Below are positions 1 to 64,000 of a stretch of 64,000 nucleotides of DNA, one piece after another. The position numbers were made by a program, and so were the translations under genes. The notes under the pieces are model-generated. The model saw nothing but the letters and a program-made list of their open reading frames with translations. It had not been told where the DNA came from and made no database searches. The stretch is from Candidatus Aceula lacicola (GTDB taxonomy: Bacteria > Omnitrophota > Gorgyraeia > Zapsychrales > Aceulaceae). The DNA is taken from assembly GCA_030765785.1 (NCBI GenBank), contig JAVCCC010000048.1, forward strand, positions 872 to 64,871, in the 5' to 3' direction. Numbering within the stretch: position 1 is the first letter of the stretch; every line of letters begins with the position of its first letter.

Positions 1-1626
1 CTTCGAGAAAAAGCGAAGGCGCAAATGGTTCAAGCCAAAAAAGTATTTACAAAGTCTAAAAAGCAAGAAGACGATGAAGATGAAGAAGAGGAAGATGAAG
101 AAGTTTCTTCGGCGCCTCGTAAACCAAGAATCCGAATTGCAAAGCCACAGCCTTCTTCGTCAAGTGATGAGGCAGATCAGGAGCCTAGATACGTCGGAGA
201 ATATAATTTACCAGGTTTAGATTTATTAAAAGATGCTCCAGCTGTTTCTGCGCAAAAACAAGAGGATGATTTATCGGGGGGAGCAAAAATTTTAGAAGAA
301 ACGCTTGCTCAGTTTGGTGTTTCTGTTCGAGTTGTTGATATTGAACAAGGACCGGTGATTACGCGTTATGAGCTTGAGCCTGCGCCAGGAGTGAAGGTGC
401 AAAGGATTACAGCTCTTTCTGATAATATCTCTCTTGCGATGAAAGCATCTTCTGTTCGTATTTTAGCTCCAATCCCAGGAAAGAATCGTGTTGGAATTGA
501 AGTGCCGAATGGATCATCAAGCATGGTTTGTCTTAAAGAAGTTTTATCGCAAGGAAATTTTACGGCATCGAAGTCTCGTCTTACGTTAGCGCTTGGAAAA
601 GATACGGCTGGCAAGGCTATGGTTGCGGATTTAGCAGAGATGCCGCATCTTTTGGTTGCTGGAACAACTGGATCTGGAAAAACGGTTTGTTTAAATAGTA
701 TTATCTTGTCAATGCTTTATAAATATGGTCCTAATGAAGTAAAGTTTTTGATGGTTGATCCAAAGATGGTCGAGTTAAGTCAGTATAATCCGATTCCGCA
801 TTGTTTATGTCCAGCTGTAACAAATCCAAAGAAAGTAACGGCAGCGCTTCATTGGGTTGTCGGAGAGATGGAGTCGCGGTATTCACTGCTTGCAAAAACA
901 GGATCTCGCAACATTGTTGATTATCATAAAAAAGGTAATGGGATGCCCTATATTGTTGTTGTGATTGATGAGCTTGCTGATTTGATGCAGATTTGTCCTA
1001 AAGAAGTCGAGAGCGCAATTACACGCTTAGCGCAATTGTCACGAGCCGTTGGAATTCATTTGATTTTAGCGACGCAGCGACCATCAGTAGATGTTATTAC
1101 TGGTGTTATTAAAGCAAATTTTCCAGCGCGTATTTCATTTAAGGTTGCATCAAAGATTGATTCTCGAACTGTTTTAGATATGAATGGAGCTGAAAATTTG
1201 ATTGGGAAAGGTGACATGCTTTTCTTGAAGCCTGGTGAGGCAAAACCAATTCGAGGGCAGTGTTGTTATGTTTCTGATGATGAGATTGCAAAGGTTATTG
1301 ATTTTATTAAAGTTCAGCAAGAGCCCGTCTATGATGATAGCATTATTGCAAAACAAAAAATTTCTGCAACTGGTGTTTCTAGTCAGAAAGATGAGCTTCA
1401 TGATGAGGCTGTGCGTTTGGTTATTGAAACAAATCAGGCATCTGTTTCAATTTTACAGAGGCGCATGCGTTTAGGGTATACGCGGGCAGCAAGATTGATT
1501 GACATGATGGAACAGGAGGGAATCGTCGGACCATATTGCGGAAGTAAACCCCGAGAGATTCTTGTGAATCGTGAAGAATGGCTTATGAAAGACATGGAAG
1601 AGAATACGGAGAGTGAAAATGGATGA
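1..1626 (+). CDS. ftsK: DNA translocase FtsK/SpoIIIE, C-terminal motor portion. The reading frame is open to the window start, so the gene is 5'-truncated by the window edge.
   Basis: Acidic/Pro-rich linker (EDDEDEEEEDEE, PQPSSSSDE). Walker A LVAGTTGSGKT. FtsK alpha/beta motor motifs (VIDELADLM, ATQRPSV). C-terminal winged-helix gamma-like region (ASVSILQRRMRLGYTRAARLID). Confidence 0.8.
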   Translation, partial: LREKAKAQMVQAKKVFTKSKKQEDDEDEEEEDEEVSSAPRKPRIRIAKPQPSSSSDEADQEPRYVGEYNLPGLDLLKDAPAVSAQKQEDDLSGGAKILEETLAQFGVSVRVVDIEQGPVITRYELEPAPGVKVQRITALSDNISLAMKASSVRILAPIPGKNRVGIEVPNGSSSMVCLKEVLSQGNFTASKSRLTLALGKDTAGKAMVADLAEMPHLLVAGTTGSGKTVCLNSIILSMLYKYGPNEVKFLMVDPKMVELSQYNPIPHCLCPAVTNPKKVTAALHWVVGEMESRYSLLAKTGSRNIVDYHKKGNGMPYIVVVIDELADLMQICPKEVESAITRLAQLSRAVGIHLILATQRPSVDVITGVIKANFPARISFKVASKIDSRTVLDMNGAENLIGKGDMLFLKPGEAKPIRGQCCYVSDDEIAKVIDFIKVQQEPVYDDSIIAKQKISATGVSSQKDELHDEAVRLVIETNQASVSILQRRMRLGYTRAARLIDMMEQEGIVGPYCGSKPREILVNREEWLMKDMEENTESENG

Positions 1627-2404
1627 TCGTGCCCAGAAAGGTTTGATTTTAAAAGAAGCTCGAGAAGCAAAAGGGATTGCCTTAGAGACGGTTCACGAGG
1701 CAACAAAGATTCCTTTAGATGCATTAAAGGCGATTGAAGAGGGATATCGTGTTCGGACGATGACAGATTTTTATTATAGGGCATTTGTGAAATTGTATAC
1801 AAATTATTTAGGAATTGAAATTACAAAAGTTTTAGAAGATTACCAGCCTGAAGAAATCCCAAAGCCGATGGCGTTTCATCGTGGAAAGAATTTTTGGGAA
1901 GACGAAAAACCGACCATTTTTACACCAAATGTCGTTCGCAATATTATCAAGGCAGTTGTTATTATTTTTGGGATTTTTATTGTTATTCGAGTTGGAGGAT
2001 GCATTTTTAAGCGAATACCAGAAAGCAATTCTAAGAAAACAACACGAGCTAAAACCGTTAAGAAAAAATCTACGCCTATTGTTATGTCAAAGCCCATTGT
2101 GGCTAAATCTAAGCCAGGAGAAAAAAGTTCTCGTATTTCTGGAAAAAAGGTTAATCTTGTTGTGCGCGCCAAAGAAAGAACATGGTTACGTGTATCCACA
2201 GATGGAAGCGAAGTGTTCCGTTCTTCGTTATCTAAGGGTGCTGTTGAGTCTTGGGATGCGAAAGAAAGAATTGAGTTGTCCGGAAAGAATTTGCGAGGCC
2301 TTGAACTAGAGTTAAACGGAAAAGCGATTAGATCTTTAGCCGATGGCGTTCGAGGTATTCATAAGATTGTCATAACGCCTAACGGCTTTACCGTCGAAGA
2401 ATAA
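1613..2404 (+). CDS. rodZ: RodZ-like cytoskeleton protein: N-terminal HTH, single TM segment, C-terminal RodZ_C/DUF4115-like domain.
   Basis: N-terminus resembles an XRE-type HTH (LILKEAREAKGIALETVHEATKIPLDALKAIE). Hydrophobic segment IIKAVVIIFGIFIVI, then a lysine-rich linker. C-terminal beta-rich domain ending RGIHKIVITPNGFTVEE. Confidence 0.55.
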   Translation: MKMDDRAQKGLILKEAREAKGIALETVHEATKIPLDALKAIEEGYRVRTMTDFYYRAFVKLYTNYLGIEITKVLEDYQPEEIPKPMAFHRGKNFWEDEKPTIFTPNVVRNIIKAVVIIFGIFIVIRVGGCIFKRIPESNSKKTTRAKTVKKKSTPIVMSKPIVAKSKPGEKSSRISGKKVNLVVRAKERTWLRVSTDGSEVFRSSLSKGAVESWDAKERIELSGKNLRGLELELNGKAIRSLADGVRGIHKIVITPNGFTVEE

Positions 2405-2418
2405 CATTTAAATTACTT

Positions 2419-3714
2419 GTGCAATTTTCAAAAACCCCAATCGTTGATCAAATCCCGAAGGCATCAAGCGTACGGCTTATTAATTTAGGTTGTGCTCGAA
2501 ACTTAACTGATGCGCAAACCATCTTAGGCCGGCTTAAGAAAAAAGGTCATCCTATCGTTCATAATCAAAAAGCAGATGTTGTTATTTTAAATACATGTTC
2601 TTTTATTGAGAGTGCGAAAAAAGAGACAATTGATTTAATTTTAGAGCTTATTGATTTAAAGAAAAAAAGAGTTATTAAAAAGATTGCAGTTGTTGGATGT
2701 TTTCCTCAACGTTATCCAAAACAAATGCGCAAGGAGTTTAAGGAAGTTGACTTTATCGATGGGGTTTTGGCTTTAGAAAAAGAAGAAAAAGAGGATAAAG
2801 TTATTTTAACGCCGAAATCTTATGTGTATTTAAAGATTTGTGAGAGCTGCTACAATCTTTGCCATTTTTGTGTGATTCCTAAAATTAAAGGTAAATTTGC
2901 TTCACGTTCAATAGAGTCAATTACAGAAGAAGCCACGAAATTTGATAAAAAGAGAATTAAAGAAGTTAATATTATAGGGCAAGATATTACTGCTTATGGT
3001 TTTGATATTTATAAGCGTAAAGCGCTTGTTGATTTGCTCAAAGGTTTGTTGAAAAGTACTAAGAATATTAAATGGTTTCGTCTTTTATATGCATACCCTA
3101 CGCATGTCACAGATGAATTGCTTGATCTTATGCAGGAGCAAAAACGTATTTGTCAGTATTTAGATATTCCTTTACAGCATATAAATGATAAAATTTTAAA
3201 GAATATGAATCGGAATTCTTCGAAAAGGAAAATAATCGTTTTAATTCAGAAGATACGGAAGAAAATGCCTCTTTGCTGTCTGCGCACCTCTTTTATCGTC
3301 GGATATCCTGGTGAGACAGAAGTTCAATTTAAGGAGTTATGTTTATTTGTTAGAAAGTTTCAGTTTGATCGAGTCGGTGTTTTTATGTATTCAAAAGAAG
3401 ATGGAACGAGAGCCGCGCGTTTACCTAGTCAAGTTTCAAAGAGCGTTAAACAAAGACGTTATGATGTTTTGATGAAACTTCAGCAGGAGATTTCTACTCG
3501 CAAGCTTAAGAATTTTGTTGGTAAGAAACTTTCTGTTATCATTGACGAAAAGATGAAGAATGATAAGGGAGTATACGTTGGTCGCAGTCAGTACGATGCT
3601 CCTGAAGTTGATGGCGTTGTTTATGTTGAAACAAAAAAGAAAATAAATCCAGGTGATTTTATTACAGTTGAAATAATGGACAGTTATGAGTATGATTTAA
3701 TAGGTAAATATTAA
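2419..3714 (+). CDS. rimO: Radical-SAM methylthiotransferase of the MiaB/RimO family, probably RimO (ribosomal protein S12 methylthiotransferase).
   Basis: N-terminal MTTase domain (LINLGCARNLTDAQ, NTCSFIE). Radical SAM CxxxCxxC (CYNLCHFC). C-terminal TRAM-like domain. Length 431 aa. Confidence 0.55.
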   Translation: MQFSKTPIVDQIPKASSVRLINLGCARNLTDAQTILGRLKKKGHPIVHNQKADVVILNTCSFIESAKKETIDLILELIDLKKKRVIKKIAVVGCFPQRYPKQMRKEFKEVDFIDGVLALEKEEKEDKVILTPKSYVYLKICESCYNLCHFCVIPKIKGKFASRSIESITEEATKFDKKRIKEVNIIGQDITAYGFDIYKRKALVDLLKGLLKSTKNIKWFRLLYAYPTHVTDELLDLMQEQKRICQYLDIPLQHINDKILKNMNRNSSKRKIIVLIQKIRKKMPLCCLRTSFIVGYPGETEVQFKELCLFVRKFQFDRVGVFMYSKEDGTRAARLPSQVSKSVKQRRYDVLMKLQQEISTRKLKNFVGKKLSVIIDEKMKNDKGVYVGRSQYDAPEVDGVVYVETKKKINPGDFITVEIMDSYEYDLIGKY

Positions 3715-3734
3715 TAAGACCAGGAGCTAGAGAA

Positions 3735-4313
3735 ATGAATCTTGCAAATAAACTAACAGTATCACGTGTTTTCTTAACGATTTTATTTATTTTCTTTATC
3801 CGTCAGGAAAGTTTGACGTTTGCCGTCTTGGCGACCGCGACGTTTATGTTAGCATCATTGACAGATTATTATGATGGGTATATTGCTCGAAAATATAATT
3901 TGGTTAGCGATTTTGGAAAATTAATGGATCCTATTGCAGATAAGTTTTTGATGCTGGCTGCTTTTCTTGCGTTTGTGCGAATGAATATTGTCGGCGATTG
4001 GATGGTTGTTCTAATCCTAGGAAGAGAAATTATTATAACGGGATTAAGAATTTTTGCTTTAAGCAAGCAAAAGGTATTGGCTGCTGAAAAAGGTGGAAAA
4101 CACAAAACTGTTTCGCAGGTGGCAGCTATTTTTATTATTTTGGGATTTATTATTTTTAAGCGATCTGTCACGATTATCTCAGGATGGTCCGAAGATGTTG
4201 AATTTTGGTGGAAAGTAGGCATCAATGTCTCAATGCTTGTGACAGTTGCCTTGACGTTAATTTCTGGAATTTCTTATGTGTGGCGAAATCGACATCTTAT
4301 AAAAACACAATGA
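3735..4313 (+). CDS. pgsA: CDP-diacylglycerol--glycerol-3-phosphate 3-phosphatidyltransferase.
   Basis: CDP-alcohol phosphatidyltransferase motif DYYDGYIARK...G...DPIADK. Polytopic membrane protein of 192 aa. Confidence 0.75.
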   Translation: MNLANKLTVSRVFLTILFIFFIRQESLTFAVLATATFMLASLTDYYDGYIARKYNLVSDFGKLMDPIADKFLMLAAFLAFVRMNIVGDWMVVLILGREIIITGLRIFALSKQKVLAAEKGGKHKTVSQVAAIFIILGFIIFKRSVTIISGWSEDVEFWWKVGINVSMLVTVALTLISGISYVWRNRHLIKTQ

Positions 4314-4759
4314 AAAATACATTAGTAAAAATAGTATCAACTTTTTTTGGAATTGGCTATGCGCCTATTGCGCCAGGTAGCGTTGCAAGTGTGGTTGCGG
4401 GAATTTTGTCCGTCAGTCTTTTTGGAAATATGTATCTTTACGTCTTTGTCTTTTTAGTTGTAACAATTGTCGGATTTCTTATTTCAGGGAAGATGGAACC
4501 TATCGTTAAGGAGAAAGATCCATCGTGCGTTGTTATCGACGAGGTTTCTGGTGTGATGATTACGTTTTTCATGCTGCCTAAAACATGGCCTGTTTTAATT
4601 ACAGCATTCTTTTTGTTTCGCGCATTTGATATGTTTAAGATTTATCCTGCGAACTATTTTGAGAAAAAACCAGGCGGCGTTGGCATTATGATGGATGATA
4701 TTGTAGCTGGGATTTATGCTAATTTTGTTATGCAGATTTCTTTGCTTATTCTAAGATAG
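4310..4759 (+). CDS. pgpA: Phosphatidylglycerophosphatase A. Start chosen at the ATG overlapping the pgsA stop (ATGA); the ORF-track start at 4205 lies inside pgsA.
   Basis: PgpA-like membrane protein: FGIGYAPIAPGS and VIDEVSG motifs. It directly follows pgsA, the classic order of the pathway. Confidence 0.6.
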   Translation: MKNTLVKIVSTFFGIGYAPIAPGSVASVVAGILSVSLFGNMYLYVFVFLVVTIVGFLISGKMEPIVKEKDPSCVVIDEVSGVMITFFMLPKTWPVLITAFFLFRAFDMFKIYPANYFEKKPGGVGIMMDDIVAGIYANFVMQISLLILR

Positions 4760-4773
4760 AATAACTTTTAACA

Positions 4774-4922
4774 ATCCCGGAAACTTTGTTTTCGGGATAA
4801 ATTCGCGCAGATAATTTACGTTGCAATATTTATTAATATCGTTAATCCCGACACGTTGCACGTGCGGGATAAAGTTCAAAAATCTAAATGTTTAATATCC
4901 CGACACGTTGCACGTGCGGGAT
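4774..4922. repeat. Array of three hairpin/palindrome modules in the pgpA/BI-1 intergenic region. Each has the outer stem ATCCCG...CGGGAT followed by ATAAA. Copies 2 and 3 are identical 26-nt hairpins; copy 1 has a different inner stem.
   Basis: Hairpin 1 is 4774-4798 (atcccggaaactttgttttcgggat). Hairpin 2 is 4845-4870 and hairpin 3 is 4897-4922 (both atcccgacacgttgcacgtgcgggat). The flanks after copies 1 and 3 are similar (aaattcg..cag.a.a.tttacgtt). SD ggagg at 4981 and ATG at 4990 follow. Confidence 0.6.
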
Positions 4923-4989
4923 AAATTCGTCCAGAAAGTTTACGTTTACTAGCGTTCCGTAAGCTTGGGACTTATTTGAAGGAGGTATT

Positions 4990-5766
4990 ATGAGAAGATC
5001 ATCAAATCCGACATTGAATCCGGCAATATTTTCTCAGCTTGAGGCTGCGGGAAGTGAAGGAGCAATGACCGTTCAAGGAGCGGTGAATAAAATTTTTGTT
5101 TTGCTTTTTTTAGTTATGATCACGGCATCTTGGTCATGGGGGAAAATTTTTCAGCCTGCGTCAGATCTTGGCTTAAGTCAGGAAGCTGTGCCGATTTCTG
5201 GCACATCGATTGGGCTTATTACAGTTTGTGCTATTGTCGGTTTTATTATCGCATTTGTAACTATTTTTAAAAAACAATGGTCTCAGTTTACTGCGCCAGC
5301 ATACGTGTTGTGCGAAGGTGTTGTTTTAGGTGGGCTTTCTGCAATTTTCGAAATGCAATATCCTGGCATTGTTCTTCAGGCTGTTTGCCTTACGTTTGGA
5401 GTGCTTTTTGCCATGCTTTTGATTTATAAATCAGGACTGATTAAAGTGACGCAAAAGTTTCGTATGGGTGTGGTCGCAGCAACTGCTGGAATTGCCGTTG
5501 TTTATTTCTTGAGTTTTGTCTTGGGTTTTTTTGGAATACATTTGCCTTTTATTCAAGGATCGAGTACGATGGGAATTCTTTTTAGCTTGTTTGTTGTTGG
5601 AATTGCCGCACTAAATCTTGTTTTAGATTTTGATTTTATTGATCAGGGTGCTGCTCATCGTTTGCCGAAATACATGGAGTGGTATTCTGCTTTCGGTATC
5701 ATGGTTACCTTGATTTGGCTTTATATTGAAATTCTTCGATTGCTTTCAAAGTTAAGAAGAAGGTAA
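4990..5766 (+). CDS. Bax inhibitor-1/YccA (TMBIM) family inner-membrane protein.
   Basis: 258 aa. About 7 hydrophobic helices after a hydrophilic N-terminus. Basic C-terminal tail (LSKLRRR) typical of BI-1/YccA proteins. Confidence 0.5.
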   Translation: MRRSSNPTLNPAIFSQLEAAGSEGAMTVQGAVNKIFVLLFLVMITASWSWGKIFQPASDLGLSQEAVPISGTSIGLITVCAIVGFIIAFVTIFKKQWSQFTAPAYVLCEGVVLGGLSAIFEMQYPGIVLQAVCLTFGVLFAMLLIYKSGLIKVTQKFRMGVVAATAGIAVVYFLSFVLGFFGIHLPFIQGSSTMGILFSLFVVGIAALNLVLDFDFIDQGAAHRLPKYMEWYSAFGIMVTLIWLYIEILRLLSKLRRR

Positions 5767-6064
5767 CAAGACTTACCTATGTTTACTTTCTGTTACCTAT
5801 ATTTATCTACTTATATACATAAATAACTATTCACAGCTGATAGTATAAATCTCTATACATACTTATACTTACCGGTAGTTACTTAATTTATATCCAATTA
5901 TATAATAAATTCATGTATAATGAATTTGAAGGTATCGTATATTATCTTACATTTACCCAGACTTACTTGTGCTATTATTATGTTGCAATATAATGCATGA
6001 TAGACTATATAATGTCATATATTGCAAGGAATGCAATATGTCGAGTTTTGAAATTCTTTTTTGA

Positions 6065-6535
6065 TTATTCTTGAAGAAGAACGGAGAGGAGACCAAGGGA
6101 TTTTTTACAGGCTTGAGACTTAATTGTTTTTCGAGATCCTTTGAATTGACACTGGATGCAAATATCATGTTTTTTCGAACTCGCAGCGATAAAAGCAAAA
6201 CCAATGGGTTTGTTTTTTGTGCTGCCGGTTGGGCCAGCGATTCCTGTGATTCCAATCCCGTAGTCTGAGCTAAGTGATTTGCGTGCGCCATTTGCCATTT
6301 TTATTGCAACTTGAGAGCTGACAGCGCCATGAGTTGCGATTAGCTTGGACGGGACTTTCAAGAATTTTGTTTTTGCCTCGTTTGAATACGCGACGATTCC
6401 AGCCTTTAGGAATTTAGAGCTTCCGCTAATATCTGTCAGGAAATTTGAGAGAAGGCCACCAGTGCAGGATTCGGCCAAAGATAATGTTTTTTTATTTTTA
6501 ATAAGAATTTTTGCGACTTCTTGTTCTATTCGCAT
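6065..6535 (-). CDS. CinA C-terminal domain protein (PncC-like nicotinamide-nucleotide amidohydrolase). Start placed at the internal Met MRIEQEV; the ORF could extend to 6595.
   Basis: CinA_C signature LSLAESCTGGLLSNFLTDISGSS...YGIGITGIAGP. Confidence 0.65.
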   Translation of the reverse strand: MRIEQEVAKILIKNKKTLSLAESCTGGLLSNFLTDISGSSKFLKAGIVAYSNEAKTKFLKVPSKLIATHGAVSSQVAIKMANGARKSLSSDYGIGITGIAGPTGSTKNKPIGFAFIAASSKKHDICIQCQFKGSRKTIKSQACKKSLGLLSVLLQE

Positions 6536-6676
6536 ATCTTTATTATAAAGAATAGAAAAACATTTACAACATAAACATCTTGAATTTTTTGTCAAAAAGA
6601 CTTATAATTCGTGATGCTCATTTGATTAGATTTAGAGTATATATATTAAGACTAATAATACAAAGGATGGAGTGCT

Positions 6677-7891
6677 ATGAGTAATTCAATTGAAGAAATT
6701 ATTAAGGATCTTCAGCAAGGGAAAATGATTATTGTTATTGATGATGAGGGCCGTGAAAATGAGGGTGATCTTTTAATTGCAGCAGAATTTACTAATCCAG
6801 ATCATATTAATTTTATGGCACGAGAAGCCAGAGGCCTTATTTGCATGCCAATGGAAGGCAAAAGACTTGATGAGCTTCGGCTTCATCCAATGGTTTCTAC
6901 CTTGAGTGATTGGCAAGATGAGGGAAACACCGGATGGACAGTTTCGGTCGATGCCGCTAAGAATTCGACAACTGGAATTTCAGCTGCTGATAGAGCGCAA
7001 ACAGTAAAGGTTTTGGTTGATCCTGAAACAGAGCCACAAGATTTGATTCGGCCGGGACATTTGTTTCCATTGAAGGCAAGAGAAGGCGGCGTTTTGGTTC
7101 GCGCTGGACATACTGAAGCGACAGTTGATTTGATGAGAATCTCTGGACTTTATCCAGCTGGGGTTATTTGCGAGATTATGAAGCCAGATGGAACCATGGC
7201 AAGAACTTCTGAGCTTAAGGAATTTTCTAAAAAGCATAGTTTAAAGATTTGCACAATTGATAGTATTATTGAGTATCGAAGAAAAAAAGATAAATTGATT
7301 GAAAAGTCAGGCGAAGCAAAACTCCCAACAAGGAATGGCGATTTTCAAATGATTGGCTATGATTCAACAGTTGATGGAGTTACGCATGTCGCACTTGTGC
7401 GAGGCAATGTTTCAGGTAGCGAGCCTGTTTTAGTCCGCGTTCAGTCTGAATGTTTAACTGGCGATGTTTTTGGATCAAGACGATGCGATTGTCGCGAACA
7501 ATTAGATGCAGCTTTAAGTGCTATTGAAAAAGAAGATCGTGGCATTATGCTTTATATGAGACAAGAGGGTCGAGGTATCGGATTGCAAAATAAAATTAAA
7601 GCATATCACCTTCAAGATCAGGGGATGGATACCGTTGAGGCGAATGAAGCGCTAGGGTTTGGTGCTGATTTGCGGGATTACGGTATTGGAGCGCAAATTT
7701 TAGTTGATTTAGGTGTTAAGGAAATCAGGCTTTTAACAAATAATCCAAAAAAGATTGTTGGGCTTGAGGGCTATGGTCTTAAGGTTGTTGAGCGTGTTCC
7801 TATCGTTATTCCACATAATGAAAAAAATAAGAATTATTTAAAGACTAAAAAAGAAAAGCTGGGTCATTTCCTAGAGTCTTTGAGGTTTTAA
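6677..7891 (+). CDS. ribBA: Bifunctional 3,4-dihydroxy-2-butanone-4-phosphate synthase / GTP cyclohydrolase II.
   Basis: DHBP synthase N-domain ([14 protein letters not shown]). GTP cyclohydrolase II C-domain ([19 protein letters not shown], zinc-binding CxC...C). Confidence 0.85.
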
Positions 7892-7892
7892 T

Positions 7893-8363
7893 ATGGCAAA
7901 AGTAATTCAAGGGGGCAAAAAAGGAAAAGGCATTAAGCTTGGGGTTGTTGTTTCCAAGTTTAATGATTTTATTACATCTAAACTTTTAGATGGATGTCTT
8001 GAAGAGTTATCCAAAAATGGTGTCAAGAAAAGTGATGTCATTGTTGTCTGGGTTCCGGGGGCATGGGAGATTCCTATTGTCGCACTTCAATTGGCTAAAA
8101 AGAAAAATATACACGGCGTCATTTGTCTCGGTGCTGTAATCCGCGGAGAGACATCGCATTTTGATTTTGTTGCACGCGGTGCCTGCGAGGGCATTCAAGA
8201 AATTGCGCTTTCAACAGGCAAACCCGCGATTCTCGGTGTTTTAACGACAGATACAATTGATCAGGCATATAAGCGTTCTGGGAAAAATAATAACAAGGGA
8301 CATGATGCTGCAATAGCAGCTATTGAAATGGTTGATGCTTTAAAGAAGTTAAAGAAAATATAG
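7893..8363 (+). CDS. ribH: 6,7-dimethyl-8-ribityllumazine synthase.
   Basis: 156 aa. Lumazine synthase motifs (SKFNDFIT, WVPGAWEIP, CLGAVIRGETSHFDFV). Confidence 0.85.
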   Translation: MAKVIQGGKKGKGIKLGVVVSKFNDFITSKLLDGCLEELSKNGVKKSDVIVVWVPGAWEIPIVALQLAKKKNIHGVICLGAVIRGETSHFDFVARGACEGIQEIALSTGKPAILGVLTTDTIDQAYKRSGKNNNKGHDAAIAAIEMVDALKKLKKI

Positions 8364-8396
8364 TTTTGGGTCTTTGATTAAAAACAGAGTTTATAA

Positions 8397-8825
8397 ATGC
8401 GAAAACGAACATTAGCTCGTGAATTAGTTTTAAAAGTTCTTTATCAGGCTGATATAAGAAAAGAGCCTGTGTCTGCAATTGCCCAAAGTTTTTCTGACCT
8501 TTCCGAAATCAACGATAGTGAAATTAAAAGTTTTGCCCAAACTCTTCTCTCGGGTATCGAGATAAACTCAAAAGAAATCGACGCAAAGATTCTTAAATAT
8601 GCCTCCAATTGGGATTTGGACCGCATGGCATTTATAGATCGCAATATTTTAAGAATGGGTATTTTTGAATTGTTGTATATGCCAGATGTTCCATCAAAAG
8701 TTTCCATCAACGAAGCTATTGAGCTTGCAAAAAAATATGGCGATATTGAATCAAGTAGATTTGTAAACGGAATCTTAGATAAAGCGCACAAAACAAATCC
8801 AGTCGTGAAAGATAAGAAATCGTGA
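8397..8825 (+). CDS. nusB: Transcription antitermination factor NusB.
   Basis: 142 aa. NusB fold signature (RELVLKVLYQ..., WDLDRMAFIDRNILRMGIFEL). Conserved ribH-nusB linkage. Confidence 0.8.
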   Translation: MRKRTLARELVLKVLYQADIRKEPVSAIAQSFSDLSEINDSEIKSFAQTLLSGIEINSKEIDAKILKYASNWDLDRMAFIDRNILRMGIFELLYMPDVPSKVSINEAIELAKKYGDIESSRFVNGILDKAHKTNPVVKDKKS

Positions 8826-9646
8826 CGTTGTTTGCTGATCTTCATATACATACAAATTATTCGGATAGTAGCTTAACGCCAACGGAAGTTGTTCGAGAAT
8901 CTTTGAATGCTGGGCTAAGCTGTATTGCAATTACAGACCACGATACATTCGAAGGTGTGGCTCCTGTTAAAAGGGCGGCTGATTCAAAGAAACTAGAAAT
9001 TATTTCTGGTGTTGAGTTTTCTTCTGAGCTAGATGGACAGGATATTCATATTCTGGGATATTGTCTTGATCATGAAAATAAAGCACTTTTGAATAAAATT
9101 GATGCGATGCAGAATGCGCGAATTACTCGCATTGAGAAAATGATTGAAAAGCTAAGAGGGGTTGGTGTTGACAATATTGAATTGGGAGAAGTTTGTTCTT
9201 TGACAAAAACGAAATCGGTAGGACGCCCTCATCTAGCATTTGTGTTGAAAAAGAAAAAATGGGTAACGTCTATCAGAGAAGCATTTGATCGGTTTTTGGC
9301 TGATGGCGCTGTGGCATATGTTAAGAAATATAAGCAAACACCTCAACAGATTGTTGATCTTATTCGATCGTCAGGTGGCGTGGCTGTTTTAGCGCATCCT
9401 ATGGCTACAAATCGTGATGAGATTATTCCTGGACTTGTTAAAGGGGGGCTTCAGGGGCTGGAAGTTTATTATCCAAATTGTTCCAGATCTGTGATTGAAT
9501 ACTATGAAAATTTGGGAAAGAAATATAAATTAATTTTAACAGGCGGATCTGATGCGCATGGAGAAGGAAAAGAAAATACATTTATCGGAAAAGCAAAAGT
9601 GCCATACGAAACAGTTGAGCAATTAAAAGCACTGGCAAGCAACTGA
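8822..9646 (+). CDS. PHP-domain metal-dependent phosphoesterase, TrpH/YciV-like.
   Basis: N-terminal DLHIHTNYSDSSLTPTEVV...IAITDHDT matches the PHP His/Asp metal-binding pattern. GGSDAHGEG near the C-terminus. Confidence 0.65.
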   Translation: MTLFADLHIHTNYSDSSLTPTEVVRESLNAGLSCIAITDHDTFEGVAPVKRAADSKKLEIISGVEFSSELDGQDIHILGYCLDHENKALLNKIDAMQNARITRIEKMIEKLRGVGVDNIELGEVCSLTKTKSVGRPHLAFVLKKKKWVTSIREAFDRFLADGAVAYVKKYKQTPQQIVDLIRSSGGVAVLAHPMATNRDEIIPGLVKGGLQGLEVYYPNCSRSVIEYYENLGKKYKLILTGGSDAHGEGKENTFIGKAKVPYETVEQLKALASN

Positions 9647-9647
9647 T

Positions 9648-10742
9648 ATGAAATTAAATTCTGACATAACTTATATGAAGATGGCACTTGATCTTGCGCT
9701 TAAGGCAAAGGGTAAGACTTCGCCTAATCCAATGGTTGGAGCAGTTATTGTTAAAAATAATCGTGTTATTGCAAAAGGATATCACAAGCGTTGCGGGGCT
9801 GATCACGCAGAGAGTGAAGCTTTAAAAAAAGCAGGACGCCTTTCTAATGGTGCGAAAATGTATGTTACGCTTGAGCCATGTGGGCATTTTGGTCGAACAC
9901 CGCCTTGTGTTGATGCGATCATTAAATCTGGCATCAAGGAAGTTATAGTTGGAACAAAAGATCCTAATATGAAAAATAATGGCAAATCAATTCGAAAGCT
10001 TAATGGAGCTGGCATTAAAACAAGAGTAGGGATTTTGGTCGATGAGCTTCTTTTGGCAAATGAAGTTTTTTTAAAATATGTGAAAAAAGGAATGCCGTTT
10101 GTTGTTGTTAAGTGCGCTCAGACAATGGATGGAAAGATTGCAACTGCTAGTGGGCATTCTAAGTGGATTACAAGTAAGGAAACGCGAAAATTAACGCATC
10201 AGTGGCGCAATGATTTTGATTCAATTTTAGTTGGAATTAATACAGTTGTTAAAGATAATCCGTATTTAAACGCAACTCAGAAATCAAAGCAGCTAAAGAA
10301 GATCATTATTGATTCGAAATTAAGAATTTCTTTGAGTGCGAATTTGTTTAAAAAAACAAATTCGCACAATATCTATATCGCAACAACAAAAGCGGCAAGT
10401 ATTAAGAAGATAGAAAGTTTTATAAAAAAGGGTGTGCATGTTGTTGTGTGTTCAGATAAGGACGGGCGTGTAGACTTAAAGAAGTTTTTTAAAGTTTTGG
10501 CGAAGAATGAAATAACGAGCGTTCTTGTTGAAGGAGGAGCGACTATTATAGGCAGTATTTTAAAGCAAAAACTTGCGGATAAAATATGGATTTTGATTGC
10601 GCCAAAGATTGTTGGAGATCAAGAGGCAAAAAGTTCAATTGCAGGACTTGGGATAAAAAATGTTAATCGTTCTTTAAAATTAAGCAATATACGTTTAAAA
10701 TGTTTTAAAAGCGATATTTTTATTGAAGCATATATAGGATAA
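9648..10742 (+). CDS. ribD: Bifunctional diaminohydroxyphosphoribosylaminopyrimidine deaminase / 5-amino-6-(5-phosphoribosylamino)uracil reductase.
   Basis: CMP/dCMP-type deaminase zinc motifs (HAE...PCGHFGRTPPC). C-terminal RibD reductase domain (VVVKCAQTMDGKIAT, LVEGGATI). Confidence 0.85.
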   Translation: MKLNSDITYMKMALDLALKAKGKTSPNPMVGAVIVKNNRVIAKGYHKRCGADHAESEALKKAGRLSNGAKMYVTLEPCGHFGRTPPCVDAIIKSGIKEVIVGTKDPNMKNNGKSIRKLNGAGIKTRVGILVDELLLANEVFLKYVKKGMPFVVVKCAQTMDGKIATASGHSKWITSKETRKLTHQWRNDFDSILVGINTVVKDNPYLNATQKSKQLKKIIIDSKLRISLSANLFKKTNSHNIYIATTKAASIKKIESFIKKGVHVVVCSDKDGRVDLKKFFKVLAKNEITSVLVEGGATIIGSILKQKLADKIWILIAPKIVGDQEAKSSIAGLGIKNVNRSLKLSNIRLKCFKSDIFIEAYIG

Positions 10743-10760
10743 GTTTTAACCGAAAGGATT

Positions 10761-11375
10761 TTGATGTTTTCAGGAATTGTTGAAGAAAAAGGTATTGTTC
10801 AAAAGATTGAGCGAAAAGAAAATTTAATTGTTTTATCCGTTAAAGCTAAGAAAGTTTTAAGAGGAATTAAAATCGGCGATAGCATTTCTACCGATGGCGT
10901 TTGCCTTACTGTAACGAAATTAAAAAAAGATGTTTTTACTTTTGATATCATGAAAGAAACAATGGATAAGACAACCTTGAAATATTTAGAAGTTGGGAGC
11001 AAGGTTAATCTTGAGGGTGCGCTTCGCGTTAATGATCGGCTGGGAGGCCATTTTGTATCAGGCCATATTGATGGGGTTGGGATAATTAAGAAAAGAATAT
11101 CAATGGAAAATTATGAAGAATTTCAAGTAACGATTCCTAAAAAACTTGCACGTTATTTGGCGGCTAAGGGTTCGGTTTGTATTGACGGGATTAGCTTGAC
11201 CCTTGGCGAAGTAAAGGGAAATATGTTTTCTGTTTATATTATTCCTCATACGCTCAAGGTGACAACATTGGGTTTTAAAAAAGATAAAGATAAAGTGAAT
11301 ATTGAAACAGATCTTCTGGCAAAATATATTTTGTCTGCGCGCGAACAAGATTTAATTCTTAGAAAGAGTAAATAA
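10761..11375 (+). CDS. ribE: Riboflavin synthase alpha chain.
   Basis: MFSGIVEEKG start. Two lumazine-binding repeats (GDSISTDGVCLTV and GSVCIDGISLTL). Confidence 0.8.
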   Translation: MMFSGIVEEKGIVQKIERKENLIVLSVKAKKVLRGIKIGDSISTDGVCLTVTKLKKDVFTFDIMKETMDKTTLKYLEVGSKVNLEGALRVNDRLGGHFVSGHIDGVGIIKKRISMENYEEFQVTIPKKLARYLAAKGSVCIDGISLTLGEVKGNMFSVYIIPHTLKVTTLGFKKDKDKVNIETDLLAKYILSAREQDLILRKSK

Positions 11376-11383
11376 ATTAAATA

Positions 11384-12622
11384 ATGAAAAAAAGAATTCT
11401 TATAACAGGGTTTGGCATTTTATCGAGTATCGGCAAGGGACGCCAAGAGTACTGGAAGTCTCTTAGAGAAGGAAAACCAGGCTGGGCTTCGGTGACTTTA
11501 TTTGATACTTCTGATCTTATGGTTCATCAGGCCGGAGAGGTTAAAGATTTTGATCCAAAGGTGTATATGGGTCAAAAAGGTTTACGGTCGCTTGATCGCA
11601 GCACAAAGTTATTGGTTTCTGCAGCAAAACTTGCCATTGAAGATAGTCAATTTACCATTACTGAAGAAAATACGGATGATTTAGGCGTGTCTGTTGGGAC
11701 AACTTTAGGAAGCGTTAAGAGTATTAGTGATTTTCAAGAAGTCACTTTGCGTGAAGGCCCTCGCTATACCAATCCAGCTTTATTTCCAAACACAGTTATT
11801 AATTCTCCTGCTAGCCAAGTTTCCATTTGGCACAACATTAAAGGATTTAATTCGACTATTTCAACTGGGTTTACAGCTAGTCTTGATGCAATGAAATATG
11901 CATATGATTTTATTCAGCTTGATAGGGTTAAGATGGTGTATGTAGGTGGAGTTGAGGAAATGTGTCGACAAACATTTCTTGGATTTCATGCGCTTAAGTT
12001 TTTGTCGGGATCAATAGAAAATAGTCAGTTTATTAGCTGTCCTTTTGATAAGAGAAGAAATGGTATTGTTTTTTCTGAGGGCGCGTGTTTGTTGGCGATG
12101 GAAAATTATGATCACGCGATTAAGCGTAAAGCACCTGTTTTAGGAGAAATTTTAGGATTTGGAACAAGTTTTGATCCGTATCGAATTAATAAATATAATC
12201 CAAAAGCAGAGGGATTGCAGCGTGCGATTCAGCTTGCCCTAAAAGAATCAAATCTTAAAACAACGGATATTGATTTTATTGTGTCAAATGCAAATTCAAC
12301 GCCGTCAGCCGATCGCATCGAGACTTTTGCTATTAAAGAAGTTTTTCAGGAACATGCTTATAAAATTCTTATCAGCGCGCCAAAGTCGATGACTGGTGAA
12401 TCTTTTAGTGTTTCGGGTGCACTTTCAGTGTCTGCAGCTCTATCGGTTTTTGATGATGATTCTATTTTTCCAACAATCAATTATAGGAAAAAAGATGTTG
12501 ATTGTGATTTAGATTATGTTGTGAATAAATCACGAAAAGCAAAGGTTAACAATGTTCTTGTGATTATCGCATCGCCAAGTGGAAACAATACGTGCGTGGT
12601 GTTGAGGAGGTTTATAAAATGA
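11384..12622 (+). CDS. Beta-ketoacyl-ACP synthase (FabF/FabB, thiolase-fold) family paralog in which the catalytic Cys-His-His triad appears replaced (Phe/Asn/Glu). Probably a non-catalytic KS-like protein.
   Basis: Recalled FabF motifs aligned by eye. The active-site ATACTSG context reads STGFTAS (Cys to Phe). NAHGTSTP reads SNANSTP (His to Asn). KSMTGHLLG reads KSMTGESFS (His to Glu). Overall KS-like N- and C-terminal architecture is retained. Confidence 0.65.
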   Translation: MKKRILITGFGILSSIGKGRQEYWKSLREGKPGWASVTLFDTSDLMVHQAGEVKDFDPKVYMGQKGLRSLDRSTKLLVSAAKLAIEDSQFTITEENTDDLGVSVGTTLGSVKSISDFQEVTLREGPRYTNPALFPNTVINSPASQVSIWHNIKGFNSTISTGFTASLDAMKYAYDFIQLDRVKMVYVGGVEEMCRQTFLGFHALKFLSGSIENSQFISCPFDKRRNGIVFSEGACLLAMENYDHAIKRKAPVLGEILGFGTSFDPYRINKYNPKAEGLQRAIQLALKESNLKTTDIDFIVSNANSTPSADRIETFAIKEVFQEHAYKILISAPKSMTGESFSVSGALSVSAALSVFDDDSIFPTINYRKKDVDCDLDYVVNKSRKAKVNNVLVIIASPSGNNTCVVLRRFIK

Positions 12623-13368
12623 ATTTGATAAAAGGCAAGGTTGCAATTGTAACAGGTGGTTCCAGAGGAATTGGTCGCGCAATTTGTTTAATGCTGGCTG
12701 GTCAAGGTTGTCATGTCGTATTTAATTATGCTAAAAACAAGGAAGCTGCGTCTGCGCTTGAAAAAGAGATTAAAGCGCTTGGGGTAAAAGTAAAGGCATC
12801 GCAAGTCGATATCAAAGATTTTGATAAAGTGAAGGAGTGGATTGAAAGTATTAAGAAAGAATTTGGTACGTTCCATCTCTTGATAAATAATGCAGGCATC
12901 ATCGCTGATAAAGCGTTAATGCTAATGGCGCAGGAAGACTGGCAAAACGTTATCGATACAAATTTGACAGGGGTTTTTAATATTACGCGTTGTTGTATTA
13001 CGACTTTCTTAAAACAAAAAGAGGGTAACGTTATTAATGTTTCTTCGGTTAGCGGGAAGATTGGTTTGCCAGGACAGGTTAATTATTCGGCGAGCAAAGG
13101 AGGGCTGGATGCCTTTACCAAAGCGTTAGCTAAAGAGGTGGCTGCATACAATGTGCGAGTCAATAGTGTTGCACCTGGTTTTATTGAAACAGATATTTTA
13201 AAAGAGTTTTCCTCAGAAGAGCGCGAAAAGATTAATAAGCTGATCCCAATGGGAAGGGCGGGAACGCCTGAAGACGTGGCTGGATGTGTTAAGTTTTTGT
13301 TGAGTCCAGAAGCACAATATATTATTGGAGAAAATATTCAGATGGATGGTGGATTAGCCATTCGATAA
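12619..13368 (+). CDS. fabG: 3-oxoacyl-ACP reductase (SDR). Start at MNLIKGK, preceded by a ggagg SD.
   Basis: GKVAIVTGGSRGIGRAI Rossmann motif, NNAG, catalytic S...YxxxK (YSASK). Confidence 0.8.
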   Translation: MNLIKGKVAIVTGGSRGIGRAICLMLAGQGCHVVFNYAKNKEAASALEKEIKALGVKVKASQVDIKDFDKVKEWIESIKKEFGTFHLLINNAGIIADKALMLMAQEDWQNVIDTNLTGVFNITRCCITTFLKQKEGNVINVSSVSGKIGLPGQVNYSASKGGLDAFTKALAKEVAAYNVRVNSVAPGFIETDILKEFSSEEREKINKLIPMGRAGTPEDVAGCVKFLLSPEAQYIIGENIQMDGGLAIR

Positions 13369-13380
13369 AGGAGAGGTTTT

Positions 13381-13815
13381 ATGCAATTAAATATTCAAGA
13401 AATTAAAAAAATTATTCCGCATCGATTTCCATTTTTGCTCATAGATCGTGTTGTTGATCTTGTTCCAAACGAGAAACTTGTTGCGATTAAAAACGTGACT
13501 GCCAATGAGCATTTTTTTGAAGGACATTTTCCAAATGAAAAAGTGATGCCAGGGGTCCTCATTTTGGAGGCTATGGCGCAGGCAGGATGTATTTATTTTT
13601 ATTATAGTCGCGATCTTCAAGGAAAAAATCTTTATTATTATCTTGGTAAGGCAACTGTTAAGTATTTCGCACCTGTTGTTCCGGGTGATCAGCTTAAAAT
13701 AGAGGTCACCACTATTAAGTTTTTGAAGAACACCGGGGTTGTCAAGACTCAGGCTTTTGTTGGAGAGAAGCTTGTCACCGAAGCCGAGATTGTTTTTTCA
13801 ACCAAAGAAGCTTAA
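13381..13815 (+). CDS. fabZ: 3-hydroxyacyl-ACP dehydratase FabZ.
   Basis: Hot-dog fold motifs (LPHRFPFLLIDRV, HFFEGHFPNEKVMPGVLILEAMAQ). Confidence 0.85.
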   Translation: MQLNIQEIKKIIPHRFPFLLIDRVVDLVPNEKLVAIKNVTANEHFFEGHFPNEKVMPGVLILEAMAQAGCIYFYYSRDLQGKNLYYYLGKATVKYFAPVVPGDQLKIEVTTIKFLKNTGVVKTQAFVGEKLVTEAEIVFSTKEA

Positions 13816-13834
13816 ATTTCTTCAAAATCCTCAA

Positions 13835-13863
13835 TTGACTCATCTTTCTTTAAGTGATAAACT
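13835..13863 (+). promoter_or_regulatory. Candidate sigma70-type promoter upstream of tRNA-Pro (TTGACT, 17-nt spacer, TAAACT).
   Basis: ttgact at 13835-13840 and taaact at 13858-13863, about 50 nt upstream of the tRNA 5' end. Confidence 0.35.
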
Positions 13864-13913
13864 ATTGAAAAATATCATTATTGTTAACTTCGTGAACATA
13901 AAACACGATAAAA

Positions 13914-13988
13914 CGGGAAGTAGCGCAGCCTGGCTAGCGCGCAACGTTCGGGACGTTGAGGTCGTGGGTTCAAGTTCCACCTTCCCGA
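13914..13988 (+). tRNA. tRNA-Pro, anticodon CGG. No CCA is encoded.
   Basis: Manual cloverleaf fold. Acceptor cgggaag/cttcccg with C1-G72 and discriminator A73, both typical of bacterial tRNA-Pro. D-stem gcgc/gcgc. Anticodon stem caacg/cgttg with loop ttCGGga. T-arm gtggg-ttcaagt-tccac. Confidence 0.8.
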
Positions 13989-13996
13989 TTTAATTT

Positions 13997-14272
13997 ATGG
14001 TACAAGCAAGTATTTTTTATTCTGGAGTTGTTCAAGGTGTTGGATTTCGTTATACAACGCAACGAATTGCGTTAGGTTTAAGCCTATGCGGTTGGGTTAG
14101 AAATCTTTCAGATGGTCGGGTTGAAGTTTTAGCTGAGGGACCTAAAGAAAAAATTGAGCAATTGATAGTTGAGCTTAATGAGCACTTTTTACAGGATATA
14201 AAAAATCATCAGATTAATTATTATTCGGTTACAGGAAAGCATTATGGATTTTCTGTCGCACCAACATATTAG
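13997..14272 (+). CDS. acyP: Acylphosphatase.
   Basis: 91 aa. [10 protein letters not shown]...[13 protein letters not shown] acylphosphatase signatures. Confidence 0.75.
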
Positions 14273-14289
14273 ATTGAGGTAAGTTTTTT

Positions 14290-17544
<3,255 letters not shown>

Positions 17545-17553
17545 GCGTTTTTT

Positions 17554-18441
17554 ATGAAAGATTATCTTCAGGAATTTCTTAACCATTTATTTGTCGAGCG
17601 AGGGTTAGCTAAAAATACAATTATGGCTTATCAGCGGGACCTTATGCAATATGTTCAACATTTTTCTCGTAAAGGCATCAAAGATCCAGATGCGATCAAG
17701 AGAAGCGATATCACAGGATATATGCAAAAGCAAAAGACACGAGGTCTTTCGTCTAGCTCGATTTGTCGTAGCTTGGCAGCGATACGAATGTTTCATCGGT
17801 TTTTGGCTCGAGAGCGACTGGCTAAAGAAGATCCGACTCATCTTTTGGAAACTCCAAAGATGTGGCAGAGAATCCCAGATGTCTTAACAGTAAGCGAAAT
17901 TGAAGAGATTATTAAGACTTCTCAAGGGCGCAAGTGGCAACAGATTCGAGACAATGCTATTTTGGAGCTTTTGTATGCAAGCGGTATGCGTGTCTCTGAG
18001 CTTGTTGATTTGAAGGTGGAGAATGTTAATACGGAAATCGGATATGTTCGATGTATTGGAAAAGGTCAGAAAGAGCGCATTATTCCGATTGGACGAAAGG
18101 CAAGAGATTCCGTTGTTAAGTATTTAGAAAAAGTCCGAGGTAAACTTGTCAAAACAGATTTTAATTTTTCTTTATTTGTAAGTCGTTTGGGAAAGAAGAT
18201 AAGTCGTCAGAGTATTTGGAAAATTATTAAGCGTTATGCAAAGTTTGCAAAAATAAAGAAGGAAATTAAGCCGCACACATTTCGTCATTCTTTCGCAACT
18301 CATCTTTTAGAGCATGGCGCAGATTTAAGATCTGTTCAGGAGATGCTGGGACATTCTGATATATCAACAACGCAGATTTATACTCATGTTGATAGAGAGC
18401 GACTAAAATCGATTCATAAACAGTTTCATCCAAGGCCGTAG
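17554..18441 (+). CDS. xerD: Tyrosine site-specific recombinase, XerD-like.
   Basis: Catalytic R...HxxR...Y block (HTFRHSFATHLLEHGADLRSVQEMLGHSDISTTQIYTHV). N-terminal NTIMAYQRDL resembles XerD. Confidence 0.65.
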   Translation: MKDYLQEFLNHLFVERGLAKNTIMAYQRDLMQYVQHFSRKGIKDPDAIKRSDITGYMQKQKTRGLSSSSICRSLAAIRMFHRFLARERLAKEDPTHLLETPKMWQRIPDVLTVSEIEEIIKTSQGRKWQQIRDNAILELLYASGMRVSELVDLKVENVNTEIGYVRCIGKGQKERIIPIGRKARDSVVKYLEKVRGKLVKTDFNFSLFVSRLGKKISRQSIWKIIKRYAKFAKIKKEIKPHTFRHSFATHLLEHGADLRSVQEMLGHSDISTTQIYTHVDRERLKSIHKQFHPRP

Positions 18442-18442
18442 A

Positions 18443-19534
18443 ATGACAAAAATATGTTTTAAGAAATTGCCAGGTAATATTTTAAGCTTGATCAAGAGCA
18501 TTGGAGCGCATGCCGATAAAAAGAACATTTCAGCATATCTTGTTGGTGGAATTGTACGTGATTTAATCGTGGGAAAAGAAAACTTTGACATTGATGTTGT
18601 TTTAGAGATTAATGCTATTGATTTTGCAAAAGCATTCGCTGAAAAGAATAATTTTTCTTTTATTGCGTATCCAAAGTTTATGACGGCAACAGTATTTCAA
18701 GAAAATGGTGTTCGGATTGATTTTGCAACTGCGCGAAAAGAAAAATATTCTTCACCTGGCGCACTTCCAGATGTTTTGCCTGCAACAATTCAAACTGATC
18801 TTTTTCGAAGAGATTTTACTATTAATGCGATGGCTGTTTCTATTAATGAAAAGAAATTTGGTGAAATTATTGATTTTTATGATGGACAGGGAGATTTAGA
18901 GAAAAAGAAGATTAGAGTATTTCATGATAAAAGTTTTATTGAAGATCCGACTCGAATTTTAAGAGCTGTTCGCTTTGAACAGCGTCTTGATTTTGAAATA
19001 GAGCCTGATACAAAAAAGTGTTTAAGAAATTCTCTAAAAAAGAATATTATTCAGAGTGTGACCTTAGGAAGATATTTTGAGGAATTTAAGAAGATTTGTG
19101 AAGAGAAAAATCCTGTTAAATGCTGGAAGAGGTTGTCTGAGCTGGATGCATTAAAAGAAATTTTTCCAGATTTCTGCTTGAGCGAAGATCGAAATAAATT
19201 GCTTAATTTGGTTGAAGAGTATTTTAGCAGTTTGAGGGTAGAGAATTTTTTGTTGTCTCGATGGCTTGTTTATCTTATGGCGTTTGTTGATGATGTTTCT
19301 TTAGATGATACGAGAGATTCTTTGAATAAGCTTTTAATTGCAAGAAAAGATCAGCAGAAAATTCTTTCTTCTAAGACAGAATTTGATATTGTAAAAAGGG
19401 TGTCTTGTGAGAAAGTAAGCGTAGATCAAGCGCAGCGTGTTTTAAAATCTTTGAGCAGAGAAGAGTTGGTCTTTTTTTACTGCAAGAGCGATGATTTTTC
19501 TGTCAAAGAATATATCAAAAGATTTTTAATTTAA
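18443..19534 (+). CDS. cca: tRNA nucleotidyltransferase (CCA-adding enzyme) / poly(A) polymerase family.
   Basis: Pol-beta nucleotidyltransferase head (GGIVRDLIVGKENFDIDVV, RRDFTINAMA). Consistent with both tRNA genes lacking an encoded CCA. Confidence 0.65.
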   Translation: MTKICFKKLPGNILSLIKSIGAHADKKNISAYLVGGIVRDLIVGKENFDIDVVLEINAIDFAKAFAEKNNFSFIAYPKFMTATVFQENGVRIDFATARKEKYSSPGALPDVLPATIQTDLFRRDFTINAMAVSINEKKFGEIIDFYDGQGDLEKKKIRVFHDKSFIEDPTRILRAVRFEQRLDFEIEPDTKKCLRNSLKKNIIQSVTLGRYFEEFKKICEEKNPVKCWKRLSELDALKEIFPDFCLSEDRNKLLNLVEEYFSSLRVENFLLSRWLVYLMAFVDDVSLDDTRDSLNKLLIARKDQQKILSSKTEFDIVKRVSCEKVSVDQAQRVLKSLSREELVFFYCKSDDFSVKEYIKRFLI

Positions 19535-19564
19535 TATTATAACTATGACATTGAAGGAGATTTT

Positions 19565-19906
19565 ATGGAACGAATGGATCGCGTTAATCAAATGGTAAAA
19601 AGAGAAGTTTGCAATATTGTTCAGAGAGAGATGGAAGATCCAAGGCTTCACCTGGTTTCGATTAGCCGAATTGAAGTGAGTCGGGATTTAAAGCATGCAA
19701 AGGTGTATTTTAGTGTTTTAGGAGAAGAGGAAAAAGTTGAAAAAGCACAGGATGCTCTTAATAGCGCACGTAATCTTATTCGAAAACGCGTTGCGCAAAG
19801 AGTGCGTTTAAAATTTATCCCAGAGTTTGATTTTTATTATGACAAGTCTTTAGGCTTTAACATTGAACTTGAAAAGGAAGTAGAAAGGTTGAACAATGAA
19901 CATTAA
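19565..19906 (+). CDS. rbfA: Ribosome-binding factor A.
   Basis: 113 aa, KH-like RbfA signature (RVNQMVKREVCNIVQREMEDPRL...VSRDLKHAKVYFSV). Confidence 0.8.
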   Translation: MERMDRVNQMVKREVCNIVQREMEDPRLHLVSISRIEVSRDLKHAKVYFSVLGEEEKVEKAQDALNSARNLIRKRVAQRVRLKFIPEFDFYYDKSLGFNIELEKEVERLNNEH

Positions 19907-20852
19907 TAAAATCTCTAACGTGATTAAGAAATCGAAAAGAGTTTTAATTACGACTCATATTAATTCAGATTTAGATGCGCTTTCTTGCGAACTTGTCATG
20001 GCGCGTTATTTGAAGTCGATTGGCAAGAAAGTTTTAATTGCTAATGCGGATTCTTTGCCTGATATGTATCGATTTTTAAAAGGTGGAAATCAGATTAAGA
20101 AGACAAAGAAATTATCTGGTAACTATGATTTAATATTTGTTTTTGATTGCGGAGATTTAAATCGGATAGGATGCGTTAAGGATATTTTACCTAAAGGTGT
20201 TCCGATTGTTAATATTGATCATCATGTGACAAATAAATCGTTTGGTACATATAACCTAGTTAAGCCAAAAGCGTCATCGAGCGCTGAGGTTTTGTTTGAG
20301 TTTTTAATAAAAGAAAAGTTTGTACTCAACAAGGACACCGCTGAGCTTCTTTATCTAGGAATTTTAACTGACACAGGATCTTTTCGGTATCAAAGCACAA
20401 CAGCATATACGCATGAAATCATAGCAAAGCTTTTAGGGTTTAATCTTTCTGTTTCGAACTTATATAGCAAGGCTTATGAGAATTTAAGGGCTGATGATTT
20501 AAGAATTTTAATTGAAGCTTTAAAAAGTTTTTCGTCTTATAAAGGTGGGAAAATTCTTTTTGTTGATTTGAAGAAAAGAGTTTTGAAGAAAGTTGGAGAT
20601 AAATTTGATTTAAGAGATAAGATTTTTTCTCTTCTTCGAATGATTAAGGATACCGAGGCTGTTGTTATTTTTTCAGAGGATTCATCGAAGCTAACGAAGG
20701 TTAATTTTAGATCTTCTGGAAAAGTTAATGTGGCATTTGTTGCTGGGCAACATGGAGGAGGAGGCCATAAAGCTGCAAGCGGTTGTCGATATTCAGGTAA
20801 TTTAAAGAATGCTAAAAAAGATATTTTAGCTCTTTTGAAAAAACAGTTTTAG
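19896..20852 (+). CDS. nrnA: DHH/DHHA1 phosphoesterase, NrnA-like.
   Basis: DHH motifs (HINSDLDALSC, DCGD, DHH) and DHHA1 GGGH motif (QHGGGGHKAASG). Confidence 0.65.
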   Translation: MNINKISNVIKKSKRVLITTHINSDLDALSCELVMARYLKSIGKKVLIANADSLPDMYRFLKGGNQIKKTKKLSGNYDLIFVFDCGDLNRIGCVKDILPKGVPIVNIDHHVTNKSFGTYNLVKPKASSSAEVLFEFLIKEKFVLNKDTAELLYLGILTDTGSFRYQSTTAYTHEIIAKLLGFNLSVSNLYSKAYENLRADDLRILIEALKSFSSYKGGKILFVDLKKRVLKKVGDKFDLRDKIFSLLRMIKDTEAVVIFSEDSSKLTKVNFRSSGKVNVAFVAGQHGGGGHKAASGCRYSGNLKNAKKDILALLKKQF

Positions 20853-20866
20853 AATATAAGGATAAA

Positions 20867-21556
20867 ATGATTAATGGTATTTTAGTTATTAATAAGCCTT
20901 CTGATATGACATCTCATGATGTTGTTGATGTTATTCGTCGAAAATTTAAGATGAAGCGAGTAGGTCATGCGGGAACTCTTGATCCTTTAGCAACCGGTGT
21001 TTTGGTTATGTTGCTTGGAAAAGCAACAAAGAAGTTTGTTGAGTTTTCATCTTTTGATAAAGCTTATTTGGCTACTATGGCGCTTGGCCGGACGACGGAT
21101 ACCGCGGATATCAGAGGAAAGGTGATTGGTGAGAAACCATTTGATCATATTGATGAAAAATCGTTTCGAAATGTACTAAAAAATTTTATTGGAGAGATTG
21201 ATCAAATTCCTCCGATGGTTTCTGCTCTGAAGTACAAGGGAAAACGTTTGTATCAGCTTGCTAGAGAAGGTGTAAAGGTTGATCTTAAGCCTAGGCGTAT
21301 TTGTATTTCATCGCTTGATCTTATTGATTTTTCTCTTCCGAATGCAAAGATTTTTTTGGAGTGCTCCAAGGGAACCTATGTTCGAAAAATCGCTGAGGAT
21401 ATCGGTACGCTTTTGGGTTGCGGCGCGTGCATTACTCAAATTCATCGAACAAAAGTTGGGCCTTTTGACATCAAAGAGGCTAAGGATCTGAAAGATATAT
21501 CTGTTGCAGATGTTCAAAATATAAATGAGAATGATAAAATTGTTTATAGATTATGA
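20867..21556 (+). CDS. truB: tRNA pseudouridine(55) synthase.
   Basis: TruB motifs (GILVINKPSDMTSHDVV, RVGHAGTLDPLATGVL). Confidence 0.85.
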   Translation: MINGILVINKPSDMTSHDVVDVIRRKFKMKRVGHAGTLDPLATGVLVMLLGKATKKFVEFSSFDKAYLATMALGRTTDTADIRGKVIGEKPFDHIDEKSFRNVLKNFIGEIDQIPPMVSALKYKGKRLYQLAREGVKVDLKPRRICISSLDLIDFSLPNAKIFLECSKGTYVRKIAEDIGTLLGCGACITQIHRTKVGPFDIKEAKDLKDISVADVQNINENDKIVYRL

Positions 21557-22485
21557 AAATTTTAAATCACTTATCAGAAATAAGAATTAAAAAGCCTGTT
21601 GTTGCAATGGGTGTTTTTGATGGAATCCACCTTGGCCATCAGACGCTGATTAAGAAAGTTGTCCGAAGGGCTAGGATAATCAAAGGGACACCTGTTGTCG
21701 TGACGTTTTTTCCTCATCCTGTGCAGGTGCTTAATAAGAATGTAGATGTTTCTCTTTTGGTTTCTTTAAAGCATCGATTGCAGCTTATTGAGGATTTAGG
21801 AGTGTCTGCTTGTGCGGTTATTCGATTTACAAAAAAGTTTTCTTTGCTGGAGCCAAAAGATTTTATAGAGAAATATTTGATGGGATCATCTCGGCCAGCT
21901 GAAATATTTGTTGGCGATGACTTTCATTTTGGAAAGAACGGATTAGGCAATGGACGAATTTTAAAGCAAATTGCAAATACATTTGGCGTCCGAGTTAAGA
22001 TCGTTCGATCTGTCGAGCTTAATAAAAAAAGGATTAGCAGCTCTCTTTTGAGAAAATTGATTGCGAAAGGGAAGCTGGGAGATGCAGAAAAATTCTTAGG
22101 GCGAAAAGTTTCGACGCTTGGCAAGGTTGTGCACGGTGACCATCGAGGGAAGCGCATCGGAACGCCAACCGCAAACATTAATCCGGGAAGAGAGATTTTG
22201 CCTCCGATGGGAGTTTATGCGGTATGTGTTAGGTTGGGATCTCAACTTTTTAATGCGGTCGCCAACATTGGCCAGAGACCTTCATTTAAAAAGGAAAATA
22301 AAATTAATCTAGAAGTTCATATTCTTGATTTTTGTAGAAATATTTATGGTAAAGAGATTGAAGTTTTGTTTTTAAAGAAAATTCGCAATGAACACAGATT
22401 TAAAACAACAAAGCTTTTGATTGAACAAATTGAGAAAGATAAGAAAAAAGTGCTTCGATATTTTCTTCAAAAGAAATCTTCGTAA
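21553..22485 (+). CDS. ribF: Bifunctional riboflavin kinase / FMN adenylyltransferase.
   Basis: N-terminal FAD synthetase (GVFDGIHLGHQ). C-terminal riboflavin kinase (GRKVSTLGKVVHGDHRGKRIGTPTANI...E). Confidence 0.85.
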   Translation: MKILNHLSEIRIKKPVVAMGVFDGIHLGHQTLIKKVVRRARIIKGTPVVVTFFPHPVQVLNKNVDVSLLVSLKHRLQLIEDLGVSACAVIRFTKKFSLLEPKDFIEKYLMGSSRPAEIFVGDDFHFGKNGLGNGRILKQIANTFGVRVKIVRSVELNKKRISSSLLRKLIAKGKLGDAEKFLGRKVSTLGKVVHGDHRGKRIGTPTANINPGREILPPMGVYAVCVRLGSQLFNAVANIGQRPSFKKENKINLEVHILDFCRNIYGKEIEVLFLKKIRNEHRFKTTKLLIEQIEKDKKKVLRYFLQKKSS

Positions 22486-22628
22486 AATTCACTCCACCTT
22501 TTTAACTTTTATATAAATCGTACATTACTAAACATTTCTTTTTTTTGTCCAAAATAGTACAATATCTAGCATTTAGGTCCATAATTTACACAACCTATTG
22601 TATTGCATGAAAATACGAAAATTATGTA

Positions 22629-22657
22629 TTGACATGCCCATATATATTCTATATACT
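22629..22657 (+). promoter_or_regulatory. Candidate sigma70 promoter of the dcw cluster upstream of mraZ (TTGACA, 17-nt spacer, TATACT).
   Basis: ttgaca at 22629-22634 and tatact at 22652-22657. A tandemly duplicated Shine-Dalgarno block (aagtggagga aagtggagga) sits at 22672-22691 just before the mraZ ATG. Confidence 0.45.
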
Positions 22658-22700
22658 CATAACAGTGGAACAAAGTGGAGGAAAGTGGAGGAAATAAAAA

Positions 22701-23138
22701 ATGTTTTATGGTGAGCATACGCATGGAATAGACCGAAAAGGTCGCCTTATTCTTCCTGCTCGTTTTCGGGATGTTGCTAAAGAAAACGGGATCGACTGTT
22801 TTTTTCTTACGCGCGGTTTAGACAAATGTGTTTTTATGTTTACGGAATACGAGTGGGCTGCTCAAGAACAAAAGTTTAAGAGCATGTCTTTTACAAAACG
22901 TGAGAGCCGTAGTTTTAATCGTATGTTTTTCTCCGGGGCTGCTGATGTTTCTCCAGATAAGCAAGGCCGATTTATCATTCCCGCATATTTAAAAGATTTT
23001 GCTCAAATTAAAAAAGACGTTATTGTTATTGGCGTTTCCAACCGTATTGAAATTTGGGATCAAAAAGTTTGGAAAGATTTTTCTAGCGAATCACAAAATT
23101 CTTTCGAACAAATCGCAGAAAATATATTGGACATTTAA
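22701..23138 (+). CDS. mraZ: Transcriptional regulator MraZ.
   Basis: 145 aa with two DxxxR-type repeats (IDRKGRLILPARFR and PDKQGRFIIPAYLK). Confidence 0.85.
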   Translation: MFYGEHTHGIDRKGRLILPARFRDVAKENGIDCFFLTRGLDKCVFMFTEYEWAAQEQKFKSMSFTKRESRSFNRMFFSGAADVSPDKQGRFIIPAYLKDFAQIKKDVIVIGVSNRIEIWDQKVWKDFSSESQNSFEQIAENILDI

Positions 23139-23140
23139 TT

Positions 23141-24052
23141 ATGGTTACCATGGCAAACGAGATTAAACACGTTCCAGTTATGATTAAAGAAATTCTTGAG
23201 CACTTGAATCTTTCAGAAGGTTCTTGTGTTTTGGACTGCACGCTTGGACTTGGAGGTCACAGTAAAGAAATTGCAAAGAAAATAGGGTCTCATGGTCTTC
23301 TGATTGGAATCGATCGAGATGAAGATTCGATCGTAAGAGCTCAGCAAAATTTAGAAGATTTTTCCGGTCGCTGTGCATTTGCTCAAAAAGATTTTAGAGA
23401 TTTAGACGCCGCGCTTGATAATTTTGGTGTTAGCCAAGTTGATGGTATTCTGTTCGATTTAGGAGTTTCTAGTCTTCAGCTTGATACGCCAGAAAGAGGA
23501 TTTAGTATTCGCGCTAATGGGCCTTTGGATATGCGCATGGATCGAAATAGTTTTATCTCGGCATATGATTTGGTTAATTCATTGTCGAGCAAAGAAATTT
23601 CTTCAATTCTGAAGAATTTTGGGGAAGAACGGTGGCATGAGCGAATCGCAGATCATCTGGTTAAGAGTCGCGTTAAGCATCCAATAGAATCAACAGAAGA
23701 GCTTAAAAATATTATTTTAAACGCAATTCCACATCGTTTTCAGGATCACCATATTCATCCGGCAACACGAACTTTTCAGGCTTTTCGTATTGCTGTTAAT
23801 CGTGAGCTAGAGGCACTTGAGATTGCTCTTAATAAAGCAATTCGATATCTGCGACCAGGGGGAACGATTTGCGTAATATCATTTCATTCGTTAGAAGATC
23901 GTATTGTTAAAGAGAAATTTAAGTATTTTGCTAAAGAGGAAATTTTAGAGATCATTACAAAAAAACCGCTTCGTCCAACGGAAGAAGAAGCAGAGTGCAA
24001 TGTTCGTTCGCGCAGTGCGCGTTTGCGTGTTGCAAGACGAATTAAGAAATAG
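23141..24052 (+). CDS. rsmH: 16S rRNA m4C1402 methyltransferase.
   Basis: HVPVM start, SAM-binding DCTLGLGGHS, FDLGVSS motif. Confidence 0.85.
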   Translation: MVTMANEIKHVPVMIKEILEHLNLSEGSCVLDCTLGLGGHSKEIAKKIGSHGLLIGIDRDEDSIVRAQQNLEDFSGRCAFAQKDFRDLDAALDNFGVSQVDGILFDLGVSSLQLDTPERGFSIRANGPLDMRMDRNSFISAYDLVNSLSSKEISSILKNFGEERWHERIADHLVKSRVKHPIESTEELKNIILNAIPHRFQDHHIHPATRTFQAFRIAVNRELEALEIALNKAIRYLRPGGTICVISFHSLEDRIVKEKFKYFAKEEILEIITKKPLRPTEEEAECNVRSRSARLRVARRIKK

Positions 24053-24063
24053 AAAAGGAAAGA

Positions 24064-24447
24064 ATGAATTTTAAGAAATTTTTAACTGCAATCGTATGCA
24101 TCACAGCTGTTGCGCTAATTTATATTCAAATGCAGGTAAAAATTTATGATCTTGCCTACCAAGGAAAACACAGAGAGAAAGAAATCTTTAAACTTATTGA
24201 TGATAGCGGTCACGTCATTTATAATATTGCTAAGTTAAAGTCATCAAGCTCATTAGGCGAAAGATTTTTGGTAAAGAATTCGGATGTCGATTTTTTAGAC
24301 TCTCGAAAAGTTGTTCATCTAAAAGTATCAACCAAGCTTGCTGCCAATAAGCTTCCGGAATGGGAATCAGTGCTCAAAAGAACAACTGGTCTTTTGGCCA
24401 GCGTCTTTTCTCTGAAGTCTGTAGCGGAAGCAAAATCAATACGATAA
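24064..24447 (+). CDS. ftsL: Small bitopic membrane protein in the FtsL position of the dcw cluster.
   Basis: 127 aa, single N-terminal TM helix, between rsmH and ftsI. Position-based call only. Confidence 0.4.
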   Translation: MNFKKFLTAIVCITAVALIYIQMQVKIYDLAYQGKHREKEIFKLIDDSGHVIYNIAKLKSSSSLGERFLVKNSDVDFLDSRKVVHLKVSTKLAANKLPEWESVLKRTTGLLASVFSLKSVAEAKSIR

Positions 24448-24467
24448 CATTAATATAATAAAAATTC

Positions 24468-26150
24468 GTGTATTTTAAAAGACACTCACTCCGATTTGTT
24501 TTTTTATTCCTTCTTTTTTTCTGCTTATTAATATTTTTTGTCGCGAAGCTTATTTTTATTCAAGTTTTTAAGTCAGACTATCTCTCAGGACTTGCTGATC
24601 GACAGCATAGCCATATTTTACGTTTAGAGCCTAAAAGAGGGACGATTTATGATCGAAAACTTCGGCCGTTAGCTTTAAATGTTACAGCGTATTCTTTGTA
24701 TGCTTCGCCACGTACTATGAGCGAGGAACAAAGAGATAAGGCTATCAAAGCTCTTCAAAAAATGTTAGGGTTGGAGGAAAGTTTTTTGAAAGATCGAATG
24801 AATCGAGATAAGAATTTTATATGGATTGCGCGCAAGTTGTCACCTGAACAGGCGGATAAGGTAAAAGCTTTAAAGATTAAAGGTTTAGATTTCATGAAGG
24901 AGAGTAGGCGCTATTATCCCGGTCAATCATTGGCGGCACATATTATTGGTTTTGCGGGTATTGATAATTATGGACTGGAAGGCCTTGAATTAGAATACAA
25001 TGAATTTCTGCGTGGACAATTTGGAATGGCGCAGATCTTGCGGGATGCCAAGCAGCGAGAACTTTTAATCCAAAAAAGTTTCTTACTTCCAAGAGATGGA
25101 TTTGATTTAGTTTTGACGATTGATGAAACGATTCAGTATTTTGCCGAACAGGCTCTGGATAAGGCTTTTAAAAAGCATCATGCAAAAGGTGCCAGCATTA
25201 TTGTGATGAATCCAAAGACGGGAGAAATTCTAGCGCTTGCGAACCGACCAACATATAATTTGAGCGACATAGGGTCAAGCGCTTTAGACAGTCGTAGAAA
25301 TCGTTCTGTAAGCGATATGTACGAGCCTGGTTCTGTTTTTAAGATTGTAACTGCTTCTGCTGCACTGGAGGAGGATGCATTCGGCGAAGATGATGAAATT
25401 TTTTGTGAAAATGGAGAATATAGAGTAGCAAATCATATTTTGCATGATCATCATGCCCAAGGGACATTAACCTTTAAGGGGGTTATTGAGCAATCAAGCA
25501 ATATTGGAACTGTTAAGGTTGCTCAAAAAATTGGGGGAAAAATTGTTAACCACTATGCGAGGCTATTTCAGTTTGGAAAAGCAACTGGTATTAATTTGCC
25601 AGGTGAAGTTCCAGGTGTTTTAAAGCCTGTCTCACGCTGGTCTGGAACTTCAATTGGGGCCGTTCCTATTGGCCACGAGGTAGGCGTGACGCCGTTGCAA
25701 CTCGTATGTGCTGTTTCCGCTATTGCTAATGGTGGTATTTATATGAAACCGTTTATTGTTCAGTATATTCGAGATCAAAAGGGAGAAGTTATTAATGGGT
25801 TCTTTCCGCAGCCAATTACGGAAGTCATTAGTCAAGAAACCGCAGAACGTGTTAAAAATATTTTGGTTGGCGTTGTAGATAATGGGACTGGTCGAAGAGC
25901 GCAGATTAAGGGTGTGAAAGTTGCTGGTAAAACAGGAACGGCTCAGAAAATTGTTAATGGTGTTTATTCGCATAGTAAATATTATGCAACATTTATTGGA
26001 TTTGCACCAGCAGACGATCCTAAGATTGCAATGGTTGTGTTTTTTGATGAGCCTCACCCTAATCATTATGGTGGAACAGTTTCAGCTCCAGTTTTTAGAG
26101 AAGTTGTAGAAAATGTGTTAAAATATTTAAGGGCAAACGACGTAAAATAA
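24468..26150 (+). CDS. ftsI: Peptidoglycan D,D-transpeptidase FtsI (class B PBP).
   Basis: N-terminal TM and dimerisation domain. Transpeptidase motifs SVFK (SxxK), SSN and KTGT (AGKTGTAQ). Confidence 0.8.
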   Translation: MYFKRHSLRFVFLFLLFFCLLIFFVAKLIFIQVFKSDYLSGLADRQHSHILRLEPKRGTIYDRKLRPLALNVTAYSLYASPRTMSEEQRDKAIKALQKMLGLEESFLKDRMNRDKNFIWIARKLSPEQADKVKALKIKGLDFMKESRRYYPGQSLAAHIIGFAGIDNYGLEGLELEYNEFLRGQFGMAQILRDAKQRELLIQKSFLLPRDGFDLVLTIDETIQYFAEQALDKAFKKHHAKGASIIVMNPKTGEILALANRPTYNLSDIGSSALDSRRNRSVSDMYEPGSVFKIVTASAALEEDAFGEDDEIFCENGEYRVANHILHDHHAQGTLTFKGVIEQSSNIGTVKVAQKIGGKIVNHYARLFQFGKATGINLPGEVPGVLKPVSRWSGTSIGAVPIGHEVGVTPLQLVCAVSAIANGGIYMKPFIVQYIRDQKGEVINGFFPQPITEVISQETAERVKNILVGVVDNGTGRRAQIKGVKVAGKTGTAQKIVNGVYSHSKYYATFIGFAPADDPKIAMVVFFDEPHPNHYGGTVSAPVFREVVENVLKYLRANDVK

Positions 26151-26161
26151 GGGAAGAAAAA

Positions 26162-27616
26162 GTGAAGCTAAAGGATTTGATTAAGGATATTTACCAAAAA
26201 GAGATTGAGGATCGTTTTTTGATTTACGATGTTCAGTCTGTTTCATGCGATTCTCGAACTGTTAAACAGGGAGGGCTTTTTGTTGCGATTAAGGGAGTTC
26301 GACAGGATGGCATCGACTATGTTGATGAGGCTATTGCAAGAGGTGCAATTGTTGTTGCTGTTGACAACAATCAATTTATGGATATTTTGAATAAGAATAT
26401 TTGTGTTCTGAAGGTCGATGATACGAGACGGTTTTTAGCCGATACGGCAAAGCGAATTTATGATTTTCCATCAGAAAAAGTGCAGTGCTTCGGAATCACT
26501 GGCACAAACGGAAAAACAACAATTTCATATTTGATTGAATCAATTTTTAAGACCGCTGGGCAAAGATGCGGTGTTATTGGGACAGTTAATTGTCGGTATG
26601 GTGAGCATGTTGTTCCCATTGAAAACACAACGCCTAACATCGTCGATATTTGTCGCTATTTAATGGATATGAGTAAAAATGGGTTTTCGCATTGCGCGAT
26701 GGAAGTTTCTTCTCATGCGCTTGATCAAGGTAGAGTTTTTGGCGTTGATTTTAAGGTGGGTATCTTTACAAATTTGACACAAGATCATCTTGATTATCAC
26801 CATAGCATGGAAAGCTATTTTTTAGCAAAATCAAAACTTTTTTCTTCTCTTTCAGCTGATTCTTTTGCCATTGTTAATGTAGATGATTTTTGGGGTCAGA
26901 AAATAATTGAGCGAACAGATGCTAAAATCATTTCTTATGGAATTCACAACAAGGCTGATGTGATGGCTTTGAATATTGAGCCAACATTGGTTGGGTCGAG
27001 ATTTGTATTAAAATTAGGCAAAGATGAGGCAGAACTTGAAACTACGCTTATTGGAGAGCATAATATTTATAATATTTTAGCTGCCGCAGCGACTAGCTAT
27101 TATGCGGGTGTTAAATTTGAAGATATTCAAGCAGGAATTGAATATTTTAATCATGTTCCAGGAAGACTTGAGCCTGTTATAAGGGGGCAGGATTTTTTTG
27201 CCTTTGTAGATTATGCACACACAGAGGATGCTTTAAAGAATGTTTTAAAAAGCCTTCGAGTGGTTAGTCAAGGAAAGCTGATTGTTGTTTTTGGTTGTGG
27301 CGGTGATCGCGATAAGACGAAAAGGGTCAAAATGGGAAGCACTGTAAGCGCGTTGGCGGATTTTGCAATTATTACAAACGATAATCCTCGTAGCGAGAAT
27401 CCGGATGATATTGCGCATAAGATTGCATCAGGTTTTGAGCATGATCGATATCAAATTATTTTGGATCGTCGCCAAGCGATTCAAAAAGCATTTTCTATGG
27501 CTGAGAAAAATGATGTCGTTTTGATAGCCGGTAAAGGGCATGAAAATTATCAAATTTTAAAGCATAAAACAATTCGTTTTGATGATCGACAAGTTGCCAG
27601 GGAGTGCTTGTCATGA
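26162..27616 (+). CDS. murE: UDP-N-acetylmuramoyl-L-alanyl-D-glutamate--2,6-diaminopimelate (or lysine) ligase.
   Basis: Mur ligase P-loop GITGTNGKTT and C-terminal DNPR motif (TNDNPRSE). Confidence 0.85.
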   Translation: MKLKDLIKDIYQKEIEDRFLIYDVQSVSCDSRTVKQGGLFVAIKGVRQDGIDYVDEAIARGAIVVAVDNNQFMDILNKNICVLKVDDTRRFLADTAKRIYDFPSEKVQCFGITGTNGKTTISYLIESIFKTAGQRCGVIGTVNCRYGEHVVPIENTTPNIVDICRYLMDMSKNGFSHCAMEVSSHALDQGRVFGVDFKVGIFTNLTQDHLDYHHSMESYFLAKSKLFSSLSADSFAIVNVDDFWGQKIIERTDAKIISYGIHNKADVMALNIEPTLVGSRFVLKLGKDEAELETTLIGEHNIYNILAAAATSYYAGVKFEDIQAGIEYFNHVPGRLEPVIRGQDFFAFVDYAHTEDALKNVLKSLRVVSQGKLIVVFGCGGDRDKTKRVKMGSTVSALADFAIITNDNPRSENPDDIAHKIASGFEHDRYQIILDRRQAIQKAFSMAEKNDVVLIAGKGHENYQILKHKTIRFDDRQVARECLS

Positions 27617-28962
27617 TGAATGTCAAAGAGATTATCGAAGCAACAGGCGGACATTTTTTATATGGAGATCCGAATAAGAAAATTAGCGGTGTCTCTATCG
27701 ATTCTAGGACGATTCGTCCGAGAAATCTTTTTATTGCGCTGAAAGGGAAGAGATATGATGGGCATAGGTTTTTATTATCTGCAGTTCAAAAAAAGGCGAG
27801 TGTTGTCCTAGTTTCCCAGAGACCAAAAAAGCATATTTTAAACGTTTCGATTATTGTCGTTGAAGATACAGCCCGCGCCTTAGAAGATTTGGCTCAATTT
27901 TACCGATCAAGATTTTCTATTCCAATCATTGCAATCACAGGAAGCTCTGGAAAAACAACAACCAAAGAGCTGATTGCGTCTGTTCTGTCAAAGAAATTTA
28001 ATATATTGAAAAGTTTATCGACGGAAAATAATTTTATTGGAGTCTCTAAAACATTGTTAAAACTTAAGCCTAAGCATGATATCGCAATCTTAGAGTTTGG
28101 GACAAATCATTTTGGCGAGATTGAAAATCTTGCCCGCATTGCACATCCTACTATTTCCGTTTTAACAAATATTGGAGAATCGCACCTCGCGTTTTTAAAG
28201 ACACCGGCTGGTGTCTTTAGAGAGAAGAAGGCAATTTATAAGAATTTAAATAAGAATGGAATTGTTGTTTTTAATAATGATGATTTTTTTCTAAAGAAAA
28301 TTAGTTTAGAACGCAGCAAGGCAAGAAAAGTTTCTTTTTCAATTCAAAGACGATCGAGCTGTCAGGCGAAGAGCGTGAAGCGAACAGAAAAAGGAATAGA
28401 GTTTTCTATAGGATCGAAAAAAATCTTTATCAAGGCATTTTCCTCTTCTTATGTTTACAATGCTTTGTGCGCAATTGTTGTTGGTCGATTATTTAAGATT
28501 CCATCAAAAGAAATAAAAGAATGTATTGCGCGTAATCGTTTACCAAAGCAACGGCAACATTGTTATCGAACGAAAAAGAAATTTTGGATAATCGATGATA
28601 CGTATAATGCAAATCCGTTGTCTGTGAAGTCTGCCATTGAATCGCTTGCCTGCTTTTCTGCGAAAGGAAAGCGTGTTTTTGTTTTTGGTGACATGAATGA
28701 GCTTGGCCTAAAAGCAAAAGCGGCTCATGAATCGGTTGGGCGACAAGTCGCCAAAAGCAACATTGATTGCTTTGTCACTGTTGGAAAGAGGGCAAAACTT
28801 GCGAGCAATTCCATAAAGAATAAAAAGATTATAAAAGCAAACTTTTTATCCTGTAGTCCTGCCAGTAAATTTCTAAAAACACTGATTGCTCCTGATGATG
28901 TTGTTTTAATTAAAGGGTCTCGTAGTGTGCGTATGGAAGAAATTGTCCGGAAAATCGGATGA
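27604..28962 (+). CDS. murF: UDP-MurNAc-tripeptide--D-alanyl-D-alanine ligase.
   Basis: Mur ligase P-loop ITGSSGKTTTKE; position between murE and mraY. Confidence 0.8.
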   Translation: MLVMMNVKEIIEATGGHFLYGDPNKKISGVSIDSRTIRPRNLFIALKGKRYDGHRFLLSAVQKKASVVLVSQRPKKHILNVSIIVVEDTARALEDLAQFYRSRFSIPIIAITGSSGKTTTKELIASVLSKKFNILKSLSTENNFIGVSKTLLKLKPKHDIAILEFGTNHFGEIENLARIAHPTISVLTNIGESHLAFLKTPAGVFREKKAIYKNLNKNGIVVFNNDDFFLKKISLERSKARKVSFSIQRRSSCQAKSVKRTEKGIEFSIGSKKIFIKAFSSSYVYNALCAIVVGRLFKIPSKEIKECIARNRLPKQRQHCYRTKKKFWIIDDTYNANPLSVKSAIESLACFSAKGKRVFVFGDMNELGLKAKAAHESVGRQVAKSNIDCFVTVGKRAKLASNSIKNKKIIKANFLSCSPASKFLKTLIAPDDVVLIKGSRSVRMEEIVRKIG

Positions 28963-29039
28963 TTAAATCCTAAGTAAATTCTTTTATTTTCTTTCCGTTA
29001 CTATATAATAGGATTAATATTCTTACTAAAGGAGTTGCT

Positions 29040-30125
29040 ATGCTTTATTTCTTGTCTACCTTCCGCGATGCTTTTTCTGGGCTTAACATTTTTCGCTATA
29101 TCACTTTCCGCGCTGGTGCAGCTGCATTTACTTCGTTTTTGCTGTGCATTATTATTGGACCGCTTGTTATACGAAAACTTAAAAACGATAAAATTAGAGA
29201 GGATGCGGGCCGTGAACATTGTGATAAGCTTTCTGAGATTCAGAAGCATAAGCAAGGTACTCCGACCATGGGAGGCATTTTTATTATTGGCAGCATCTTA
29301 ATTTCTGTTTTACTTTGGTCTGATTTAAGCAGCCCGTATGTGCTTATAACAATTTTAACGTGTATTTGGTTGGCTATTCTCGGATTTGTGGATGATCATT
29401 TAAAGGTTGTACAGGGCAATCAGAAAGGTCTTCATGCGCGAACAAAATTAATCTGGCAATCGCTTTTAGGATGTCTCGTTGGTTATTTTATTTTCTGGCA
29501 TCCTGAAATTTCGACTAAGCTCGACATTCCTTTTTTCAAACTGTCTGTTTTGAATTTGGGTATTTTCTATATTCCATTTGCAATTTTAATTATTGTTGGA
29601 AGTTCAAATGCTGTCAATTTAACTGATGGGCTTGATGGCCTTGCGATTGGTTGCGTTTTGATTGTTGCTATGGGATTGGGTTCTCTTTCGTATATATCGG
29701 GACATTTTAAGTTTGCAGAATATTTATTTTTACCATATATCCAAGGGGGTGGAGAGCTTTCAGTTTTTTGCGCTGCTATTTTAGGGGCAAGCTTAGGATT
29801 TTTGTGGTTTAATTGTTATCCGGCGTCTATTTTTATGGGCGATACGGGATCTTTGGCTCTTGGCGGAACCTTGGGGATAATTGCTATTTTAATTAAGAAA
29901 GAATTACTTCTTGTTATCTTAGGCGGCATTTTTGTCATGGAAGCATTATCAGTTATTCTGCAAGTCGGATCCGTTAAGCTGAGAAAGAAAAGGATGTTTA
30001 AAATAGCTCCGTTTCATCATCATTTGCAATTTTTGGGATGGAGTGAATCAAAAATTATTATACGATTTTGGATTATTGCAGTTATCTTAGCACTTTTAAC
30101 ATTAACGACGCTTAAGATTAGGTAG
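29040..30125 (+). CDS. mraY: Phospho-N-acetylmuramoyl-pentapeptide transferase.
   Basis: Polytopic; MraY motifs (KQGTPTMGG, NAVNLTDGLDGLA, MGDTGSLALGG). Confidence 0.9.
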   Translation: MLYFLSTFRDAFSGLNIFRYITFRAGAAAFTSFLLCIIIGPLVIRKLKNDKIREDAGREHCDKLSEIQKHKQGTPTMGGIFIIGSILISVLLWSDLSSPYVLITILTCIWLAILGFVDDHLKVVQGNQKGLHARTKLIWQSLLGCLVGYFIFWHPEISTKLDIPFFKLSVLNLGIFYIPFAILIIVGSSNAVNLTDGLDGLAIGCVLIVAMGLGSLSYISGHFKFAEYLFLPYIQGGGELSVFCAAILGASLGFLWFNCYPASIFMGDTGSLALGGTLGIIAILIKKELLLVILGGIFVMEALSVILQVGSVKLRKKRMFKIAPFHHHLQFLGWSESKIIIRFWIIAVILALLTLTTLKIR

Positions 30126-30129
30126 TCTT

Positions 30130-31392
30130 GTGGACGTAAGAAATAAAAAAGTAACAATTATTGGGTTTGGCCGTAGTGGGTCTGCAATTGCAGATTTGGT
30201 TCTGCAATTAGGGGGAGTCGTTCAGATTTCAGACTCGGCCCCAAAAGAAAAAGTTCAAGAAATGATTGCGCAGACAAATCTTGAAAGCAATATTTGTCTG
30301 GAATCAGATCATCATACCGAAGAATTTATTAAAAATAGTGATTTTGTTGTTCTTAGCCCTGGAGTTCGATTTGATTCTCAGGTTGTTGCGTGGGCAATGG
30401 AGGCAAAGATTCCTTGTTTTAGCGAGATTGAGTTTGCCTGGATGTTTTGTAAGAATTCAATTGTCGCCGTGACAGGGAGTAACGGAAAAACAACTGTTTC
30501 TACTTTGATTAGCCAAATTCTTGAGAGTGCTGGCAAAAAAACATGCCTATGCGGCAACATTGGTTCTCCATTTACAAAGCATGTTCTTAACCTCACTAGT
30601 GATCAAGTTGTCGTTCTTGAAGTAAGCTCATTTCAGCTTGAGTCAATTGAAAGGTTTCGTGCGCATGTCGCTATTTTTCTGAATTGTACACAAAATCATC
30701 TGGATCGTCATAAAGATATGGATGATTATTTTTTAGCAAAATCAAAGATTTTTTTGAATCAGGATGAAAAAGATTATGCTATTGTTAATTTTAATGATGA
30801 TCGAACAAAAGGCATCGCTTCAAAGATTAAGGCAAAAATTGTCTATTTTAATGATCCTCAACAATTGAAGAAATTTCCAGACGAAAATCTAAATTTTCTT
30901 GCGGCTCGATGTGTCTGTCATGTTTTTGGCGTTTCGGATGAAATCATAGATGGTGTGTTAAAAAAGTTCAAGGGTGTAGAGCATCGCCTAGAATGGGTTC
31001 GATCTATTGATGATATCGATTTTATTAATGATTCAAAGGCAACAACAGCTGAAGCTGGACGCTGGGCTCTGGAAAGAGCGGAAAAGCCGGTTGTTATGAT
31101 TTGTGGTGGTCGGGACAAGAATATTGATTTTACAGTTTTGCGGGATCTTATAAAGGCAAAAGTAAAAGAGATGGTGGTTATTGGTGAGTCGAGGGATAAG
31201 ATTAGAGATGCTTTTTCTGATGTTGTGGATGTTGAGCTAGAAGATTCTCTAGAGGGTGCTGTCTTAAAAGCAAAGGAATTCTCGCAACAAGGTGATTGTG
31301 TTTTATTTTCACCGATGTGCACAAGTTTTGATATGTTTTTAAATTTTGAAGAACGGGGAAAAGTTTTTAAGGAAATTGTTGAGAGTTTATAA
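30130..31392 (+). CDS. murD: UDP-N-acetylmuramoylalanine--D-glutamate ligase.
   Basis: N-terminal Rossmann (VTIIGFGRSG), Mur P-loop VTGSNGKTT. Confidence 0.85.
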   Translation: MDVRNKKVTIIGFGRSGSAIADLVLQLGGVVQISDSAPKEKVQEMIAQTNLESNICLESDHHTEEFIKNSDFVVLSPGVRFDSQVVAWAMEAKIPCFSEIEFAWMFCKNSIVAVTGSNGKTTVSTLISQILESAGKKTCLCGNIGSPFTKHVLNLTSDQVVVLEVSSFQLESIERFRAHVAIFLNCTQNHLDRHKDMDDYFLAKSKIFLNQDEKDYAIVNFNDDRTKGIASKIKAKIVYFNDPQQLKKFPDENLNFLAARCVCHVFGVSDEIIDGVLKKFKGVEHRLEWVRSIDDIDFINDSKATTAEAGRWALERAEKPVVMICGGRDKNIDFTVLRDLIKAKVKEMVVIGESRDKIRDAFSDVVDVELEDSLEGAVLKAKEFSQQGDCVLFSPMCTSFDMFLNFEERGKVFKEIVESL

Positions 31393-32484
31393 ATGCGAGA
31401 TTTAAGAATATCAATTGCAATTATTGTTACGGTGCTTCTTAGCGTGGGCGTTATAATGATTTTTAGTTCAAGCGGAATTTATGCGCTACAAGAATTAGGC
31501 TCGAGCACATATTTTTTGCAGCGGCATTTAGTTTATTTATGTGTAGGATTTATTCTTATGGCGCTTGTCATGGCTATGGATTATCGCTTGCTTTCGCAGT
31601 ATTCGAAACCAATCTTGATACTTTCAATTGTGACACTTGTTCTTGTCTTGATTCCAGGAATTGGAAAAGAAGTTTATGGAGCCCGGCGTTGGTTTCGATT
31701 TCTTGGTTTTGGATTTCAGCCTTCTGAGTTTGTAAAATTGGCGGTCGTAATTTATATGGCAGATTTCTTGGCTCGCAAACAAAATCGAATTAAGAGTTTT
31801 TTCTTTGGTTTTATCCCCGTGTTGTGTGTCTTAGGCGTTGTTTCTTTGCTCATTTTAAAGCAACCGGATCTTGGAACAACGGTATTAATTGCTATAGTTG
31901 TTTTCATAATGCTTTTTATTGCAGGAACGCGGATTGGATATTTGGCGAGCATTGTTTTTTTAAGCTTGCCTGCAGCATACTACTTAATCGCACTTGTTCC
32001 TTATCGGTTAAGACGCATCCAAGCGTTCTTAGATCCATGGAGCGATAAACAGGGCGCAGGTTTTCAACTTGTTCAATCTCAGATTGCTTTAGGCTCTGGG
32101 GGGATTTTTGGAATTGGGCTTGGAAAAAGTATGCAAAAATTGTTTTACCTTCCGGCAGCACATACAGATTTCATTTTATCCATTATCGGTGAAGAGCTTG
32201 GGCTTTTGGGGACAACAGCAATCGTTTTTCTTTTTGCTTTATTTGTTTGGCAAGGAGCAAGAATTGCTAAAAGAACGGAAGATCCATTTGGATACTTTCT
32301 GGCTATTGGGATTGTCGCTATGATTGGTTTGCAGGCGATTGTGAATATTGGTGTTAGCATCGGCGCTTTTCCGACGAAGGGTTTGCCGCTGCCGTTTATT
32401 AGCTATGGAGGCTCTGCGCTAATCATGCAAATGGTTTGCGTTGGAATTTTGCTTAATATTTCTAGAATACAAGATTTATTATAG
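31393..32484 (+). CDS. ftsW: SEDS-family peptidoglycan glycosyltransferase FtsW.
   Basis: 10-TM SEDS protein with conserved QPSEF and GSGG motifs; position between murD and murG. Confidence 0.85.
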   Translation: MRDLRISIAIIVTVLLSVGVIMIFSSSGIYALQELGSSTYFLQRHLVYLCVGFILMALVMAMDYRLLSQYSKPILILSIVTLVLVLIPGIGKEVYGARRWFRFLGFGFQPSEFVKLAVVIYMADFLARKQNRIKSFFFGFIPVLCVLGVVSLLILKQPDLGTTVLIAIVVFIMLFIAGTRIGYLASIVFLSLPAAYYLIALVPYRLRRIQAFLDPWSDKQGAGFQLVQSQIALGSGGIFGIGLGKSMQKLFYLPAAHTDFILSIIGEELGLLGTTAIVFLFALFVWQGARIAKRTEDPFGYFLAIGIVAMIGLQAIVNIGVSIGAFPTKGLPLPFISYGGSALIMQMVCVGILLNISRIQDLL

Positions 32485-32497
32485 AAAAAGGATGTTT

Positions 32498-33562
32498 ATG
32501 AAGATTATCATTGCAGCAGGAGGAACAGGAGGGCATGTGTTTCCTGCTGTTTCGGTTGCCAGAGAGCTAGTTAAACAAAACCAAGTTATTTTTTTCACAA
32601 CGGATGGGATTGCTTTTCAAATCATTAAGGATTCTGGGTTTGAGCCTTGGGCTGTATGCCAGAGAGGAATGTCGTCTGGAAATATTGTGATGTTTGCAAT
32701 AAGGATGATTCAAGCTATACGAGAATGCCTTTGCATTATTCTAAAAGTGTCACCTGATGCTGTTGTTGGCTTTGGCGGGTATCCGGCTTTTCCTATCGTC
32801 TTTTCTGCTTGGCTTTCAAGAATTCCCGTGTTGATTCACGAGCAGAACATTGTCCCTGGTAAGGCAAATCAGATGGCCGGTATGTTTGCAAATAGAATTG
32901 CAGTCAGCTTCCAAGAGACTAAGAAATACTTTTCTGATCAAAAATGTGTTTTAACGGGATGTCCATCTCGATTTCGTGACATAGAGAAACCAGCAGAGGA
33001 AGATTTTAGAAAGTTTGGTTTTAAACAAGAGAAGGTAACAATTTTGGTTTTTGGCGGAAGTCAGGCTAGCCAAAGAATTAATAGTATTTTTTCGGATGCA
33101 GCGGTTCTTCTGAAGGGAAACTTTAATTTTCAATTTATTCATCTTTCTGGAAAGGGTGATTATTATGCGTTGTATAAGAAGTATTTGAATAATAAATTGA
33201 ATTTTAAACTGTTTGATTTTCTGCAGGATATTGCACCGGCTTATCGCGTTGCTGATTTGGTTATCGCTCGTTCAGGAGCATCGACAATTTCGGAATTGAT
33301 TGTTTTTAAAAAGCCTTCAATTCTTATTCCTTATCCATCTGAGAAAGTGCACCAAAAAGAAAATGCTTTGGTTCTTTCAGCGGCAGGTGTCGCTACGATC
33401 ATCGAGGAGGCAAACCTTTCGGCATCACGTTTACACAACGAAATTATATCTTTTTTTAGAAAGAAAAGGTCACAGGCAAATTTTATGAAAAGTATGCAGC
33501 AGCTTCAAATGCCAGATTCAGAAAAGAAGTTGTCTCGAGAGATCGGTAAGCTAAAGAAATGA
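32498..33562 (+). CDS. murG: UDP-GlcNAc:lipid I GlcNAc transferase MurG. Start placed at MKIIIAAGG, which has a proper SD spacing.
   Basis: GT28 N-terminus IAAGGTGGHVFPA and C-terminal GGSQAS motif. Confidence 0.85.
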   Translation: MKIIIAAGGTGGHVFPAVSVARELVKQNQVIFFTTDGIAFQIIKDSGFEPWAVCQRGMSSGNIVMFAIRMIQAIRECLCIILKVSPDAVVGFGGYPAFPIVFSAWLSRIPVLIHEQNIVPGKANQMAGMFANRIAVSFQETKKYFSDQKCVLTGCPSRFRDIEKPAEEDFRKFGFKQEKVTILVFGGSQASQRINSIFSDAAVLLKGNFNFQFIHLSGKGDYYALYKKYLNNKLNFKLFDFLQDIAPAYRVADLVIARSGASTISELIVFKKPSILIPYPSEKVHQKENALVLSAAGVATIIEEANLSASRLHNEIISFFRKKRSQANFMKSMQQLQMPDSEKKLSREIGKLKK

Positions 33563-34332
33563 AGCGAATCACATATCTGTTACTTATAATTTTGTTTTTT
33601 GGTGTCATGCCGATATCGTCGGCATCTAATGAGTGGAATGATTTAAAGAGTCGTCATTTTATTATTTATTATAAAAATGCGCCTCGCGAATTTATTAAAA
33701 CGGTCGAGCAGTCCGCAGAGGATTATTATTTTGATATTGTTGACGAGCTCGGTTTCACACGTGATCAGATTTGGACATGGGACGAGCGTGTAAAGATTTA
33801 TATTTACGACAATCAGCAAGACTATCTCACATTAGCTCGACAAGCTAGCTGGTCTGCCGGATCAACAATGCTGGGATCAAAAGTGATTCGAACATTTCCT
33901 TCGGCGCACGGATTTTTTGACTCTTTATTGCCGCATGAATTAGGGCATATTATTTTTAGAGATTATGTTGGTTTTGAATCCAATATCCCGCTTTGGTTTG
34001 ACGAGGGTGTTGCGATGTATCAGGAAAAGGCAAAGCGTTGGGGAGCAAATCAGGAGGTTAAATCTGCTATTCAGGATAAAAGTTTTTGTAGTTTATCCGA
34101 TTTAAGGCTAACACGAAAATCATCTCAAAGTGATGTAAATTTGTTTTATGCAGAATCAGCCAGCGTCGTGTATTATTTAATTTCTGAATTTGGAAGCTTT
34201 AAATTCTTAAATTTTTGTCGTAATTTAAAAAAAGGTTTATCATTTAACCGAGCACTTAAGAAGTCATATTATCGCTTTGAAAATGTTAATGACTTGAATA
34301 AAACATGGGTTGGTTATTTAAAAAATGAATAA
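33559..34332 (+). CDS. Secreted putative zinc metallopeptidase (HExxH...E, Peptidase_MA-like) embedded in the dcw cluster.
   Basis: Signal peptide MKRITYLLLIILFFGVMPISSASNEW. HELGH with a downstream Glu in WFDEGVAMY, the gluzincin arrangement. Confidence 0.5.
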   Translation: MKRITYLLLIILFFGVMPISSASNEWNDLKSRHFIIYYKNAPREFIKTVEQSAEDYYFDIVDELGFTRDQIWTWDERVKIYIYDNQQDYLTLARQASWSAGSTMLGSKVIRTFPSAHGFFDSLLPHELGHIIFRDYVGFESNIPLWFDEGVAMYQEKAKRWGANQEVKSAIQDKSFCSLSDLRLTRKSSQSDVNLFYAESASVVYYLISEFGSFKFLNFCRNLKKGLSFNRALKKSYYRFENVNDLNKTWVGYLKNE

Positions 34333-35683
34333 ACATTATCACTTGATCGGTATTGGCGGTATTGGCGTTGGGACGCTGGCGTCTTTATTTTTAGATGACG
34401 GATTCGACGTGAGCGGATCTGATATCAAGGAAAACGACATGACAATGTCCTTGAGAGAAAAAGGAGCTAATATTTCTATAGGGCATAAGGCGGAAAATAT
34501 CTTAAGTCCGGATTGCGTGATTTACTCTTCAGCCATTTCAAAGGATAATTCTGAGATAGCAGAGGCGCAAAGGAAGAATATTCCTGTTGTCAAAAGAGGG
34601 CAAGCTCTCGCAGAGCTAGTTCGAACTAAAGAGGCAAGTGTCATCGCCGGAGCTCATGGCAAAACAACAACAAGCGCTTTGGTTGCACATATTTTAAAAG
34701 AGGGAGGGCTTGATCCTGCGGCTGCGATTGGAGGCGTTATTGAAAATGGTGGATACAGTGGGCGTTCAGGAAAGGGTAAGCATTTTGTTGTTGAAGCAGA
34801 TGAGAGCGATGGATCGTTTTTATATTTTTTTCCAAAATATGCCATTATTACGAATGCCGATCTTGAACACGTAGATTTTTATGAGAATTGGGATAATATC
34901 ATAAAGGCGTATGCAAAATTTATTGCGCAGATTGATCTGAATGGACATCTTTTTTATTGTGGAGACGATTCGGTTTTACGTAGTTTAGCTTGTGAATTTA
35001 AAGGACAGAAAACAAGTTATGGATTCGATAAGGACAATGACATTTTTGCCGATAAAGTGATGTGTTCCGGGTTTCAATCAAAGTTTTGTTGTATTTTAGG
35101 CGGAGAAAGAAAGGGAGACATTCAGCTTAATATTCCTGGACGTCATAATATTTGTAATGCACTTGCGGCTATTGGTCTAGCTTTAAAATTAGGTGTTTGC
35201 TTTGAATTAATACAAAAAAGTTTAGAAAGTTTTAAAGGTGTTCAAAGGCGTTTTTCCCATCATGGTGATTTTAATGGCATTTCCGTTGTTGATGATTATG
35301 CGCATCATCCTAAGGAAATTCTTTCGACTATCGAGGCTGCGAAGACATTTGACAAAAAAAGAATTTTTGTTATCTTTCAGCCGCACCGGTATTCTCGAAC
35401 AAAATATTTTAAGGATGACTTTGTTGATGCCCTAAAGGAGTGTGATCAGCTTGTCATCACAGATATTTATAGCGCCAGCGAAAAAGAGCAGAAGCAAATC
35501 ACGCCAAACATGATTTGTGAAGACATCAATAGGGCTAAGGCGGGGTTGGCTGTTTATAAGGAGTACAATGAAGTTGTTCCGCATATTTTAGAGAATGCTT
35601 TGTCTGGCGATTTGGTTTTATTCTTAGGCGCAGGGGATATTAATCGGCTTGCTGATGAGCTGGCTAATCAGTTAAGAAAATAA
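34325..35683 (+). CDS. murC: UDP-N-acetylmuramate--L-alanine ligase.
   Basis: IGIGGIGV start; Mur P-loop GAHGKTTTS. Confidence 0.85.
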   Translation: MNKHYHLIGIGGIGVGTLASLFLDDGFDVSGSDIKENDMTMSLREKGANISIGHKAENILSPDCVIYSSAISKDNSEIAEAQRKNIPVVKRGQALAELVRTKEASVIAGAHGKTTTSALVAHILKEGGLDPAAAIGGVIENGGYSGRSGKGKHFVVEADESDGSFLYFFPKYAIITNADLEHVDFYENWDNIIKAYAKFIAQIDLNGHLFYCGDDSVLRSLACEFKGQKTSYGFDKDNDIFADKVMCSGFQSKFCCILGGERKGDIQLNIPGRHNICNALAAIGLALKLGVCFELIQKSLESFKGVQRRFSHHGDFNGISVVDDYAHHPKEILSTIEAAKTFDKKRIFVIFQPHRYSRTKYFKDDFVDALKECDQLVITDIYSASEKEQKQITPNMICEDINRAKAGLAVYKEYNEVVPHILENALSGDLVLFLGAGDINRLADELANQLRK

Positions 35684-35693
35684 GAGAAGAATT

Positions 35694-36677
35694 ATGTTTT
35701 ATATGAATCAGGATTTTAAAATTAATAAAGACATTTTCTCAAGACGCGTTGGCGTCTTAATGGGAGGGTGTTCATCTGAGAGGAACATCTCGATTAAATC
35801 AGGAACAGCGGTTGCTAAGGCCCTCAAAGATGGCGGATGCAATGTTGTGTCGATTGACATCACTTCTGAAGATAGGACAAAAGTGATTGAGCAATTGGTT
35901 GCTGAGAAGATTGACATTGCATTTATCGCCCTTCATGGACGATTTGGCGAGGATGGAAAAATTCAAGAAATTTTGAAATCTTTAAATATTCCATATACTG
36001 GATCTGGGCCAAAGGCTAACAGCTTAGCGATTAGTAAAATTTTGACCTATCGAGCGCTTAAAAATGAGGGAGTTTTGGTTCCGGCGCATATTGCTCTTTT
36101 TTTAGAATTTGATGATTATCAGAAAATCATTAGTGAGAAATTTCAAGGGCACCCAGTTGTAGTTAAGCCTTGCTCGGAAGGTTCTAGTATAGGTATTAGT
36201 ATTATTACAAATTATAATAATTTAAATGATGCGATAAAGAGAGCTTTTTGCTATGATAAAGAAGTTATTGTTGAGCAATATGTTTCAGGGAAAGAGCTTA
36301 CAGTAGGAATTTTAGGAACACAGGCTTTGCCGGTTGTCGAAATTCAGCCAAAAAATGATTTTTTTGATTTTTCAGCTAAATATGAAGCCGGAACAACTGA
36401 ATATATCGTTCCTGCTGAGATTGACAATGCCCTATCAGAAAAAGTTAAAGATATTGCTCAAAAAGTGCATCAGGCTCTGGGATGCGTTGATCTTTCTCGG
36501 GTTGACTTTATTTTAGATAAAAATGATAATCCGTATGTTTTGGAATTGAATACAATTCCAGGGATGACGGCCACAAGCCTTCTCCCAAAGGCTGCCTCAG
36601 CAGTGGGTATTGATTTTGTCCAACTTTGTTTAACACTTATACATTTGACCTATGGCACGAAAACCAAAAAGACGTAA
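35694..36677 (+). CDS. ddl: D-alanine--D-alanine ligase.
   Basis: ATP-grasp Ddl motifs (VLMGGCSSERNISIKSG, HGRFGEDG, ELNTIPGMT). Confidence 0.85.
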   Translation: MFYMNQDFKINKDIFSRRVGVLMGGCSSERNISIKSGTAVAKALKDGGCNVVSIDITSEDRTKVIEQLVAEKIDIAFIALHGRFGEDGKIQEILKSLNIPYTGSGPKANSLAISKILTYRALKNEGVLVPAHIALFLEFDDYQKIISEKFQGHPVVVKPCSEGSSIGISIITNYNNLNDAIKRAFCYDKEVIVEQYVSGKELTVGILGTQALPVVEIQPKNDFFDFSAKYEAGTTEYIVPAEIDNALSEKVKDIAQKVHQALGCVDLSRVDFILDKNDNPYVLELNTIPGMTATSLLPKAASAVGIDFVQLCLTLIHLTYGTKTKKT

Positions 36678-37431
36678 AAAGCAAAAATTTAGTTTTTCAT
36701 TTTTCGGAAGCCCGATTATTCGCTATGCGGTTGCATTTCTTTTTTTAGCATTCATTGTTTTTGTTTCCGCAAGAAAAATTTATTGGATGTTTAAGGATTT
36801 TTCTTATTTTCAAGTTCAGAAGATTATTTCTTTGTCGGGAGAGAATTTTAAAGATCAAGAGCGTTTTTCTTATTTAAAGGGAAAAAATATTTTTGAAATT
36901 GATTTAGTTGAGCTTCAAAAACAGCTCAAGTGGGCTTATCCTCAGGCAGAGCGCATTCGGGCATTAAGGCGTCTTCCAGATGCGATTGCAATTGATCTGA
37001 TTGAGCGAACGCCTGCCGCTTCTGTTTACATTAATCGGGTAACCGTTGTGGTTGATTCAGATGGATTTGTTGTTTCAAAAACTTTGAAGAATAAGAGGCT
37101 GCCATTAATTTCGGGTATTCCAAATCGTGCTGGCAATGTCCTTGTTGGACGAGCTATTCCAGACAAAAGCCTCCAGACTGCACTTTTGATTTTAAAGACG
37201 TTTGTAAAAGAATCTATTTTTTTAGATGTTCATTTGAAAAAGATTAATGTTGGGAATCTATCAAAGATTTATTGTTATTTTAGCAATGGGATTGAGATTA
37301 TTGTTGACCAGGATGATATTGTTAAGAAAGTTAAAAGTTTAAAGATGATTGCTGGTAAGGCAAATCTAGAGATTTCTAATATTCGTTATATCGATTTGCG
37401 TTTTAAAGAGCCGGTTATTAAAGAAAAATGA
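36652..37431 (+). CDS. ftsQ: Cell division protein FtsQ/DivIB-like (basic N-terminus, one TM, POTRA-like periplasmic domain).
   Basis: MARKPKRRKKQK basic tail, TM AVAFLFLAFIVFV; position between ddl and ftsA. Confidence 0.55.
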   Translation: MARKPKRRKKQKFSFSFFGSPIIRYAVAFLFLAFIVFVSARKIYWMFKDFSYFQVQKIISLSGENFKDQERFSYLKGKNIFEIDLVELQKQLKWAYPQAERIRALRRLPDAIAIDLIERTPAASVYINRVTVVVDSDGFVVSKTLKNKRLPLISGIPNRAGNVLVGRAIPDKSLQTALLILKTFVKESIFLDVHLKKINVGNLSKIYCYFSNGIEIIVDQDDIVKKVKSLKMIAGKANLEISNIRYIDLRFKEPVIKEK

Positions 37432-38654
37432 TTAAAGAAAAAATATATTGTGGGCTTGATTTAGGGTGTCAAAAAATCAAGGCTAGTATTATGCGTGCTC
37501 AAAAAGATCATGTGGATCTTCTGGGCGTTTCGCAGCTTAATACGCAAGGGCTGACAAGTTCATCCGTAAGTGATTTGCGAGAACTGTGCGACTGCATTCA
37601 TAGAATTTTATCCGGTTTGGCAAAGAAGACTGGAACAAAGGTTAAAAATATTAATTTGGGTTTTGGGGGACGTCTGATCGATAGCCGAGAAAGTCATGTG
37701 GTTGTTCCTTTGACAGACAGAGGAAGCAAGGTGATCACCTCGTTCGACCTTCGAAAAATTAATCGGCAAACTTGCCTTTTAGGTGTTGATTTGGATGAAC
37801 GATTATTCCATAATTTTCCGACGAAATATATTATTGATGGGTTTAATATCGCGACAAACCCTCTAGGGCTTTATGGACGCAAGATTGAGGCTAATAGCCT
37901 TTTGCTTGTTGCAAAGAATAATCTAGTTAACAATATGTACAAAGCTGTAAATCAAGCTGGCTTTGAGGTTTTGAATGTATTTTTTTCGTCTTTGTCGGCA
38001 GCAAAAGTTTGTCTTTCATCTCAACAAAAAAAGGATGGCTGCCTTTTTATTAGCATTGGCACAGAGGCAACAGATCTTTTATTTTTTAAGGACTATCTTC
38101 TCAAGGCCGTGCGCATTATTTCTTGGGGAGGGAATCATCTGACAAATGAAATTAGTGGAGCGCTTGGCCTTCCATTTGATTTGGCGGAGGATATCAAGCG
38201 CTCGTATGCTGTTGTTCCAGATCGTAGCAGCGAACAGGAAGAAGGTGAAATTTTAGTTAAACGGGATTCTGGATATATTCCAATACAGCGTTTAGATATT
38301 TCAAAGGCAATTTGTTTTTCTGTGAAAGAATTTATTTCTCAGATTTGCGAAGCTATAAAGAGTGTAGAGATTGGTAGTCATTTATCGGCTGGAATTGTTA
38401 TGAGTGGAGGGGGATCACTTTTACCTGGATTGCTTGAATGCATTGAGAAGGAAACTAAGCTTTCAACACATATGGGAAAAGTTAGCGTTGAGTCCAGACG
38501 TTTAAGTAGCCCGTCTGTTTATGCGGCTTCAATAGGGCTTGCGCAAGAGAGTCGTAAAGATTTGTTGAATAATATTTTTTCATCAAACGGGAATGCGTTA
38601 GTGTTTAAGCGTTTTTCGAATAGAGTTAAAGAAATTTATCAGGAGTATTTCTAA
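37428..38654 (+). CDS. ftsA: Actin-like cell division protein FtsA.
   Basis: Actin/HSP70 phosphate-1 motif (GLDLGCQKIKASI); SGGGSLLPGL near the C-terminus (actin-fold region). Confidence 0.7.
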   Translation: MIKEKIYCGLDLGCQKIKASIMRAQKDHVDLLGVSQLNTQGLTSSSVSDLRELCDCIHRILSGLAKKTGTKVKNINLGFGGRLIDSRESHVVVPLTDRGSKVITSFDLRKINRQTCLLGVDLDERLFHNFPTKYIIDGFNIATNPLGLYGRKIEANSLLLVAKNNLVNNMYKAVNQAGFEVLNVFFSSLSAAKVCLSSQQKKDGCLFISIGTEATDLLFFKDYLLKAVRIISWGGNHLTNEISGALGLPFDLAEDIKRSYAVVPDRSSEQEEGEILVKRDSGYIPIQRLDISKAICFSVKEFISQICEAIKSVEIGSHLSAGIVMSGGGSLLPGLLECIEKETKLSTHMGKVSVESRRLSSPSVYAASIGLAQESRKDLLNNIFSSNGNALVFKRFSNRVKEIYQEYF

Positions 38655-38656
38655 AA

Positions 38657-39628
38657 ATGAATGATTTAAAGAAATCGCGTGTTGCAGTAACTGGCGGAGC
38701 AGGATGCATTGGTTCTTTTGTTGTTGATGAGGTGATTAAACGAGGGGTTAAGGAAGTCGTTATTGTTGACAATTTTACTCGAGGATTAAAAAAGAATATT
38801 GAGCCAGCGATAGCTTCGGGTTGTGCTCGGCTAGTCGATGGAGACATTAGAGACTTTGATTTAATGAAAAAAACATTTAAAGGAATTGACTATTGTTTTC
38901 ATTTGGCGTCATTAAAGATTATTCAGTGCGTTGATGAGCCGCGTCACGCCTTAGAGGTAAACGTTGATGGAACATTTAATGTTCTTGAGGCTTGCGCAGA
39001 CAATAATGTGAAGAAAGCTGTATTTTCGTCCACGGCGTCCATTTATGGACAAGCAGATATTTTTCCTATCAAGGAAACACATCATCCTTATAACAGTCAC
39101 ACGCTTTATGGTGCGTTTAAGGTTGCAAATGAGTTGATGTTTCAATCTTTTTATCAGATGAGAGGGCTGAAGTTTAATACGCTTAGGTATTTTAATGTAT
39201 TCGGTCCTCGCATGGACGCGCATGGAAAATATACAGAGGTTTTAATTCGATGGTATCGCTTGATCAAGGAAGGTAAACAGCCGTTGATTTATGGTGACGG
39301 AAAGCAAACGATGGATTTTATTTATGTTGAGGATGTTGCAAGGGCAACCGTTTTGGCGCTTACAGCAGATATTTATAATGGAGTTTTTAATTGCGCAAAT
39401 GGGAAAGAGACGTCGCTAGAGGAGCTTTGTTGTGCATTGCTTGAGGTGATGGGTTCTGATTTAAAGCCAAAATATGTGCCGATACCAGAGGATCGAAATA
39501 AAATTGAAGTGATACGTCGCTTGGCAGATGTTTCAAAGGCGAAAGAAGAGATTAATTTTAAAGCACAAGTGACCTTAAAAGAAGGATTAAAGGAATTGGT
39601 GAAATGGCTGGAAACTCAGAAAATGTAA
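38657..39628 (+). CDS. NAD-dependent sugar-nucleotide epimerase/dehydratase of the UXS/ArnA-C-terminal type (UDP-glucuronate decarboxylase-like).
   Basis: GGAGCIGSFVVD Rossmann, DNFTRG, catalytic YGAFK. RYFNVFGPRMD matches the RIFNTFGPRM block of the UDP-xylose synthase/ArnA decarboxylase family rather than GalE. Confidence 0.65.
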   Translation: MNDLKKSRVAVTGGAGCIGSFVVDEVIKRGVKEVVIVDNFTRGLKKNIEPAIASGCARLVDGDIRDFDLMKKTFKGIDYCFHLASLKIIQCVDEPRHALEVNVDGTFNVLEACADNNVKKAVFSSTASIYGQADIFPIKETHHPYNSHTLYGAFKVANELMFQSFYQMRGLKFNTLRYFNVFGPRMDAHGKYTEVLIRWYRLIKEGKQPLIYGDGKQTMDFIYVEDVARATVLALTADIYNGVFNCANGKETSLEELCCALLEVMGSDLKPKYVPIPEDRNKIEVIRRLADVSKAKEEINFKAQVTLKEGLKELVKWLETQKM

Positions 39629-40887
39629 AGAAAATAATACCGATTACACGTCCGTTTTTTGGTGAAGAGGAGGTCGGTGCGGCATCCGAAGTCATTCGTT
39701 CAGGGTGGGTGACGCAAGGCCCTAAGGTAAAAGAATTTGAAGATGTTTTTGCTTCTTATGTTGGGTCAAAACATGCATGTGCTGTATCAAATTGCACAGC
39801 CGCACTTCATTTGGCTTTGTTAGCCGTTGGTGTTAAGCCAGGAGACGTTGTTATTACGGTCAGCCATTCTTTTATTGCAACGGCTAATAGTGCACGATAT
39901 TGTGGCGGTGAGCCAGTCTTTATCGATGTTGAAAAAGATGGTTTTAATATGTGCCCACAAGCCTTGAAGCAATTTTTGTCTAGTGAATGTGAGAAGCGGC
40001 CAAGCGGTTTGTTTTATAAAAACGTCAGCAAGCTTATTCGAAGCGAGTCGCCTTTATCGAGCCTCATTGGGGATGATAAAGGAAAGGTTGAGAATTTTGG
40101 GCGTATTGCTGCCATTGTTGTTGTTCATCAACTTGGCATTCCGTGTAATTTAAAAGAAATTTTGCCGATTGCGCAATCATATAAGATTCCTGTTGTTGAA
40201 GATGCAGCGTATGGAACGGGAAGCGAAATATCTTTGGATGATGGAAAAACATGGGAAAGAATTGGAAAGCCGCATGGAGATATTGCTTGCTTTTCATTTC
40301 ATCCAAGAAAGCCTATCGTGACAGGAGAGGGCGGTATGCTAACGACGAGCAATGAGGAATATGATGCATTATTTCGTCTGCTGCGGCATCAGGGCATGGC
40401 CGTATCCGACCTTGTTCGGCATCAATCAAAGAAAATTATCATCGAAGATTATATTGTGACTGGATATAACTATCGAATGACAGATATTCAGGCTGCTATT
40501 GGTATTGAGCAGTTAAAGCGATTGCCAGAGATGATGTGTCGAAAAAAAGAGGCAGCTCGGTTTTATTCTGAAAATCTCTCAGATATTTCTTGGCTAGAAA
40601 TATTTAAAGATTTATCTTATGCTCGCAGCAATGCGCATAATTATCCAGTTTTAATTGATAAGAACTCGCCAATGGATCGTGATTCTTTGATGCAGCACCT
40701 ATTGGATCGAGGTATTTCAACGCGCCCATGTGTTATGAATTCTCACTATGAAATTCCATACCGGTCCGATTTATGGTCGTTGCCAAATTCTGAAAACGCA
40801 AGGGACAACGGTCTTCTCTTGCCTATGTTTTATGAAATCACCGATGATGATCTTAAGAAAATAGTTGAGGAATTTAGAAATGTCTAA
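39604..40887 (+). CDS. DegT/DnrJ/EryC1/ArnB-family PLP-dependent sugar aminotransferase.
   Basis: PLP-lysine context FSFHPRKPIVTGEGGML. Overall DegT fold, with an approximately 45-aa insertion. Confidence 0.8.
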   Translation: MAGNSENVKKIIPITRPFFGEEEVGAASEVIRSGWVTQGPKVKEFEDVFASYVGSKHACAVSNCTAALHLALLAVGVKPGDVVITVSHSFIATANSARYCGGEPVFIDVEKDGFNMCPQALKQFLSSECEKRPSGLFYKNVSKLIRSESPLSSLIGDDKGKVENFGRIAAIVVVHQLGIPCNLKEILPIAQSYKIPVVEDAAYGTGSEISLDDGKTWERIGKPHGDIACFSFHPRKPIVTGEGGMLTTSNEEYDALFRLLRHQGMAVSDLVRHQSKKIIIEDYIVTGYNYRMTDIQAAIGIEQLKRLPEMMCRKKEAARFYSENLSDISWLEIFKDLSYARSNAHNYPVLIDKNSPMDRDSLMQHLLDRGISTRPCVMNSHYEIPYRSDLWSLPNSENARDNGLLLPMFYEITDDDLKKIVEEFRNV

Positions 40888-41533
40888 GAAATTACTCTTG
40901 TTTCCTTTTGGAGGTAGTGCGCGAGAAGCGTTTGTGACAATTCAGTCTTGTCCAGCCTTAGCGACCGAGTGGGATGTCATTGGTTTTGTCGATGATAATC
41001 CAGAAGCAAGAGAAAAAGAATGCTGTGGCGTTAAGGTTTTAGGAGGGCGCGAAGTTTTTGATGAGCATAAAGATGCTTATGTTTTAGCTGTTCCGGCACA
41101 TCCAGATATTTATTTAAAAAGAAAAGAAATCATTGATGGACTTAATATTGATTCCAAAAGATGGGCAACCATTGTTCATTCGTCTTGTGTTGTTTCTGAA
41201 GATACCAACATTGGAATAAATACTATTGTAATGCCTTTTGGCTTTGTTAGCACAAAAGTAAATATTGGAAATCATTGCGTTGTTTTATCAAGATCTATTA
41301 TTTCACACGATGTCCGTATTGCAGATTATTGTTGTTTTGGAGGGCATGTTACGATTTCTGGATCTGTGAAAGTTGACGAACAATCTTACATTGGGTCGTC
41401 TGTTACGATTCGTGAAAATATTCATATTGGAGAAAAGAGTTTAGTGGGAATGGGTTCCAATGTGATTTCAGATGTTGGCGCAAAGACAGTTGTTGCAGGA
41501 AACCCTGCAAAGGAAATTCGAAAAGCCGAATAA
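40865..41533 (+). CDS. PglD/NeuD-like hexapeptide-repeat sugar N-acetyltransferase.
   Basis: N-terminal Rossmann-like LLFPFGGSARE. C-terminal left-handed beta-helix hexapeptide repeats (IGNHCVV, IADYCCFGGHVTISGSV, IGSSVTIREN). Confidence 0.65.
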   Translation: MRNLEMSKKLLLFPFGGSAREAFVTIQSCPALATEWDVIGFVDDNPEAREKECCGVKVLGGREVFDEHKDAYVLAVPAHPDIYLKRKEIIDGLNIDSKRWATIVHSSCVVSEDTNIGINTIVMPFGFVSTKVNIGNHCVVLSRSIISHDVRIADYCCFGGHVTISGSVKVDEQSYIGSSVTIRENIHIGEKSLVGMGSNVISDVGAKTVVAGNPAKEIRKAE

Positions 41534-41560
41534 CAAAACAAATTAATCAAGGAAGCGCAT

Positions 41561-42481
41561 ATGATTTCAATTATTTTTCCCGTATTTAATGAACAAGAAA
41601 ATTTAGAAGAGTTGTATCAGCGTGTTCTTGCTGTTGCTTCAAAAGTGGATGGACATGATTTTGAGCTTGTTTTTGTTGATGATTGCTCGTCAGATCAAAC
41701 GCCAGAGATTTTGCGAAGTTTGCATTCGAAAGATAAGCGCGTCAAAGTCATTCGATTTGCTCGCAATTGTGGCGGACATGCGGCATTGACCGCAGGTCTT
41801 TATTATTGCAAAGGTGATTGCGCAATTACTTTAGCTGCAGATTTGCAGGATCCCCCAGAGCTTATTTTGGATCTAGTTGCAAGCTGGAAAGATGGTGCCA
41901 AGATTGTTTGGGCAGCTCGATCCAAGCGAGAGGGAGAAAGCCTTTCTGTGAAGGTTTTTTCAAAGCTTTATTATGCTTTTATTAACTTATTGACGGATGT
42001 GAAGATGCCAAATCTGGGGGTTGATGTTTTTTTAGCTGATCGTGTTGTTGTCGAATCACTTAAAAGTATGCCAGAAAAGCACAGCTCTATTTACATGGCT
42101 TTAGCTTGGCTTGGATTTCCTCAAACGACAATTGAATATGTTAAGGTAGCAAGGACAAAAGGTGCCTCTAAATGGAGTTTAGGCAAAAAGATAAAGCTGA
42201 TGATTGATTCGATCTTGTCTTTCAGTCATGTCCTTATTCGATATATGAGCATCTTGGGACTTGCGACAGCATTTGTTGGATTTGTTTATGCTGCATGGGT
42301 TGTTGGTAAAGCAATCTTTTTTGGATTGGCGGTTGAAGGGTGGTCTTCTTTGATTGTGGCCATTCTGGTTGTTGGTGGTGTCCAGATGATGATGCTTGGT
42401 GTTTTAGGAGAGTATTTGTGGCGAACATTTGATGAATCAAGACGAAGACCACGTTTTGTTATTGAATACAAAATTGATTAA
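41561..42481 (+). CDS. GT2 polyprenyl-phosphate glycosyltransferase, ArnC/DPM1/GtrB-like, with two C-terminal TM helices.
   Basis: ISIIFPVFNEQENL, DDCSSD (DxD), C-terminal TM pair. Same architecture as ArnC. Confidence 0.7.
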   Translation: MISIIFPVFNEQENLEELYQRVLAVASKVDGHDFELVFVDDCSSDQTPEILRSLHSKDKRVKVIRFARNCGGHAALTAGLYYCKGDCAITLAADLQDPPELILDLVASWKDGAKIVWAARSKREGESLSVKVFSKLYYAFINLLTDVKMPNLGVDVFLADRVVVESLKSMPEKHSSIYMALAWLGFPQTTIEYVKVARTKGASKWSLGKKIKLMIDSILSFSHVLIRYMSILGLATAFVGFVYAAWVVGKAIFFGLAVEGWSSLIVAILVVGGVQMMMLGVLGEYLWRTFDESRRRPRFVIEYKID

Positions 42482-42487
42482 AATTTT

Positions 42488-44320
42488 ATGAAGCAAAAAC
42501 ATTTTATATTTTCAATAAGCGTTCTAGCGCTTATGATGATCTCGCTTGTTGTCAAGCATCTCAGTCCGTCTTTAATCGAACATCTTTATGCAAATAAGCA
42601 GCTGCTTGTCCTAAATCTTTTTTCAGGTAATTTTGATGTAACTGTGCAATCGCTTGATTTCTATTTAGGGCGATCACGGGAAGTTGTTTTTGGACCGCTG
42701 AGCATGGTTTTATCCGGAATAGCGCTTATTCTATTTTGCTTGCGATACTTAAAACAATTAAATTTCTGGAAATTTACCGCTACTTTTTTCATTTATTTTG
42801 TAATCACAAAGTTTGAAGTTTTATTTTTTCCTCCTTATGGGGATTCGGCAAGCGGTCCTGTCATTGAAGCGATTTGGCTTTTGCATAATAATTTCAACTA
42901 TGCAAAGCTGGCTGGAGAAGAGGTGTTTGTTCGCGGAGGACCAAAGGTTTATTTGTTCTCGCTCTACCCAACGTATTTGGCATTGTTGATGAAAATGATT
43001 CCTCATACCAAGACATTTTTGGCAGTTAATCATTTAATCATTTTTGGTCTAAGTGCTGTGATTTTTTCTTTTTTCCGCTCAATCGCACGCAAGATTTTTG
43101 ATGAGAAATTGTCCGTCCTGTTGTCTATTTTTCTTTTATCTTTGCCGTTAGTTCAGAGTCAGATTGAACAAATCAATATGGAGATTCCTGTTTTATTTTT
43201 TATTGTATTGTCACTTTATTTTTTGTCCGAAAAAAAGATTTTGCATGCATCTATTTTTTCTGGTTTAGCCGTTTTCACTAAGCTTTATGCTGCGTATATG
43301 GGTGGGGCTGTGTTCTTTGTTGGGTTGTATTTATTTTTCTTTGGACAAGAACAGAAGAAAGATTTTAAGGTTCTTGGATCGAGCATTCTTTCTATATTCT
43401 TTGTGATCACAGGAGCCTTGTGCCTTTTTCTTTTTATGGATCTTGGCGGGAAGATTGATAAGGTAGGTGCGTTTCAGGGGTTTGCTCTGATGAAAACATT
43501 TCCGATTAGTTATTTTTATTTTTTAAGTTTAGTCGCATTTATTGCTTTTGCGTTTCGTGTTTTAAGGGAGCAAGGGAGGAACTCTTTCGACAATGTTGTC
43601 AATTTCTTAAACGATCATTACAGAGTAGTGGTTTTGTTTGTTTGTTCGACAGGATGGTTTGTTTTGTTCTTAAACTCTGGGTGGATCCCTCCACGGTATA
43701 CATTTATTTTGTTGCCGTCATTGATTTTAGGAATTTTTTACGTAATTCATATTCTCATCAGGAATAAAGAAATTGTGGCGCACGGAGTTATGGGTTTGAT
43801 TCTCGTCGAATTTTTGTGTTCATACGGTCTTGCATATACTCCTGTGACGATTCAAGATCATGCCATTGTGGAAAGAAGCCTTGAATATCGTAACGATGTT
43901 ATGTTGCATATGGAGCTCGCTCGTCTTGTTGAGCAAAAATATTCGAATTTAATCGTGGCAGCGCCTTTTACGTTTGCGCAAGCGTTGGCTTTTCCTGAAA
44001 TGGGTTTCACGCGAAAGAAATTAGATGTCATGATTTATTTGTTTCCCTGCACCTATGAGGGCATTAGGCATTTTGAAGGACTCGAGAACGTAAATCCAAG
44101 AGATGTTGTTTGGGTCGGAGTTAAAACGCCTTTTATGAAAATTGAATATCTCCCCAACGGGCCACATGACCTTGTCATTGAAGAATTGCAAGTTGGTAAT
44201 AAAAGTGCGAATTTATTTATTGGCGGGTTTTCTGTAAACGCTCTATATCATTATGGGCAGTCTTTGGTTAAGCAACTTGAGGCGCAAGGTATTAAGAAAT
44301 TAGAGCTTAAAGCCTACTAA
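42488..44320 (+). CDS. Large polytopic membrane protein, 610 aa, possible GT-C-fold glycosyltransferase.
   Basis: At least 12 predicted TM helices with a C-terminal soluble domain of about 150 aa. Context next to the ArnC-like GT2. Confidence 0.35.
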   Translation: MKQKHFIFSISVLALMMISLVVKHLSPSLIEHLYANKQLLVLNLFSGNFDVTVQSLDFYLGRSREVVFGPLSMVLSGIALILFCLRYLKQLNFWKFTATFFIYFVITKFEVLFFPPYGDSASGPVIEAIWLLHNNFNYAKLAGEEVFVRGGPKVYLFSLYPTYLALLMKMIPHTKTFLAVNHLIIFGLSAVIFSFFRSIARKIFDEKLSVLLSIFLLSLPLVQSQIEQINMEIPVLFFIVLSLYFLSEKKILHASIFSGLAVFTKLYAAYMGGAVFFVGLYLFFFGQEQKKDFKVLGSSILSIFFVITGALCLFLFMDLGGKIDKVGAFQGFALMKTFPISYFYFLSLVAFIAFAFRVLREQGRNSFDNVVNFLNDHYRVVVLFVCSTGWFVLFLNSGWIPPRYTFILLPSLILGIFYVIHILIRNKEIVAHGVMGLILVEFLCSYGLAYTPVTIQDHAIVERSLEYRNDVMLHMELARLVEQKYSNLIVAAPFTFAQALAFPEMGFTRKKLDVMIYLFPCTYEGIRHFEGLENVNPRDVVWVGVKTPFMKIEYLPNGPHDLVIEELQVGNKSANLFIGGFSVNALYHYGQSLVKQLEAQGIKKLELKAY

Positions 44321-45672
44321 GAGTCCTCACTCCAGAACGAATAAAAACTAAAAAAGACAATAGTCGGAAGAAGATAGAAGGCAATGCGACTTGCCGTGCA
44401 TTCTAGGCGCCAGGTAAGGTCGAAGTGTGCGGTTGTCAGGTAGACATATAATAAGGTGATAAAGAAGAGAGCGAAGAATGTCAGGAATATTTTGTTTTCA
44501 TTTCGAATGAGGTTTTTAGGTCTAAAGATTCCAAGAAGGACAACGAGCACCCATATAAAATTCCATCCTCGATTCAAAAGTTCTGTTTTATAAAACCCTA
44601 CAGTGGTAAGAAATCCCTTGATGTTACAGAATTCCAGCTCTTTTGTTAATGGATTAAATAAAACTTCTCTTGTCGGTGGCGCTAAGAATATTTTGAAAAT
44701 AAGAGTCGCCGCTCCTGTCATTGCGATGCCTATAAATAAGAATTTAATGATAGAGATTGCATTTGCACGATTTAAATCTTTATTTAAAAGAAGGTAGGCG
44801 GATGTAAGCCCTGATAGAAAGACGAGCATAACGATGCCTTCATTCTTTGCAAACGGCATAAACCCTAAGAAAAGCCCGGCGAGAAAAGCAATCCGATGAT
44901 TTTTTGTTCTAAGCATTGTTATAAGTAAAATGACACTTGAAAGAAGAAAATAGGATAAAATAACATCGGCATACTGTGTTGTGCTCCAGAAAATATAAGA
45001 CGGTGTTGACATAAGAAGAATGGAAGCAAGAAAGGCGATCCATTTTTTTATGAATTGAGACAATCCTGCATAAAGAAGAAGTCCGCAGGAAACTGAAAAT
45101 ATAATAGATGTCATTGATGCCGCAGCAATCATCCCTCTTTGAAATACCGAAAAAATCCATGTATTAATAAGAGGTAGAAGAATGGGGTAGCTTGGTTGCG
45201 TGTGCCAGTGAACCTTTGCGAAGTCTTTCCAGCGCTCTGCACCAAAAATAAGAAATTTTGCTTTCATGTTGTAAAGGCCCCACGCATCCCATCCTCCGAA
45301 AGGATATTGCTTTGATAAAATAGCGATAATAATAATAACGATACTCCAGCAGATGCCGCAGGTGACATAAAATTTGATATTGCTTTTTTGTTCAAGAAGA
45401 CTTTTGTCGTTATTGTCTGATGGAAAATAAAAGATATTGGCAATAAATAAGCCTAGCAATACGGTAAAATTGATTCCAAGGATAGCCGCTTGATTAAATT
45501 GGCCAAAAACAAAAAGGGAATAAAATGTCAACGTCGCAGACACGCCAATTCCAAGCCCAATAGAAAGGCAGAGTATGAGCGTCGTTGGAAGAGGTGGCTG
45601 ATCTTTTAAAATAATACGAATGATAAAGAACCCAATGAAAAGCGATATAAGGTAGGTTAAAAGATCAATCAT
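44317..45672 (-). CDS. Polytopic membrane protein resembling ArnT/PMT-type GT-C glycosyltransferases (GT39/GT83-like).
   Basis: 451 aa. About 11-12 TM helices and a short first-loop region rich in aromatic/acidic residues. Forms a minus-strand operon with 45665..46090 and 46374..48026. Confidence 0.4.
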   Translation of the reverse strand: MIDLLTYLISLFIGFFIIRIILKDQPPLPTTLILCLSIGLGIGVSATLTFYSLFVFGQFNQAAILGINFTVLLGLFIANIFYFPSDNNDKSLLEQKSNIKFYVTCGICWSIVIIIIAILSKQYPFGGWDAWGLYNMKAKFLIFGAERWKDFAKVHWHTQPSYPILLPLINTWIFSVFQRGMIAAASMTSIIFSVSCGLLLYAGLSQFIKKWIAFLASILLMSTPSYIFWSTTQYADVILSYFLLSSVILLITMLRTKNHRIAFLAGLFLGFMPFAKNEGIVMLVFLSGLTSAYLLLNKDLNRANAISIIKFLFIGIAMTGAATLIFKIFLAPPTREVLFNPLTKELEFCNIKGFLTTVGFYKTELLNRGWNFIWVLVVLLGIFRPKNLIRNENKIFLTFFALFFITLLYVYLTTAHFDLTWRLECTASRIAFYLLPTIVFFSFYSFWSEDS

Positions 45673-46090
45673 TATAGCGCTCCGAGATTATTTTTCCAAA
45701 AGGATTGATATAGGTAGGTTTCGCGCGAATAATAGATAAAATTGCTTTTGCAGAATCTGGAGTCGGTGCATTGATTATATTTATCTTATGGCCTGGATTG
45801 CTAAGATCAAGCAAAACAGGGGCAAGCATGTATTGGGCCATCATGAATTGTCCGTCGTTATCCTCGGGTGTCGGAGTTATATCGCTTAAGAACCCAACAG
45901 CAGTTTCGTCTTTCAACTTGTCCTTAAGGTCAAAGTATTGAAAACCAGGCTCAGTTGATCTGTTTCCAATCGTTGTGATTTGCGCCATGATGCTGACAAA
46001 GTTGACCGCAAGATTAATCGCAATCAGCAGAATAATAATTCCGATAATAAAGCTGGTTAAATATGATATTTTTTTATTTTTTATTTTCAT
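45665..46090 (-). CDS. Small membrane-anchored periplasmic protein (hypothetical).
   Basis: 141 aa with an N-terminal signal-anchor (FIIGIIILLIAINLAV). Overlaps the downstream gene by 8 bp. Confidence 0.35.
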   Translation of the reverse strand: MKIKNKKISYLTSFIIGIIILLIAINLAVNFVSIMAQITTIGNRSTEPGFQYFDLKDKLKDETAVGFLSDITPTPEDNDGQFMMAQYMLAPVLLDLSNPGHKINIINAPTPDSAKAILSIIRAKPTYINPFGKIISERYND

Positions 46091-46373
46091 GTTTTTAATA
46101 TTTGTTGAAAAACATTATAGCCTAAAAAGAACGCAAACACAATTTTTACGAGTAATTTAGAATAAAGATGGTAATTTGAAATATTTTCTCAAGAAGCAAC
46201 TTAACCTAAACAATCTGGATGTCAGTTGGCCATTTTTTTTAAAGATGGAGGTTCTAGATAAAGATTAACGCTAATAGCGTTGAAACAGTAAACGCTTTGC
46301 CTGTGAAAGCGATGGAACTTATGCCATTTGTTGTAATATATTCTTTGCAAAGCTGTAAAATCAGAAATATATT

Positions 46374-48026
46374 TTATGATAAAAGTTTTAATAAACGTTT
46401 TGGGAGAGAAATATTTCTTTTCTTTAATTCATTCAGATATTTTTCTGTTTCTCGTGATTTTCCTTCTCTTGAATAATCATAGAGAAAAAGCAAATATGCT
46501 CCGAGATTATCGGGATTAATTTCTAAGGCCTTATTTAAGAAAATTCTTGCTTCTTTTTTTCGATTTTGTCGATATCGTAACAGTGCAAAGCTTACATAAA
46601 TATCATCACCGGAAGGGTTGTATTTTACTTCTAAAAGGAATTCTCTTTCCGCTTTTTTAAGGTCACCTTCTTGAGCGTAAAGGTTTCCAAGGTTTTTATG
46701 AATTCTAATAAGTCTCGGATAAAGTGATAGAGCATAGAAATAACTTTTTTTTGCAGCCTCTTTAAATCCCATCATTTCGTACGTTCTGCCTAAATTGGCA
46801 TGAGCCGTTGGTAAGCTTGGCGAGCCTTGGACCGCCGCGTGCCAAAAATTCCAACTATTTTTAAGGATATTGCTATATTGAAAGGTTGTTCCGAAAAGCA
46901 AACTTATAGTAATAACAGTAAAAATAAAAAGTTTTTTTGGCTGTTGCACAAGTTTTTTTACAAGATTTGTTTCCATTAAAACAATTAGAAACCCGATTAA
47001 AGGAATATACATTCTATATTCATAAAAAGTAAGGCTAATGGCTAAGCCTGGTAAGAGGAACAATAAAAACCATAAAATTCCAAAAATGATATGCTTGATC
47101 CTTTTAGTTGGCGTTGCCCAGATAAGAAATCCGACAAAGAAAAAAACAATAATTCCAAAAATTAAAGAAGTGTTTTCGACAATCGGTGTTGGACAAAGGT
47201 TAAATGGTAAAATTGTTTTACCGAGATGAATTAGAAGGCTGGGCAAATTATGAAAAACAGATTTTAAAATAAGAAAAAGAGGCACTTCGGGAGATTGTGA
47301 AAGAACAGCGAAGCGTATAAGAAGCCAAGCACTAATAATCGATAGCCACGACAGCGGCAACCAAAGCTTTTGAATAAAAATCTTTTGTTTACAATATAAA
47401 AGGTAGGCGCAGAGCATCATTGCAATTGGGATAACGATGGCTGTTTCTTTTGTAAAAAGAGCAAAGATAAAAAAGAGTAAATGTCCAAAAAAATACCTTT
47501 TCTTGTCTGTTTCTAGAAAATACAAGAAATAAATGAAAGAAACTAAAACAAAAAAAGCAAAGAGAGTTTCTGTTCTGCCAGGAATCCACCCAACAGCAAG
47601 CGTCATCAAAGGGTGAACCGTAAAGATTAAAGAAAAACTAAGGGCAAGGGCTTTGTCGTATTTTAAGCGTTGAAATAAAAAGAAAACCAAACAGCAATTA
47701 ATCGCGTGCAAATTTAAATTTGTAAGCCGATAGCCCCAAAGTGAAGCTTTGTAAATAATGGTGTCGCTCATAAAGGAGAGCGTTAGAATAGGGCGATATA
47801 AAAAATCAGTTACAAAATCTGGTCTGAAGAAAGCTTCCAAAGCTCTTGACCAATCTTTTAAGAACCAGTGATACCGTATTAGCCAGACTTCATCATCAAA
47901 ATGTGTTAGATCAAAGAAGAGAGTTTTAAAAAATAAAAGAAATACGACAAAAACGATCCACCCATAAGGATGCCATGAAGAAAGAAAAATATTTGAAATG
48001 TTGAGAGATTTGTTTTCTTTTTTCAT
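46374..48026 (-). CDS. Multi-TM N-terminal domain fused to C-terminal TPR repeats. Architecture like TMTC/PMT_2-family O-glycosyltransferases.
   Basis: About 400 aa of hydrophobic helices followed by at least 3 TPR units (AHANLGRTYEMMGFKEAAKKSYFYALSLYP, IHKNLGNLYAQEGDLKKAEREF...). Confidence 0.5.
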   Translation of the reverse strand: MKKENKSLNISNIFLSSWHPYGWIVFVVFLLFFKTLFFDLTHFDDEVWLIRYHWFLKDWSRALEAFFRPDFVTDFLYRPILTLSFMSDTIIYKASLWGYRLTNLNLHAINCCLVFFLFQRLKYDKALALSFSLIFTVHPLMTLAVGWIPGRTETLFAFFVLVSFIYFLYFLETDKKRYFFGHLLFFIFALFTKETAIVIPIAMMLCAYLLYCKQKIFIQKLWLPLSWLSIISAWLLIRFAVLSQSPEVPLFLILKSVFHNLPSLLIHLGKTILPFNLCPTPIVENTSLIFGIIVFFFVGFLIWATPTKRIKHIIFGILWFLLFLLPGLAISLTFYEYRMYIPLIGFLIVLMETNLVKKLVQQPKKLFIFTVITISLLFGTTFQYSNILKNSWNFWHAAVQGSPSLPTAHANLGRTYEMMGFKEAAKKSYFYALSLYPRLIRIHKNLGNLYAQEGDLKKAEREFLLEVKYNPSGDDIYVSFALLRYRQNRKKEARIFLNKALEINPDNLGAYLLFLYDYSREGKSRETEKYLNELKKRNISLPKRLLKLLS

Positions 48027-48032
48027 AGATTA

Positions 48033-48107
48033 AGATGGGAGAGAGGCTTGAACCCTCGACTTTCTGTTCTTAAAGTAGATGTATTGCCTAAGCTACGCTG
48101 CTCTCCG
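48033..48107 (-). other. tRNA-like fragment. A good T-arm (GAGGG-UUCAAGC-CUCUC) and a 6-bp acceptor-like stem (GGAGAG/CUCUCC), but no complete cloverleaf could be folded. Possible tRNA remnant or other structured RNA.
   Basis: Reverse complement of 48033-48107 reads ...ggagagcagcgtagcttaggcaatacatctactttaagaacagaaagtcgagggttcaagcctctctccc. GTTCAAG T-loop consensus present. Confidence 0.3.
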
Positions 48108-48738
48108 AATTATTAATTTTTATTATTATTTATCTGCAGTATCTGCAGTTAAATTTTTGATAGATAGATGCTAAAACCTTGGGCGCAATCTGTTCCGTGA
48201 GTCGAGGGACATTATATCACGAGAGTTCCAAAATCGCAATTCGAGTTTCTTAGAGGCGATATGTGCTTTAAAGCGCATGCTTTTAGTCTATTTAATTTTA
48301 AAGAAATTAAATAAAAAATTATTCTAAAGCTATAAGATTCTTAGATTGGATTTAGAAGAATGCCCTAGCTTTTTTGATAATTTTTATTAAAAAGGATTTT
48401 TGAGAATTTATTTGCAAATATATTTGTATCGTTAATGTTACTGGCGTTCGTTTTGTAAAACAGGCGTAGGACGAAGCCGATTTTTAGCGCTAATAGCAGG
48501 GACAGCTTCACTCTTTACACGACACGATAATTTTGGTATAAATAGTAACTATTTTTAAGGTCATGAATTGATATGATTTGCGCCTGGCCGACATTTTTTA
48601 TAGAGAGCGAGGAAGTCGGCACGTGCGCAATTCATCTATGCATGAATTAAGGAATTTGCGCCTGCCTGATTTTTGTAGGTTTTTAATAAAGGCAATCAGT
48701 GCGTGTGCATTTCCGCTATATAAAAATTTAAAGTTATT

Positions 48739-48812
48739 GCGCCTGTAGCTCAGCTGGATAGAGCACTAGTCTTCGGAACTAGGTGCCGGAGGTTCGAATC
48801 CTCCCAGGCGCG
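48739..48812 (+). tRNA. tRNA-Arg, anticodon UCG. No CCA is encoded.
   Basis: Manual cloverleaf. Acceptor gcgcctg/caggcgc. D-arm gctc-agctggata-gagc. Anticodon stem ctagt/actag with loop ctTCGga. T-arm ggagg-ttcgaat-cctcc. Discriminator G, followed by a T-run. Confidence 0.8.
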
Positions 48813-48860
48813 CTTTTTTATTCACTTACCTTATAGCTTTTTTCAAAAAAGGCGAATAGA

Positions 48861-48889
48861 AAACCCCTTCAAGAGGGGTTTTATTTTTT
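48861..48889 (+). terminator. Rho-independent terminator downstream of tRNA-Arg.
   Basis: aaaacccct-tcaag-aggggtttt hairpin followed by tattttttg. Confidence 0.55.
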
Positions 48890-48990
48890 GATATCTTTTT
48901 CCTCCAAAAAGAATAGTGAAATCATCTTTACAAAGACATCTTATTTTTATATGATGGGTTTATTAATTTAAACCTTTAATATCGACATAG

Positions 48991-50085
48991 ATGCAATCTT
49001 CTCTACAAAAAACACCTTTATACAAATTTCATTGTGAGCTAAATGCGCGCATGGTTGATTTTGGCGGATGGCTTATGCCTGTTCAATATGATGGCATTCT
49101 TTCTGAATATCATCAATGTCGAGAAAGCTGTGCACTTTTTGATATTTCTCATATGGGAGAATTTATTTTTGAGGGTGATCTTAAGCAGGATGGATTGGAC
49201 AAGATTTTAACATGTGAGACTTCAGGCATGTCCTTAGGCTCGTCTCGTTACGGGTTGATGCTTAATGAAAAGGGAGGCGTGATTGATGATTTGATTATTT
49301 TTTGTATTTCAGAAAAAAAATTTATGATCGTGGTTAATGCCTCGAATATTGAAAAGGATTTTGAGCATCTTAGAAACAATCTCTCAGACTCTTCTTTAAT
49401 AACAGATGTTTCTAGTAAAACGGCAAAGCTTGATTTGCAAGGCCCATTGTCTAGGGATGTTTTAAAAAAGATTGTTTTAGGCACAGAGGATCTGGAATAT
49501 TTTCGTTTTGATTCTTTCGATATTTTGGGAGAAGAGGGCATTGTAAGTCGAACAGGATACACAGGTGAGTTAGGATATGAAATTTTTTGTTCACCTAAGA
49601 AGGCAGAAGTTTTATGGCAAAAATTTCTAGACGACGATCGAGTAAAACCAGCGGGTTTGGGATCGCGAGATATTTTGCGAACAGAGATGGCCTATAGTCT
49701 TTATGGGAATGAGATAACAGAAGACACCTCTCCTTTAGAAGCGGGCTTAAGCCGTTTCATTTGTTTTGATAAGGAGTTTATTGGTAGAAATATTCTTTTG
49801 CAGCAAAAAGAAAATGGGATTAAAAGAAAGATTGTTTATTTTTTATCAGATAGTCGTCGCTCTCCTCGCCATGGACAAAGTCTTTATGCAAGTGATTCAA
49901 AAGAAATAGGCATTGTGACAAGTGGTATTTTCTCGCCGAGCATAGAAAAAGGAATTGGAATTGGATTAATTAATATTGACAGCGCATCAGATGGGGATAA
50001 AATATTTTTTGGAGATGAAAAGAACAAGATGCCTGCGATATTTACAAAAAGACCTTTTTATAAAAAAGGTTCTTTGAAAACTTAA
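48991..50085 (+). CDS. gcvT: Glycine cleavage system aminomethyltransferase (T protein).
   Basis: 364 aa. GcvT N-terminus (LYKFHCELNARMVDFGGWLMPVQY) and the GYTGELGYEIF motif. Confidence 0.85.
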   Translation: MQSSLQKTPLYKFHCELNARMVDFGGWLMPVQYDGILSEYHQCRESCALFDISHMGEFIFEGDLKQDGLDKILTCETSGMSLGSSRYGLMLNEKGGVIDDLIIFCISEKKFMIVVNASNIEKDFEHLRNNLSDSSLITDVSSKTAKLDLQGPLSRDVLKKIVLGTEDLEYFRFDSFDILGEEGIVSRTGYTGELGYEIFCSPKKAEVLWQKFLDDDRVKPAGLGSRDILRTEMAYSLYGNEITEDTSPLEAGLSRFICFDKEFIGRNILLQQKENGIKRKIVYFLSDSRRSPRHGQSLYASDSKEIGIVTSGIFSPSIEKGIGIGLINIDSASDGDKIFFGDEKNKMPAIFTKRPFYKKGSLKT

Positions 50086-50111
50086 AAGATTATTTTAAAA
50101 GGAGTTGTATT

Positions 50112-50501
50112 ATGGGAAACGAAGAAGAATATTTGTATACAAAAGATCACGAATGGGTGTGTTTCGAAGATTCAATCGCATTTGTTGGTGTTGCTGATTA
50201 TGCGCAGAATGCTTTAGGAGATATTACATTCATCGAGTTTCCAGAGATCGGAGCGGAAGTTGAGCAGTTTGAACAGTTCGCTTCGGTTGAATCGGTTAAG
50301 GCTGCAAGCGATATTTTTTCTCCCATTTCAGGAAAAATTATTGAGGCGAATCAAGACTTGGCGTCAGCACCAGAGCTGATTAACAAATCTTGTTATGAAA
50401 AAGGGTGGATTTCAAAAATTGACCCATCTGATCTTGATGAAAAAGATAACCTGATGACATTCGAAGATTACAGTAAGTTTTTAGAAGGGCTAGATACTTG
50501 A
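50112..50501 (+). CDS. gcvH: Glycine cleavage system H protein.
   Basis: 129 aa. Lipoyl-lysine motif ESVKAASD. YTKDHEW start. Confidence 0.85.
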   Translation: MGNEEEYLYTKDHEWVCFEDSIAFVGVADYAQNALGDITFIEFPEIGAEVEQFEQFASVESVKAASDIFSPISGKIIEANQDLASAPELINKSCYEKGWISKIDPSDLDEKDNLMTFEDYSKFLEGLDT

Positions 50502-51838
50502 GCTCTTTTGTTGCCAACACAAAAAACGATGTCCAGCAAATGCTGAAGGTCATTGGGGCTAAATCCATTGATGATCTTTTTTTGGATATCAAATCTCGCC
50601 ACCAACCAAAATCGTTTAACATTCCAAGCGGATTATCGGAGTTTGAGGTTCTTGAACGCGTTCGAGGCATTGCATCAAAGAATGATGCCCGGCTTGTTTC
50701 GTTTCTAGGGGCGGGATTCTATGATCACTATGTTCCAGAAGCAGTCACGGCACTTACGTCTCGGGCTGAATTTTATACAGCCTATACACCTTATCAGCCA
50801 GAAAGTTCTCAAGGTATTTTGCAAGCGCTATATGAATATCAAAGCATGATCGCAACTTTAACGAATATGGATGTCGTAAACGCTTCTCTTTATGATGGGG
50901 GAACAGCGCTTTATGAGGCGATGATGATGGCGATTCGTATTAATCGAAGAAAGAAGATTGTGATGGATGGAGGTGTTAGTCCGATTTATCGAAAAATTAT
51001 TCGCAGCTATACATCAAATCTTGATATTGAGTTTAAAGAAACACCTATTGTGCATGGACGCGCCGATAGAGAGGCGATTAAGAATATTTTAGATGACAAG
51101 ACATCAGCGATTATTTTGCAAAATCCAAACTTTTTTGGATCGATTGACGACCATACAGATATTATTAAACAAGCACATAAGCTAGGTATTTTAGTGATTG
51201 AAAGCGTCTATCCTATTTCATTGGGAATTTTGAAAACACCTGGTGAGATGGACGCCGATATTGTTACAGGAGAAGGCCAGAGTCTCGGGCTTTCGCTTAA
51301 TTTTGGAGGGCCCTATTTAGGGTTTATGGCCACAAAAGAAAAGTATATTCGAAAAATGCCAGGACGAATTGTTGGGCAAACAGAAGATAAGAATGGTCGA
51401 AGATGTTTCGTTAATACTTTGCAGGCGCGTGAACAGCATATCCGTCGAGAGAAGGCAACGTCAAATATTTGCACCAACGTGGCTTTATGTGCTATTCAGG
51501 CTGCGATTTTTATGTCTTTACTAGGAAAACAAGGCCTTAAAGATTTAGCACAGCTTAATCTTGATAAAGCAGAATTTGCGCGCAAAACATTGGAAAAAAT
51601 AGAAGGCGTTGAGGTTAAACGTTCTTCGCCAACGTTTAATGAATTTACGATCTGCTTGCCTAAAAAGGCTAAGGATGTTGTTGAAAAAATGGTGCAAAAA
51701 GGGTTTGCGGCAGGATTTCCTTTGTCACGATATTATCCTGAAATGGAGAATTATTTATTAGTGGCTGTTACGGAGAAAAGAACAAAAGATGAAATTGTTT
51801 TGTTTGCAAATAATCTTGAAGGAGCGCTATGCAGTTAA
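50498..51838 (+). CDS. gcvPA: Glycine dehydrogenase (decarboxylating) subunit 1.
   Basis: Split-type P protein N-terminal subunit, 446 aa, overlapping gcvH stop by 4 bp. Confidence 0.85.
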   Translation: MSSFVANTKNDVQQMLKVIGAKSIDDLFLDIKSRHQPKSFNIPSGLSEFEVLERVRGIASKNDARLVSFLGAGFYDHYVPEAVTALTSRAEFYTAYTPYQPESSQGILQALYEYQSMIATLTNMDVVNASLYDGGTALYEAMMMAIRINRRKKIVMDGGVSPIYRKIIRSYTSNLDIEFKETPIVHGRADREAIKNILDDKTSAIILQNPNFFGSIDDHTDIIKQAHKLGILVIESVYPISLGILKTPGEMDADIVTGEGQSLGLSLNFGGPYLGFMATKEKYIRKMPGRIVGQTEDKNGRRCFVNTLQAREQHIRREKATSNICTNVALCAIQAAIFMSLLGKQGLKDLAQLNLDKAEFARKTLEKIEGVEVKRSSPTFNEFTICLPKKAKDVVEKMVQKGFAAGFPLSRYYPEMENYLLVAVTEKRTKDEIVLFANNLEGALCS

Positions 51839-53277
51839 TTTTTGAAAAAAGTGTACCTGAACGCAAAGGATTTCAAGTTCCAAAATCCGACGTTTCTATG
51901 AAGGCAACTATTCCAGGTGCATATATAAGGAAGATAGATTGTCTTTGGCCAGAGGTTTCTGAGCTGGATGTTGTCCGCCATTTCACAAGACTTTCAAATT
52001 TGAATTATTCTTTGGATGCAAATTTTTATCCTTTGGGATCCTGCACTATGAAATATAATCCAAAGTTTACAGAAAAGGCTGCAAGCATTAAGGGGTTTGC
52101 CAATCTACATCCGGTGTTACCTCAGCTAGACGGGTCGCTTGTGCAGGGTGGTTTGGAAGTTCTTTTTGAGATGGATCAGCTTCTTTCGGAAATTACAGGA
52201 ATGGATAATTTTACGATGCAGCCTTTGGCAGGAGCACATGGAGAACTAACCGGCGTTATGTTAATGGCAGCATATCATCGCGCAAAAGGGAATAAGAAAA
52301 AATACATTATCATCCCAGATTCTGCCCATGGAACAAACCCTGCAAGCGCTACGATTGCTGGATACGACATTGTTTCAGTGCCGACAGATAAGAACGGTGT
52401 TTTAAGTTTAAAAGATTTTGAGGCAAAAATAACAGATGAATTGGCTGGCGTTATGCTGACATCGCCAAATACATTGGGGATATTTAATTCTAATATTGAT
52501 AAGATTGCAGATGCTGTTCATAAAGTCGATGGGCTGATGTATTATGATGGGGCAAATTTGAATGCACTTTTAGGTCGTGCACGACCAGGCGATTTAGGTT
52601 TTGATATTGTTCATATTAATTTGCACAAAACGTTTGCAACGCCACATGGTGGAGGGGGCCCAGGCGCAGGTCCTGTGGGTGTTAAAAAAAGTCTATCAAA
52701 GTTTTTGCCGATATCGAGAGTTATCAAAAAAGATGATCACACCTATGCCCTTGACTATAATTATCCAGAGTCCATTGGATACGTTGCGCCTTTTTACGGA
52801 AACTTCTCAGTTATTTTAAAAGCTTATGCTTATATCTTGATGCTGGGCAAGGAAGGATTAAGAGAAATCAGCGATCACGCTGTTTTAAACGCAAATTATA
52901 TTATGGCAAGATTAAAGAAATATTATGATCTTCCATTTGACCGCACATGCATGCACGAATGTGTTTTTTCAGCATCAAAACAAGAAAAAAATGGCGTGCA
53001 TGCGAATGATATTGCAAAATTTCTAATTGATAAGGGATTTCATCCTCCGACGGTATATTTTCCTCTTATTGTGAAAGAAGCTATTATGATTGAGCCAACC
53101 GAAACGGAATCTAAGCAAGAAATGGATCCATTTATTGAAGCCATGATTGAAGCGGCTCAACTATCGGAAAGCCATCCCGATCAATTCAAAGATTTTCCGA
53201 AAAACACACCCGTTTCTCGTCCAGATGAAGTTAAAGCAGCCAAAGACATCATTTGTAATCATTTTTTAAAGAAATAA
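51829..53277 (+). CDS. gcvPB: Glycine dehydrogenase (decarboxylating) subunit 2.
   Basis: Split-type P protein C-terminal subunit, 482 aa. PLP-lysine region HINLHKTFATPHGGGGPGAG. Confidence 0.85.
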   Translation: MQLIFEKSVPERKGFQVPKSDVSMKATIPGAYIRKIDCLWPEVSELDVVRHFTRLSNLNYSLDANFYPLGSCTMKYNPKFTEKAASIKGFANLHPVLPQLDGSLVQGGLEVLFEMDQLLSEITGMDNFTMQPLAGAHGELTGVMLMAAYHRAKGNKKKYIIIPDSAHGTNPASATIAGYDIVSVPTDKNGVLSLKDFEAKITDELAGVMLTSPNTLGIFNSNIDKIADAVHKVDGLMYYDGANLNALLGRARPGDLGFDIVHINLHKTFATPHGGGGPGAGPVGVKKSLSKFLPISRVIKKDDHTYALDYNYPESIGYVAPFYGNFSVILKAYAYILMLGKEGLREISDHAVLNANYIMARLKKYYDLPFDRTCMHECVFSASKQEKNGVHANDIAKFLIDKGFHPPTVYFPLIVKEAIMIEPTETESKQEMDPFIEAMIEAAQLSESHPDQFKDFPKNTPVSRPDEVKAAKDIICNHFLKK

Positions 53278-53279
53278 AA

Positions 53280-53999
53280 TTGATGCGCCTTAAAACCGTT
53301 TCGTTTTCAACCCCTAAAGAAAATATTTTGTTTGATGATGTTTTGCTTGAATTTGCTGAGCAACAGAAGGCACCAGAAACGTTGCGTTTTTGGGAGTCGA
53401 ATCAATTGTTTGTTGTTTTAGGGAAGACATCAAAAATTGAAGATGATGTTTTTGTAGAGCTGGCGCGAAAAGATAATGTTTCAATTTTGCGCAGAAGTTC
53501 TGGTGGAGGCACCGTGCTGCAGGGTCAGGGATGTCTTAATTTTTCGTTGATTTTATCAAAAAATTATCACCCAGACCTTCAGACAATTAGGCGATCGTAT
53601 CAATTTATTTTAAGGAAAATCGTTGTCGCACTAGGCAGTCTCGGGGTCTTGGCTGAATGGCGATCAATATCTGATATTGTACTAAAAAACACAGATCAGA
53701 AGATTTCAGGCAATGCGCAAAAAAGGGCAAAAAATTTTATTTTGCATCATGGAACAATTCTTTACGATTTTAATCTTTCACTAATTGAGAAATATCTAAA
53801 AATGCCTAAAGTTTATCCTGATTACCGCGCAAATCGATCACACGCAGATTTTGTCTCAAGTGTCCAGATCAGGTGCGATGATATCCAGAGAGCGATTGCT
53901 GAACAATTTTCAATTTCTTTAAAGGAAGAGGATTTAAGTGTTGACGAGGAATATCACTTGAAGGAGCTTTGCAAGAAACGTTTGGAATGCATTTTATAG
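53280..53999 (+). CDS. Lipoate-protein ligase / octanoyltransferase catalytic-domain protein (LplA/LipM-like).
   Basis: BPL/LPL catalytic domain with RRSSGGGTV and ...GNAQKR... lysine motif. Sits directly after the gcv operon, consistent with GcvH lipoylation. Confidence 0.6.
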   Translation: MMRLKTVSFSTPKENILFDDVLLEFAEQQKAPETLRFWESNQLFVVLGKTSKIEDDVFVELARKDNVSILRRSSGGGTVLQGQGCLNFSLILSKNYHPDLQTIRRSYQFILRKIVVALGSLGVLAEWRSISDIVLKNTDQKISGNAQKRAKNFILHHGTILYDFNLSLIEKYLKMPKVYPDYRANRSHADFVSSVQIRCDDIQRAIAEQFSISLKEEDLSVDEEYHLKELCKKRLECIL

Positions 54000-54043
54000 T
54001 GAATTTTTTGTTTAAGATATGTTTTAAGAGCTCGTTTAAGATG

Positions 54044-54071
54044 TTGACAAGATTGATGTAAATTATATAAT
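54044..54071 (+). promoter_or_regulatory. Consensus sigma70 promoter (TTGACA, 16-nt spacer, TATAAT) upstream of the EF-hand protein gene.
   Basis: ttgaca at 54044-54049 and tataat at 54066-54071. A second TTGACA lies at 54083. An SD gggagag precedes the ATG at 54119. Confidence 0.45.
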
Positions 54072-54118
54072 AGCAATAGGATTGACAGGTAAACTTTTTT
54101 ATTCTTTAGGGAGAGCTT

Positions 54119-54520
54119 ATGAGACGGAAATTTATTATTTTGACATCACTCTGTATTTTTGCGCTCATGTTCTGCTTTGATTGTTTTGCTGGCTTGATTG
54201 ATTGGGAACGGCGTAATCGTTATCTTAAAGACAAGCAGCAAGAGTTAGGGTCTGAGGGTGTTCTTAGTGAGGATGCGCTTCCGGAGTGGATGAGGAAAGA
54301 GCCAAGGGTTAAGACGAAAGATGAAAAGCGACATGATATCAATCGTGATGGAAAGCTTCAGCCTGCAGAATCCAAAGTTTATTTAAGGCGTGTTATTCGA
54401 AAAGTAGAAAATGGAGGCAAGGTGGTATCGACATCCGAAATTCTTAAAGAATATGATAAGAATAAAGATGGTGTTATAACTCAGACTGAAGTTATTGAAA
54501 TAAGAGGGGATGTGTTTTAA
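54119..54520 (+). CDS. Small secreted protein with two EF-hand-type calcium-binding loops.
   Basis: Signal peptide ILTSLCIFALMFCFDCFA. Two loops fitting DxNxDGxIxxxE: DINRDGKLQPAE and DKNKDGVITQTE. Confidence 0.5.
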   Translation: MRRKFIILTSLCIFALMFCFDCFAGLIDWERRNRYLKDKQQELGSEGVLSEDALPEWMRKEPRVKTKDEKRHDINRDGKLQPAESKVYLRRVIRKVENGGKVVSTSEILKEYDKNKDGVITQTEVIEIRGDVF

Positions 54521-54549
54521 GAAATATTTTAAATTAAAGAGAATTCTAA

Positions 54550-54580
54550 CTCGCTTAATTATTTTTAAGCGAGTTTTTTA
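54550..54580 (+). terminator. Rho-independent terminator after the EF-hand protein gene.
   Basis: Perfect 9-bp stem ctcgcttaa/ttaagcgag, 6-nt loop, then tttttt. Confidence 0.6.
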
Positions 54581-54640
54581 TTGTGTTTAAAAAATTTGCA
54601 AAATCGATATATAAGTATATATATATGCTATAATATCCTC

Positions 54641-55909
54641 ATGAAAAATAAAAGGGTCAGTTTATTTTTAGGTTTTTCCTTTCTTTTTTTATTATTTGTT
54701 GTAAATCTTTCCGCGAAGACACTTCCAGGCCAGAATTCAGAAGAATACAAAACTTATCGAAGCTATCTAGATTTTTTTGAAGAAATTTATGAGACGATGG
54801 AGCAAAATTATTACTATCCTGTCAAACGAGAAGATTTTGAGCGTTTTATTGATAAATTTGATGAGGAAATTTATGGCAAATTAGAGCAAAAACAATTATT
54901 TGATGAATTTGTCAATGTACGTTCTGGCGCCTTGGTCGTTGATTTTTTAAAGACAAAAGAAGATATTTTTTCGAGGTTATATCCATCGCAGGTTGTTGAT
55001 GATTTTAAGGAGGAGGTTCTGGGAAAAAGGTCGGATCTTGGCATTGAGGGCCAGCTTATTGATGGTGAGTATAGAGTTAGTTTTATTGAACTAAGATCAG
55101 ATGCTTATGCTAAGGGTCTTAGGGAGAATGATATTGTCATTGCTATAGATAGAACAAAGGTTTCTGAATTGACACAAGATGAGATTGTTGAGAAATTGAC
55201 ACCTGAGATTGATTTGGTTGTAAAGATTGTTTATGTGAACAGTGAGAGCCAAAAGAAAAAAACAGTCTCGGTTAAGGCTCAAGAATATTTTAAGCAAACG
55301 GTATTTCCCGTCATGATTCATATCCCTGATGTGTATTGCTTTCAAATTCAGCGTTTTAATCGTAAAACGTCAGAGGATTTATCTCGCTATTTACTCGTCA
55401 TGAATCAGCAGGGTCCCACGGCGTTAGTTTTGGATTTGCGGGGAAATCCTGGGGGACCTCCTTTGGCCGCGCGTGAAATTGCGTCATTCTTTTTGACGCC
55501 GGGTGATGAATTTGCTTATTTTCAACACAAAGGGGACGAGAAAAATGTTTTGGATGTTCCCAGGATTCCAGATCAATATCTTTATCGTGGTCCTATTGCG
55601 ATTTTGATCGATAAGGAAAGCGGAAGTGCATCTGAGCTTTTTTCTGGTATTATGCAAAAACAAAATCGGGCGCTTTTATTTGGTAGTCGAACCGCGGGTC
55701 AGGTTTTTTTAAAAAGTATGTTTAATCTTGAGAATGAATCGATGCTTGTCTTGGTAACGGCTAGAGGTCATTTTCCTGATGGAGATATTTTTAAATTTGA
55801 AGGCCTTATTCCACAGTTTTATGTTGATGATACGGGATCGGACCTTGTTTATTTTGCTGCTGGTTTTTTGACGGCTGCACTTAGACAAAACAAAATGGAT
55901 GTAAAATAG
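54641..55909 (+). CDS. S41-family C-terminal processing (tail-specific) peptidase. Start set at MKNKRVSL, downstream of an extended -10 tgctataat.
   Basis: Signal peptide, PDZ-like segment, S41 signature LDLRGNPGGP and a downstream catalytic region. Confidence 0.6.
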   Translation: MKNKRVSLFLGFSFLFLLFVVNLSAKTLPGQNSEEYKTYRSYLDFFEEIYETMEQNYYYPVKREDFERFIDKFDEEIYGKLEQKQLFDEFVNVRSGALVVDFLKTKEDIFSRLYPSQVVDDFKEEVLGKRSDLGIEGQLIDGEYRVSFIELRSDAYAKGLRENDIVIAIDRTKVSELTQDEIVEKLTPEIDLVVKIVYVNSESQKKKTVSVKAQEYFKQTVFPVMIHIPDVYCFQIQRFNRKTSEDLSRYLLVMNQQGPTALVLDLRGNPGGPPLAAREIASFFLTPGDEFAYFQHKGDEKNVLDVPRIPDQYLYRGPIAILIDKESGSASELFSGIMQKQNRALLFGSRTAGQVFLKSMFNLENESMLVLVTARGHFPDGDIFKFEGLIPQFYVDDTGSDLVYFAAGFLTAALRQNKMDVK

Positions 55910-55919
55910 AGGTGCAAGA

Positions 55920-56288
55920 ATGCTTATTATTTTTTTAAAGTTATTTCTAATGCAGATCGTTGTTGGTGCTGTTGTTGTCTTTATTCTCAAGAAAGTGCTG
56001 GATCATCAGCTTGTAGAGCTAGCCATCAAAACGTTTAAGAATGCAAAGCTTGAGCCAGATGACTTAAAGCTTGGAAGTATTCTTGCCAGTTCTCCGGGTA
56101 GTGTATCAAAAAAGATTCAAGATCGTGTTTCTCAAGTAGCTGAGAAAAAATTTGGTCGACCAATGTCCATTGTCATAAAAAAAGACAAAAATCTTAAAGG
56201 TGGATTGATTATTTATTTGAATAGTTCGATTATTGATTATAGTTTAGTAGGGCGCCTGAAAGAGGGCGGAATTATTAGAAAAATATGA
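55920..56288 (+). CDS. Small membrane-anchored hypothetical protein.
   Basis: 122 aa, N-terminal TM (IVVGAVVVFIL), charged C-terminal domain. No confident family assignment. Confidence 0.3.
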   Translation: MLIIFLKLFLMQIVVGAVVVFILKKVLDHQLVELAIKTFKNAKLEPDDLKLGSILASSPGSVSKKIQDRVSQVAEKKFGRPMSIVIKKDKNLKGGLIIYLNSSIIDYSLVGRLKEGGIIRKI

Positions 56289-57010
56289 ATTCAAAAGTCT
56301 TAGTTATTATTCCAGCGTTTAACGAAAGTGATAACATTGTTCACGTTATTGAGAATATAGAATCATCTGGGTTTGCTTGTGAGATTTTAGTGGTGGATGA
56401 TGGGTCTTGTGACGACACCTCTTCGGTCGCGCGATCGTGTGGCGTTGGGGTTGTTCGTTTGCCATTCAATTTGGGTATTGGTGGGGCCGTGCAAACTGGG
56501 TTTTTGTATGCGGCTCGATACGGATTTGATATTGCCATTCAATTTGACGGTGATGGGCAGCACGATGCTCAGTTTTTCAATAAGCTCATTGAGCCAATTG
56601 TCGCTGATCAAGCGGATGTGGTCGTTGGTAGTCGATTTTTACCACCAAATTTGGGATATCAATCTTCGTGGATCAGGCGCATTGGAATTCATTTCTTTTC
56701 ATGGTTGATTAGTTTTCTGACAGGCATGACAATAACTGATCCAACTTCCGGGTTTCGCGCCTGCGGCCGAAAGGTGATTAAAGTTTTTGCTTACGATTAT
56801 CCTTTAGACTTTCCGGAGCCAGAATCGATCATAGAGGTCAAGAAAACTGGAGCACGCATTGTTGAGATCCCCGTTCAAATGAAAGAGCGAATTTCAGGGC
56901 ATTCTTCCATTCGATACTTAAAAACTTTGTATTACATGGTTAAGGTTACATTTGCAATTTTATTGCGTATCATTCAAACTAAAAAACAGGTAGGTGATCA
57001 TGATGATTAA
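56285..57010 (+). CDS. GT2 glycosyltransferase, DPM1/GtrB-like, soluble catalytic domain.
   Basis: VIIPAFNESDNI, VVDDGSCDDT, DxD-containing GT-A fold. Confidence 0.7.
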   Translation: MNSKVLVIIPAFNESDNIVHVIENIESSGFACEILVVDDGSCDDTSSVARSCGVGVVRLPFNLGIGGAVQTGFLYAARYGFDIAIQFDGDGQHDAQFFNKLIEPIVADQADVVVGSRFLPPNLGYQSSWIRRIGIHFFSWLISFLTGMTITDPTSGFRACGRKVIKVFAYDYPLDFPEPESIIEVKKTGARIVEIPVQMKERISGHSSIRYLKTLYYMVKVTFAILLRIIQTKKQVGDHDD

Positions 57011-57344
57011 AACATTAACTTTTTTCTTATCAATTATAATCCTTTTTGTTATTATTGATTTTTCTCGGCGCGGAAAGCTGACATTCAAATATGCGATCGG
57101 TTGGCTTTGCTTAGGTGTTCTAGGTATTTTATTTACGGTATTTGACCAGCTTCTTTTTTCCCTATCGGATTTTTGTGGGTTTGCATTGATGAGTAATTTT
57201 ATTTTCTTCTCATTGTTTTGTTTTTTTGTTTTTTCAAGTCTTCTTTTATCAACGTTTTTATGTCAGCAGAATAAGCGAAATGATATCATGGCGCAAAAAA
57301 TTGCTTTGTTGGAAAAAGAAATAAAAACACTTAAAGGGGAATAG
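56994..57344 (+). CDS. Small membrane protein with DUF2304-like architecture.
   Basis: 116 aa, 3-4 TM helices then a short coiled C-terminus (KIALLEKEIKTLKGE). Overlaps the upstream GT2 stop. Confidence 0.4.
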   Translation: MIMMIKTLTFFLSIIILFVIIDFSRRGKLTFKYAIGWLCLGVLGILFTVFDQLLFSLSDFCGFALMSNFIFFSLFCFFVFSSLLLSTFLCQQNKRNDIMAQKIALLEKEIKTLKGE

Positions 57345-57348
57345 CTTT

Positions 57349-58341
57349 ATGTCAGATGGATTAGTCTCTATTGTCATTCCTGCCTATAACGCACAGAAAA
57401 CACTAGGGCTAACGCTCCAAGCTGTTTTAAATCAGACATATCATGGGCCAAAAGAAATCATTGTGGTGGACGATGGTTCGACAGACAAGACGACAGATTT
57501 TGTTAAGTTATACAAGGATGTTGTTTACATTCACCAAAAAAATGCAGGTCCAGCAACGGCGCGCAATAGAGGCTTTTCGGCATCCAAGGGCGAATTTGTT
57601 TTTTTTACGGATTCGGATTGCATTCCAAAGTCGGACTGGATTGAAAAATCGCTTGCTGGATTTTTAGACTCTTCGACAGGCGTTGTTTGCGGTAGCTATG
57701 GAATTGCTGATTCTGAAAGCTTGCTTGCCCGATGTATTCATAAGGAGATTGTTTTCAGGCACCATCATCTGATGCGAGTGTTTCCAAAGTCCTTTGGTGG
57801 TTATAACTTTTGCGTCAGAAGAAATATTTTTGAGGCGGCTGGCGGTTTTGATGCAAGTTATCGAAATGCAAGCGGGGAGGACAACAATTTAAGCTATAAG
57901 ATTCTAGAGCTTGGATCAAAGATTTATTTTGAGCCGAAATCGTCGGTCGATCATTTTTTTCCAACGTCAATCAAGAAATATTTGCTTGAACAATTTCGAC
58001 ATGGATTTTGGCGCGTTAAGATTTATCTCGATCATCCTCTGATGACCAAAGGCGACGATTACACTTTTTGGAAAGATATCGTTGAGCCTCCTGTTGTCTT
58101 TGGTTTGTTCTTTCTTTTCGTTGCTGGGCTATTTGGCCTTAATGCTGATCTCGCGATCCGCATGATTGTCTTTGGGCTTTTGGCCTTAGAGCTTTTTTTT
58201 GGAATGTGGATGACCAGAAGCTTTAAAGAGGGAGTCTTCTTTGGCCTTGTTCTATTCTTTAGAGCATTTTTAAGAAGCCTTGGATTTGCTTGCGGAATGA
58301 CACATTTTACTCTCCAGAAAGTGTTTCAAAAAGAACAATAA
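57349..58341 (+). CDS. GT2 glycosyltransferase with a C-terminal multi-TM region.
   Basis: SIVIPAYNAQKTL, VVDDGSTDKT, TDSDC (DxD), GGYNF; C-terminal hydrophobic helices. Confidence 0.7.
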   Translation: MSDGLVSIVIPAYNAQKTLGLTLQAVLNQTYHGPKEIIVVDDGSTDKTTDFVKLYKDVVYIHQKNAGPATARNRGFSASKGEFVFFTDSDCIPKSDWIEKSLAGFLDSSTGVVCGSYGIADSESLLARCIHKEIVFRHHHLMRVFPKSFGGYNFCVRRNIFEAAGGFDASYRNASGEDNNLSYKILELGSKIYFEPKSSVDHFFPTSIKKYLLEQFRHGFWRVKIYLDHPLMTKGDDYTFWKDIVEPPVVFGLFFLFVAGLFGLNADLAIRMIVFGLLALELFFGMWMTRSFKEGVFFGLVLFFRAFLRSLGFACGMTHFTLQKVFQKEQ

Positions 58342-58431
58342 GTGCTTGCAAGATTAGGCACTTATGATAAGATTAGCGTATAAAGAATATAAATCTTGTT
58401 AAATCTACTTAACTTATTATATTAGCGTCCT

Positions 58432-59310
58432 ATGGCTTACCATACATTACTTGGATTTAAAAAAGAACCTTTTTCTACGAGTCCAGACCCGCAGTTTTTC
58501 TATCTTACTAAAGAACATGACATGGCATTAACAAGTATCCTGATTGAACTTCGATTAAGGCGAGGCCTGACCGTTATTCTTGGTGATATCGGAACGGGAA
58601 AAACAACCCTTTCTCGAAAGCTTGTCCAAGAGCTAAAAGATCGTGGCAATATGATTTTCCACATGATTTTAAATCCAGATTTTGAAACAGAGGAGCAATT
58701 CCTAACAACACTTTTACGTAATTTTGATGTTGAGCTGACCGATGAATCAATGTCGGACATGGCAAATATTTTAGAGCTACGCGATTCTGTTGAAAAATTC
58801 TTAATCCAAAAAGCTGAAGAAAAACAAACCATTATTTTGATTGTTGACGAAGCGCAAAAGTTAAATTTAGTCACGCTTGAAGTTTTGCGTGTTTTGCTAA
58901 ATTTTGAGACGAATGAATATAAATTAATTCAGCTTGTTCTTTTAGGGCAGCTTGAACTTTATTCAAAAATTGTTTCCATGCCAAACTTCATTGACCGCGT
59001 AAGCTTTAAATATACGCTCAATCCTCTTGATATAGACGAGACCAAAGCGCTCATTCAGTATCGCATCCGGCAGGCTGGATATGAGGGGCATATGCAGCTT
59101 TTCAATGATGATGCGGTGAGTGAGATTTATAACTATTCGCGAGGGTATCCAAGACACATTACGATGCTTTGCCATAAAGTTTTAAAGGAATTGATTTTGC
59201 AAAATCGCGAAGCAGTTGACAGAGATATCGTTTTAAATGTTTTAGAAAAAGAGCGTCGTGTCGGATGGGGACGTGCGGAATCTTTTAGGCGAGGAAATCC
59301 GACATTTTAA
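58432..59310 (+). CDS. ExeA/GspA-like AAA+ ATPase.
   Basis: Walker A LGDIGTGKTTL, Walker B IILIVDEAQ, overall ExeA-like N-domain. Confidence 0.6.
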   Translation: MAYHTLLGFKKEPFSTSPDPQFFYLTKEHDMALTSILIELRLRRGLTVILGDIGTGKTTLSRKLVQELKDRGNMIFHMILNPDFETEEQFLTTLLRNFDVELTDESMSDMANILELRDSVEKFLIQKAEEKQTIILIVDEAQKLNLVTLEVLRVLLNFETNEYKLIQLVLLGQLELYSKIVSMPNFIDRVSFKYTLNPLDIDETKALIQYRIRQAGYEGHMQLFNDDAVSEIYNYSRGYPRHITMLCHKVLKELILQNREAVDRDIVLNVLEKERRVGWGRAESFRRGNPTF

Positions 59311-59330
59311 CATAAAAGCATAGAACAAAA

Positions 59331-60041
59331 ATGGCTAAAAAAGAAACCGCAGAACAAAAGCTTTTAAAAATTATCGAAGGCGATTCGGAGACACCGGAAC
59401 AATCTTCGGGTGAACAAACGTCTGATCAATCACAGCAAGTCGCTCAAGAGGTTGCCTCTGCTGTTAAAGGGACTGGCGTTTCAGCGCCACCTATTTTTTC
59501 TGCTGTTTTAGATAGAATGAGGGATTTGCAGATTCCCATTCCTAGTTTAAAATCGCTTGGCCTCAGAGAGGCTAATTTTGTGCTGATGGTTATGATTATT
59601 TTTTCTGTTTTAATCTTAGGTTCCGTGTATCAATCGGAAACAAAAAATATGTCGAATAATTTAAATTTTGTCGAAGATGTGATAAAGCCAAAAATTGCAA
59701 AAGCCGTAAGCATCATGCCAGAGTATCAAAATCTAGCATCGTTTTTAGAAACAATTTTAACGCGTAATATTTTTAGGCCTTACGAAGAAAAGGAATCCGA
59801 GGTAGCGAACGGGATTCCACTTGGAACGCAAAAGATTGCATTAAAATTGGAAAAGTTAAAGTTGGTCGGAATCTCTTGGCTTGATATGCCAAATTCGGCA
59901 TCAGCCATGGTTGAGAACGCTGACGGGATGACGTATTTTCTGAAAGAAGGGGAAAATATTAATCAAGTAACGATTAAAGCCATTTATGCTGATCGTGTTG
60001 TTTTTAGCTTTGAAGATCAAGAAATGGAAATTCGTCTATGA
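59331..60041 (+). CDS. Hypothetical bitopic membrane protein.
   Basis: 236 aa. Acidic/Gln-rich N-terminus, one TM (FVLMVMIIFSVLILGSV), periplasmic C-domain. Overlaps the secretin gene start. Confidence 0.3.
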   Translation: MAKKETAEQKLLKIIEGDSETPEQSSGEQTSDQSQQVAQEVASAVKGTGVSAPPIFSAVLDRMRDLQIPIPSLKSLGLREANFVLMVMIIFSVLILGSVYQSETKNMSNNLNFVEDVIKPKIAKAVSIMPEYQNLASFLETILTRNIFRPYEEKESEVANGIPLGTQKIALKLEKLKLVGISWLDMPNSASAMVENADGMTYFLKEGENINQVTIKAIYADRVVFSFEDQEMEIRL

Positions 60042-61639
60042 CAAGCAACAAGGGGCATTTGAAGCGTATGAGAATTATTCAGTATTTTGTTTTGTTTGTT
60101 TTAGCCTTTGCGGTATGTTCAACAAAGACTTTTGCTGTTGGTCCTATTGATCAACCTAAGACGATTGTCTTTGAGGAAAAGCAGGAACCCTTCGAGGAGC
60201 GCATTAATCGAAAAATCACTTTGGATGTTCGCGATATGAACATCCTTGATGTTATTAAGTTTTTGGCCATCAAGGGTGATTTTAATGTTGTCACAAGCAA
60301 AAGCGTAGAAGGGCGCGTTACTCTGTATTTGAAAAGCGTATCGATTAAGGACGCGCTTGATATTATTTTGATATCAAATGCGCTTGCTTATCAAATTCAA
60401 AAAGATATTGTTCATGTCATGTCCGAGTCAGAATATGTTGCAACATATGGACGAAAGTTCAACGACCAAAGTATTGTCAAAACAATTCATTTGAATTATT
60501 CAAAACCAGAATATATTTTATCAACACTTGATAGCATTAAAAGCAGTTTGGGAAAAATTGTTATCGATGAGGACACAGGCACGGTTGTCATGATTGATAC
60601 GCCTGAGGCCATTGCAAAGATGGAAAAGGCTTTAAAAGAAATTGAAAAGCCAATGGAAGCATATACTTATACTTTGCAATATGCTAAGGCTGACGTGCTG
60701 GTTGAGAAATTTAAAGGTCATCTTGAGAACAATGCCGTTGGGTCTATTGTGGCCGATGAGAGATCAAATCAAATTGTTGTGCGAGCCTTACCAGGTCGAC
60801 GAGAAGAAATCATGAAAGTCATAAAAGATCTTGATACAAAAACCAAAGAGGTTTTGATTGAGGCGCAAATTGTTCAGATTACGTTTCGTCCGCAATACGA
60901 CATGGGGATTGATTGGAATTTGGATTTTCTTAATAGTTCTGATAAAGAGATCAGAAAGCTTAGCTTTGAAAATGTTTATCTTGATGCGGATAATTTAACA
61001 ACATCAGATCCTTTATTTTCTCAGTTTGGGAAAATTGCGTTTGGTAATATTAGTCAGGATCATTTTCATGCAAACATTCGCGCTCTCAGGCAGGTCAGCG
61101 ATACAAAGATTTTATCTAATCCACGAATACTTGTTACAAACGGGCAAGAGGCCAAGATTCATATTGGCGACACCATTCCCTATATTATTTCAACAATATC
61201 TGGAACCGGAGATAGTGCGATCACCAGCGAAGATGTTCGTTTTGTCGATGTAGGATTAAAGCTTGTTGTCTCTGCCAATATTAATGACAAAGGATTTGTC
61301 ACGATGAATTTAGCGCCAGAAATTTCGACGGTAACAAGTTATGTCGACTCGCAAGGCGGCGGTATTCCACAGGTTAACAAAACAGAAGTTGAGACATCTG
61401 TTATTGTTAAGGATGGCACAACGATTGTCATGGGTGGACTTAAAAAGGATGATAAAAAGCACATCAAAAAAGGTTTTCCGTTCTTGATGGATATTCCTTT
61501 TTTGGGAAATTTTTTTAGCGCAACAAGCGATGATATCACAACAACAGAAATTGTTATTTTTATCACTCCGCACATTGTGTCTGGTGAGGAACATTATTTA
61601 GATGCAAGAGGGACCATCAAGCCGTACAAGTCGTATTAA
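60038..61639 (+). CDS. Secretin (GspD/PilQ family outer-membrane channel).
   Basis: Signal peptide, N-terminal secretin_N-like repeats, conserved C-terminal secretin domain (ILSNPRILVTNGQEAKIHIGDTIPY, VVKDGTTIVMGGL, TEIVIFITPHIV). Confidence 0.8.
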   Translation: MTSNKGHLKRMRIIQYFVLFVLAFAVCSTKTFAVGPIDQPKTIVFEEKQEPFEERINRKITLDVRDMNILDVIKFLAIKGDFNVVTSKSVEGRVTLYLKSVSIKDALDIILISNALAYQIQKDIVHVMSESEYVATYGRKFNDQSIVKTIHLNYSKPEYILSTLDSIKSSLGKIVIDEDTGTVVMIDTPEAIAKMEKALKEIEKPMEAYTYTLQYAKADVLVEKFKGHLENNAVGSIVADERSNQIVVRALPGRREEIMKVIKDLDTKTKEVLIEAQIVQITFRPQYDMGIDWNLDFLNSSDKEIRKLSFENVYLDADNLTTSDPLFSQFGKIAFGNISQDHFHANIRALRQVSDTKILSNPRILVTNGQEAKIHIGDTIPYIISTISGTGDSAITSEDVRFVDVGLKLVVSANINDKGFVTMNLAPEISTVTSYVDSQGGGIPQVNKTEVETSVIVKDGTTIVMGGLKKDDKKHIKKGFPFLMDIPFLGNFFSATSDDITTTEIVIFITPHIVSGEEHYLDARGTIKPYKSY

Positions 61640-62681
61640 AGAGATGATCTTTAGAATTTTTAATTTTGGTTTATTAAATAAAGAGGAGAGAATGAAAAAA
61701 TCTTTTTCAAAAAATTATTTTCTGCATTGTCAGAATTTTATTCTGCCGTTGATTGCGCTTGTATTTTTGTGTTCGCCAGCCTTTGCTCAAAGCGATTCAG
61801 CGATGAGACCCAACAAGGTTATCGAGACAGAGATTGACGCGGATCAAATTATTGATAGCGCAACGCATGAGGACGCGAGGAGCGAAAGGGTGACAGTTTC
61901 ACGAGAAGAAAATCAAATGGCACGGATCAATAAGAGCTTGAGAAATCTTATTGATGAAAATCAAGCCTTAATGAAAAGCGGTGAAGCGCTGCAAGAAGAA
62001 CTTGAGAGATTAAGAGGTGAGAGAACCATCCAGGACAGCCGACTAAATGTGCTAGCCAAGGAAAGAAGCAATCTCCTCAAGCAATCAAGAGAAATTAACA
62101 ATATAAACCAGACGTATGAAAAACAAATTGCAGATTTGACCGCAAGCATTGAGCGAACAAAGGGTTTAACCCCAGAAGAAATTAGAATGCTTACTGAACT
62201 TGAATCAATTGTTGAAAAAGATGCGCCAGCTGCTTTTAGCAATCAGGCAGTAGAAATTGCCGTAGAAAACAAGGATGTGTCGCCGCGCTCTCAGATTTCT
62301 GTTGCAAAAGGGGTCGGGGAAATGGCTGAAGAGTTAGATGATCTGATTGAAGAAAATCAAATTTTACGAAAAGACACCATTAAACTTCACTATAATTTAG
62401 CCAATTTATTTTTTGAACAAGGGAAATATGAAATGGCAGCCGCAGAATACAAGCGCGTTTTGGATTTGATGCCACAGGATGCCGCAACGCACTATAATCT
62501 TGCGTTTGTCAGTGAAGAATATTTAGATGACTACAAAACCGCGTTAAAACATTATCAAGAATATTTGCTGATTGCTTCAAGCGCAGAGGATATCGGCGTT
62601 GTTAAAAATAGAATTTTGGAATTAAAATTAAAAATTCAAAATAAAATTAAATCGATTATTGATAAGGAAAGACCATATTAA
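61602..62681 (+). CDS. Secreted coiled-coil/TPR protein, possible pilotin or secretin accessory.
   Basis: Signal peptide (LIALVFLCSPAFAQS), long coiled-coil middle, C-terminal TPR units (YNLANLFFEQGKYEMAAAEYKRVLDLMP, HYNLAFVSEE...). Confidence 0.45.
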   Translation: MQEGPSSRTSRIKEMIFRIFNFGLLNKEERMKKSFSKNYFLHCQNFILPLIALVFLCSPAFAQSDSAMRPNKVIETEIDADQIIDSATHEDARSERVTVSREENQMARINKSLRNLIDENQALMKSGEALQEELERLRGERTIQDSRLNVLAKERSNLLKQSREINNINQTYEKQIADLTASIERTKGLTPEEIRMLTELESIVEKDAPAAFSNQAVEIAVENKDVSPRSQISVAKGVGEMAEELDDLIEENQILRKDTIKLHYNLANLFFEQGKYEMAAAEYKRVLDLMPQDAATHYNLAFVSEEYLDDYKTALKHYQEYLLIASSAEDIGVVKNRILELKLKIQNKIKSIIDKERPY

Positions 62682-62862
62682 GAAGTTTTTTTTTATGTCT
62701 TTTGCTTTGAATAGGTTAAATGCTTTTTTGAAATGAAAACGTTTTCTTTAGATCGCTTGTAAAGTATTTTATTTTCAGCAGTTTAGGTTGAAATGGTGTA
62801 GGTTATGTTTTATACTTATAACGGAAGAAAAAGGTAAAATTTATTTACTTATATTATTTATT

Positions 62863-64000
62863 ATGATGAAAAAACAACGCAATTATTTATTTCCTATCTC
62901 ACTCGTTTCTTCCAAGCAGGATTTTTTAAAACTAAGGCGCATTTTGTCCTTTGCGCTTTGTCTTGTTTGGGGATCTCTCCTTTTTTGCCCAGTATCTTTT
63001 GCCCAGTATGCTAGTGGTTCTGGTACGACGTCTGCGGTGGCCACCTCTGATGAAATGAGCTATGCGTATATCACTTTTGCTACTGAACCGAGCACAATTC
63101 TTGCTGGAGACTATATGAACTGCACCCTTAATCTTGTCAGTGGTCAAGGTGTTTTAGTTAACACGGGAACATGGTCTGATGACAATGTCATACTTAGCAT
63201 TTACAACAATCCTTCCACTTCTACCTTAGTAGGAACAACCTCTCGGCTTTTTTCAAGTGGTGTGGCGGCTTTTAACGATAGTTATGGATTGACGATAGGT
63301 TCTCTAGGTGAACTTTTTACGCTTAAGGCCACACTTACTAGCTGTCCGACTATTTATGGTATTTCGCGTGCGTTTGATGTTTATCCGGTTGACAGCGTTG
63401 ATGTTGTTTCTGAAGAAGTCGTACTAGATACTGTTACCAAAGATTTTGCTGTGGAAGGTAGTACTCTGGAAGGCGATACTCTGGATATAGGAACGCCGGC
63501 AGAGACAGGGGAGTATGATACGCGCTTTGATAATCTTGATGCTGCCGTTGCGGCTGTTGATTCTGCCGTTGCAGATGTTGATGCTGCCGTTGCAGTTGTT
63601 GGTGCTAATGTTTTAGTTGTTGGTGCTAATGTTTTAGTTGTTGATACTGTCGTTGACAATGTTGCTACTGACCTTAAAACTGTTGATGGTAATGTTGATC
63701 TAATCCTTGCCGAAATCGTCGGAGGAGGAACCCAAGATTTAGGTGAGTATGATGCGCGTTTTGATTCTATTGATGCAGCCCTTGCAGCTATGGGTGTTGT
63801 CGATTGGGCTGATATGGGAGATATGGTTGAGGATTATCGAGCGGGGGGATGGAGTTCCGTCGAGTGGCAGCTGTTGGATCATCAAATGACTCAACAGGGA
63901 ATGGGGGGATGGCATTCGGATGAATGGACCAAGTTAAGATATTTCGTTGACGGTTATGGGAATTCTGGCTGGGCCACTTTGGATTGGAACAATTTAGAGA
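62863..64000 (+). CDS. Large secreted repeat-rich protein, 3'-truncated by the window end. This ORF is open to position 64000 and is not in the supplied complete-ORF track.
   Basis: Manual translation gives a signal-like N-terminus (LRRILSFALCLVWGSLLFCPVSFAQ), Thr/Ser-rich beta-like region, repeated GEYDxRFDxxDAA(V/L)AA modules, VGANVLV tandem and W-rich C-terminal repeats (GGWSSVEW, GGWHSDEW, SGWATLDW). Confidence 0.5.
   Translation, partial: MMKKQRNYLFPISLVSSKQDFLKLRRILSFALCLVWGSLLFCPVSFAQYASGSGTTSAVATSDEMSYAYITFATEPSTILAGDYMNCTLNLVSGQGVLVNTGTWSDDNVILSIYNNPSTSTLVGTTSRLFSSGVAAFNDSYGLTIGSLGELFTLKATLTSCPTIYGISRAFDVYPVDSVDVVSEEVVLDTVTKDFAVEGSTLEGDTLDIGTPAETGEYDTRFDNLDAAVAAVDSAVADVDAAVAVVGANVLVVGANVLVVDTVVDNVATDLKTVDGNVDLILAEIVGGGTQDLGEYDARFDSIDAALAAMGVVDWADMGDMVEDYRAGGWSSVEWQLLDHQMTQQGMGGWHSDEWTKLRYFVDGYGNSGWATLDWNNLE
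63598..63639 (+). repeat. Perfect tandem duplication of a 21-bp unit (gttggtgctaatgttttagtt x2) inside the repeat-protein gene; in-frame VGANVLV x2.
   Basis: Direct reading of 63598-63618 and 63619-63639. Confidence 0.7.

Follow-up and report, generated by a model that had tools for sequence, protein, structure and literature searches.

The hairpins in the pgpA–BI-1 spacer

Between pgpA and a gene of the BI-1/YccA family, the genome of Candidatus Aceula lacicola (Omnitrophota) carries a group of strong, closely similar hairpins, which raises the question whether they control the BI-1 gene or represent an element that is not tied to it. The DNA analysed here, referred to as the window, is a stretch of 64,000 nucleotides from this species; the spacer is identical in strains of Candidatus Aceula lacicola. 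An earlier note, made from the letters alone, had described three ATCCCG...CGGGAT hairpins in a 230-bp intergenic stretch and offered three options, namely a cis-regulatory RNA leader, an array of dimeric transcription-factor operators, or a small dispersed REP/MITE-like element. It named an Rfam search and a comparison with the homologous spacer of related genomes as checks, and held that scattered copies would argue against gene-specific regulation.

When searched with the pattern ATCCCG-N10-18-CGGGAT, the window gave exactly three matches (4774-4798, 4845-4870 and 4897-4922), as against 0.01 expected per window from 100 dinucleotide shuffles, which confirms the three hairpins. The spacer indeed measures 230 bp, from the pgpA stop at 4759 to the BI-1 ATG at 4990. 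Copies 2 and 3, said to be identical, agree over 29 nt including the trailing AAA, and the flanks of copies 1 and 3, said to be similar, are 87% identical (4793-4822 versus 4917-4946). Each hairpin has 11 pairs, one of them a G-T pair in copy 1, and in copies 2 and 3 an A is bulged after the 6-bp outer stem. The unit spacings are 71 and 52 nt. That nothing comparable occurs elsewhere in the window is borne out as well: CGGGATAAA is found only at the three hairpin sites, and with filters off, the covariance model revealed no copy anywhere in the window beyond those in the spacer. All descriptive statements about the hairpins thus hold; what had been overlooked is a further hairpin (P2) at 4929-4971 and a conserved box at 4971-4978. 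The features of the locus are as follows.

4310..4759, + strand: pgpA (phosphatidylglycerophosphatase A), located upstream; Pfam PgpA in the public gene call (L001 9321-9770)
4774..4798, + strand: P1a hairpin ATCCCGGAAAC-TTT-GTTTTCGGGAT of unit 1; pattern match, no counterpart in the related species L004
4799..4820, + strand: linker AAATTC of unit 1, 7 nt replacing P2, and box-like TAATTTA; a unit without P2
4845..4870, + strand: P1b hairpin ATCCCG-A-CACGT-TGC-ACGTG-CGGGAT of unit 2, a unit without P2; ortholog at 9850-9876 of L004
4871..4896, + strand: spacer AAAGTTCAAAAATCTAAATGTTTAAT between units 2 and 3; 23 of 26 positions the same in L004
4897..4922, + strand: P1c hairpin, same sequence as P1b, belonging to the complete unit as its P1; within the covariance-model match
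4923..4929, + strand: linker AAATTCG; the G at 4929 opens P2
4929..4971, + strand: P2 bulged hairpin; minimum-free-energy fold, z = -3.3, positions match the family P2
4971..4978, + strand: 3' box CTTATTTG; family consensus CTCATTTA
4981..5766, + strand: Shine-Dalgarno GGAGG (4981-4985) and BI-1/YccA gene (ATG 4990, ORF end including stop 5766), directly after the unit

The pgpA stop codon lies 14 nt before the first hairpin; a longer, TTG-started ORF for pgpA (4205-4759) appears in the ORF listing. At its base, P2 pairs GTCC with GGAC (4929-4932 with 4968-4971); a 3-nt bulge follows, and the upper stem AAGTTTACG/CGTAAGCTT pairs 4936-4944 with 4958-4966. In the predicted fold the Shine-Dalgarno sequence of BI-1 remains free of pairing. 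Homologous elements in other genomes (see below) served to build a covariance model, which matches the complete unit at 4894-4980 with 68.5 bits (E = 1e-14). The same model aligns with 4771-4820 from its first to its last position, the 45 P2 positions being represented there by 7 nt (27.3 bits). Behind hairpins 1 and 2 stand a linker and a box similar to those of unit 3, but no P2. One complete copy and two P2-less copies of a structured intergenic repeat of about 85-95 nt thus contribute the three hairpins, each as its P1 module.

A two-hairpin repeat in four phyla

The repeat consists of P1 (AUCCCG, a variable top, CGGGAU), a linker AAAUUC, P2 (a long bulged hairpin closed by G-C) and a 3' box CUCAUUUA. 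Its relatives were sought in 185,579 species, each represented by one genome, with the pattern ATCCCG-N11-17-CGGGATAAATTCG. Altogether 86 stretches matched, whereas about 30 would be expected by chance according to arithmetic with uniform base composition; roughly this chance-expected number lay in coding DNA and had no further features. About 45 stretches, on the other hand, share features that the pattern does not set, i.e. self-complementary P1 tops, a second hairpin and CTCATTTA. The pattern fixes 19 bases, the linker AAATTCG among them, and the invariance of these bases in the scanned genomes is therefore imposed; in the window the linker was not fixed in this way, and copies found with the covariance model do vary at pattern-fixed bases (ATCCCA/TGGGAT, AAGTTC, AAATGCG). 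Family members occur in Omnitrophota (including Ca. Aceula meridiana), in Planctomycetales (Planctomycetota), in Smithella and other Desulfobacterota, and in Bacteroidota, and all of the genomes are metagenome-assembled.

P1 measures 23-29 nt and has 8-13 pairs. Its top is self-complementary with a sequence that differs in each copy, and the tops show better folding than shuffled versions of themselves (mean z = -1.9). The linker G opens P2 with a 4-bp base, followed by a 2-3-nt bulge and an upper stem of about 10 bp, and the C that closes P2 is at the same time the first base of the box CTCATTTA. This box, which was not set by the search pattern, is 84-96% conserved across 50 copies. As the outer P1 stem is self-reverse-complementary and the linker core AAATT nearly so, both strands give two hairpins with an A/U-rich stretch in between.

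The paired structure is backed by two alignments. In a MAFFT alignment of 33 copies, which was not fitted to any model and from which the covariance model was built, 88.7% of the cells are paired, compared with 23-50% for slid partners, and 12 of the 14 P2 pairs show compensatory changes (for the P2 of the family as a whole the figure is 13 of 14). The covariance model retrieves 50 copies at E < 1e-6; in their alignment, which is fitted to the model and so favours the structure, 92.8% of the cells are paired versus 23-45% with the 3' partners slid, compensatory changes are seen at 14 of 20 pairs, and none of 500 shuffles matches the observed score.

The Rfam search that had been named as a check matched no family in the spacer region. 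Rfam 15 likewise gave no gathering-score match in the whole window or in 18 loci with canonical copies, and two copies searched at E up to 10 returned chance-level matches only. Literature searches by sequence string and keyword found no description of such an element. The two-hairpin repeat is thus not previously described, being absent from Rfam and from the searched literature. REP, BIME, ERIC and Correia repeats have been studied almost only in cultivated Proteobacteria. Here, by comparison, unlike hairpins are joined by conserved single-stranded boxes, the covariation is unusually clean, and the family spans four phyla with every true match coming from an uncultivated lineage.

Genomic context of the copies

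The repeat is a multi-copy family whose members are scattered over the short spacers that separate housekeeping genes; they point in either direction and in places form head-to-tail arrays. Genes at these loci were taken from simple ORF calls, with Pfam checks reserved for key examples. Verified junctions include groES-[motif]-groEL; argF-[motif]-argG, whose operon contains another, inverted copy ahead of argB; xerC-[1-3 tandem units]-hslV in seven Smithella genomes; the mnmE stop codon in five Bacteroidota; and sites at rpmF, rpsP and acpP. Copies also adjoin gdhA, miaB, mnmA and ftsW. Relative to both neighbours, 17 copies have the same and 19 the opposite orientation. In the former, the downstream start codon stands 2-13 nt after the 3' box or follows it directly (CTCATTT-ATG), and in the latter the reverse complement of the box (TAAATGAG) contains the stop codon of the opposite-strand gene. 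Since the repeat can supply the stop codons of neighbouring genes, it affects the annotation of metagenome-assembled genomes.

Several metagenome-assembled genomes (MAGs) were matched on 2-3 contigs, and at least 8 contain 2-4 copies, either on separate contigs or within 8 kb. Further copies that escape the search pattern are present within the same 8-kb loci (L148, L197, L155, L200 and L202); not counting the copies by which the loci were found, about one further copy turns up every 55 kb, as a rough estimate. In the window species, one locus was found in about 74 kb surveyed; the matches of the species scan included neither A. lacicola nor the related assembly GCA_028693815.1. Arrays comprise 2-3 units with periods of 82-122 nt. 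Repeat arrays break short-read assemblies, and several contigs end inside the arrays, as expected of such repeats.

The repeat has no terminal inverted repeats, its 5' end (ATCCCG...) showing no complementarity to its 3' end (...CTCATTTA). Immediately before P1 stand four variable bases, with NNAG in about one third of the copies, exact GTAG in 1 of 49, and no CGTC. A CTCATTT-like direct repeat precedes P1 in L173, L181, L133, L187 and the Smithella arrays; most copies from Omnitrophota and Planctomycetes lack it. No consistent promoter, including the TAnnTTTG box of Bacteroidota, was recognised upstream of P1. In half of the loci, 148 ORFs near copies fall into 225 Pfam families that show no enrichment of transposases or integrases, and in these 8-kb pieces no Y1 transposase is among the families that the ORFs share, nor is a TnpA/TnpB gene among the ORFs. 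On viral contigs a 15-base version of the pattern produced at least 120 matches, single chance ones, and was too unspecific; the 19-base pattern was therefore used, giving one weak match with P1 only on viral contigs and none on plasmids.

History of the locus

The gene order rimO-pgsA-pgpA-BI-1 is kept in relatives of the window species. In four outgroups, whose BI-1 proteins are 60-62% identical, the pgpA–BI-1 spacers comprise just 20, 16, 34 and 15 nt and contain no motif. The closer relative L004 (GCA_028693815.1; BI-1 85% identical) has a spacer of 173 nt with orthologs of units 2 and 3, but no unit 1. Therefore, the array was gained in the Aceula lineage, in a formerly 15-34-nt spacer, with a later addition or loss of unit 1. 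In the window there is no ortholog of the locus in which A. meridiana carries its copy (L132).

Purifying selection has acted since this gain, on the sequence in P1 and the linkers and on the pairing alone in P2. The window and L004 agree in about 83% of the positions of units 2 and 3, spacer and linker included, but in only 50-57% of the four-fold degenerate sites in the flanking genes. In P2 the divergence has reached roughly the neutral level, and still a hairpin forms in both species. In the comparison of homologous spacers that had been named as a check for stem covariation, P1b and its L004 ortholog differ by a compensatory change from A-T to G-C in the inner stem. In unit A of L004 the outer stem reads GTCCTG/CGGGAT, which on this strand can form only by way of G-T wobbles. 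The two P1 copies of a species are identical or almost identical in each case, which points to homogenisation between neighbouring units.

Comparison with known repeats

The REP/BIME elements and REPINs of Proteobacteria, which are present in tens to hundreds of copies per genome, are among the closest known counterparts. In common with the two-hairpin repeat, they are short stable hairpin repeats in transcribed operon spacers, stand in either orientation and often lie flush with stop codons. P1 by itself agrees with the definition of a REP palindrome as an imperfect palindrome of 20-40 nt that folds into a stem-loop. REP super-families are, however, defined by GTAG or CGTC tags (PMC3733652), and the two-hairpin repeat has no such unpaired tag. 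Whereas REPs are single palindromes or inverted doublets, the unit consists of two different hairpins and conserved single-stranded boxes, its arrays run head-to-tail, and its stems are wholly different within a genome while the flanks are conserved over four phyla.

ERIC (IRU) and Correia (NEMIS) repeats are MITE-like elements of about 100-150 nt that occur between cistrons in both orientations and are co-transcribed, with reported effects on mRNA processing and stability. Position and orientation would liken the two-hairpin repeat to them. They possess, however, terminal inverted repeats, TA duplications and near-identical copies, while the two-hairpin repeat has no terminal inverted repeats and no consistent duplication, and its copies are highly divergent. 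Also similar in position are the MIRUs, repeats of 46-100 bp that form single or variable tandem arrays in operon spacers and abut stop and start codons. These are oriented with the operon and contain small ORFs for translational coupling, whereas the two-hairpin repeat has both orientations and its stems co-vary structurally and not as coding sequence. With the ends of IS200/IS605 elements and with PATEs it shares subterminal hairpins at both ends, the lack of terminal inverted repeats and a possible guide pairing between AAAT and ATTT; it differs from them in that P1 is unlike P2, no fixed target tetranucleotide is seen in the variable left flanks and no clear strand bias is seen relative to the neighbouring genes.

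Possible operon punctuation or mobile DNA

We favour the reading, to which we assign a probability of roughly 0.55, that the array belongs to a structured intergenic repeat of the REP/BIME/ERIC kind that is not specific to BI-1 and that would be retained as hairpin punctuation of polycistronic mRNA. We infer with moderate confidence that it acts like REP/BIME and ERIC elements. REP elements in E. coli stabilise the upstream mRNA. By analogy, the repeat may have spread by some copying process, as REP/BIME or ERIC, and, once co-transcribed, would be retained since its two stable hairpins punctuate the polycistronic message. The hairpins could serve as exonuclease barriers flanking an A/U-rich single-stranded linker that is open to endonuclease. 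RNase E prefers a purine, any base, the cut, A or U, and then UU, and AAAUU in the linker would fit this preference. In the window, P1 would cap the upstream rimO-pgsA-pgpA message, while P2 would cap the BI-1 message and leave the Shine-Dalgarno sequence free. The near-symmetric outer P1 stem and the AAATT core may allow action in either orientation.

Some observations do not sit easily with an action at the RNA level. At consensus pairs there are 18 G-U and 18 A-C mismatches, equal in both orientation classes; such symmetry is unlike typical structured RNAs and counts against the RNA-level reading. The top of P1 contains TTCG in 22 of 42 copies and its complement CGAA in 3 of 42, and among the 22 copies antisense to their neighbours the ratio is 14 to 0. 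A purely co-transcribed RNA role does not predict a strand-specific TTCG in antisense copies, although the bias may partly be due to the shared ancestry of a Smithella/Bacteroidota sub-family. Furthermore, the strongly conserved sequences of the paired outer P1 stem and of the 3' box, which a simple barrier does not explain, suggest a dedicated binding partner. Folding energies, slightly better for the reverse strand (about 2-3 kcal/mol on average), are uninformative for strand assignment.

The main rival, possible but clearly the less probable of the two, is an element that acts, or formerly acted, at the DNA level: a strand-specific (formerly) mobile element that folds as single-stranded DNA, either REP/RAYT-like or an IS200/IS605-derived miniature, whose P1, P2 and flanks would be recognised by an enzyme provided in trans, any effect on RNA being incidental. 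It would account for the insertion into a previously 15-34-nt spacer, the head-to-tail arrays with their variable copy number and contig breaks, the occurrence of both orientations relative to genes even within one operon, and the CTCATTT-like direct repeat before P1 in some copies. Both the symmetric mismatch spectrum (G-T equal to A-C) and a strand-specific TTCG that is independent of the direction of the flanking genes agree with it. In IS200/IS605 elements, a guide pairs with the cleavage site, and AAAT on the 5' side of the P2 foot could pair with ATTT at the 3' end in a guide-like manner, which we regard as a lead only. On the other hand, a recent burst is difficult to reconcile with stem sequences that are wholly different within one genome, and the fixed positions at the mnmE stop in several Bacteroidota and between xerC and hslV in seven Smithella genomes, with the stems kept paired, are not what mobility would lead one to expect. 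Nor is the strong sequence constraint after insertion. The 148 neighbouring ORFs show no enrichment of transposases or integrases, viral contigs and plasmids are practically free of the family, and the orientation of about 50:50 relative to genes gives, by this proxy, no strong replication-strand bias. The element also lacks terminal inverted repeats, a consistent target-site duplication and the GTAG/CGTC tag (PMC3733652). By the example of the REPs, punctuation of RNA and an element of single-stranded DNA are not mutually exclusive.

Three further explanations are less likely than these main readings. P2 with its flanking AAAT...ATTT could be a weak, possibly bidirectional intrinsic terminator or attenuator that sets the read-through between genes, with P1 as an accessory. 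The note had stated that the array is not a terminator, which is correct for its three hairpins, given that P1 has no U-run at all and is followed by AUAAAUUCG; for the overlooked P2 a weak terminator is conceivable. P2 is flanked by an A-tract on its 5' side and by TCATTTA on its 3' side, the reverse strand reads hairpin-CGAATTTAT, a terminator scan flags the hairpin 4954-4971 followed by TTATTTGAAG as a weak match on the 3' arm of P2, and in antisense copies the stop codon of the upstream gene overlaps the end of P2, where a terminator would be expected. We nevertheless consider such a function improbable, as the U-run is short and interrupted (UCAUUUA), copies lie within the obligatorily co-transcribed groES-groEL and argF-argG pairs, and cross-phylum conservation of 13-nt linkers, a 6-bp stem sequence and an 8-nt box is not terminator-like. 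More doubtful still is a small RNA gene with transcription of its own, or a series of small RNAs or protein sponges in tandem, in which P2 would be the terminator and the linker a seed or binding site. The layout of a 5' hairpin, a conserved A/U-rich single strand and a 3' hairpin with a U-containing tail would suit it, as would the tandem copies, known from some small-RNA families, and loop motifs that are strand-specific irrespective of the flanking genes. However, P1 is not preceded by a conserved promoter, many copies start 0-15 nt after the upstream stop, the units of arrays abut and leave no room for promoters, and the tens of dispersed copies include antisense ones inside the groESL and arg operons.

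Least probable of all, and hardly tenable, is gene-specific control of BI-1/YccA, be it through a cis-regulatory RNA leader (riboswitch or protein-binding) or through an array of dimeric transcription-factor operators. In two Aceula species the unit does immediately precede the Shine-Dalgarno sequence of BI-1, with its own sequence conserved, and the spacer region folds better than shuffled sequence (z = -5.1). But the same module stands next to unrelated genes (rpsP, acpP, gdhA, miaB, mnmA, argB, ftsW and groEL among others), in about half of the cases antisense and in both orientations even in one operon; four related genomes have no such module upstream of BI-1; and it matches no Rfam family. 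The operator option fails in addition on the half-sites of P1, the distance of which varies between 11 and 17 nt across the family while the inner parts co-vary as a stem, unlike an operator of double-stranded DNA. By the reasoning of the earlier note itself, the scattered copies argue against gene-specific regulation, and of its three options the dispersed REP/MITE-like element is the one that prevails, with multiple copies next to unrelated housekeeping genes in four phyla and none in the corresponding spacer of four relatives. This result removes the idea of a BI-1-specific regulator at this locus.

If the repeat works at the RNA level, it would offer very compact genomes a general means of uncoupling what happens to adjacent cistrons. 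If it works at the DNA level, it would point to a hairpin-recognising enzyme that is not yet known. A bolder proposal, which we put forward tentatively, is that the conserved blocks AUCCCG/CGGGAU, AAAUUCG and CUCAUUUA, which are in part palindromic, and the freely co-varying stems make up a previously unrecognised cis element that is read strand-specifically by a dedicated conserved protein. This might be an operon-punctuation or RNA-processing system, or a hairpin-dependent transaction of single-stranded DNA (a class of recombination or transposition site), common to FCB, PVC and Desulfobacterota lineages. The lineages concerned are known almost only from metagenomes.

Other candidate identities

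Several further identities were considered and rejected. A riboswitch or mRNA leader is at odds with the unrelated adjacent genes and with the copies, about half of the total, that are antisense to both neighbours. For self-cleaving ribozymes (hammerhead, pistol and others) the core nucleotides do not fit and Rfam is negative, and integron attC sites are dismissed for want of the R/L box consensus. Antitermination signals of the boxA/nut type do not agree with orientation-independent copies. CsrA sites are dismissed since the GGA lies in the stem and Bacteroidota are not known to possess CsrA. Arms resembling parS were seen in one P2 and are not general, and the length of a mini-ORF from a reverse-strand ATG is not conserved.

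A CRISPR array, which had already been denied, is indeed rejected: the spacings of 71 and 52 nt and the units are unequal, with unit 1 deviating from the others, the stretch from unit 2 to unit 3 shows conservation across species, and no cas domains are encoded within ±10 kb. There is nonetheless some likeness to the repeat of type I-E CRISPR, a hairpin followed by AUAAACCG, as P1 with its linker (…CGGGAUAAAUUCG, 29-36 nt) has the same hairpin-plus-handle design. The two-hairpin repeat differs from it by having conserved P2 hairpins or linkers instead of unique spacers, by its different hairpin tops and by the absence of cas within 10 kb. The string GGGAUAAA, which we take to be common to the two-hairpin repeat and the E. 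coli type I-E CRISPR repeat, is a lead only.

Apart from the array, the window contains a perfect hairpin at 10336-10367 that includes AAATTCGCAC but sits within ribD and is unrelated to the repeat.

Motif copies at xerC and mnmE

The spacer between xerC and hslV is filled by head-to-tail arrays of the motif in seven Smithella genomes, each array comprising one to three whole units with a period of 83-95 nt, as in the following loci:

Motif arrays in Smithella MAGs
L168 3450-3731
L203 5242-5520
L170 6471-6634

The stop codon of the Smithella xerC gene is either provided by the 3' box of the motif or lies adjacent to it. Because of this arrangement, the carboxy-terminal residues of XerC vary from one Smithella species to another (…PRAKNK, …PRAKK, …PRAKHQ). 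The mnmE stop codon (past …FCIGK) of five Bacteroidota MAGs (L129, L162/L138, L180, L190 and L195) falls within the 3' box of the motif, read as its reverse complement, and in all five the motif occupies the identical position and orientation, convergent with mnmE.

Motif copies at contig ends

Several MAG contigs (L138, L161, L163, L169 and L211) start or end within the motif or its arrays, and two of these, L163 and L169, which belong to one MAG, carry an identical unit. These contig ends suggest that short-read assemblies break at the motif repeats.

Genes adjoining the motif

A single arginine-biosynthesis operon (L200) bears two copies in opposite orientations, one between argF and argG and the other before argB:

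Motif copies in the arginine-biosynthesis operon
L200 2163-2245 (+)
L200 5267-5363 (-)

MiaB/RimO-family radical-SAM genes were found one to two genes away from the motif in three independent contexts:

MiaB/RimO-family radical-SAM genes near the motif
window 2419-3714
L134 2135-3499
L168 653-2056

Other tRNA-modification or Fe-S genes, namely mnmE, mnmA, rlmN, iscS and iscR, also repeatedly adjoin motif copies. The recurrence of radical-SAM, tRNA-modification and Fe-S genes may be due to chance among housekeeping operons.

Other features of the window and its relatives

Between BI-1 and cinA, the relative GCA_964648665.1 has a 2329-residue ORF (L005 11269-18258) with Acetyltransf_1 as its sole domain match, which is missing from the window and from L004, the locus of the relative with an 85% identical BI-1. 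At the same place, L004 (11032-11601) and the P0007 genome harbor a LigT / 2'-5' RNA ligase family gene that is missing from the window.

Within the ribD ORF of the window (9648-10742), a perfect 14-bp hairpin (GTGCGAATTTGTTT/AAACAAATTCGCAC, 10336-10367) includes AAATTCGCAC, which resembles the linker and P2 base of the motif. This hairpin has no other motif feature, and the likeness is probably coincidental.

The start of pgpA in the window is ambiguous: the longest ORF, from TTG 4205, encodes 184 aa (4205-4759) and shares 109 nt with pgsA, but pgpA has 149 aa (4310-4759) in the public gene call.

Follow-up and report, generated by a model that had tools for sequence, protein, structure and literature searches.

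A pseudo-ketosynthase joined to the riboflavin operon of Candidatus Aceula lacicola as a probable chain-length-factor-like subunit

A stretch of 64,000 nucleotides from Candidatus Aceula lacicola (i.e., the window) encodes a ketosynthase (KS) paralog in which all three catalytic residues are substituted and which is under strong purifying selection. With a probability of about 0.6, we interpret this pseudo-ketosynthase (pKS) as a noncatalytic, chain-length factor (CLF)-like subunit of a heterodimeric KS, which would have its intact partner encoded in trans and would shape the acyl tunnel of that partner. Judged by its sequence, the pKS is a member of the KS/CLF-like family of amxFabFmut, an anammox protein that is its closest characterized relative. 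The locus comprises the following features.

10761 to 11375, plus strand: ribE (riboflavin synthase), which stops 8 bp before the pKS start; conserved upstream neighbor
11384 to 12622, plus strand: pseudo-ketosynthase (pKS, "clade W"); FabF fold with F163/N302/E339 and K334 retained
11783 to 11797, plus strand: codons of F134-P-N-T137-V138, inside the invariant NPxxFPNTVxNxPAS loop, equivalent to Phe135/Thr138/Val139 of amxFabFmut
11870 to 11872, plus strand: codon TTT, Phe163 in place of the nucleophilic Cys
12287 to 12289, plus strand: codon AAT, Asn302 in place of the first catalytic His; same change in Brocadia amxFabFmut
12398 to 12400, plus strand: codon GAA, Glu339 in place of the second catalytic His; same change in amxFabFmut
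12619 to 13368, plus strand: fabG (3-oxoacyl-ACP reductase, 249 aa), whose start overlaps the pKS stop (ATGA)
13381 to 13815, plus strand: fabZ (3-hydroxyacyl-ACP dehydratase, 144 aa), 12 bp after fabG
13914 to 13988, plus strand: tRNA-Pro (CGG), at the downstream end of the pKS-fabG-fabZ unit

Substituted catalytic triad and purifying selection

The open reading frame (ORF) encodes a full-length FabF-fold protein of 412 aa, which matched the Pfam domains PF00109 (1.2e-32) and PF02801 (1e-21) over its full length. Its scores fell below the cutoffs of the NCBIfam fabF model TIGR03150 (350.3 bits; cutoff, 493.75) and of NF005589 (330 bits; cutoff, 387). In a MAFFT alignment with the E. coli FabF sequence as the reference, C163, H303, T305, H340, and the gate residue F400 of the enzyme corresponded to F163, N302, N304, E339, and P398 of the pKS, respectively, while K335 was kept as K334. 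When aligned by HMMER with Listeria FabF (3o04) or chain B of 9s5h, the pKS likewise had F opposite C and N and E opposite the two H residues, and this agreement with MAFFT served to cross-check the residue mapping. The preliminary description had read the same three substitutions (i.e., Cys to Phe, His to Asn, and His to Glu) by eye from the motifs TISTGFTASLDAM, DFIVSNANSTPSAD, and APKSMTGESFSVSG. All three motifs are present in the ORF, and the two alignment methods agree that the aligned pKS positions hold no Cys, His, or His.

The AF2 monomer model of the pKS (pLDDT, 87.5) was confident except at residues ~110 to 140. Its nearest structures in a Foldseek search were FabFs, with B. subtilis FabF in first place (TM, 0.95), so that the model and the two full-length Pfam domains bear out the earlier assignment to the KS/thiolase fold and supply the structural comparison with FabF that had been suggested. 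The pKS thus resembles canonical FabF (KAS II) in fold, length, and Pfam architecture but differs from it in the absence of the triad, in an identity of 31 to 35%, and in a score under the fabF equivalog cutoff.

Among the matches listed, at least 120 clusters of homologs (61 to 90% identity) had an intact ORF, and all of the named homologs were from Candidatus Omnitrophota; the 90% cluster to which the pKS itself belongs contains Candidatus Aceula lacicola. In the 121 family sequences drawn from these clusters, Phe163, Asn304, Lys334, and Glu339 were each present in 121/121; Pro398 occurred in 120 and Asn302 in 115, with Asp, Thr, or Ser in the remainder. Asp310 and Glu313 were also invariant across the family. 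The dN/dS of the pKS against three orthologs was 0.07 to 0.09, equal to that of the adjoining ribE, and the value for fabG and fabZ (0.02) indicates even stronger purifying selection. The pKS is therefore under strong purifying selection, and its substitutions reflect neither chance nor decay. A recently inactivated FabF pseudogene or relic, which would explain the loss of all three catalytic residues, has a negligible probability, and we rejected it: the substitutions are fixed, the dN/dS is low, the synteny is conserved, and the frameshifts in relatives that the preliminary description had associated with such a pseudogene were not found, the ORF being intact in all relatives examined.

Relationship to the anammox heterodimer and to a second Omnitrophota clade

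A preprint of May 2026 from the Barends laboratory described a KS/CLF-like heterodimer of the anammox proteins amxFabF2 and amxFabFmut (bioRxiv 10.64898/2026.05.19.726425). Both proteins belong to the anammox "Cluster I," a putative ladderane gene cluster, and both amxFabF2 and the triad-less amxFabFmut are inactive alone; together, they copurify, decarboxylate malonyl-ACP, form acetoacetyl-ACP, and crystallize as a heterodimer analogous to polyketide KS/CLF pairs (bioRxiv 10.64898/2026.05.19.726425). Phe135, Thr138, and Val139 of amxFabFmut line the acyl tunnel of the active subunit, and mutation of Val139 alone or of Phe135 and Val139 together changed the chain-length preference (bioRxiv 10.64898/2026.05.19.726425).

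The best solved-structure match of the pKS was chain C of 9s5h/9s5i (E value, 4.6e-115), which aligned without gaps over residues 2 to 410, while every catalytic KS structure gave a value of ~1e-76. We take 9s5h to be the amxFabF2/amxFabFmut heterodimer of the preprint because its chains match the proteins described there, the code being absent from the main text. The pKS and amxFabFmut (KustE3606/Broful02170; 9s5h chain C is the B. fulgida protein) have the same length and are 44 to 46% identical, with no gaps; identity to the second anammox ortholog was 44%, again without gaps and with a numbering offset of +1, compared with 31 to 36% for catalytic KSs. The two proteins share the FabF fold, the changes of His to Asn and of His to Glu, the retained Lys, the tunnel-lining Phe/Thr/Val, and the FPNTV motif. 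For both, the catalytic enzyme nearest in structure is B. subtilis FabF, as the preprint reported for amxFabFmut (bioRxiv 10.64898/2026.05.19.726425). They differ at the Cys position (Phe in the pKS; Val, Ile, or Thr in the anammox proteins), in host phylum (Omnitrophota versus Brocadiales), and in gene neighborhood. Unlike that of amxFabFmut, the pKS locus lacks an adjacent amxFabF2, amxACP, phytoene-desaturase-like, or B12-radical-SAM gene, and the pKS gene instead shares the end of a riboflavin operon with fabG and fabZ.

Conservation in the pseudo-KS family is highest in the NPxxFPNTVxNxPAS loop, which is invariant across the Omnitrophota and anammox sequences; F134, T137, and V138 do not vary among 37 window-type sequences, nor do they vary across clade W, its sister clade L (see below), and the anammox proteins. 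The low-confidence residues of the pKS model (~110 to 140) form a helix-loop-helix motif equivalent to the anammox one, which is ordered only in the heterodimer (bioRxiv 10.64898/2026.05.19.726425). However, the low pLDDT of this segment may simply come from the prediction of a monomer.

When metagenomes were scanned with a combined alignment, a 52%-identical relative of the pKS (L034) emerged in an operon of the order pKS-fabG-ACP-intact KS. The KS of this operon is 55% identical to amxFabF2, and the named homologs of its large family, among the matches listed, are nearly all from Omnitrophota, with one from Candidatus Taylorbacteria. All of the eight sampled loci with an intact amxFabF2-like KS (on Omnitrophota-type contigs) carried a clade-L pKS in cis, plus an ACP gene. 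The clusters had the following gene orders.

L113 and L115: FabZ-pKS-reductase-FabG-ACP-KS-CrtI-like oxidase-nitroreductase
L114, L116, and L118: pKS-reductase-FabG-ACP-KS-CrtI-like oxidase-nitroreductase, without FabZ
L117: the same cluster, directly after rpmF-plsX-fabH-fabD
L119: pKS-FabG-ACP-FabZ-KS, i.e., the order of the window plus ACP and KS

The products of these clusters are related to those of anammox Cluster I (ACP, 44 to 49% identity; FabZ, 46%; KS, 55 to 57%; pseudo-KS, 47 to 50%; desaturase homolog, 34 to 40%), and no B12-radical-SAM gene was found in the clusters examined. Their variable gene encodes a homolog of thioester reductase or acyl-ACP reductase, their ACP scored below the AcpP cutoffs, and their KS passed only a FabF subfamily model. 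This combination suggests a specialized reducing type II pathway.

Clades W and L are 52 to 59% identical to each other. Both have Phe at the Cys position, Asn at that of T305, the retained Lys, and Pro at the gate; they differ in that clade L has Ser, Thr, or Cys at the first His and Asp at the second (i.e., F-[S/T/C]-N-T-K-D-x-P versus F-N-N-T-K-E-x-P in clade W) and has genes for an ACP and for an intact amxFabF2-like KS in cis. In a neighbor-joining tree, i.e., one built by a distance method only, bootstrap values were 98% for clade W, 100% for clade L, 84% for both together, 80% for both plus amxFabFmut, and 99% for all pseudo-KSs. The clade-L FabG diverges in parallel with the pseudo-KS (52% identity to the FabG of the window). 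The simplest reading is that the pKS-fabG-fabZ trio of the window is a relocated fragment of a clade-L-type cluster. The flanking genes of the L-type cluster were sought in the window, and none were found; among the matches listed (120 per family), the GenBank accession blocks of the W and L families did not coincide.

A similar pocket was noted earlier in Kuenenia. Kuste2805, a "non-canonical FabB" tabulated by Rattray et al. in 2009 as a second Kuenenia paralog (Table 2), is encoded in the cluster kuste2802-2805 with AcpS, a B12-radical-SAM protein, and the FabF Kuste2804 (PMC2649909). In a comparison by published residues only, its Phe163/Asn298/Asn300/Lys328/Glu333 are exactly F163/N302/N304/K334/E339 of the pKS; the two proteins differ at the position of Thr302 (Cys in Kuste2805, Thr in the pKS) and at the gate (Phe versus Pro) (PMC2649909). 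Unlike the pKS, Kuste2805 adjoins an intact FabF.

Type II polyketide KS-alpha/CLF pairs (i.e., actinorhodin, 1TQY; ishigamide Iga11/Iga12, 6KXD-F; and aryl-polyene ApeO/ApeC) likewise join an inactive KS paralog to an active KS, and their CLFs shape the acyl tunnel of the partner, as we propose for the pKS. Homology was detectable (E values of 3.2e-38 against 1tqy_B and 1.8e-53 against 6kxd_A), although the similarity was much lower than that to amxFabFmut. In aromatic CLFs, Gln occupies the position of the Cys. The pKS instead has Phe163, no adjacent KS, and FAS-type neighbors, while the two subunits of the type II pairs are encoded side by side in polyketide rather than FabG/FabZ-type contexts. 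Natural KS-pseudo-KS fusions were considered as Rosetta-stone evidence and were set aside: with an identity of only ~30% between their C-terminal halves and the pKS, they belong to other lineages.

Operon context and the partner of the pKS

The ATG of fabG overlaps the TGA of the pKS gene, which indicates translational coupling; together with the 12-bp gap to fabZ, the overlap supports the earlier proposal that the three genes are cotranscribed. FabG scored 260 bits against NF009466 (cutoff, 222) and 294 bits against TIGR01830, just under the cutoff of 297.75, and FabZ exceeded the cutoffs of both NF000582 (166 versus 113 bits) and TIGR01750 (161 versus 155 bits). We also considered whether FabZ is distinctly amxFabZ-like and rejected the idea, as its identity to amxFabZ is 39% and its scores against ordinary FabZ structures were similar. 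Since ribE is the conserved upstream neighbor, the trio forms an extension of the rib operon. The order ribBA-ribH-nusB-PHP-ribD-ribE-pKS-fabG-fabZ-acylphosphatase-phosphoesterase-ligA persists in relatives down to 66% identity, and the exact pKS protein was found on contigs of up to 430 kb in many metagenomes with the same neighbors from PHP through phosphoesterase. The region is one of core housekeeping genes (i.e., the rib operon, ligA, and the dcw cluster).

A partner gene was not found nearby. Searches of the window with E. coli queries (tblastn) and by Pfam annotation of the remaining ORFs yielded no second KS, ACP, FabH, or FabD, in line with the earlier statement that no acpP, fabD, fabH, or intact fabF lies close to the pKS. 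The E. coli AcpP query was insensitive and missed even the anammox amxACP in locus L007; when the search was repeated with six amxACP-like queries, the window again yielded no ACP. No intact KS or ACP was present within ±10 kb of 15 window-type loci, and amxACP-like queries detected no ACP at these loci either. Compared with anammox Cluster I, the window lacks amxACP, amxFabF2, the phytoene-desaturase homolog, and the B12-radical-SAM gene, and its FabZ looks canonical. A reconstructed amxFabF2 query retrieved only anammox proteins among the 120 matches listed. At the 50%-representative level, the amxFabF2 search was dominated by multi-KS polyketide synthases and by double-KS fusions of ~800 aa.

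FabG and FabZ are strongly selected and need 3-ketoacyl-ACP substrates, and so a KS must presumably exist somewhere in the window-type genomes. The partner KS was not found in the data searched, so that heterodimer formation in Candidatus Aceula lacicola is a point that we infer, along with which KS is the partner, where its gene lies, and how the pKS would affect chain length. The proposal of the preliminary description that the pKS is a pseudoenzyme serving as a noncatalytic, CLF-like partner gained support from its affinity with amxFabFmut (44% identity; 80% bootstrap), from the linkage of the sister clade to KS and ACP genes, and from purifying selection. Owing to the change of Cys to Phe, the pKS would be unable to be acylated, and owing to the changes of His to Asn and of His to Glu, it would be unable to decarboxylate malonyl-ACP. 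It would pair with an intact amxFabF2-like (or FabF) KS from another locus and would stabilize or activate it. The helix-loop-helix loop of the pKS (F134, T137, and V138) would form part of the wall of the partner's acyl tunnel and, as a result, may select the chain lengths that are extended. The β-ketoacyl-ACP products would then be handled by the cotranslated FabG and FabZ.

The absence of an intact KS or ACP from the window and from the surroundings of the 15 window-type loci argues against a heterodimer, as does the ability of S. brodae amxFabFmut to crystallize as a homodimer (bioRxiv 10.64898/2026.05.19.726425). Both observations would fit a stand-alone homodimer with no KS partner that acts in trans as an acyl-ACP-binding, sequestering, or scaffolding protein organizing FabG and FabZ; a partner gene was in cis at 0/15 window-type loci, and fabG and fabZ are the only conserved operon partners. 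We regard such a homodimer as unlikely, since conservation within the pKS peaks in the loop that, in the heterodimer, lines the tunnel of the partner, and since the sister clade and the anammox orthologs always adjoin an intact KS (in anammox, the gene of the active partner is next to that of amxFabFmut).

Less likely again is a neofunctionalized enzyme whose Phe/Asn/Asn/Lys/Glu pocket acts on an ACP-bound substrate (e.g., by hydrolysis, isomerization, or noncanonical decarboxylation). The pocket residues N302, N304, E339, K334, D310, and E313 are conserved more strictly than mere filler might need, which speaks against the heterodimer and, with the invariant F163, for a catalytic role. The anammox homolog keeps a pocket or "defunct tunnel" with PEG bound in the crystal (bioRxiv 10.64898/2026.05.19.726425), and Rattray et al. 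first suggested that such paralogs act on another substrate or serve another function (PMC2649909). However, no nucleophile replaces the Cys, both histidines needed for decarboxylation are lost, and the anammox homolog is inactive alone. In addition, clade L tolerates Ser, Thr, or Cys at the first His and Asp at the second, so that a structural constraint fits better than a catalytic one.

Within the heterodimeric reading, the partner may be an ordinary housekeeping FabF, with the heterodimer serving primary fatty-acid synthesis, a variant that we put forward tentatively as a minority possibility. It agrees with the position of the locus in a core region, with a FabZ over the equivalog cutoffs and a FabG over that of NF009466 (if just under that of TIGR01830), and with the cluster L117, which follows rpmF-plsX-fabH-fabD in a classical FAS II position. 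The related clusters point the other way, as their ACP lies below the AcpP cutoffs, their KS passes only a FabF subfamily model, and they include thioester/acyl-ACP-reductase and CrtI-like genes typical of specialized pathways. A bolder and somewhat more doubtful proposal is that the elongating KS of the main fatty-acid pathway in the Omnitrophota lineage with the pKS is an obligate heterodimer whose halves are encoded at separate loci, with the corollary that the Cluster I core is a shared module.

Implications for Omnitrophota lipid synthesis

KS/CLF heterodimers have long been held to be a feature of polyketide synthesis. The anammox pair was the first described in a fatty-acid-like pathway and was treated as specific to ladderane-producing anammox bacteria (bioRxiv 10.64898/2026.05.19.726425). 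The KS/CLF-like pseudo-KS as a kind is thus already known, having been noted in 2009 and structurally characterized in 2026, and passing mention has been made of antiSMASH "ladderane" calls in Omnitrophota MAGs. Two papers on Omnitrophota genomes do not discuss lipid synthesis, and the clade-L pseudo-KS clusters are undescribed in the literature searched. Relative to that literature, four points appear to be new: the pseudo-KS family is a conserved fixture of Omnitrophota; it falls into two clades; the core of anammox Cluster I, minus the radical-SAM enzyme, is reproduced in this phylum; and the dead subunit of clade W is unlinked from any KS and joined, along with fabG and fabZ, to the rib operon.

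For a KS/CLF system, it is unusual that the dead subunit lies apart from every active KS, as it does in the lineage of the window. Omnitrophota is a second phylum with many members of this pseudo-KS family, which show strict conservation and purifying selection and provide non-anammox proteins for study. As each gene of anammox Cluster I other than that of the B12-radical-SAM enzyme has a counterpart in the related Omnitrophota clusters, these clusters narrow the set of possible ladderane-specific genes. The pKS is annotated as a "beta-ketoacyl-ACP synthase family protein," a label that does not flag its inactivity; consequently, metabolic reconstructions of uncultured nanobacteria may over-credit fatty-acid synthesis. 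If an obligate heterodimer does operate in the main pathway, CLF-type control of chain length would be part of housekeeping lipid synthesis and not a specialty. The core of ACP, FabZ, KS, pseudo-KS, and desaturase would then be common to non-ladderane Omnitrophota, which would leave the B12-radical-SAM enzyme as the ladderane-specific step.

Window composition and conserved gene neighborhoods

The GC skew is strongly positive throughout the window (positions 1-64000; GC content, ~37%), its cumulative curve rises monotonically, and the + strand carries nearly all of the genes. The skew and the strand bias fit a single leading-strand segment of a replichore. The features considered here are as follows.

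Features of the window
8822-9646, PHP-domain phosphoesterase gene lying between nusB and ribD inside the riboflavin operon
22701-38654, division/cell-wall cluster
48991-53999, glycine-cleavage operon (gcvT, gcvH, gcvP1, gcvP2) and LplA/LipB-family ligase gene

The nusB-PHP-ribD placement is kept in all of the related Omnitrophota loci compared (L001, L003, and L005). The division/cell-wall genes run in the order mraZ-rsmH-ftsI-murE-murF-mraY-murD-ftsW-murG-(peptidase MA)-murC-ddl-ftsQ-ftsA, and at the cluster end, the position after ftsA is occupied by an NAD-dependent epimerase gene (38657-39628) and not by ftsZ. Two open reading frames had no Pfam match: one of 610 aa (42488-44320), located among glycosyltransferase and sugar-modification genes, and one of 236 aa (59331-60041), flanked by AAA ATPase and secretin genes.

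The LplA/LipB-family lipoate/octanoate-protein ligase gene lies directly 3' of the gcvT-gcvH-gcvP1-gcvP2 operon. Octanoyl-ACP is a substrate for lipoylation. The preferred chain of the anammox amxFabF2/amxFabF^mut^ heterodimer, which pairs an intact ketosynthase (KS) with a triad-less one, is ~C8 (bioRxiv 10.64898/2026.05.19.726425). Any link between these window genes and the pseudo-KS system is pure speculation.

Intact KSs and natural fusions

Many of the proteins P0241-P0385, which are encoded outside the window, are natural fusions of ~800 aa, in which an intact amxFabF2-like KS (residues C-H-T-K-H-F) is followed by a second KS domain at the C terminus; this domain lacks the triad, and the residues at its "active-site" positions vary widely (e.g., YNNKE, WSNKE, VFNKEF, and LGNKEP). 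These fusions are single-chain KS-CLF units. P0334 (535 aa) and P0326 (570 aa) are intact amxFabF2-like KSs with N-terminal extensions of 120 to 160 residues; among the matches listed, P0334 is the intact KS nearest the window protein (39%).

Omnitrophota clusters combining a pseudo-KS with an intact KS

Omnitrophota pseudo-KS/KS clusters (sister-clade pseudo-KS; locus coordinates)
L113, 6235-14727
L114, 6641-12690
L115, 6210-13182
L116, 6636-13259
L117, 3149-13207
L118, 6648-12662
L119, 7037-15357
L034, 7153-10711

These clusters contain an HTH_17 regulator, the pseudo-KS, a thioester- or acyl-ACP-reductase homolog, FabG, an atypical ACP, FabZ (not in all), an intact amxFabF2-like KS, CrtI/phytoene-desaturase-like oxidase(s), and a nitroreductase-family protein. 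In all loci of sufficient length, the genes downstream encode a GAF histidine kinase, two response regulators, and an HD-domain protein; L034, the contig of which diverges past the KS, is not among these loci. Among the matches listed, the nearest homolog of the L034 KS (P0392; 3.3-kb contig) is labeled Candidatus Taylorbacteria (Patescibacteria), and the remaining named homologs are from Omnitrophota. The label probably reflects a binning error, while transfer is possible. The gene content parallels that of the putative anammox "ladderane" Cluster I except for the B12-radical-SAM gene, which is absent from the Omnitrophota clusters. The Omnitrophota clusters may make an unsaturated fatty aldehyde or alcohol.

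Follow-up and report, generated by a model that had tools for sequence, protein, structure and literature searches.

A candidate lipid-carrier-dependent envelope glycosylation locus behind ftsA in Candidatus Aceula lacicola

The Gtr system comprises the flippase GtrA, the undecaprenyl phosphate (Und-P)-glucose synthase GtrB and a serotype-specific GT-C transferase, and the CsbB/YfhO systems are related to it. The Arn pathway (ArnA, ArnB, ArnC, ArnD, ArnE/F and ArnT) carries out the L-Ara4N modification of lipid A, and the PglF/E/D, LegB/C/H and VioA/B routes make 4-acetamido-4,6-dideoxy sugars. A locus resembling parts of each was found in the uncultured bacterium Candidatus Aceula lacicola (Omnitrophota), in a window of 64,000 nucleotides of contig JAVCCC010000048.1. 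Its genes probably specify a 'three-component' system that glycosylates the cell envelope by way of a lipid carrier, and the functional roles given below are predictions. Systems of this kind are well known, and several of the enzymes encoded here are unusual.

All eight open reading frames of a preliminary description of this DNA were recovered, and HMM classification upheld most of its family assignments; its observation is confirmed in part, and its interpretation is likewise partly supported. The module starts 2 nt past the stop codon of ftsA (37428–38654, plus strand; TIGR01174, 210.7 bits against a cut-off of 175.85), which ends a dcw cluster ordered ftsI-murE-murF-mraY-murD-ftsW-murG-(Peptidase_MA_2)-murC-ddl-ftsQ-ftsA. 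The plus-strand genes are spaced tightly enough for translational coupling and may be co-transcribed with ftsA. The module had been said to sit where ftsZ would normally be, which holds by position only: whether or not they carry the module, about 40 species of Omnitrophota all lack ftsZ behind ftsA, and the module has therefore displaced nothing.

The same order recurs behind ftsA in at least six other Omnitrophota genomes, with 44–81% protein identity, and the arrangement is therefore not due to chance. The locus is composed of three separately conserved units, namely SDR–aminotransferase, GT2–610-aa protein and 141-aa–451-aa protein, which are joined behind ftsA in the Aceula clade only. 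Elsewhere the SDR–DegT pair occurs with Gfo/LbH genes, the GT2–610-aa pair with methyltransferases and YfhO, and the 141-aa/451-aa pair next to YfhO in distant Omnitrophota (L135 and L136). Because this last pair exists independently in other members of the phylum, only adjacency in one clade ties it to the plus-strand genes, a point against the favoured explanation.

The SDR (38657–39628, plus strand, 323 aa) belongs to a GalE/WbpP-like lineage of extended SDRs. The closest solved structures are a UDP-GlcNAc 4-epimerase (6dnt, 204.9 bits), TmGalE (4zrm, 176.8 bits) and WbpP (140.1 bits), with hUXS at 111 bits; against NCBIfam the scores are 161 for galE, 41.6 for the UXS-type PRK11908 and 31.3 for ArnA. 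The Ser/Thr-Tyr-Lys triad is present (S125, T126 at the aligned catalytic position, Y151 and K155), and active-site comparison found neither the decarboxylase Glu nor the dehydratase Asp-Glu. S128 and M219 do not vary among 26 orthologs and stand at positions where all decarboxylases in a published signature table carry Glu and Arg/Lys, respectively (PMC12820599). The protein had been assigned to the UXS/ArnA-C type from its RYFNVFGPRMD block, taken as typical of UDP-GlcA decarboxylases. Its best relatives are instead 4-epimerases, 'RYFNVFGPR' is found in 6DNT as well, and the 'YFNV' signature is common to the SDR and the WbpP group. Since the SDR has Ser where decarboxylases need Glu and groups with GalE/WbpP, the suggested route from UDP-GlcA to a 4-keto-pentose is unsupported. 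The SDR also departs from true epimerases where conserved residues bind sugar and nucleotide, with M219 in place of Arg and 'R/K-I-T/I-H/Q-C' in place of 'ASVP'. We propose that it may supply a keto-sugar to the aminotransferase or, alternatively, act as a 4-epimerase. Being epimerase-like and devoid of any known residue set for free keto-sugar formation, it counts against the favoured explanation and leaves the first chemical step unaccounted for. The DegT gene follows that of the SDR in 32 of 34 metagenomic loci, and a gene resembling Gfo/Idh/MocA 3-dehydrogenases adjoins the pair in 28, including most of those from outside Aceula, where it could be the real keto-former; the window contains no such gene.

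The aminotransferase (39604–40887, plus strand, 427 aa) had been placed in the PLP-dependent DegT/ArnB family, in agreement with its match to PF01041 DegT_DnrJ_EryC1 (324 bits). It carries the lysine motif SFHPRKPIVTGEGG and an insertion of about 40 aa at residues 128–167. NCBIfam scores are 297.5 bits for PseC (TIGR03588), 268 for LegC and 242 for ArnB, all below their cut-offs, and PDB matches are ArnB (187 bits), perosamine synthase (169.5 bits) and the C3 enzyme WbpE (about 100 bits). The enzyme thus appears closest to C4 aminotransferases, and C4 is most likely the carbon aminated. The next gene (40865/40880–41533, plus strand, 222/217 aa) probably starts at ATG 40880, judging from comparison with the JGI gene call, with an 8-nt overlap with the DegT stop. 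Its product scores 167.4 bits to the NeuD/PglB/VioB model TIGR03570, above the curated cut-off of 160.8, and 78.7, 55.4 and 40.5 bits to the structures of VioB (7txp), Pcryo_0637 (7l7y) and PglD, in keeping with the PglD/NeuD-type hexapeptide N-acetyltransferase described previously; it is predicted to be a left-handed beta-helix enzyme of the NeuD/PglD/VioB family. Of the loci compared, only L009 and L010 have this gene in addition to the window; L008, L011, L012 and L014 lack it.

The GT2 (41561–42481, plus strand, 306 aa) appears to be a polyprenyl-phosphate glycosyltransferase of the GtrB/ArnC/PgfS type, with a cytoplasmic GT-A domain and two C-terminal TM helices (224–242 and 252–270). 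An earlier labelling as ArnC-like was right as to the family and the helices, but the protein is closer to GtrB (5ekp, 228.4 bits) and PgfS (NF047588, 223.6 bits, its best NCBIfam match) than to ArnC (136.5 bits by structure and 164.7 by NCBIfam model); DPMS scores 69.8 bits, and both NCBIfam matches are below cut-off. In the motif 92-AADLQD-97, Ala stands in place of the leading Asp of DXD, a residue proposed to be the catalytic base in this enzyme family (PMC12690121), and this loss counts against the favoured explanation. Elsewhere in the window, positions 56285..57344 (plus strand) encode a 241-aa PpgS/AglJ-like GT2 (PpgS NF058614, 111.3 bits; AglJ, 89.6 bits; both below cut-off) and a 116-aa DUF2304 membrane protein (63.3 bits). 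The equivalent position in L006 and L007 holds a 233-aa GT2. This pair is possibly a second polyprenyl-phosphate sugar synthase and a donor source for another GT-C.

The 610-aa protein (42488–44320, plus strand) is a GT-C-fold glycosyltransferase with a polytopic N-terminal domain and an alpha/beta C-terminal domain of about 165 aa. Its family is restricted to Omnitrophota and has no Pfam model, searches against NCBIfam returned no match, and the top structural match is Pmt4. It is presumably the cognate transferase for the GT2 product. The gene converges with that of the 451-aa protein (44317–45672, minus strand), the 3' ends sharing 4 nt. The latter is an all-helical GT-C-fold glycosyltransferase of PMT_2/GT39-like type that has no soluble domain of its own; as expected from its description as ArnT/PMT-like, it scores 32.9 with PMT_2, above the gathering threshold of 26.1, and its sole NCBIfam match is a weak one to the LA_3751/LA_3752 family. 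The 141-aa protein (45665–46090, minus strand), whose gene runs 8 nt into the start of the 451-aa gene, has a predicted topology of one TM helix (14–32) preceded by four Lys/Arg and followed by an extracytoplasmic domain of about 109 aa. It matches no Pfam family, is conserved in L006–L008 and presumably works with the 451-aa GT-C as a partner or subunit.

The 550-aa protein (46374–48026, minus strand) appears to combine a PMT_2-like polytopic domain with C-terminal TPR repeats in a TMTC-like architecture. That likeness, noted previously, stands for the domain order, although the PMT_2 match is weak (21.3 bits, below cut-off). The N-terminal 390 aa have 35,987 representative-cluster homologs, and 39 of 50 relatives match PMT_2. 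Directly after TM1, an invariant D44 is followed by D45, conserved as Asp in 49 of the 50; R78, H107, R151, K193 and E194 are also invariant. Alignment with the 451-aa family by hhalign gave 87.6% probability, and searching PDB sequences by profile gave no match. All three membrane proteins had been taken for GT-C enzymes: the 610-aa and 451-aa proteins have the fold together with conserved candidate catalytic acids (D119/E127 in the former, D129 in the latter), and for the 550-aa protein profile evidence suggests it. The gene has a lower GC content (0.327), is absent from L009–L014 and occurs only in Aceula lacicola among the compared loci. It is separated from its neighbours by a 283-bp spacer with terminator-like hairpins. 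It is a lineage-specific accessory insertion, probably a transcription unit of its own, and not part of a single conserved minus-strand operon as had been supposed.

The enzyme families, together with the gene linkage and its conservation, are consistent with the following order of steps. Cytoplasmic steps by the SDR and the DegT enzyme would make an amino sugar, most likely C4-aminated, from a common UDP-sugar, and in this species the NeuD/PglD/VioB-type enzyme would then N-acetylate it. The GtrB-like GT2 would load the sugar onto undecaprenyl phosphate, and after flipping the 610-aa GT-C would pass it on to an acceptor at the periplasmic face. The locus contains no flippase gene, a further point against this scheme. 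Additional GT-C transferases would be provided by the 141-aa/451-aa pair and the 550-aa TPR enzyme, using the same donor or another, for example one made by the PpgS-like GT2 at 56285. Candidate skeletons for the sugar are a hexose, a 6-deoxyhexose or a pentose, and candidate acceptors are LPS/lipid A, envelope proteins or another glycan.

Protein O-glycosylation in the manner of the Pgf system is an unlikely alternative. The SDR would be a PgfE-like UDP-GlcNAc/UDP-Glc 4-epimerase, the PgfS-like GT2 would form Und-P-HexNAc, and PgfM1/PgfM2-like GT-Cs would glycosylate protein segments outside the cytoplasm, which may belong to cell-wall or division proteins. The DegT enzyme and the acetyltransferase would then work for a different glycan, on a 4-keto-6-deoxy sugar supplied by a dehydratase encoded elsewhere. 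The epimerase relatives and 'YFNV' signature of the SDR, the PgfS match of the GT2, the Pmt4 match of the 610-aa protein and the adjoining TMTC-like TPR protein all favour this reading, and the streptococcal Pgf operon likewise contains a GT-A, an epimerase and two GT-Cs. Pgf glycosylates PBPs, MapZ, RodZ and PrsA (PMC12041528), which fits a dcw operon location. However, the linkage of SDR and DegT across phyla argues for one substrate chain, the SDR departs from true epimerases at the sites given above, every match to a Pgf model falls below its curated cut-off, the 610-aa and 451-aa proteins match no Pgf model, and no real ORF in the window has a Ser/Thr-rich tract.

It is more doubtful that there is no single pathway, the three gene pairs and one inserted gene being chance neighbours at the dcw end in one clade and serving different glycans. 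Each pair is indeed found alone elsewhere, and the 550-aa gene is confined to this species and lower in GC. Against this, the SDR–DegT–GT2 linkage also exists outside the Aceula clade (L053 and L054), the plus-strand packing would permit translational coupling, and the composite is intact although its membrane proteins have diverged to 44–53% identity across species. Least probable is an Arn-type pathway, in which oxidative decarboxylation of UDP-GlcA by the SDR gives a UDP-4-keto-pentose, DegT makes the 4-amino-pentose, and this sugar, acetylated instead of formylated, is loaded onto Und-P for an ArnT-like GT-C to pass to lipid A. Both the SDR scores (the 4-epimerase at 205 bits and UXS at 111, with 31 and 42 for the ArnA and UXS-type models) and its invariant Ser128 and Met219 argue against decarboxylation, the GT2 is nearer GtrB and PgfS, no UDP-glucose or UDP-GlcNAc 6-dehydrogenase is among the conserved neighbours in the 34 SDR–DegT loci, and ArnD, ArnE/F and a formyltransferase are all missing from the window.

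Compared with Arn, the favoured three-component system shares the logic of SDR, DegT, N-acyltransferase, Und-P GT2 and GT-C, and homologs or fold relatives of ArnB, ArnC and ArnT can be recognised among its proteins; its SDR is not of the decarboxylase type, its left-handed beta-helix acetyltransferase replaces a formyltransferase of another fold, and Arn equivalog scores are far below cut-offs. The trio of SDR, DegT and acetyltransferase is that of the PglF/E/D, LegB/C/H and VioA/B routes, but those start with a 4,6-dehydratase carrying Thr-Asp-Glu or Asp-Lys where the SDR has Ser/Thr-Ala-Ser, and their products go to cytoplasmic glycosyltransferases or nonulosonic acid synthesis, with no GtrB-type enzyme. 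With Pgf (PgfS, PgfE, PgfM1 and PgfM2) the locus has in common a PgfS-like GT-A with TM helices, a GalE-like SDR, two GT-Cs and an extracytoplasmic site of action. It differs in the added aminotransferase and acetyltransferase, a diderm host and a GT2 score well short of the equivalog cut-off of 500. The 550-aa protein resembles the eukaryotic protein O-mannosyltransferases TMTC1–4/PMT in its domain order and its Asp44-Asp45, and differs in its bacterial origin and its membership of a very large prokaryotic family. In relation to Gtr, the locus lacks a GtrA-like flippase, has amino-sugar tailoring genes upstream and other GT-C families, and has Ala for the first DXD Asp; like the Gtr and CsbB/YfhO systems, it pairs a full-length GtrB homolog with GT-C-fold transferases, whose families are accompanied by YfhO genes elsewhere in the phylum.

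The SDR and 451-aa proteins of the window are 100% identical to proteins that NCBI places in a Candidatus Aceula lacicola MAG (Omnitrophota, PVC group), and a 430-kb JGI metagenome contig matches the window. All eight open reading frames put forward for the locus (38657-48026) in the preliminary description are present. The first plus-strand gene, which encodes the SDR (38657-39628), begins 2 nt past the stop codon of ftsA (37428-38654, plus strand). It is followed by genes for a DegT-family aminotransferase (39604-40887), an acetyltransferase (40865/40880-41533), a GT2 enzyme (41561-42481) and a 610-aa membrane protein, with intergenic spacings downstream of the SDR gene of -25, -8, +27 and +6 nt; the value of -8 applies to the acetyltransferase start at the ATG at 40880, which is also the JGI gene call. 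The 610-aa gene is convergent with the minus-strand gene of a 451-aa protein (44317-45672), the two overlapping by 4 nt, and a 141-aa gene (45665-46090) shares 8 nt with the beginning of the 451-aa gene. An interval of 283 bp sets apart the last minus-strand gene, for a 550-aa protein (46374-48026). Two terminator-like hairpins lie in this interval on the strand of the 550-aa gene; they are consensus matches only and are used descriptively, since the scans for promoters and terminators did not, overall, rise above background. The 550-aa gene is situated in the 46-48 kb bin, which has the lowest GC content of the region (0.327). Every 2-kb bin of the window (1-64000) has a positive GC skew, and nearly all window genes lie on the plus strand, the three minus-strand genes at 44317-48026 being the sole sizeable exception.

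Upstream, the window carries the housekeeping genes ftsK, pgsA, rib genes, fabF/G, ligA, an xerC-like gene, truB and ribF, and next a complete dcw cluster comprising mraZ, rsmH, ftsI, murE, murF, mraY, murD, ftsW, murG, a Peptidase_MA_2 gene, murC, ddl, ftsQ and ftsA. The Peptidase_MA_2 gene (33559-34332, 257 aa) occupies the same place between murG and murC in L006, L007 and L008 (L numbers denote comparison loci from other genomes and metagenomes, mostly Omnitrophota), and no murB was seen in the dcw cluster around it. On the 3' side of the locus lie a tRNA-Arg gene and the glycine-cleavage operon. Also downstream, at 58432-62681, are genes for an AAA_22 ATPase, a T2SS-C-like protein, a secretin and a protein with TPR and coiled-coil parts, a set that resembles an outer-membrane apparatus for secretion or of pilus type; L136 has a comparable secretin cluster close to its 451-aa homolog. 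Searches of the literature on Omnitrophota glycosylation and dcw yielded no account of the locus.

The module had been described as sitting where ftsZ normally lies. There is indeed no ftsZ behind ftsA. The ftsZ motif GGGTG[STA]G is missing from every frame of the window, and an FtsA scan over one genome per GTDB species, which returned 43 loci (about 40 from Omnitrophota, 28-77% identity), showed an FtsZ signature within 10 kb of the gene at one locus only, which is not from Omnitrophota, and at none of the other 42. In the seven loci inspected, none of the open reading frames downstream of ftsA is FtsZ-like. At loci that lack the module, unrelated genes come after ftsA, and in several genomes yggS-like and proC-like genes, for example, directly adjoin it; in many bacteria, yggS and proC sit just after ftsZ. 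The dcw cluster ends at ftsA across Omnitrophota, with or without the module, so the module did not displace ftsZ, and that part of the description holds by position only. As dcw genes are listed as conserved in Omnitrophota in a published survey (PMC12283558), ftsZ is presumably located elsewhere in the genome.

The SDR had been assigned to the UXS/ArnA-C type, an assignment rejected on model scores and active-site residues; the scores favour the GalE/WbpP lineage. Its best solved relatives are 6DNT, a UDP-GlcNAc 4-epimerase structure (204.9 bits over residues 4-321), Thermotoga GalE (176.8 bits) and WbpP (140.1 bits), with dTDP-glucose dehydratase and human UXS at about 111-112 bits. Among the NCBIfam models, galE scores 161.3 bits (under its TIGR01179 cut-off of 262.3), the UXS-type PRK11908 41.6 bits and ArnA 31.3 bits. 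The 'RYFNVFGPR' block that had been read as a decarboxylase hallmark is found in 6DNT as well and is therefore not diagnostic of decarboxylases. Enzymes of the UXS/ArnA-C group carry a Glu two residues past the catalytic Ser/Thr (hUXS E120, ArnA E434) and an Arg at hUXS R277 or ArnA R619, and their active-site motif is Thr/Ser-Ser/Ala-Glu, compared with Thr-Asp-Glu in 4,6-dehydratases (PMC12820599). The corresponding motif of the SDR is S125-T126-A127-S128, of which S128 is invariant in 26 orthologs. Met219 is likewise invariant ('GKQTMDF'), with Arg at this position in 6DNT and WbpP ('SRDF'); we take it to be the counterpart of hUXS R277, on the basis of the hUXS sequence 'SQTRAF'. Decarboxylase identity was rejected on the scores together with S128 and Met219 in place of Glu and Arg. 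A 4,6-dehydratase of the RmlB/LegB/PglF kind, recognized by Thr-Asp-Glu, or by Asp-Lys in PglF/PseB, beside the catalytic residue, was also rejected: the SDR has Thr-Ala-Ser at the diagnostic position and remains below the cut-offs of RmlB (TIGR01181, 136.7 versus 365) and LegB (TIGR04180, 158.5 versus 475).

The catalytic triad is kept: T126 aligns with the catalytic position, at which orthologs have Ser or Thr, and Y151 and K155 are the other two members. The substrate-binding signatures of the WbpP group (ASVP, xxRDF and DVRHS) are missing, the SDR having 'LKIIQC' for 'ASVP', 'QTMDF' for 'QSRDF' and 'EVIRRL' for 'DIKHSL'. By its triad and top matches the protein classifies as epimerase-related, yet not as an ordinary epimerase. 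Further invariants of the family, seen in alignment A7, are Cys91 and 'HHPYN'.

The SDR family is large, with more than 6,700 matches at E<1e-40 and occurrence on no fewer than 599 metagenomic stretches. Its neighbours were counted at 34 metagenomic loci for which 9 kb of sequence or more is available. At 32 of these, which come from diverse environments, a DegT gene lies directly 3' of the SDR gene, which argues for one common substrate chain. A Gfo/Idh/MocA oxidoreductase resembling UDP-GlcNAc 3-dehydrogenase is present at 28 and a small LbH acyltransferase at 19 of the 34, and many have a second DegT; there is no sugar 6-dehydrogenase among the conserved neighbours at the 34 loci. A search of the window for Gfo/Idh/MocA, formyltransferase, ArnF-like, B12-radical SAM and paralogous SDR or DegT genes found none. 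A 2,3,4-triacetamido-arabinose route, prompted by the Gfo, LbH and second DegT neighbours elsewhere, was dropped because these genes and a 6-dehydrogenase are missing here.

Two other Omnitrophota loci, L053 and L054, have the SDR-DegT pair followed by a GtrB-like GT2. L054 (14583-16841) adds a small ArnF-like membrane protein and an ArnA-N-like formyltransferase, which scores 181 bits against PRK06988 and stays under the fmt cut-off. The gene set of L054 is far more Arn-like than that of the window, where neither of these two proteins has a match. A theme that recurs in the SDR-DegT neighbourhoods, L053 and L054 included, is the loading of an amino sugar on a lipid carrier, with N-acylation as an optional preceding step. 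The N-acylation gene is for acetyl transfer in the window, L009 and L010 and for formyl transfer in L054; L011, L012, L014 and L008 have none.

The origin of the keto sugar can be read in two ways. We lean, if only gently, towards the SDR being itself the keto-former, by a non-canonical route; the near-constant DegT neighbour and the replaced epimerase motifs are in keeping with this. The alternative, plausible though not the reading we would choose, is that the SDR is an epimerase, as its triad and closest relatives would have it, and that an unlinked enzyme supplies the keto sugar; the single substrate chain for which the SDR-DegT linkage argues fits this less readily than it fits an SDR that forms the keto sugar itself.

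The preliminary assignments of the next two genes are borne out. The DegT protein scores 324 bits against PF01041 (cut-off 19.8), and its PLP-binding Lys motif, of the 'SFHxxK' type, reads SFHPRKPIVTGEGG in the translation. The top matches are C4 aminotransferases (the PseC, LegC and ArnB models, and the structures of ArnB and perosamine synthase), with the C3 enzyme WbpE scoring much lower. Equivalence to ArnB itself was rejected at 242.1 versus a cut-off of 631 (NF008658). An insertion of about 40 residues (about 128-167) splits the model and structure matches of the DegT protein in two, and its orthologs are long as well (402-427 aa). The acetyltransferase, proposed to be a PglD/NeuD-type hexapeptide N-acetyltransferase, clears the curated NeuD/PglB/VioB cut-off (TIGR03570, 167.4 versus 160.8) and scores 42.2 bits against Hexapep, though its PglD_N domain (PF17836) falls under the threshold (18.7 versus 23.4). 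Its best solved relatives are VioB (the best PDB match), Pcryo_0637, PerB and PglD, each of which, as far as is known, modifies a nucleotide sugar at its 4-amino group.

The GT2 aligns with Synechocystis GtrB (5EKP) over residues 2-301 at 228.4 bits, compared with 136 bits for ArnC and 70 bits for DPMS. With a GT-A domain, a hairpin of predicted TM helices (224-242 and 252-270) and full-length homology, it has the sequence characteristics of the GtrB/ArnC/DPMS polyprenyl-phosphate glycosyltransferases. Of its earlier description as ArnC-like with C-terminal TM helices, the helices stand; GtrB is the higher-scoring relative, and the ArnC equivalog model gives 164.7 versus a cut-off of 529. The best NCBIfam match is streptococcal PgfS (223.6 versus 500), so that neither ArnC nor PgfS equivalog status is retained, both scores being under the curated cut-offs. 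The DADLQ(D/N/H) motif is described as conserved family-wide; metal binding falls to its second Asp and its Gln, and its first Asp has been proposed as the base in catalysis by all polyprenyl-phosphate glycosyltransferases (PMC12690121). Residues 92-97 of the GT2 read AADLQD, with the metal ligands D94 and Q96 kept; five of six Omnitrophota orthologs have Ala for the first Asp or lack it. Another candidate donor synthase is encoded 8 kb downstream (56285-58341), where a 241-aa PpgS/AglJ-like GT2 and a 116-aa DUF2304 membrane protein are followed by a 330-aa GT2; L006 and L007 have a GT2 at the same position.

For the three membrane proteins, a GT-C fold is predicted in confident models of the 610-aa and 451-aa proteins, the latter with a conserved loop Asp, in agreement with the original proposal. 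The 610-aa family has 63 detectable homologs, and those named by organism are all from Omnitrophota and all annotated as hypothetical. A sub-threshold Pfam match to PMT_2 occurs in 7 of 48 members, and the family profile reaches PIG-M at E 3.4e-6. D119 is Asp or Glu in 48/48 members and E127 is conserved in 47/48; profile alignment places both in the loop after the helix equated with TM1 of the PMT_2-type core. Membership of ArnT (GT83) was rejected for the 451-aa and 610-aa proteins, neither of which matches it at the sequence level.

The 141-aa protein, whose gene is coupled to that of the 451-aa protein, is predicted to be membrane-anchored with an extracytoplasmic domain, and we infer that it may supply the periplasmic domain which the 451-aa protein is missing. 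The pair is kept in distant Omnitrophota, where it lies beside YfhO and not beside the GT2 or 610-aa gene. In two such loci (L135, 7579-11727; L136, 634-11717), the small protein and the 451-aa homolog are followed by a YfhO-family GT-C of about 790 aa, near a polyprenyl synthase gene. L136 also encodes three large proteins with TPR repeats; two of them, at 21% and 24% identity, are similar to the 550-aa protein.

The N-terminal domain of the 550-aa protein falls in a very large family, which numbers 35,987 representative clusters. In a sample of 50 relatives, 39 have a PMT_2 match and all have TPR repeats; the protein itself has clear TPR repeats and scores 21.3 against the PMT_2 threshold of 26.1. 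In this family Asp44 is invariant and Asp45 is Asp in 49/50, directly past the first TM helix. When PDB sequences were searched with profiles for the 451-aa family and for the N-terminal domain of the 550-aa protein, nothing meaningful came back, nor did a single-sequence search with the 451-aa protein give a match; the putative GT-C status of the 550-aa protein thus rests on profile evidence. With hhalign, the single 550-aa sequence aligns weakly with the 451-aa profile (27%) and the 610-aa profile (0.5%); the comparison became informative only when its family profile was used, which matches the 451-aa family at 87.6%. Profile-profile alignment ties all three families together (79-88% probability) and stacks Asp44/45 of the 550-aa family on the invariant Asp129 of the 451-aa family and on Glu127 of the 610-aa family.

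The gene order ftsA-SDR-DegT-(acetyltransferase)-GT2-(insert)-610aa, facing the 451-aa gene and its small partner, recurs in L009, L010 (Ca. Aceula meridiana), L011, L012, L014 and L008, and partly in L047. The proteins of these relatives are 44-81% identical to those of the window, and recurrence of the same order at such identities rules out a chance arrangement. The locus is a composite of three units, SDR-DegT, GT2-610aa and 141aa-451aa, each of which is independently conserved. GT2 and 610-aa genes are linked in 9/9 contexts, including L002/L003 and L004/L005, where they lie far from ftsA with class I SAM methyltransferases; the 141aa-451aa pair is also intact in 9/9 contexts. Only in the Aceula clade are the three units joined behind ftsA. 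Within this clade the acetyltransferase, a B12-binding radical SAM gene and a second 610-aa paralog are variable, and the 550-aa gene is found only in the species of the window. The radical SAM gene lies between the GT2 and 610-aa genes in L008 and L010 and, judged by spacing, in L012 and L014. It encodes a 482-aa protein (L008 8556-10004 and L010 15087-16535, 58% identical; about 14400-15900 in L012/L014) that weakly resembles HpnJ, HpnR and C- or P-methyltransferases. The tandem second GT-C copy of 610-aa type, in L007 (8163-9971, corresponding to L011 14432-16216), is 602 aa long and 35% identical to the window protein.

The best-supported mechanism would be a five-step route, in which an amino sugar is made in the cytoplasm, acetylated, loaded on Und-P by the GtrB-like enzyme, flipped across the membrane as the lipid-linked sugar and transferred by the 610-aa GT-C; the remaining GT-C enzymes would act in parallel or in sequence. 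Acceptors compatible with the data, by analogy, would be lipid A/LPS (as for Arn, Flm and Lgm), envelope proteins (PMT, TMTC and Pgf) and wall glycans. A scan of the window for Ser/Thr-rich acceptor tracts matched spurious antisense open reading frames only.

Omnitrophota are widespread, uncultured and very small bacteria, and we know of no work on their surface chemistry. The locus offers a concrete, testable route to a lipid-linked amino sugar in this phylum. New features are an unannotated GT-C family (the 610-aa proteins) confined to Omnitrophota, the conserved pairing of a GT-C with a small partner protein, and attachment of the module to the dcw operon in one clade; two GT-C families are thereby defined that databases label 'hypothetical' or generically 'GT39'. 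[quoted passage not shown] It could conceivably be, although we consider it improbable as a whole, that the locus is a division- or wall-coupled glycosylation machine at the dcw end of the Aceula clade, in which a GalE-descended SDR acts as net keto-sugar synthase feeding the aminotransferase, and a GtrB-type enzyme is active without the supposedly universal base Asp. The proteins of peptidoglycan synthesis or of division, or the nascent wall, would then be decorated by a hitherto unrecognised GT-C family specific to Omnitrophota and by a split GT-C with its small subunit in the periplasm.

The kind of system is already known, so the finding matters mainly to specialists. A complete Arn system includes the ArnA-N formyltransferase, the ArnD deformylase and the ArnE/F flippase, none of which is among the open reading frames of 38657-48026. 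[quoted passage not shown] The tight attachment to dcw suggests that glycosylation is co-expressed with wall synthesis, and it is possible that the Pgf targets, PBPs and division proteins among them, give this linkage its meaning.

Follow-up and report, generated by a model that had tools for sequence, protein, structure and literature searches.

Background

Omnitrophota are abundant, mostly uncultured and ultrasmall bacteria, for which host-dependent or predatory lifestyles are suspected. Oversized surface proteins are the leading candidates for their contact machinery. T2SS/T4P-like loci generally lie upstream of the genes for these giants, and secretion genes of this type flank 13 of 14 of them (West-Roberts et al. 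2023, bioRxiv 10.1101/2023.11.21.568195; Nielsen & Lui 2026, bioRxiv 10.64898/2026.06.07.730766). The published classes are the Archaeovorins and the Dockerin-type proteins, in a work where giants have at least 30,000 aa (bioRxiv 10.1101/2023.11.21.568195), and a "tandem-repeat scaffold" class, in a work where the threshold is at least 10,000 aa (bioRxiv 10.64898/2026.06.07.730766).

Other described systems resemble parts of the locus reported here: ExeA/ExeB-ExeD (GspA/GspB-GspD) and MshL/MshM/MshN in gene content, and the giant Ig-like adhesins (invasin/intimin Big_1; the RTX proteins LapA, SiiE and MpIBP) in the type of protein encoded. Characterised giant adhesins are exported by T1SS or T5SS. 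CW_binding_1 (~20 aa) and glucan-binding YG repeats carry an invariant aromatic residue plus Gly, and form long tandem arrays on surface proteins. The presence of giant genes beside secretion loci in Omnitrophota is already published; what is new here is the repeat type and a different, four-gene secretin module.

The stretch of DNA that we analysed is 64,000 nucleotides long (hereafter the window). Proteins encoded in the neighbourhood exactly match NCBI proteins of Candidatus Aceula lacicola, an uncultured, ultrasmall member of Candidatus Omnitrophota, and the best matches of GcvPB are found in Omnitrophota MAGs (66-67%), with synteny. The window ends inside what we call the Trp-repeat gene. 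The best overall explanation, to which we give a probability of roughly 0.55, is that this is the 5' end of a gene for a fibrous repeat protein of very large size and strongly acidic composition, exported by Sec and linked to a secretin. The features discussed below are distributed as follows:

58432..59310, + strand: ExeA/GspA-like AAA+ ATPase, first gene of the module (Pfam AAA_22 3e-19; NCBI "AAA family ATPase" MDP8264960.1)
59331..60041, + strand: GspC/GspB/GspN-like secretin-associated protein (NCBI "type II secretion system protein N")
60038..61639, + strand: outer-membrane secretin (Pfam Secretin 1.1e-46; Secretin_N, two stretches, 2.4e-23; weak STN)
61602..62681, + strand: secreted protein with coiled coil and TPR (Pfam TPR_11 2.5e-10; coiled-coil-type matches at aa 95-210)
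62788..62816, + strand: predicted σ70-type promoter of the Trp-repeat gene (-35 TTGAAA, 17-nt spacer, -10 TATACT)
62863..64000, + strand: Trp-repeat gene, 5' part (379 of at least 1,664 codons), running off the window
62863..63003, + strand: long signal peptide, aa 1-47 (by inspection and hydropathy)
63004..63408, + strand: single putative Ig-like β domain, aa 48-182 (family from exhaustive HMMER search)
63508..63795, + strand: Val-heptad segment, about nine 7-residue units such as VAAVDSA (TRF, heptad register)
63594..63643, + strand: perfect 21-bp tandem duplication, 2.4 copies (TRF 100% match, score 100)
63796..64000, + strand: opening units of the Trp-repeat array (W spacing 15+5)

Comparison with described systems

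The locus shares several traits with the Omnitrophota giants: the phylum, an oversized gene that breaks assemblies, an extracytoplasmic-type and repeat-dominated product for which an adhesion role is proposed, and secretion genes upstream, a GspD-type secretin among them. Unlike these giants, the 1,664 aa available contain no TM-rich regions and no SecA-DEAD, C39, HEAT, dockerin or TSP3 domains, and neither Pfam nor NCBIfam contains the Trp motif of 13-20 residues that forms the unit of the Trp-repeat protein. By Pfam and hydropathy, the N-terminal part of the protein fits neither the Archaeovorin nor the Dockerin-type subclass. The published loci have more than 10 subunits, with rcpC and a PPIase, whereas the set found here is compact: GspA-like, GspC/N-like, secretin and TPR genes. 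Compared with giants of 10-30 kaa, only 1,664 aa are seen here, and the full length may fall well below theirs.

Like ExeA/ExeB-ExeD and MshL/MshM/MshN, the module associates a secretin with an ExeA-like AAA+ ATPase, a small GspB/C/N-like protein and a TPR protein. It differs from them in that its matches are below cutoffs and that no inner-membrane platform (GspE/F), pseudopilin or pilin genes were found among the window ORFs scanned, a set from which about 20 ORFs at ~12.6-37.4 kb are excluded. In addition, the ATPase is missing from two other versions of the module (L009 and L010), where the second GT2 gene and the GspC-like gene have no ATPase gene between them. Pfam assigns the other ORFs scanned to housekeeping, cell-wall or glycosylation functions.

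With the giant Ig-like adhesins the Trp-repeat protein has in common a very long, acidic and repetitive extracellular-type polypeptide, and an Ig-like family that forms long tandem arrays elsewhere. In contrast to them it contains one Ig-like copy, and an N-terminal Sec signal takes the place of a C-terminal T1SS signal; RTX nonapeptides were not found, nor were partner genes of T1SS or β-barrel type at this locus. Neither a T1SS RTX protein nor a T5SS trimeric autotransporter matches what was found: an N-terminal signal, neighbours that are not of T1SS type, and C-termini of the related proteins P0002 and P0003 without any Pfam or NCBIfam domain. Finally, the Trp units are comparable to CW_binding_1 and YG repeats in their size (~13-20 residues), their invariant aromatic residue and Gly, and their uninterrupted arrays, but there is no sequence match, and the consensus reads as a capped α-helix where theirs is a β-hairpin.

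The secretin module and the promoter

The preliminary description of this DNA had placed the gene directly downstream of a secretin module, and Pfam and NCBIfam indeed delimit a four-gene set at 58432..62681. The ATPase matches TIGR03015 (XrtA/PEP-CTERM-associated ATPase) with 1.4e-55, below the cutoff of that family, and the gene is also present in the ortholog locus L089. For the GspC/N-like protein all matches are below cutoff (Pfam T2SSC 2.7e-5 and T2SSB 1.6e-3, NCBIfam GspC_delta 7.7e-5); its N-terminus, MAQKETAEQKLLKIIE, is kept in L009 and largely in L010. The secretin, 76% identical to that of L089, has PilQ as best NCBIfam match (252.6 bits for a cutoff of 284), followed by GspD and MshL, all below cutoff. 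The cluster of the TPR protein comprises 359-aa and 329-aa forms, the latter being MDP8264963.1; translation from the ATG at 61692, possibly the true start, yields this shorter NCBI form.

Between the TPR gene and the Trp-repeat gene, a consensus scan located a predicted promoter that matches 10 of 12 positions. Both hexamers are invariant across four species in an alignment of the window, L089, L091 and L092, from which the L093 upstream region was left out. No Rfam family matches 62600-64000. With a conserved σ70-type promoter predicted as its own, the Trp-repeat gene is more than a final cistron in the operon of the secretin.

A long open reading frame that continues beyond the window

On the + strand, the frame that begins with ATG-ATG at 62863 runs for 379 codons without stop to 64000. 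From the base composition of the window (stop frequency 0.074 per codon), the chance of such a length is ~2.4e-13. Over 1301 nt, another contig, L001, shows 1 SNP relative to the window and thus represents the same population. There the frame is open over 4,992 nt, i.e. 1,664 codons, up to the contig end, for which the same calculation gives 4e-56. Translation and L001 both bear out the open frame reported earlier, and L001 provides the extension of the window that had been proposed as a check, carrying the gene on to at least 1,664 codons.

A word-indexed search of 5.8 billion proteins returned a single match, P0001, of 488 aa and cut by its contig end. An exhaustive search of representative proteins with HMMER recovered more distant relatives. 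The Trp-repeat ORF very probably encodes a real, extracytoplasmic giant repeat protein. The preliminary description had suggested a large, repeat-rich protein of secretion type on the + strand, and the length in L001, the Trp array and the N-terminal signal all agree with it.

Signal peptide and putative Ig-like domain

The N-terminus reads MMKKQRNYLFPISLVSSKQDFLKLRR, followed by a 20-residue hydrophobic core and then VSFA/QY, the slash marking the cleavage site. It can be divided into a basic n-region of 26 aa, an h-region of 20 aa and the cleavage site VSFA/Q. Seven K+R residues are present versus one acidic residue, and mean Kyte-Doolittle hydropathy peaks at 2.18 in the core. Judged by inspection, VSFA/QY fits a putative signal peptidase I site according to the -3/-1 rule. 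Six homologues can be aligned over the h-region and the ...A-Q motif, and most of them also have the basic n-region; the signal-peptide-like N-terminus proposed earlier is thus largely kept in orthologs. By inspection, the protein therefore has the N-terminal Sec signal of a T2SS substrate. A lipoprotein reading was dropped, no conserved lipobox being present.

The following domain was identified in 95 proteins at E<=1e-3 by exhaustive HMMER search, and nearly all matches are confined to aa ~50-180. These relatives contain up to 33 matched stretches per protein, reach 4,248 aa and are adhesin-like. Of 22 homologous copies in the family, 4 match Invasin_D3 (best 5e-5), 2 match Big_1 and 3 match GH2_C5; the copy in the window has no Pfam match itself, and the family profile gives nothing significant against PDB sequences. 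Single-sequence AF2 on P0001 placed β strands at 67-145, with an unusable pLDDT of 35.6. The "Thr/Ser-rich beta-type region" noted earlier does exist, and is better described as a discrete domain of ~130 aa with many homologues.

Val-heptad segment and 21-bp duplication

Downstream of this domain, two GEYDxRFDxxDAA boxes flank the Val-heptad segment. GEYDTRFDNLDAAVAAVDSAVADVDAAVA corresponds to aa 216-244 (63508-63594) and GEYDARFDSIDAALAAMG to aa 294-311 (63742-63795). The label "acidic modules", given earlier to this part of the protein, misdescribes the heptad segment. TRF detects a 21-nt period at 63536-63606 (88% match), 63594-63643 (100%) and 63639-63687 (75%). The second of these is the perfect tandem duplication, which encodes VGANVLV twice (63598-63639). 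It had been noticed in the preliminary description, and it is identical in the independent assemblies L001, L003 and P0001, so it is not an artefact of a single assembly. We propose that the heptad segment would oligomerise the N-terminal part of the protein.

A new Trp repeat

The GGWSSVEW, GGWHSDEW and SGWATLDW repeats noted earlier are found at 63844-63867, 63904-63927 and 63964-63987. They had been taken for C-terminal repeats; they are instead the first 3-4 units (beginning at aa 314, 334, 354 and 374) of an array which in L001 runs on for at least 1,350 further residues, to aa 1664 or beyond, with 106 Trp in total. Units follow the pattern [DE]-W-x-x-φ-x-x-φ, a helix-start motif, plus G-W, and are 20, 17 or 13 residues long. 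Matches to [NDEST]W..φ..φ[ASTV] number 50, whereas shuffled sequences give 0.56 (at most 4). The main array (aa 306-1491) contains 208 D+E versus 11 K+R, and past residue 262 the 1,664 aa of L001 contain no hydrophobic segment.

The consensus of the 13-residue unit, G-[IV]-N-W-x-[DG]-φ-x-[VA]-[LM]-[ST]-[KR]-x, was derived from 304 units of L001, L005, L008, P0002, P0003, P0005 and P0014. Position 1 is G in 276 of them, position 3 is N in 297 and position 4 is W in 303. Orthology with P0014 is indicated by the C-terminal block of 13-mers in L001, which can be followed colinearly along P0014 residues 617-791, including an irregular unit of 6 residues. No match to the 13-mer was found in Pfam, NCBIfam or PDB sequences (best E-value of the profile against PDB 0.12), and the 1,664 aa of L001 give only spurious sub-threshold matches with Pfam. 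The Pfam and NCBIfam HMMs for CW_binding_1, YG, LRR, dockerin/EF-hand, TSP3, pentapeptide and RTX repeats match none of L001, P0014, P0002 and P0005. The Trp repeat is a new type, uncatalogued in domain libraries. As such it is invisible to them at present, and belongs to the reported "Pfam-dark" fraction. Calcium-binding EF-hand or dockerin-like repeats were ruled out, since the acidic positions vary across species. Elsewhere in the window there are only isolated single matches to the Trp motif, and a paralogue of the gene was dropped as a candidate for this reason.

By the rules of helix capping, we read the 13-mer consensus as a capping box with a hydrophobic staple. This agrees with AF2 on a 14-unit array (alignment of 24 rows), which places one helix of 8-9 residues in most units, beginning at or beside the Trp, with low confidence (pLDDT 47.1). 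Each unit of 13-20 residues would then form one short capped α-helix and a turn. Asn/Asp would serve as N-cap, preceded by Ile/Val at N' and followed by Asp at N3 and a hydrophobic residue at N4, with Gly occupying C'. The invariant Trp could stack as a continuous aromatic core or ladder, producing a long, thin, negatively charged filament.

Conservation of the linkage across species

The order module then Trp-repeat gene recurs in three further species (L089, L091 and L093). L089 shows full synteny from GcvP through the Trp-repeat gene. In L091 the C-terminus of the secretin is followed by the TPR gene and by an N-terminal homologue of the Trp-repeat protein. L093 carries the secretin, the TPR gene, two secreted FGE-like genes and then a 13-mer gene of which at least 11 kb are present, while the first genes 3' of the TPR gene in L009 and L010 encode FGE-like proteins. 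Adjacency of the TPR and giant genes is therefore not strict, as FGE-like genes come between them or come first. Identity between two species amounts to 76% for the secretin but to only 35-39% for the N-terminal part of the Trp-repeat protein, which by this comparison is evolving fast. In relatives, MshEN-T2SSE and T2SSF genes lie beyond the 3' ends of Trp-repeat genes. A link between these E/F genes and the secretin locus type may be drawn from other species, on the assumption that L008 and L093 represent the two ends of one gene.

Export, function and alternative explanations

After Sec translocation and cleavage of the signal peptide, the Trp-repeat protein would cross the outer membrane via the neighbouring secretin-based T2SS/T4P-like machine, or be retained at it. 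It would make surface contact with particles or with the cells of hosts or prey, as proposed for other Omnitrophota giants. Export through the secretin is plausible from gene order and signal type. We put the functional coupling of protein and module at about even odds, and hold a role in adhesion or contact to be equally balanced. A bolder version would see in the 13/17/20-residue units an ultra-short solenoid of a new kind, with one capped helix per repeat, forming a filament of hundreds of nanometres threaded through a dedicated, co-evolved secretin module; this would be the first secretin-dependent export of a giant fibrous adhesin, tethering ultrasmall Omnitrophota cells to hosts or prey. 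We regard it as quite unlikely. No secretin-exported protein of such size or shape is known to have been demonstrated.

Could the frame itself, or the location of its product, be misread? Repeats are able to hold frames open, and two antisense ORFs with TTG starts (62932..63147 and 63381..63659) are mechanically present, so that repetitive DNA might have produced a long ORF without coding function, the real genes being the antisense ones. This reading is already refuted, with practically no probability left to it: the open lengths in the window and in L001 have the negligible chances given above, a conserved promoter and start lie upstream, and conservation at the protein level in other species (P0014, P0016, P0018) falls in the + frame. 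The initial 450 nt of the gene are non-repetitive, yet they too are open and conserved. The antisense ORFs are shadows, as had been proposed. Another possibility concerns a 20-residue hydrophobic stretch within the heptad segment, at aa 241-262 (AAVAVVGANVLVVGANVLVV), which could be a transmembrane anchor leaving the Ig-like domain in the periplasm and the Trp array in the cytoplasm. Its mean hydropathy reaches 2.36 over 19 residues, and membrane anchoring is common in the giant proteins of the phylum according to published surveys (bioRxiv 10.1101/2023.11.21.568195). Yet the stretch contains two Asn, has acidic heptads on its flanks and belongs to the 7-residue Val periodicity, lengthened by the recent 21-bp duplication; ortholog P0014 has no comparable stretch beyond its signal peptide. 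An anchor of this kind is highly improbable.

More serious is the view that the protein is Sec-exported but kept in the envelope (periplasmic, outer-membrane-associated, or coat/S-layer-like), its adjacency to the secretin reflecting a neighbourhood of envelope biogenesis. Envelope genes are numerous further upstream (S41 peptidase, GT2-DUF2304-GT2, PMT_2-type glycosyltransferase, sugar epimerase and aminotransferase, dcw cluster), the Trp-repeat gene has its own putative promoter, and other secreted genes may sit between it and the TPR gene. Moreover, typical T2SS substrates are far smaller. Against it, the same association is published for unrelated giant proteins (bioRxiv 10.1101/2023.11.21.568195; bioRxiv 10.64898/2026.06.07.730766). 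The secretin-TPR pair and the repeat gene persist together although the repeat proteins have diverged so far, and neither the available sequence nor the C-termini of relatives contain an SLH, PEP-CTERM, YadA or β-barrel anchor. We consider retention in the envelope unlikely, and the earlier term "S-layer-like" found no specific support. If the secretin link is false, the Trp-repeat protein is one more large repetitive envelope protein. The module could also be part of a type IV (MSHA-like) pilus of MshL/MshM/MshN type, and the giant protein an independently exported partner, for instance a pilus-cooperating adhesin, instead of its cargo. The PilQ and MshL matches of the secretin and the MshEN domain of the downstream ATPase in relatives speak for this, as does the pairing of ATPase and TPR protein, which mirrors MshM/MshN. 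Every family score is below its curated cutoff, however, no pilin or prepilin peptidase genes occur among the loci read, and the NCBI name of the small partner is GspN; a pilus is distinctly improbable here. A PEP-CTERM cargo, hinted at by TIGR03015 and PrsT matches, was dropped because the C-termini of relatives lack a PEP-TM-basic tail. For the preferred, secretin-linked reading, the compact conserved module and the conserved promoter offer a tractable handle on secretin export of a fibre-like giant protein.

Truncation in short-read assemblies

Among the places returned, L001 has the most DNA 3' of the TPR gene (5.2 kb), and this contig stops inside the Trp-repeat gene. Contigs L002, L003 and L089 and the 424-kb contig of P0001 likewise end within it. 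Exact repeats of at least 60 nt cover 1,275 of 4,993 nt in the L001 gene region. Repeats may expand and contract quickly and so break short-read assemblies; truncation of this kind likely explains why the gene is annotated as "hypothetical protein, partial" only. A 36-nt exact pattern from the end of L001 had 0 matches in metagenome contigs, and the 1,664-aa query returned no confirmed relative from metagenome and genome contigs, collections which evidently do not hold the contigs concerned. L092 (P0016) looks chimeric or frameshifted past 240 aa, and was used in the promoter and N-terminus alignments only. At the related nanopore locus L093, the 13-mer coding sequence, frameshifted, extends over at least 11 kb. 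The Trp-repeat gene is a clear case of systematic truncation by short-read assemblies.

The gene and its true extent

The reading frame that begins at 62863 on the + strand (ATG ATG) is free of stops up to the window end, i.e. over 379 codons, for which the chance probability is about 2e-13 at the stop rate given by the window composition (0.074 per codon). The sequence motifs on which the preliminary description had relied were all recovered: GEYDxRFD boxes at aa 216-244 and aa 294-311, a doubled VGANVLV (63598-63639), and GGWSSVEW, GGWHSDEW and SGWATLDW within 63844-63987. Tandem Repeats Finder places the perfect 21-bp repeat at 63594-63643, inside a longer region of 21-nt period (63536 to 63687). 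The two antisense ORFs, set aside in that description as shadows of the gene, are mechanical, TTG-started ORFs only.

Public assemblies were queried with the TPR protein encoded upstream, which led to a 246-kb JGI contig, L001, with 1 differing base in 1301 relative to the window. As anticipated, the frame continues beyond the window: on L001 it runs for 1,664 codons without a stop until the contig itself ends, which makes this length a lower bound. The 5.2 kb of DNA that L001 holds 3' of the TPR gene is the most among the places returned; L002, L003 and a 424-kb ENA contig likewise terminate within the gene, the copy on the latter (P0001) stopping at 488 aa. Contigs break here because exact repeats of 60 nt or more, the longest reaching 274 nt, make up 1,275 of 4,993 nt on L001. 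Searches of the contig collections did not recover the true length or the C-terminus for Candidatus Aceula lacicola. Between assemblies of the same population a G/A polymorphism at 63903 exchanges Met (window, P0001) for Ile (L001, L003) at aa 347.

Protein layout and relatives of the N-terminal domain

The encoded protein is organized as follows:
aa 1-47, unusually long signal peptide (7 basic versus 1 acidic residue, 20-residue hydrophobic core, VSFA-Q site)
aa 48-182, β-rich domain
aa 183-215, acidic linker
aa 216-311, about nine Val heptads (VAAVDSA, VADVDAA, VAVVGAN, VLVVGAN etc.) with GEYDxRFD boxes at both ends
aa 312 onward, Trp repeats

The stretch aa 241-262 is hydrophobic solely because of the Val/Leu-rich heptads, including the 21-bp duplication; the ortholog P0014 has no such stretch outside its signal peptide, and no hydrophobic segment follows residue 262 in the known part of the protein.

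HMMER, run exhaustively over 1.84 billion representatives, matched 95 proteins, nearly all only over aa ~50-180; a single protein can contain up to 33 matched stretches, and the proteins reach 4,248 aa in length. To judge from this pattern, the region behaves as an Ig-like adhesin module. Some homologous domain copies weakly match Invasin_D3, Big_1 or GH2_C5, and the window copy has no Pfam match of its own. The whole N-terminus, including signal peptide and A-Q site, is common to a few proteins (P0014, P0016, P0018, P0030 and P0089). A real gene with an extracytoplasmic product is well supported (probability about 0.9), and we infer a function in adhesion.

The Trp repeat

Within the array, Trp residues are spaced by 15+5 (a 20-residue unit, e.g. 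DW-NALEDLATDYTAAGW-ATA), 17 (W-NNLESVAQNIMTQGVC-W) or 20 residues, and the unit becomes strictly 13 residues from aa 1492 (GINWQDIDDMSxK). The known part on L001 contains 106 Trp (6.4%), and the array is extremely acidic (D+E 208 versus K+R 11, aa 306-1491). A core motif common to the unit types, [NDEST]-W-x-x-φ-x-x-φ-[ASTV], occurs 50 times versus 0.56 expected in shuffled sequences (maximum 4).

With the 13-mer end of L001 as query, 4 relatives were found among 5.8 billion proteins, and 42 with a profile; nearly all are fragments on contigs shorter than 1.5 kb, never annotated beyond "hypothetical protein". The 304 units of L001, L005, L008, P0002, P0003, P0005 and P0014 give the consensus G-[IV]-N-W-x-[DG]-[IFLM]-x-[VA]-[LM]-[ST]-[KR]-x, in uninterrupted runs of up to 73 units. 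It is not recognized by Pfam, NCBIfam or PDB sequences and profiles. We take this consensus to be a textbook helix start by helix-capping motifs, where Gly would presumably be C' of the preceding helix, Ile/Val N', Asn the N-cap, Asp N3 (capping box) and the hydrophobic residue N4 (hydrophobic staple). AF2 run on a 24-row alignment places one helix of 8-9 residues in most units, starting from the Trp or an adjoining residue; at a pLDDT of 47 this is only a hint of one helix per unit. A helical solenoid is the fold we infer for the array.

One relative, P0005 (L090 3948-4832), is complete at 294 aa: a signal peptide and a β-rich domain are accompanied by no more than nine 13-mer units. Its neighbours are unrelated housekeeping genes (MurB, LytB/IspH, GcpE/IspG); short proteins remote from secretins thus contain the repeat as well.

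Linkage to the secretin module

The gene lies downstream of the following module:
58432..59310, ExeA/GspA-like AAA+ ATPase
59331..60041, small GspC/B-like protein (GspN in NCBI naming)
60038..61639, secretin, matching PilQ best, followed by GspD and then MshL, none of them reaching cutoff
61602..62681, coiled-coil/TPR protein

Counted from its first ATG (61602), the TPR ORF shares 38 nt with the secretin gene, and in NCBI and several assemblies the product has 329 aa and starts at the ATG at 61692 (MKKSFSK...), which leaves its start uncertain.

The 181-nt spacer between TPR gene and ORF holds TTGAAA-17-TATACT (62788-62816). In an alignment of the window with L089, L091 and L092, the two hexamers and the bases around them do not vary, unlike the rest of the spacer. 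Given this conserved promoter, the gene probably does not rely on the secretin genes for its transcription. The 5' region matched no Rfam family. In the leader (62823-62862), no Shine-Dalgarno-like sequence was found within 5-10 nt of the ATG, which suggests non-SD initiation. A purine-rich GGAAGAAAAAGG is located ~28 nt upstream of the ATG, near the predicted transcription start, in an AT-rich leader.

The link between secretin and repeat gene is kept in every locus open to examination. In L089 (GCA_035358335.1, "Candidatus Omnitrophota bacterium"), each gene matches the window in order, starting with GcvP and passing via the ATPase, secretin and TPR genes to the Trp-repeat gene P0014, which is also cut by the contig end. 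L091 carries a secretin C-terminus, a TPR gene and an N-terminal homologue. The nanopore contig L093 has secretin, TPR gene, two secreted FGE-sulfatase-like genes and then a signal-peptide start that leads into frameshifted 13-mer coding sequence extending over at least 11 kb. Two Omnitrophota MAG loci, L009 and L010, contain the module minus its ATPase, along with this pair of FGE-like genes, after which they end, and so neither support nor contradict the link. These tandem secreted paralogues with an FGE-sulfatase (SUMF1-like) domain lie 3' of the TPR gene (L093 5922-9185, L009 19103-21443, L010 19030-21449), in L093 separating it from the giant 13-mer gene; the pair is missing at this position in Candidatus Aceula lacicola and L089.

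The L001 protein and P0014 are orthologous: their last ~175 residues are colinear, including one irregular 6-residue unit, whereas the central arrays differ in length and unit type. Secretins of the two species are 76% identical versus 35-39% for the repeat-protein N-termini, a fast evolution of the kind typical of exposed surface proteins.

The preliminary description had proposed a large repeat protein that is secreted and is a candidate for secretin cargo or an adhesin, a proposal that is partly supported. Its gene and extracytoplasmic nature stand; functional coupling to the secretin, favoured by conserved synteny and precedent, is short of proof and in our judgement evenly balanced.

In two other relatives, L005 and L008, the giant 13-mer proteins end in a non-repetitive, Trp-free, apparently α-helical tail, in which no anchor domain was recognized. 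Downstream come an unannotated protein with a signal-peptide-like hydrophobic N-terminus and then an F-type ATPase operon and MshEN-T2SSE and T2SSF genes. The operon (β, ε, c, OSCP, γ, α order) thus separates the giant gene from the MshE/GspF genes. L008 and L093, both obtained from one nanopore sample, have a common repeat dialect and may therefore be the two ends of a single putative gene of more than 30 kb.

Comparison with known Omnitrophota giants

West-Roberts et al. (bioRxiv 10.1101/2023.11.21.568195) describe a T2SS/T4P-like secretion locus as generally preceding Omnitrophota giant genes, for which prey adhesion and cell-wall attack are proposed. Nielsen & Lui (bioRxiv 10.64898/2026.06.07.730766) give secretion/pilus flanks at 13/14 giants and no domain match at all in 137/916 long proteins. 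The Trp-repeat gene, also next to a secretion locus, fits this picture and is not a new kind of thing. Unlike those giants, its product lacks TM-rich, SecA, HEAT, dockerin and TSP3 content in the 1,664 residues available and is built from an undescribed Trp repeat, and the gene follows a compact four-gene module instead of a locus of more than 10 genes. Giant genes at secretion loci are already published; the new, testable details lie in the repeat family, the conserved promoter and the compact module.

Host and gene content of the window

The four upstream proteins match exactly the NCBI proteins MDP8264960-63 of Candidatus Aceula lacicola, a MAG species of the phylum Omnitrophota that was named from Ace Lake in Antarctica (PMC8542988); term searches of the paper describing it turned up nothing on secretins, pili, adhesins or the present locus. 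The other scanned ORFs comprise housekeeping genes, dcw cell-wall genes and a glycosylation cluster, and no GspE/F or pilin gene was seen among them. The cluster (38657-48026) encodes an NAD-dependent epimerase/dehydratase, a DegT-type aminotransferase, a GT2, a PMT_2 (ArnT/PMT-like) polytopic glycosyltransferase, together with other large polytopic membrane proteins, of which one carries TPRs at its C-terminus. Three of its genes are on the minus strand, against nearly all else in the window, where large ORFs are nearly all on the + strand, G+C is 33-40% and GC skew is positive in all 2-kb bins (0.09-0.28).

Just 5' of GT2-DUF2304-GT2 and the secretin module, a membrane protein of ~120 aa (55920-56288, +) matches the ATP synthase delta/OSCP domain at its C-terminus (5e-7); it is syntenic in L089 (2951-3316), L009 (13499-13849) and L010 (13458-13799). 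A small protein at 54119-54520 (+) has an N-terminal signal-peptide-like hydrophobic segment, an EF-hand pair and weak dockerin-like matches, and might serve the repeat protein, itself highly acidic, as a Ca-binding partner. An EF-hand-pair protein occupies the equivalent position in the ortholog locus (L089 1157-1591).
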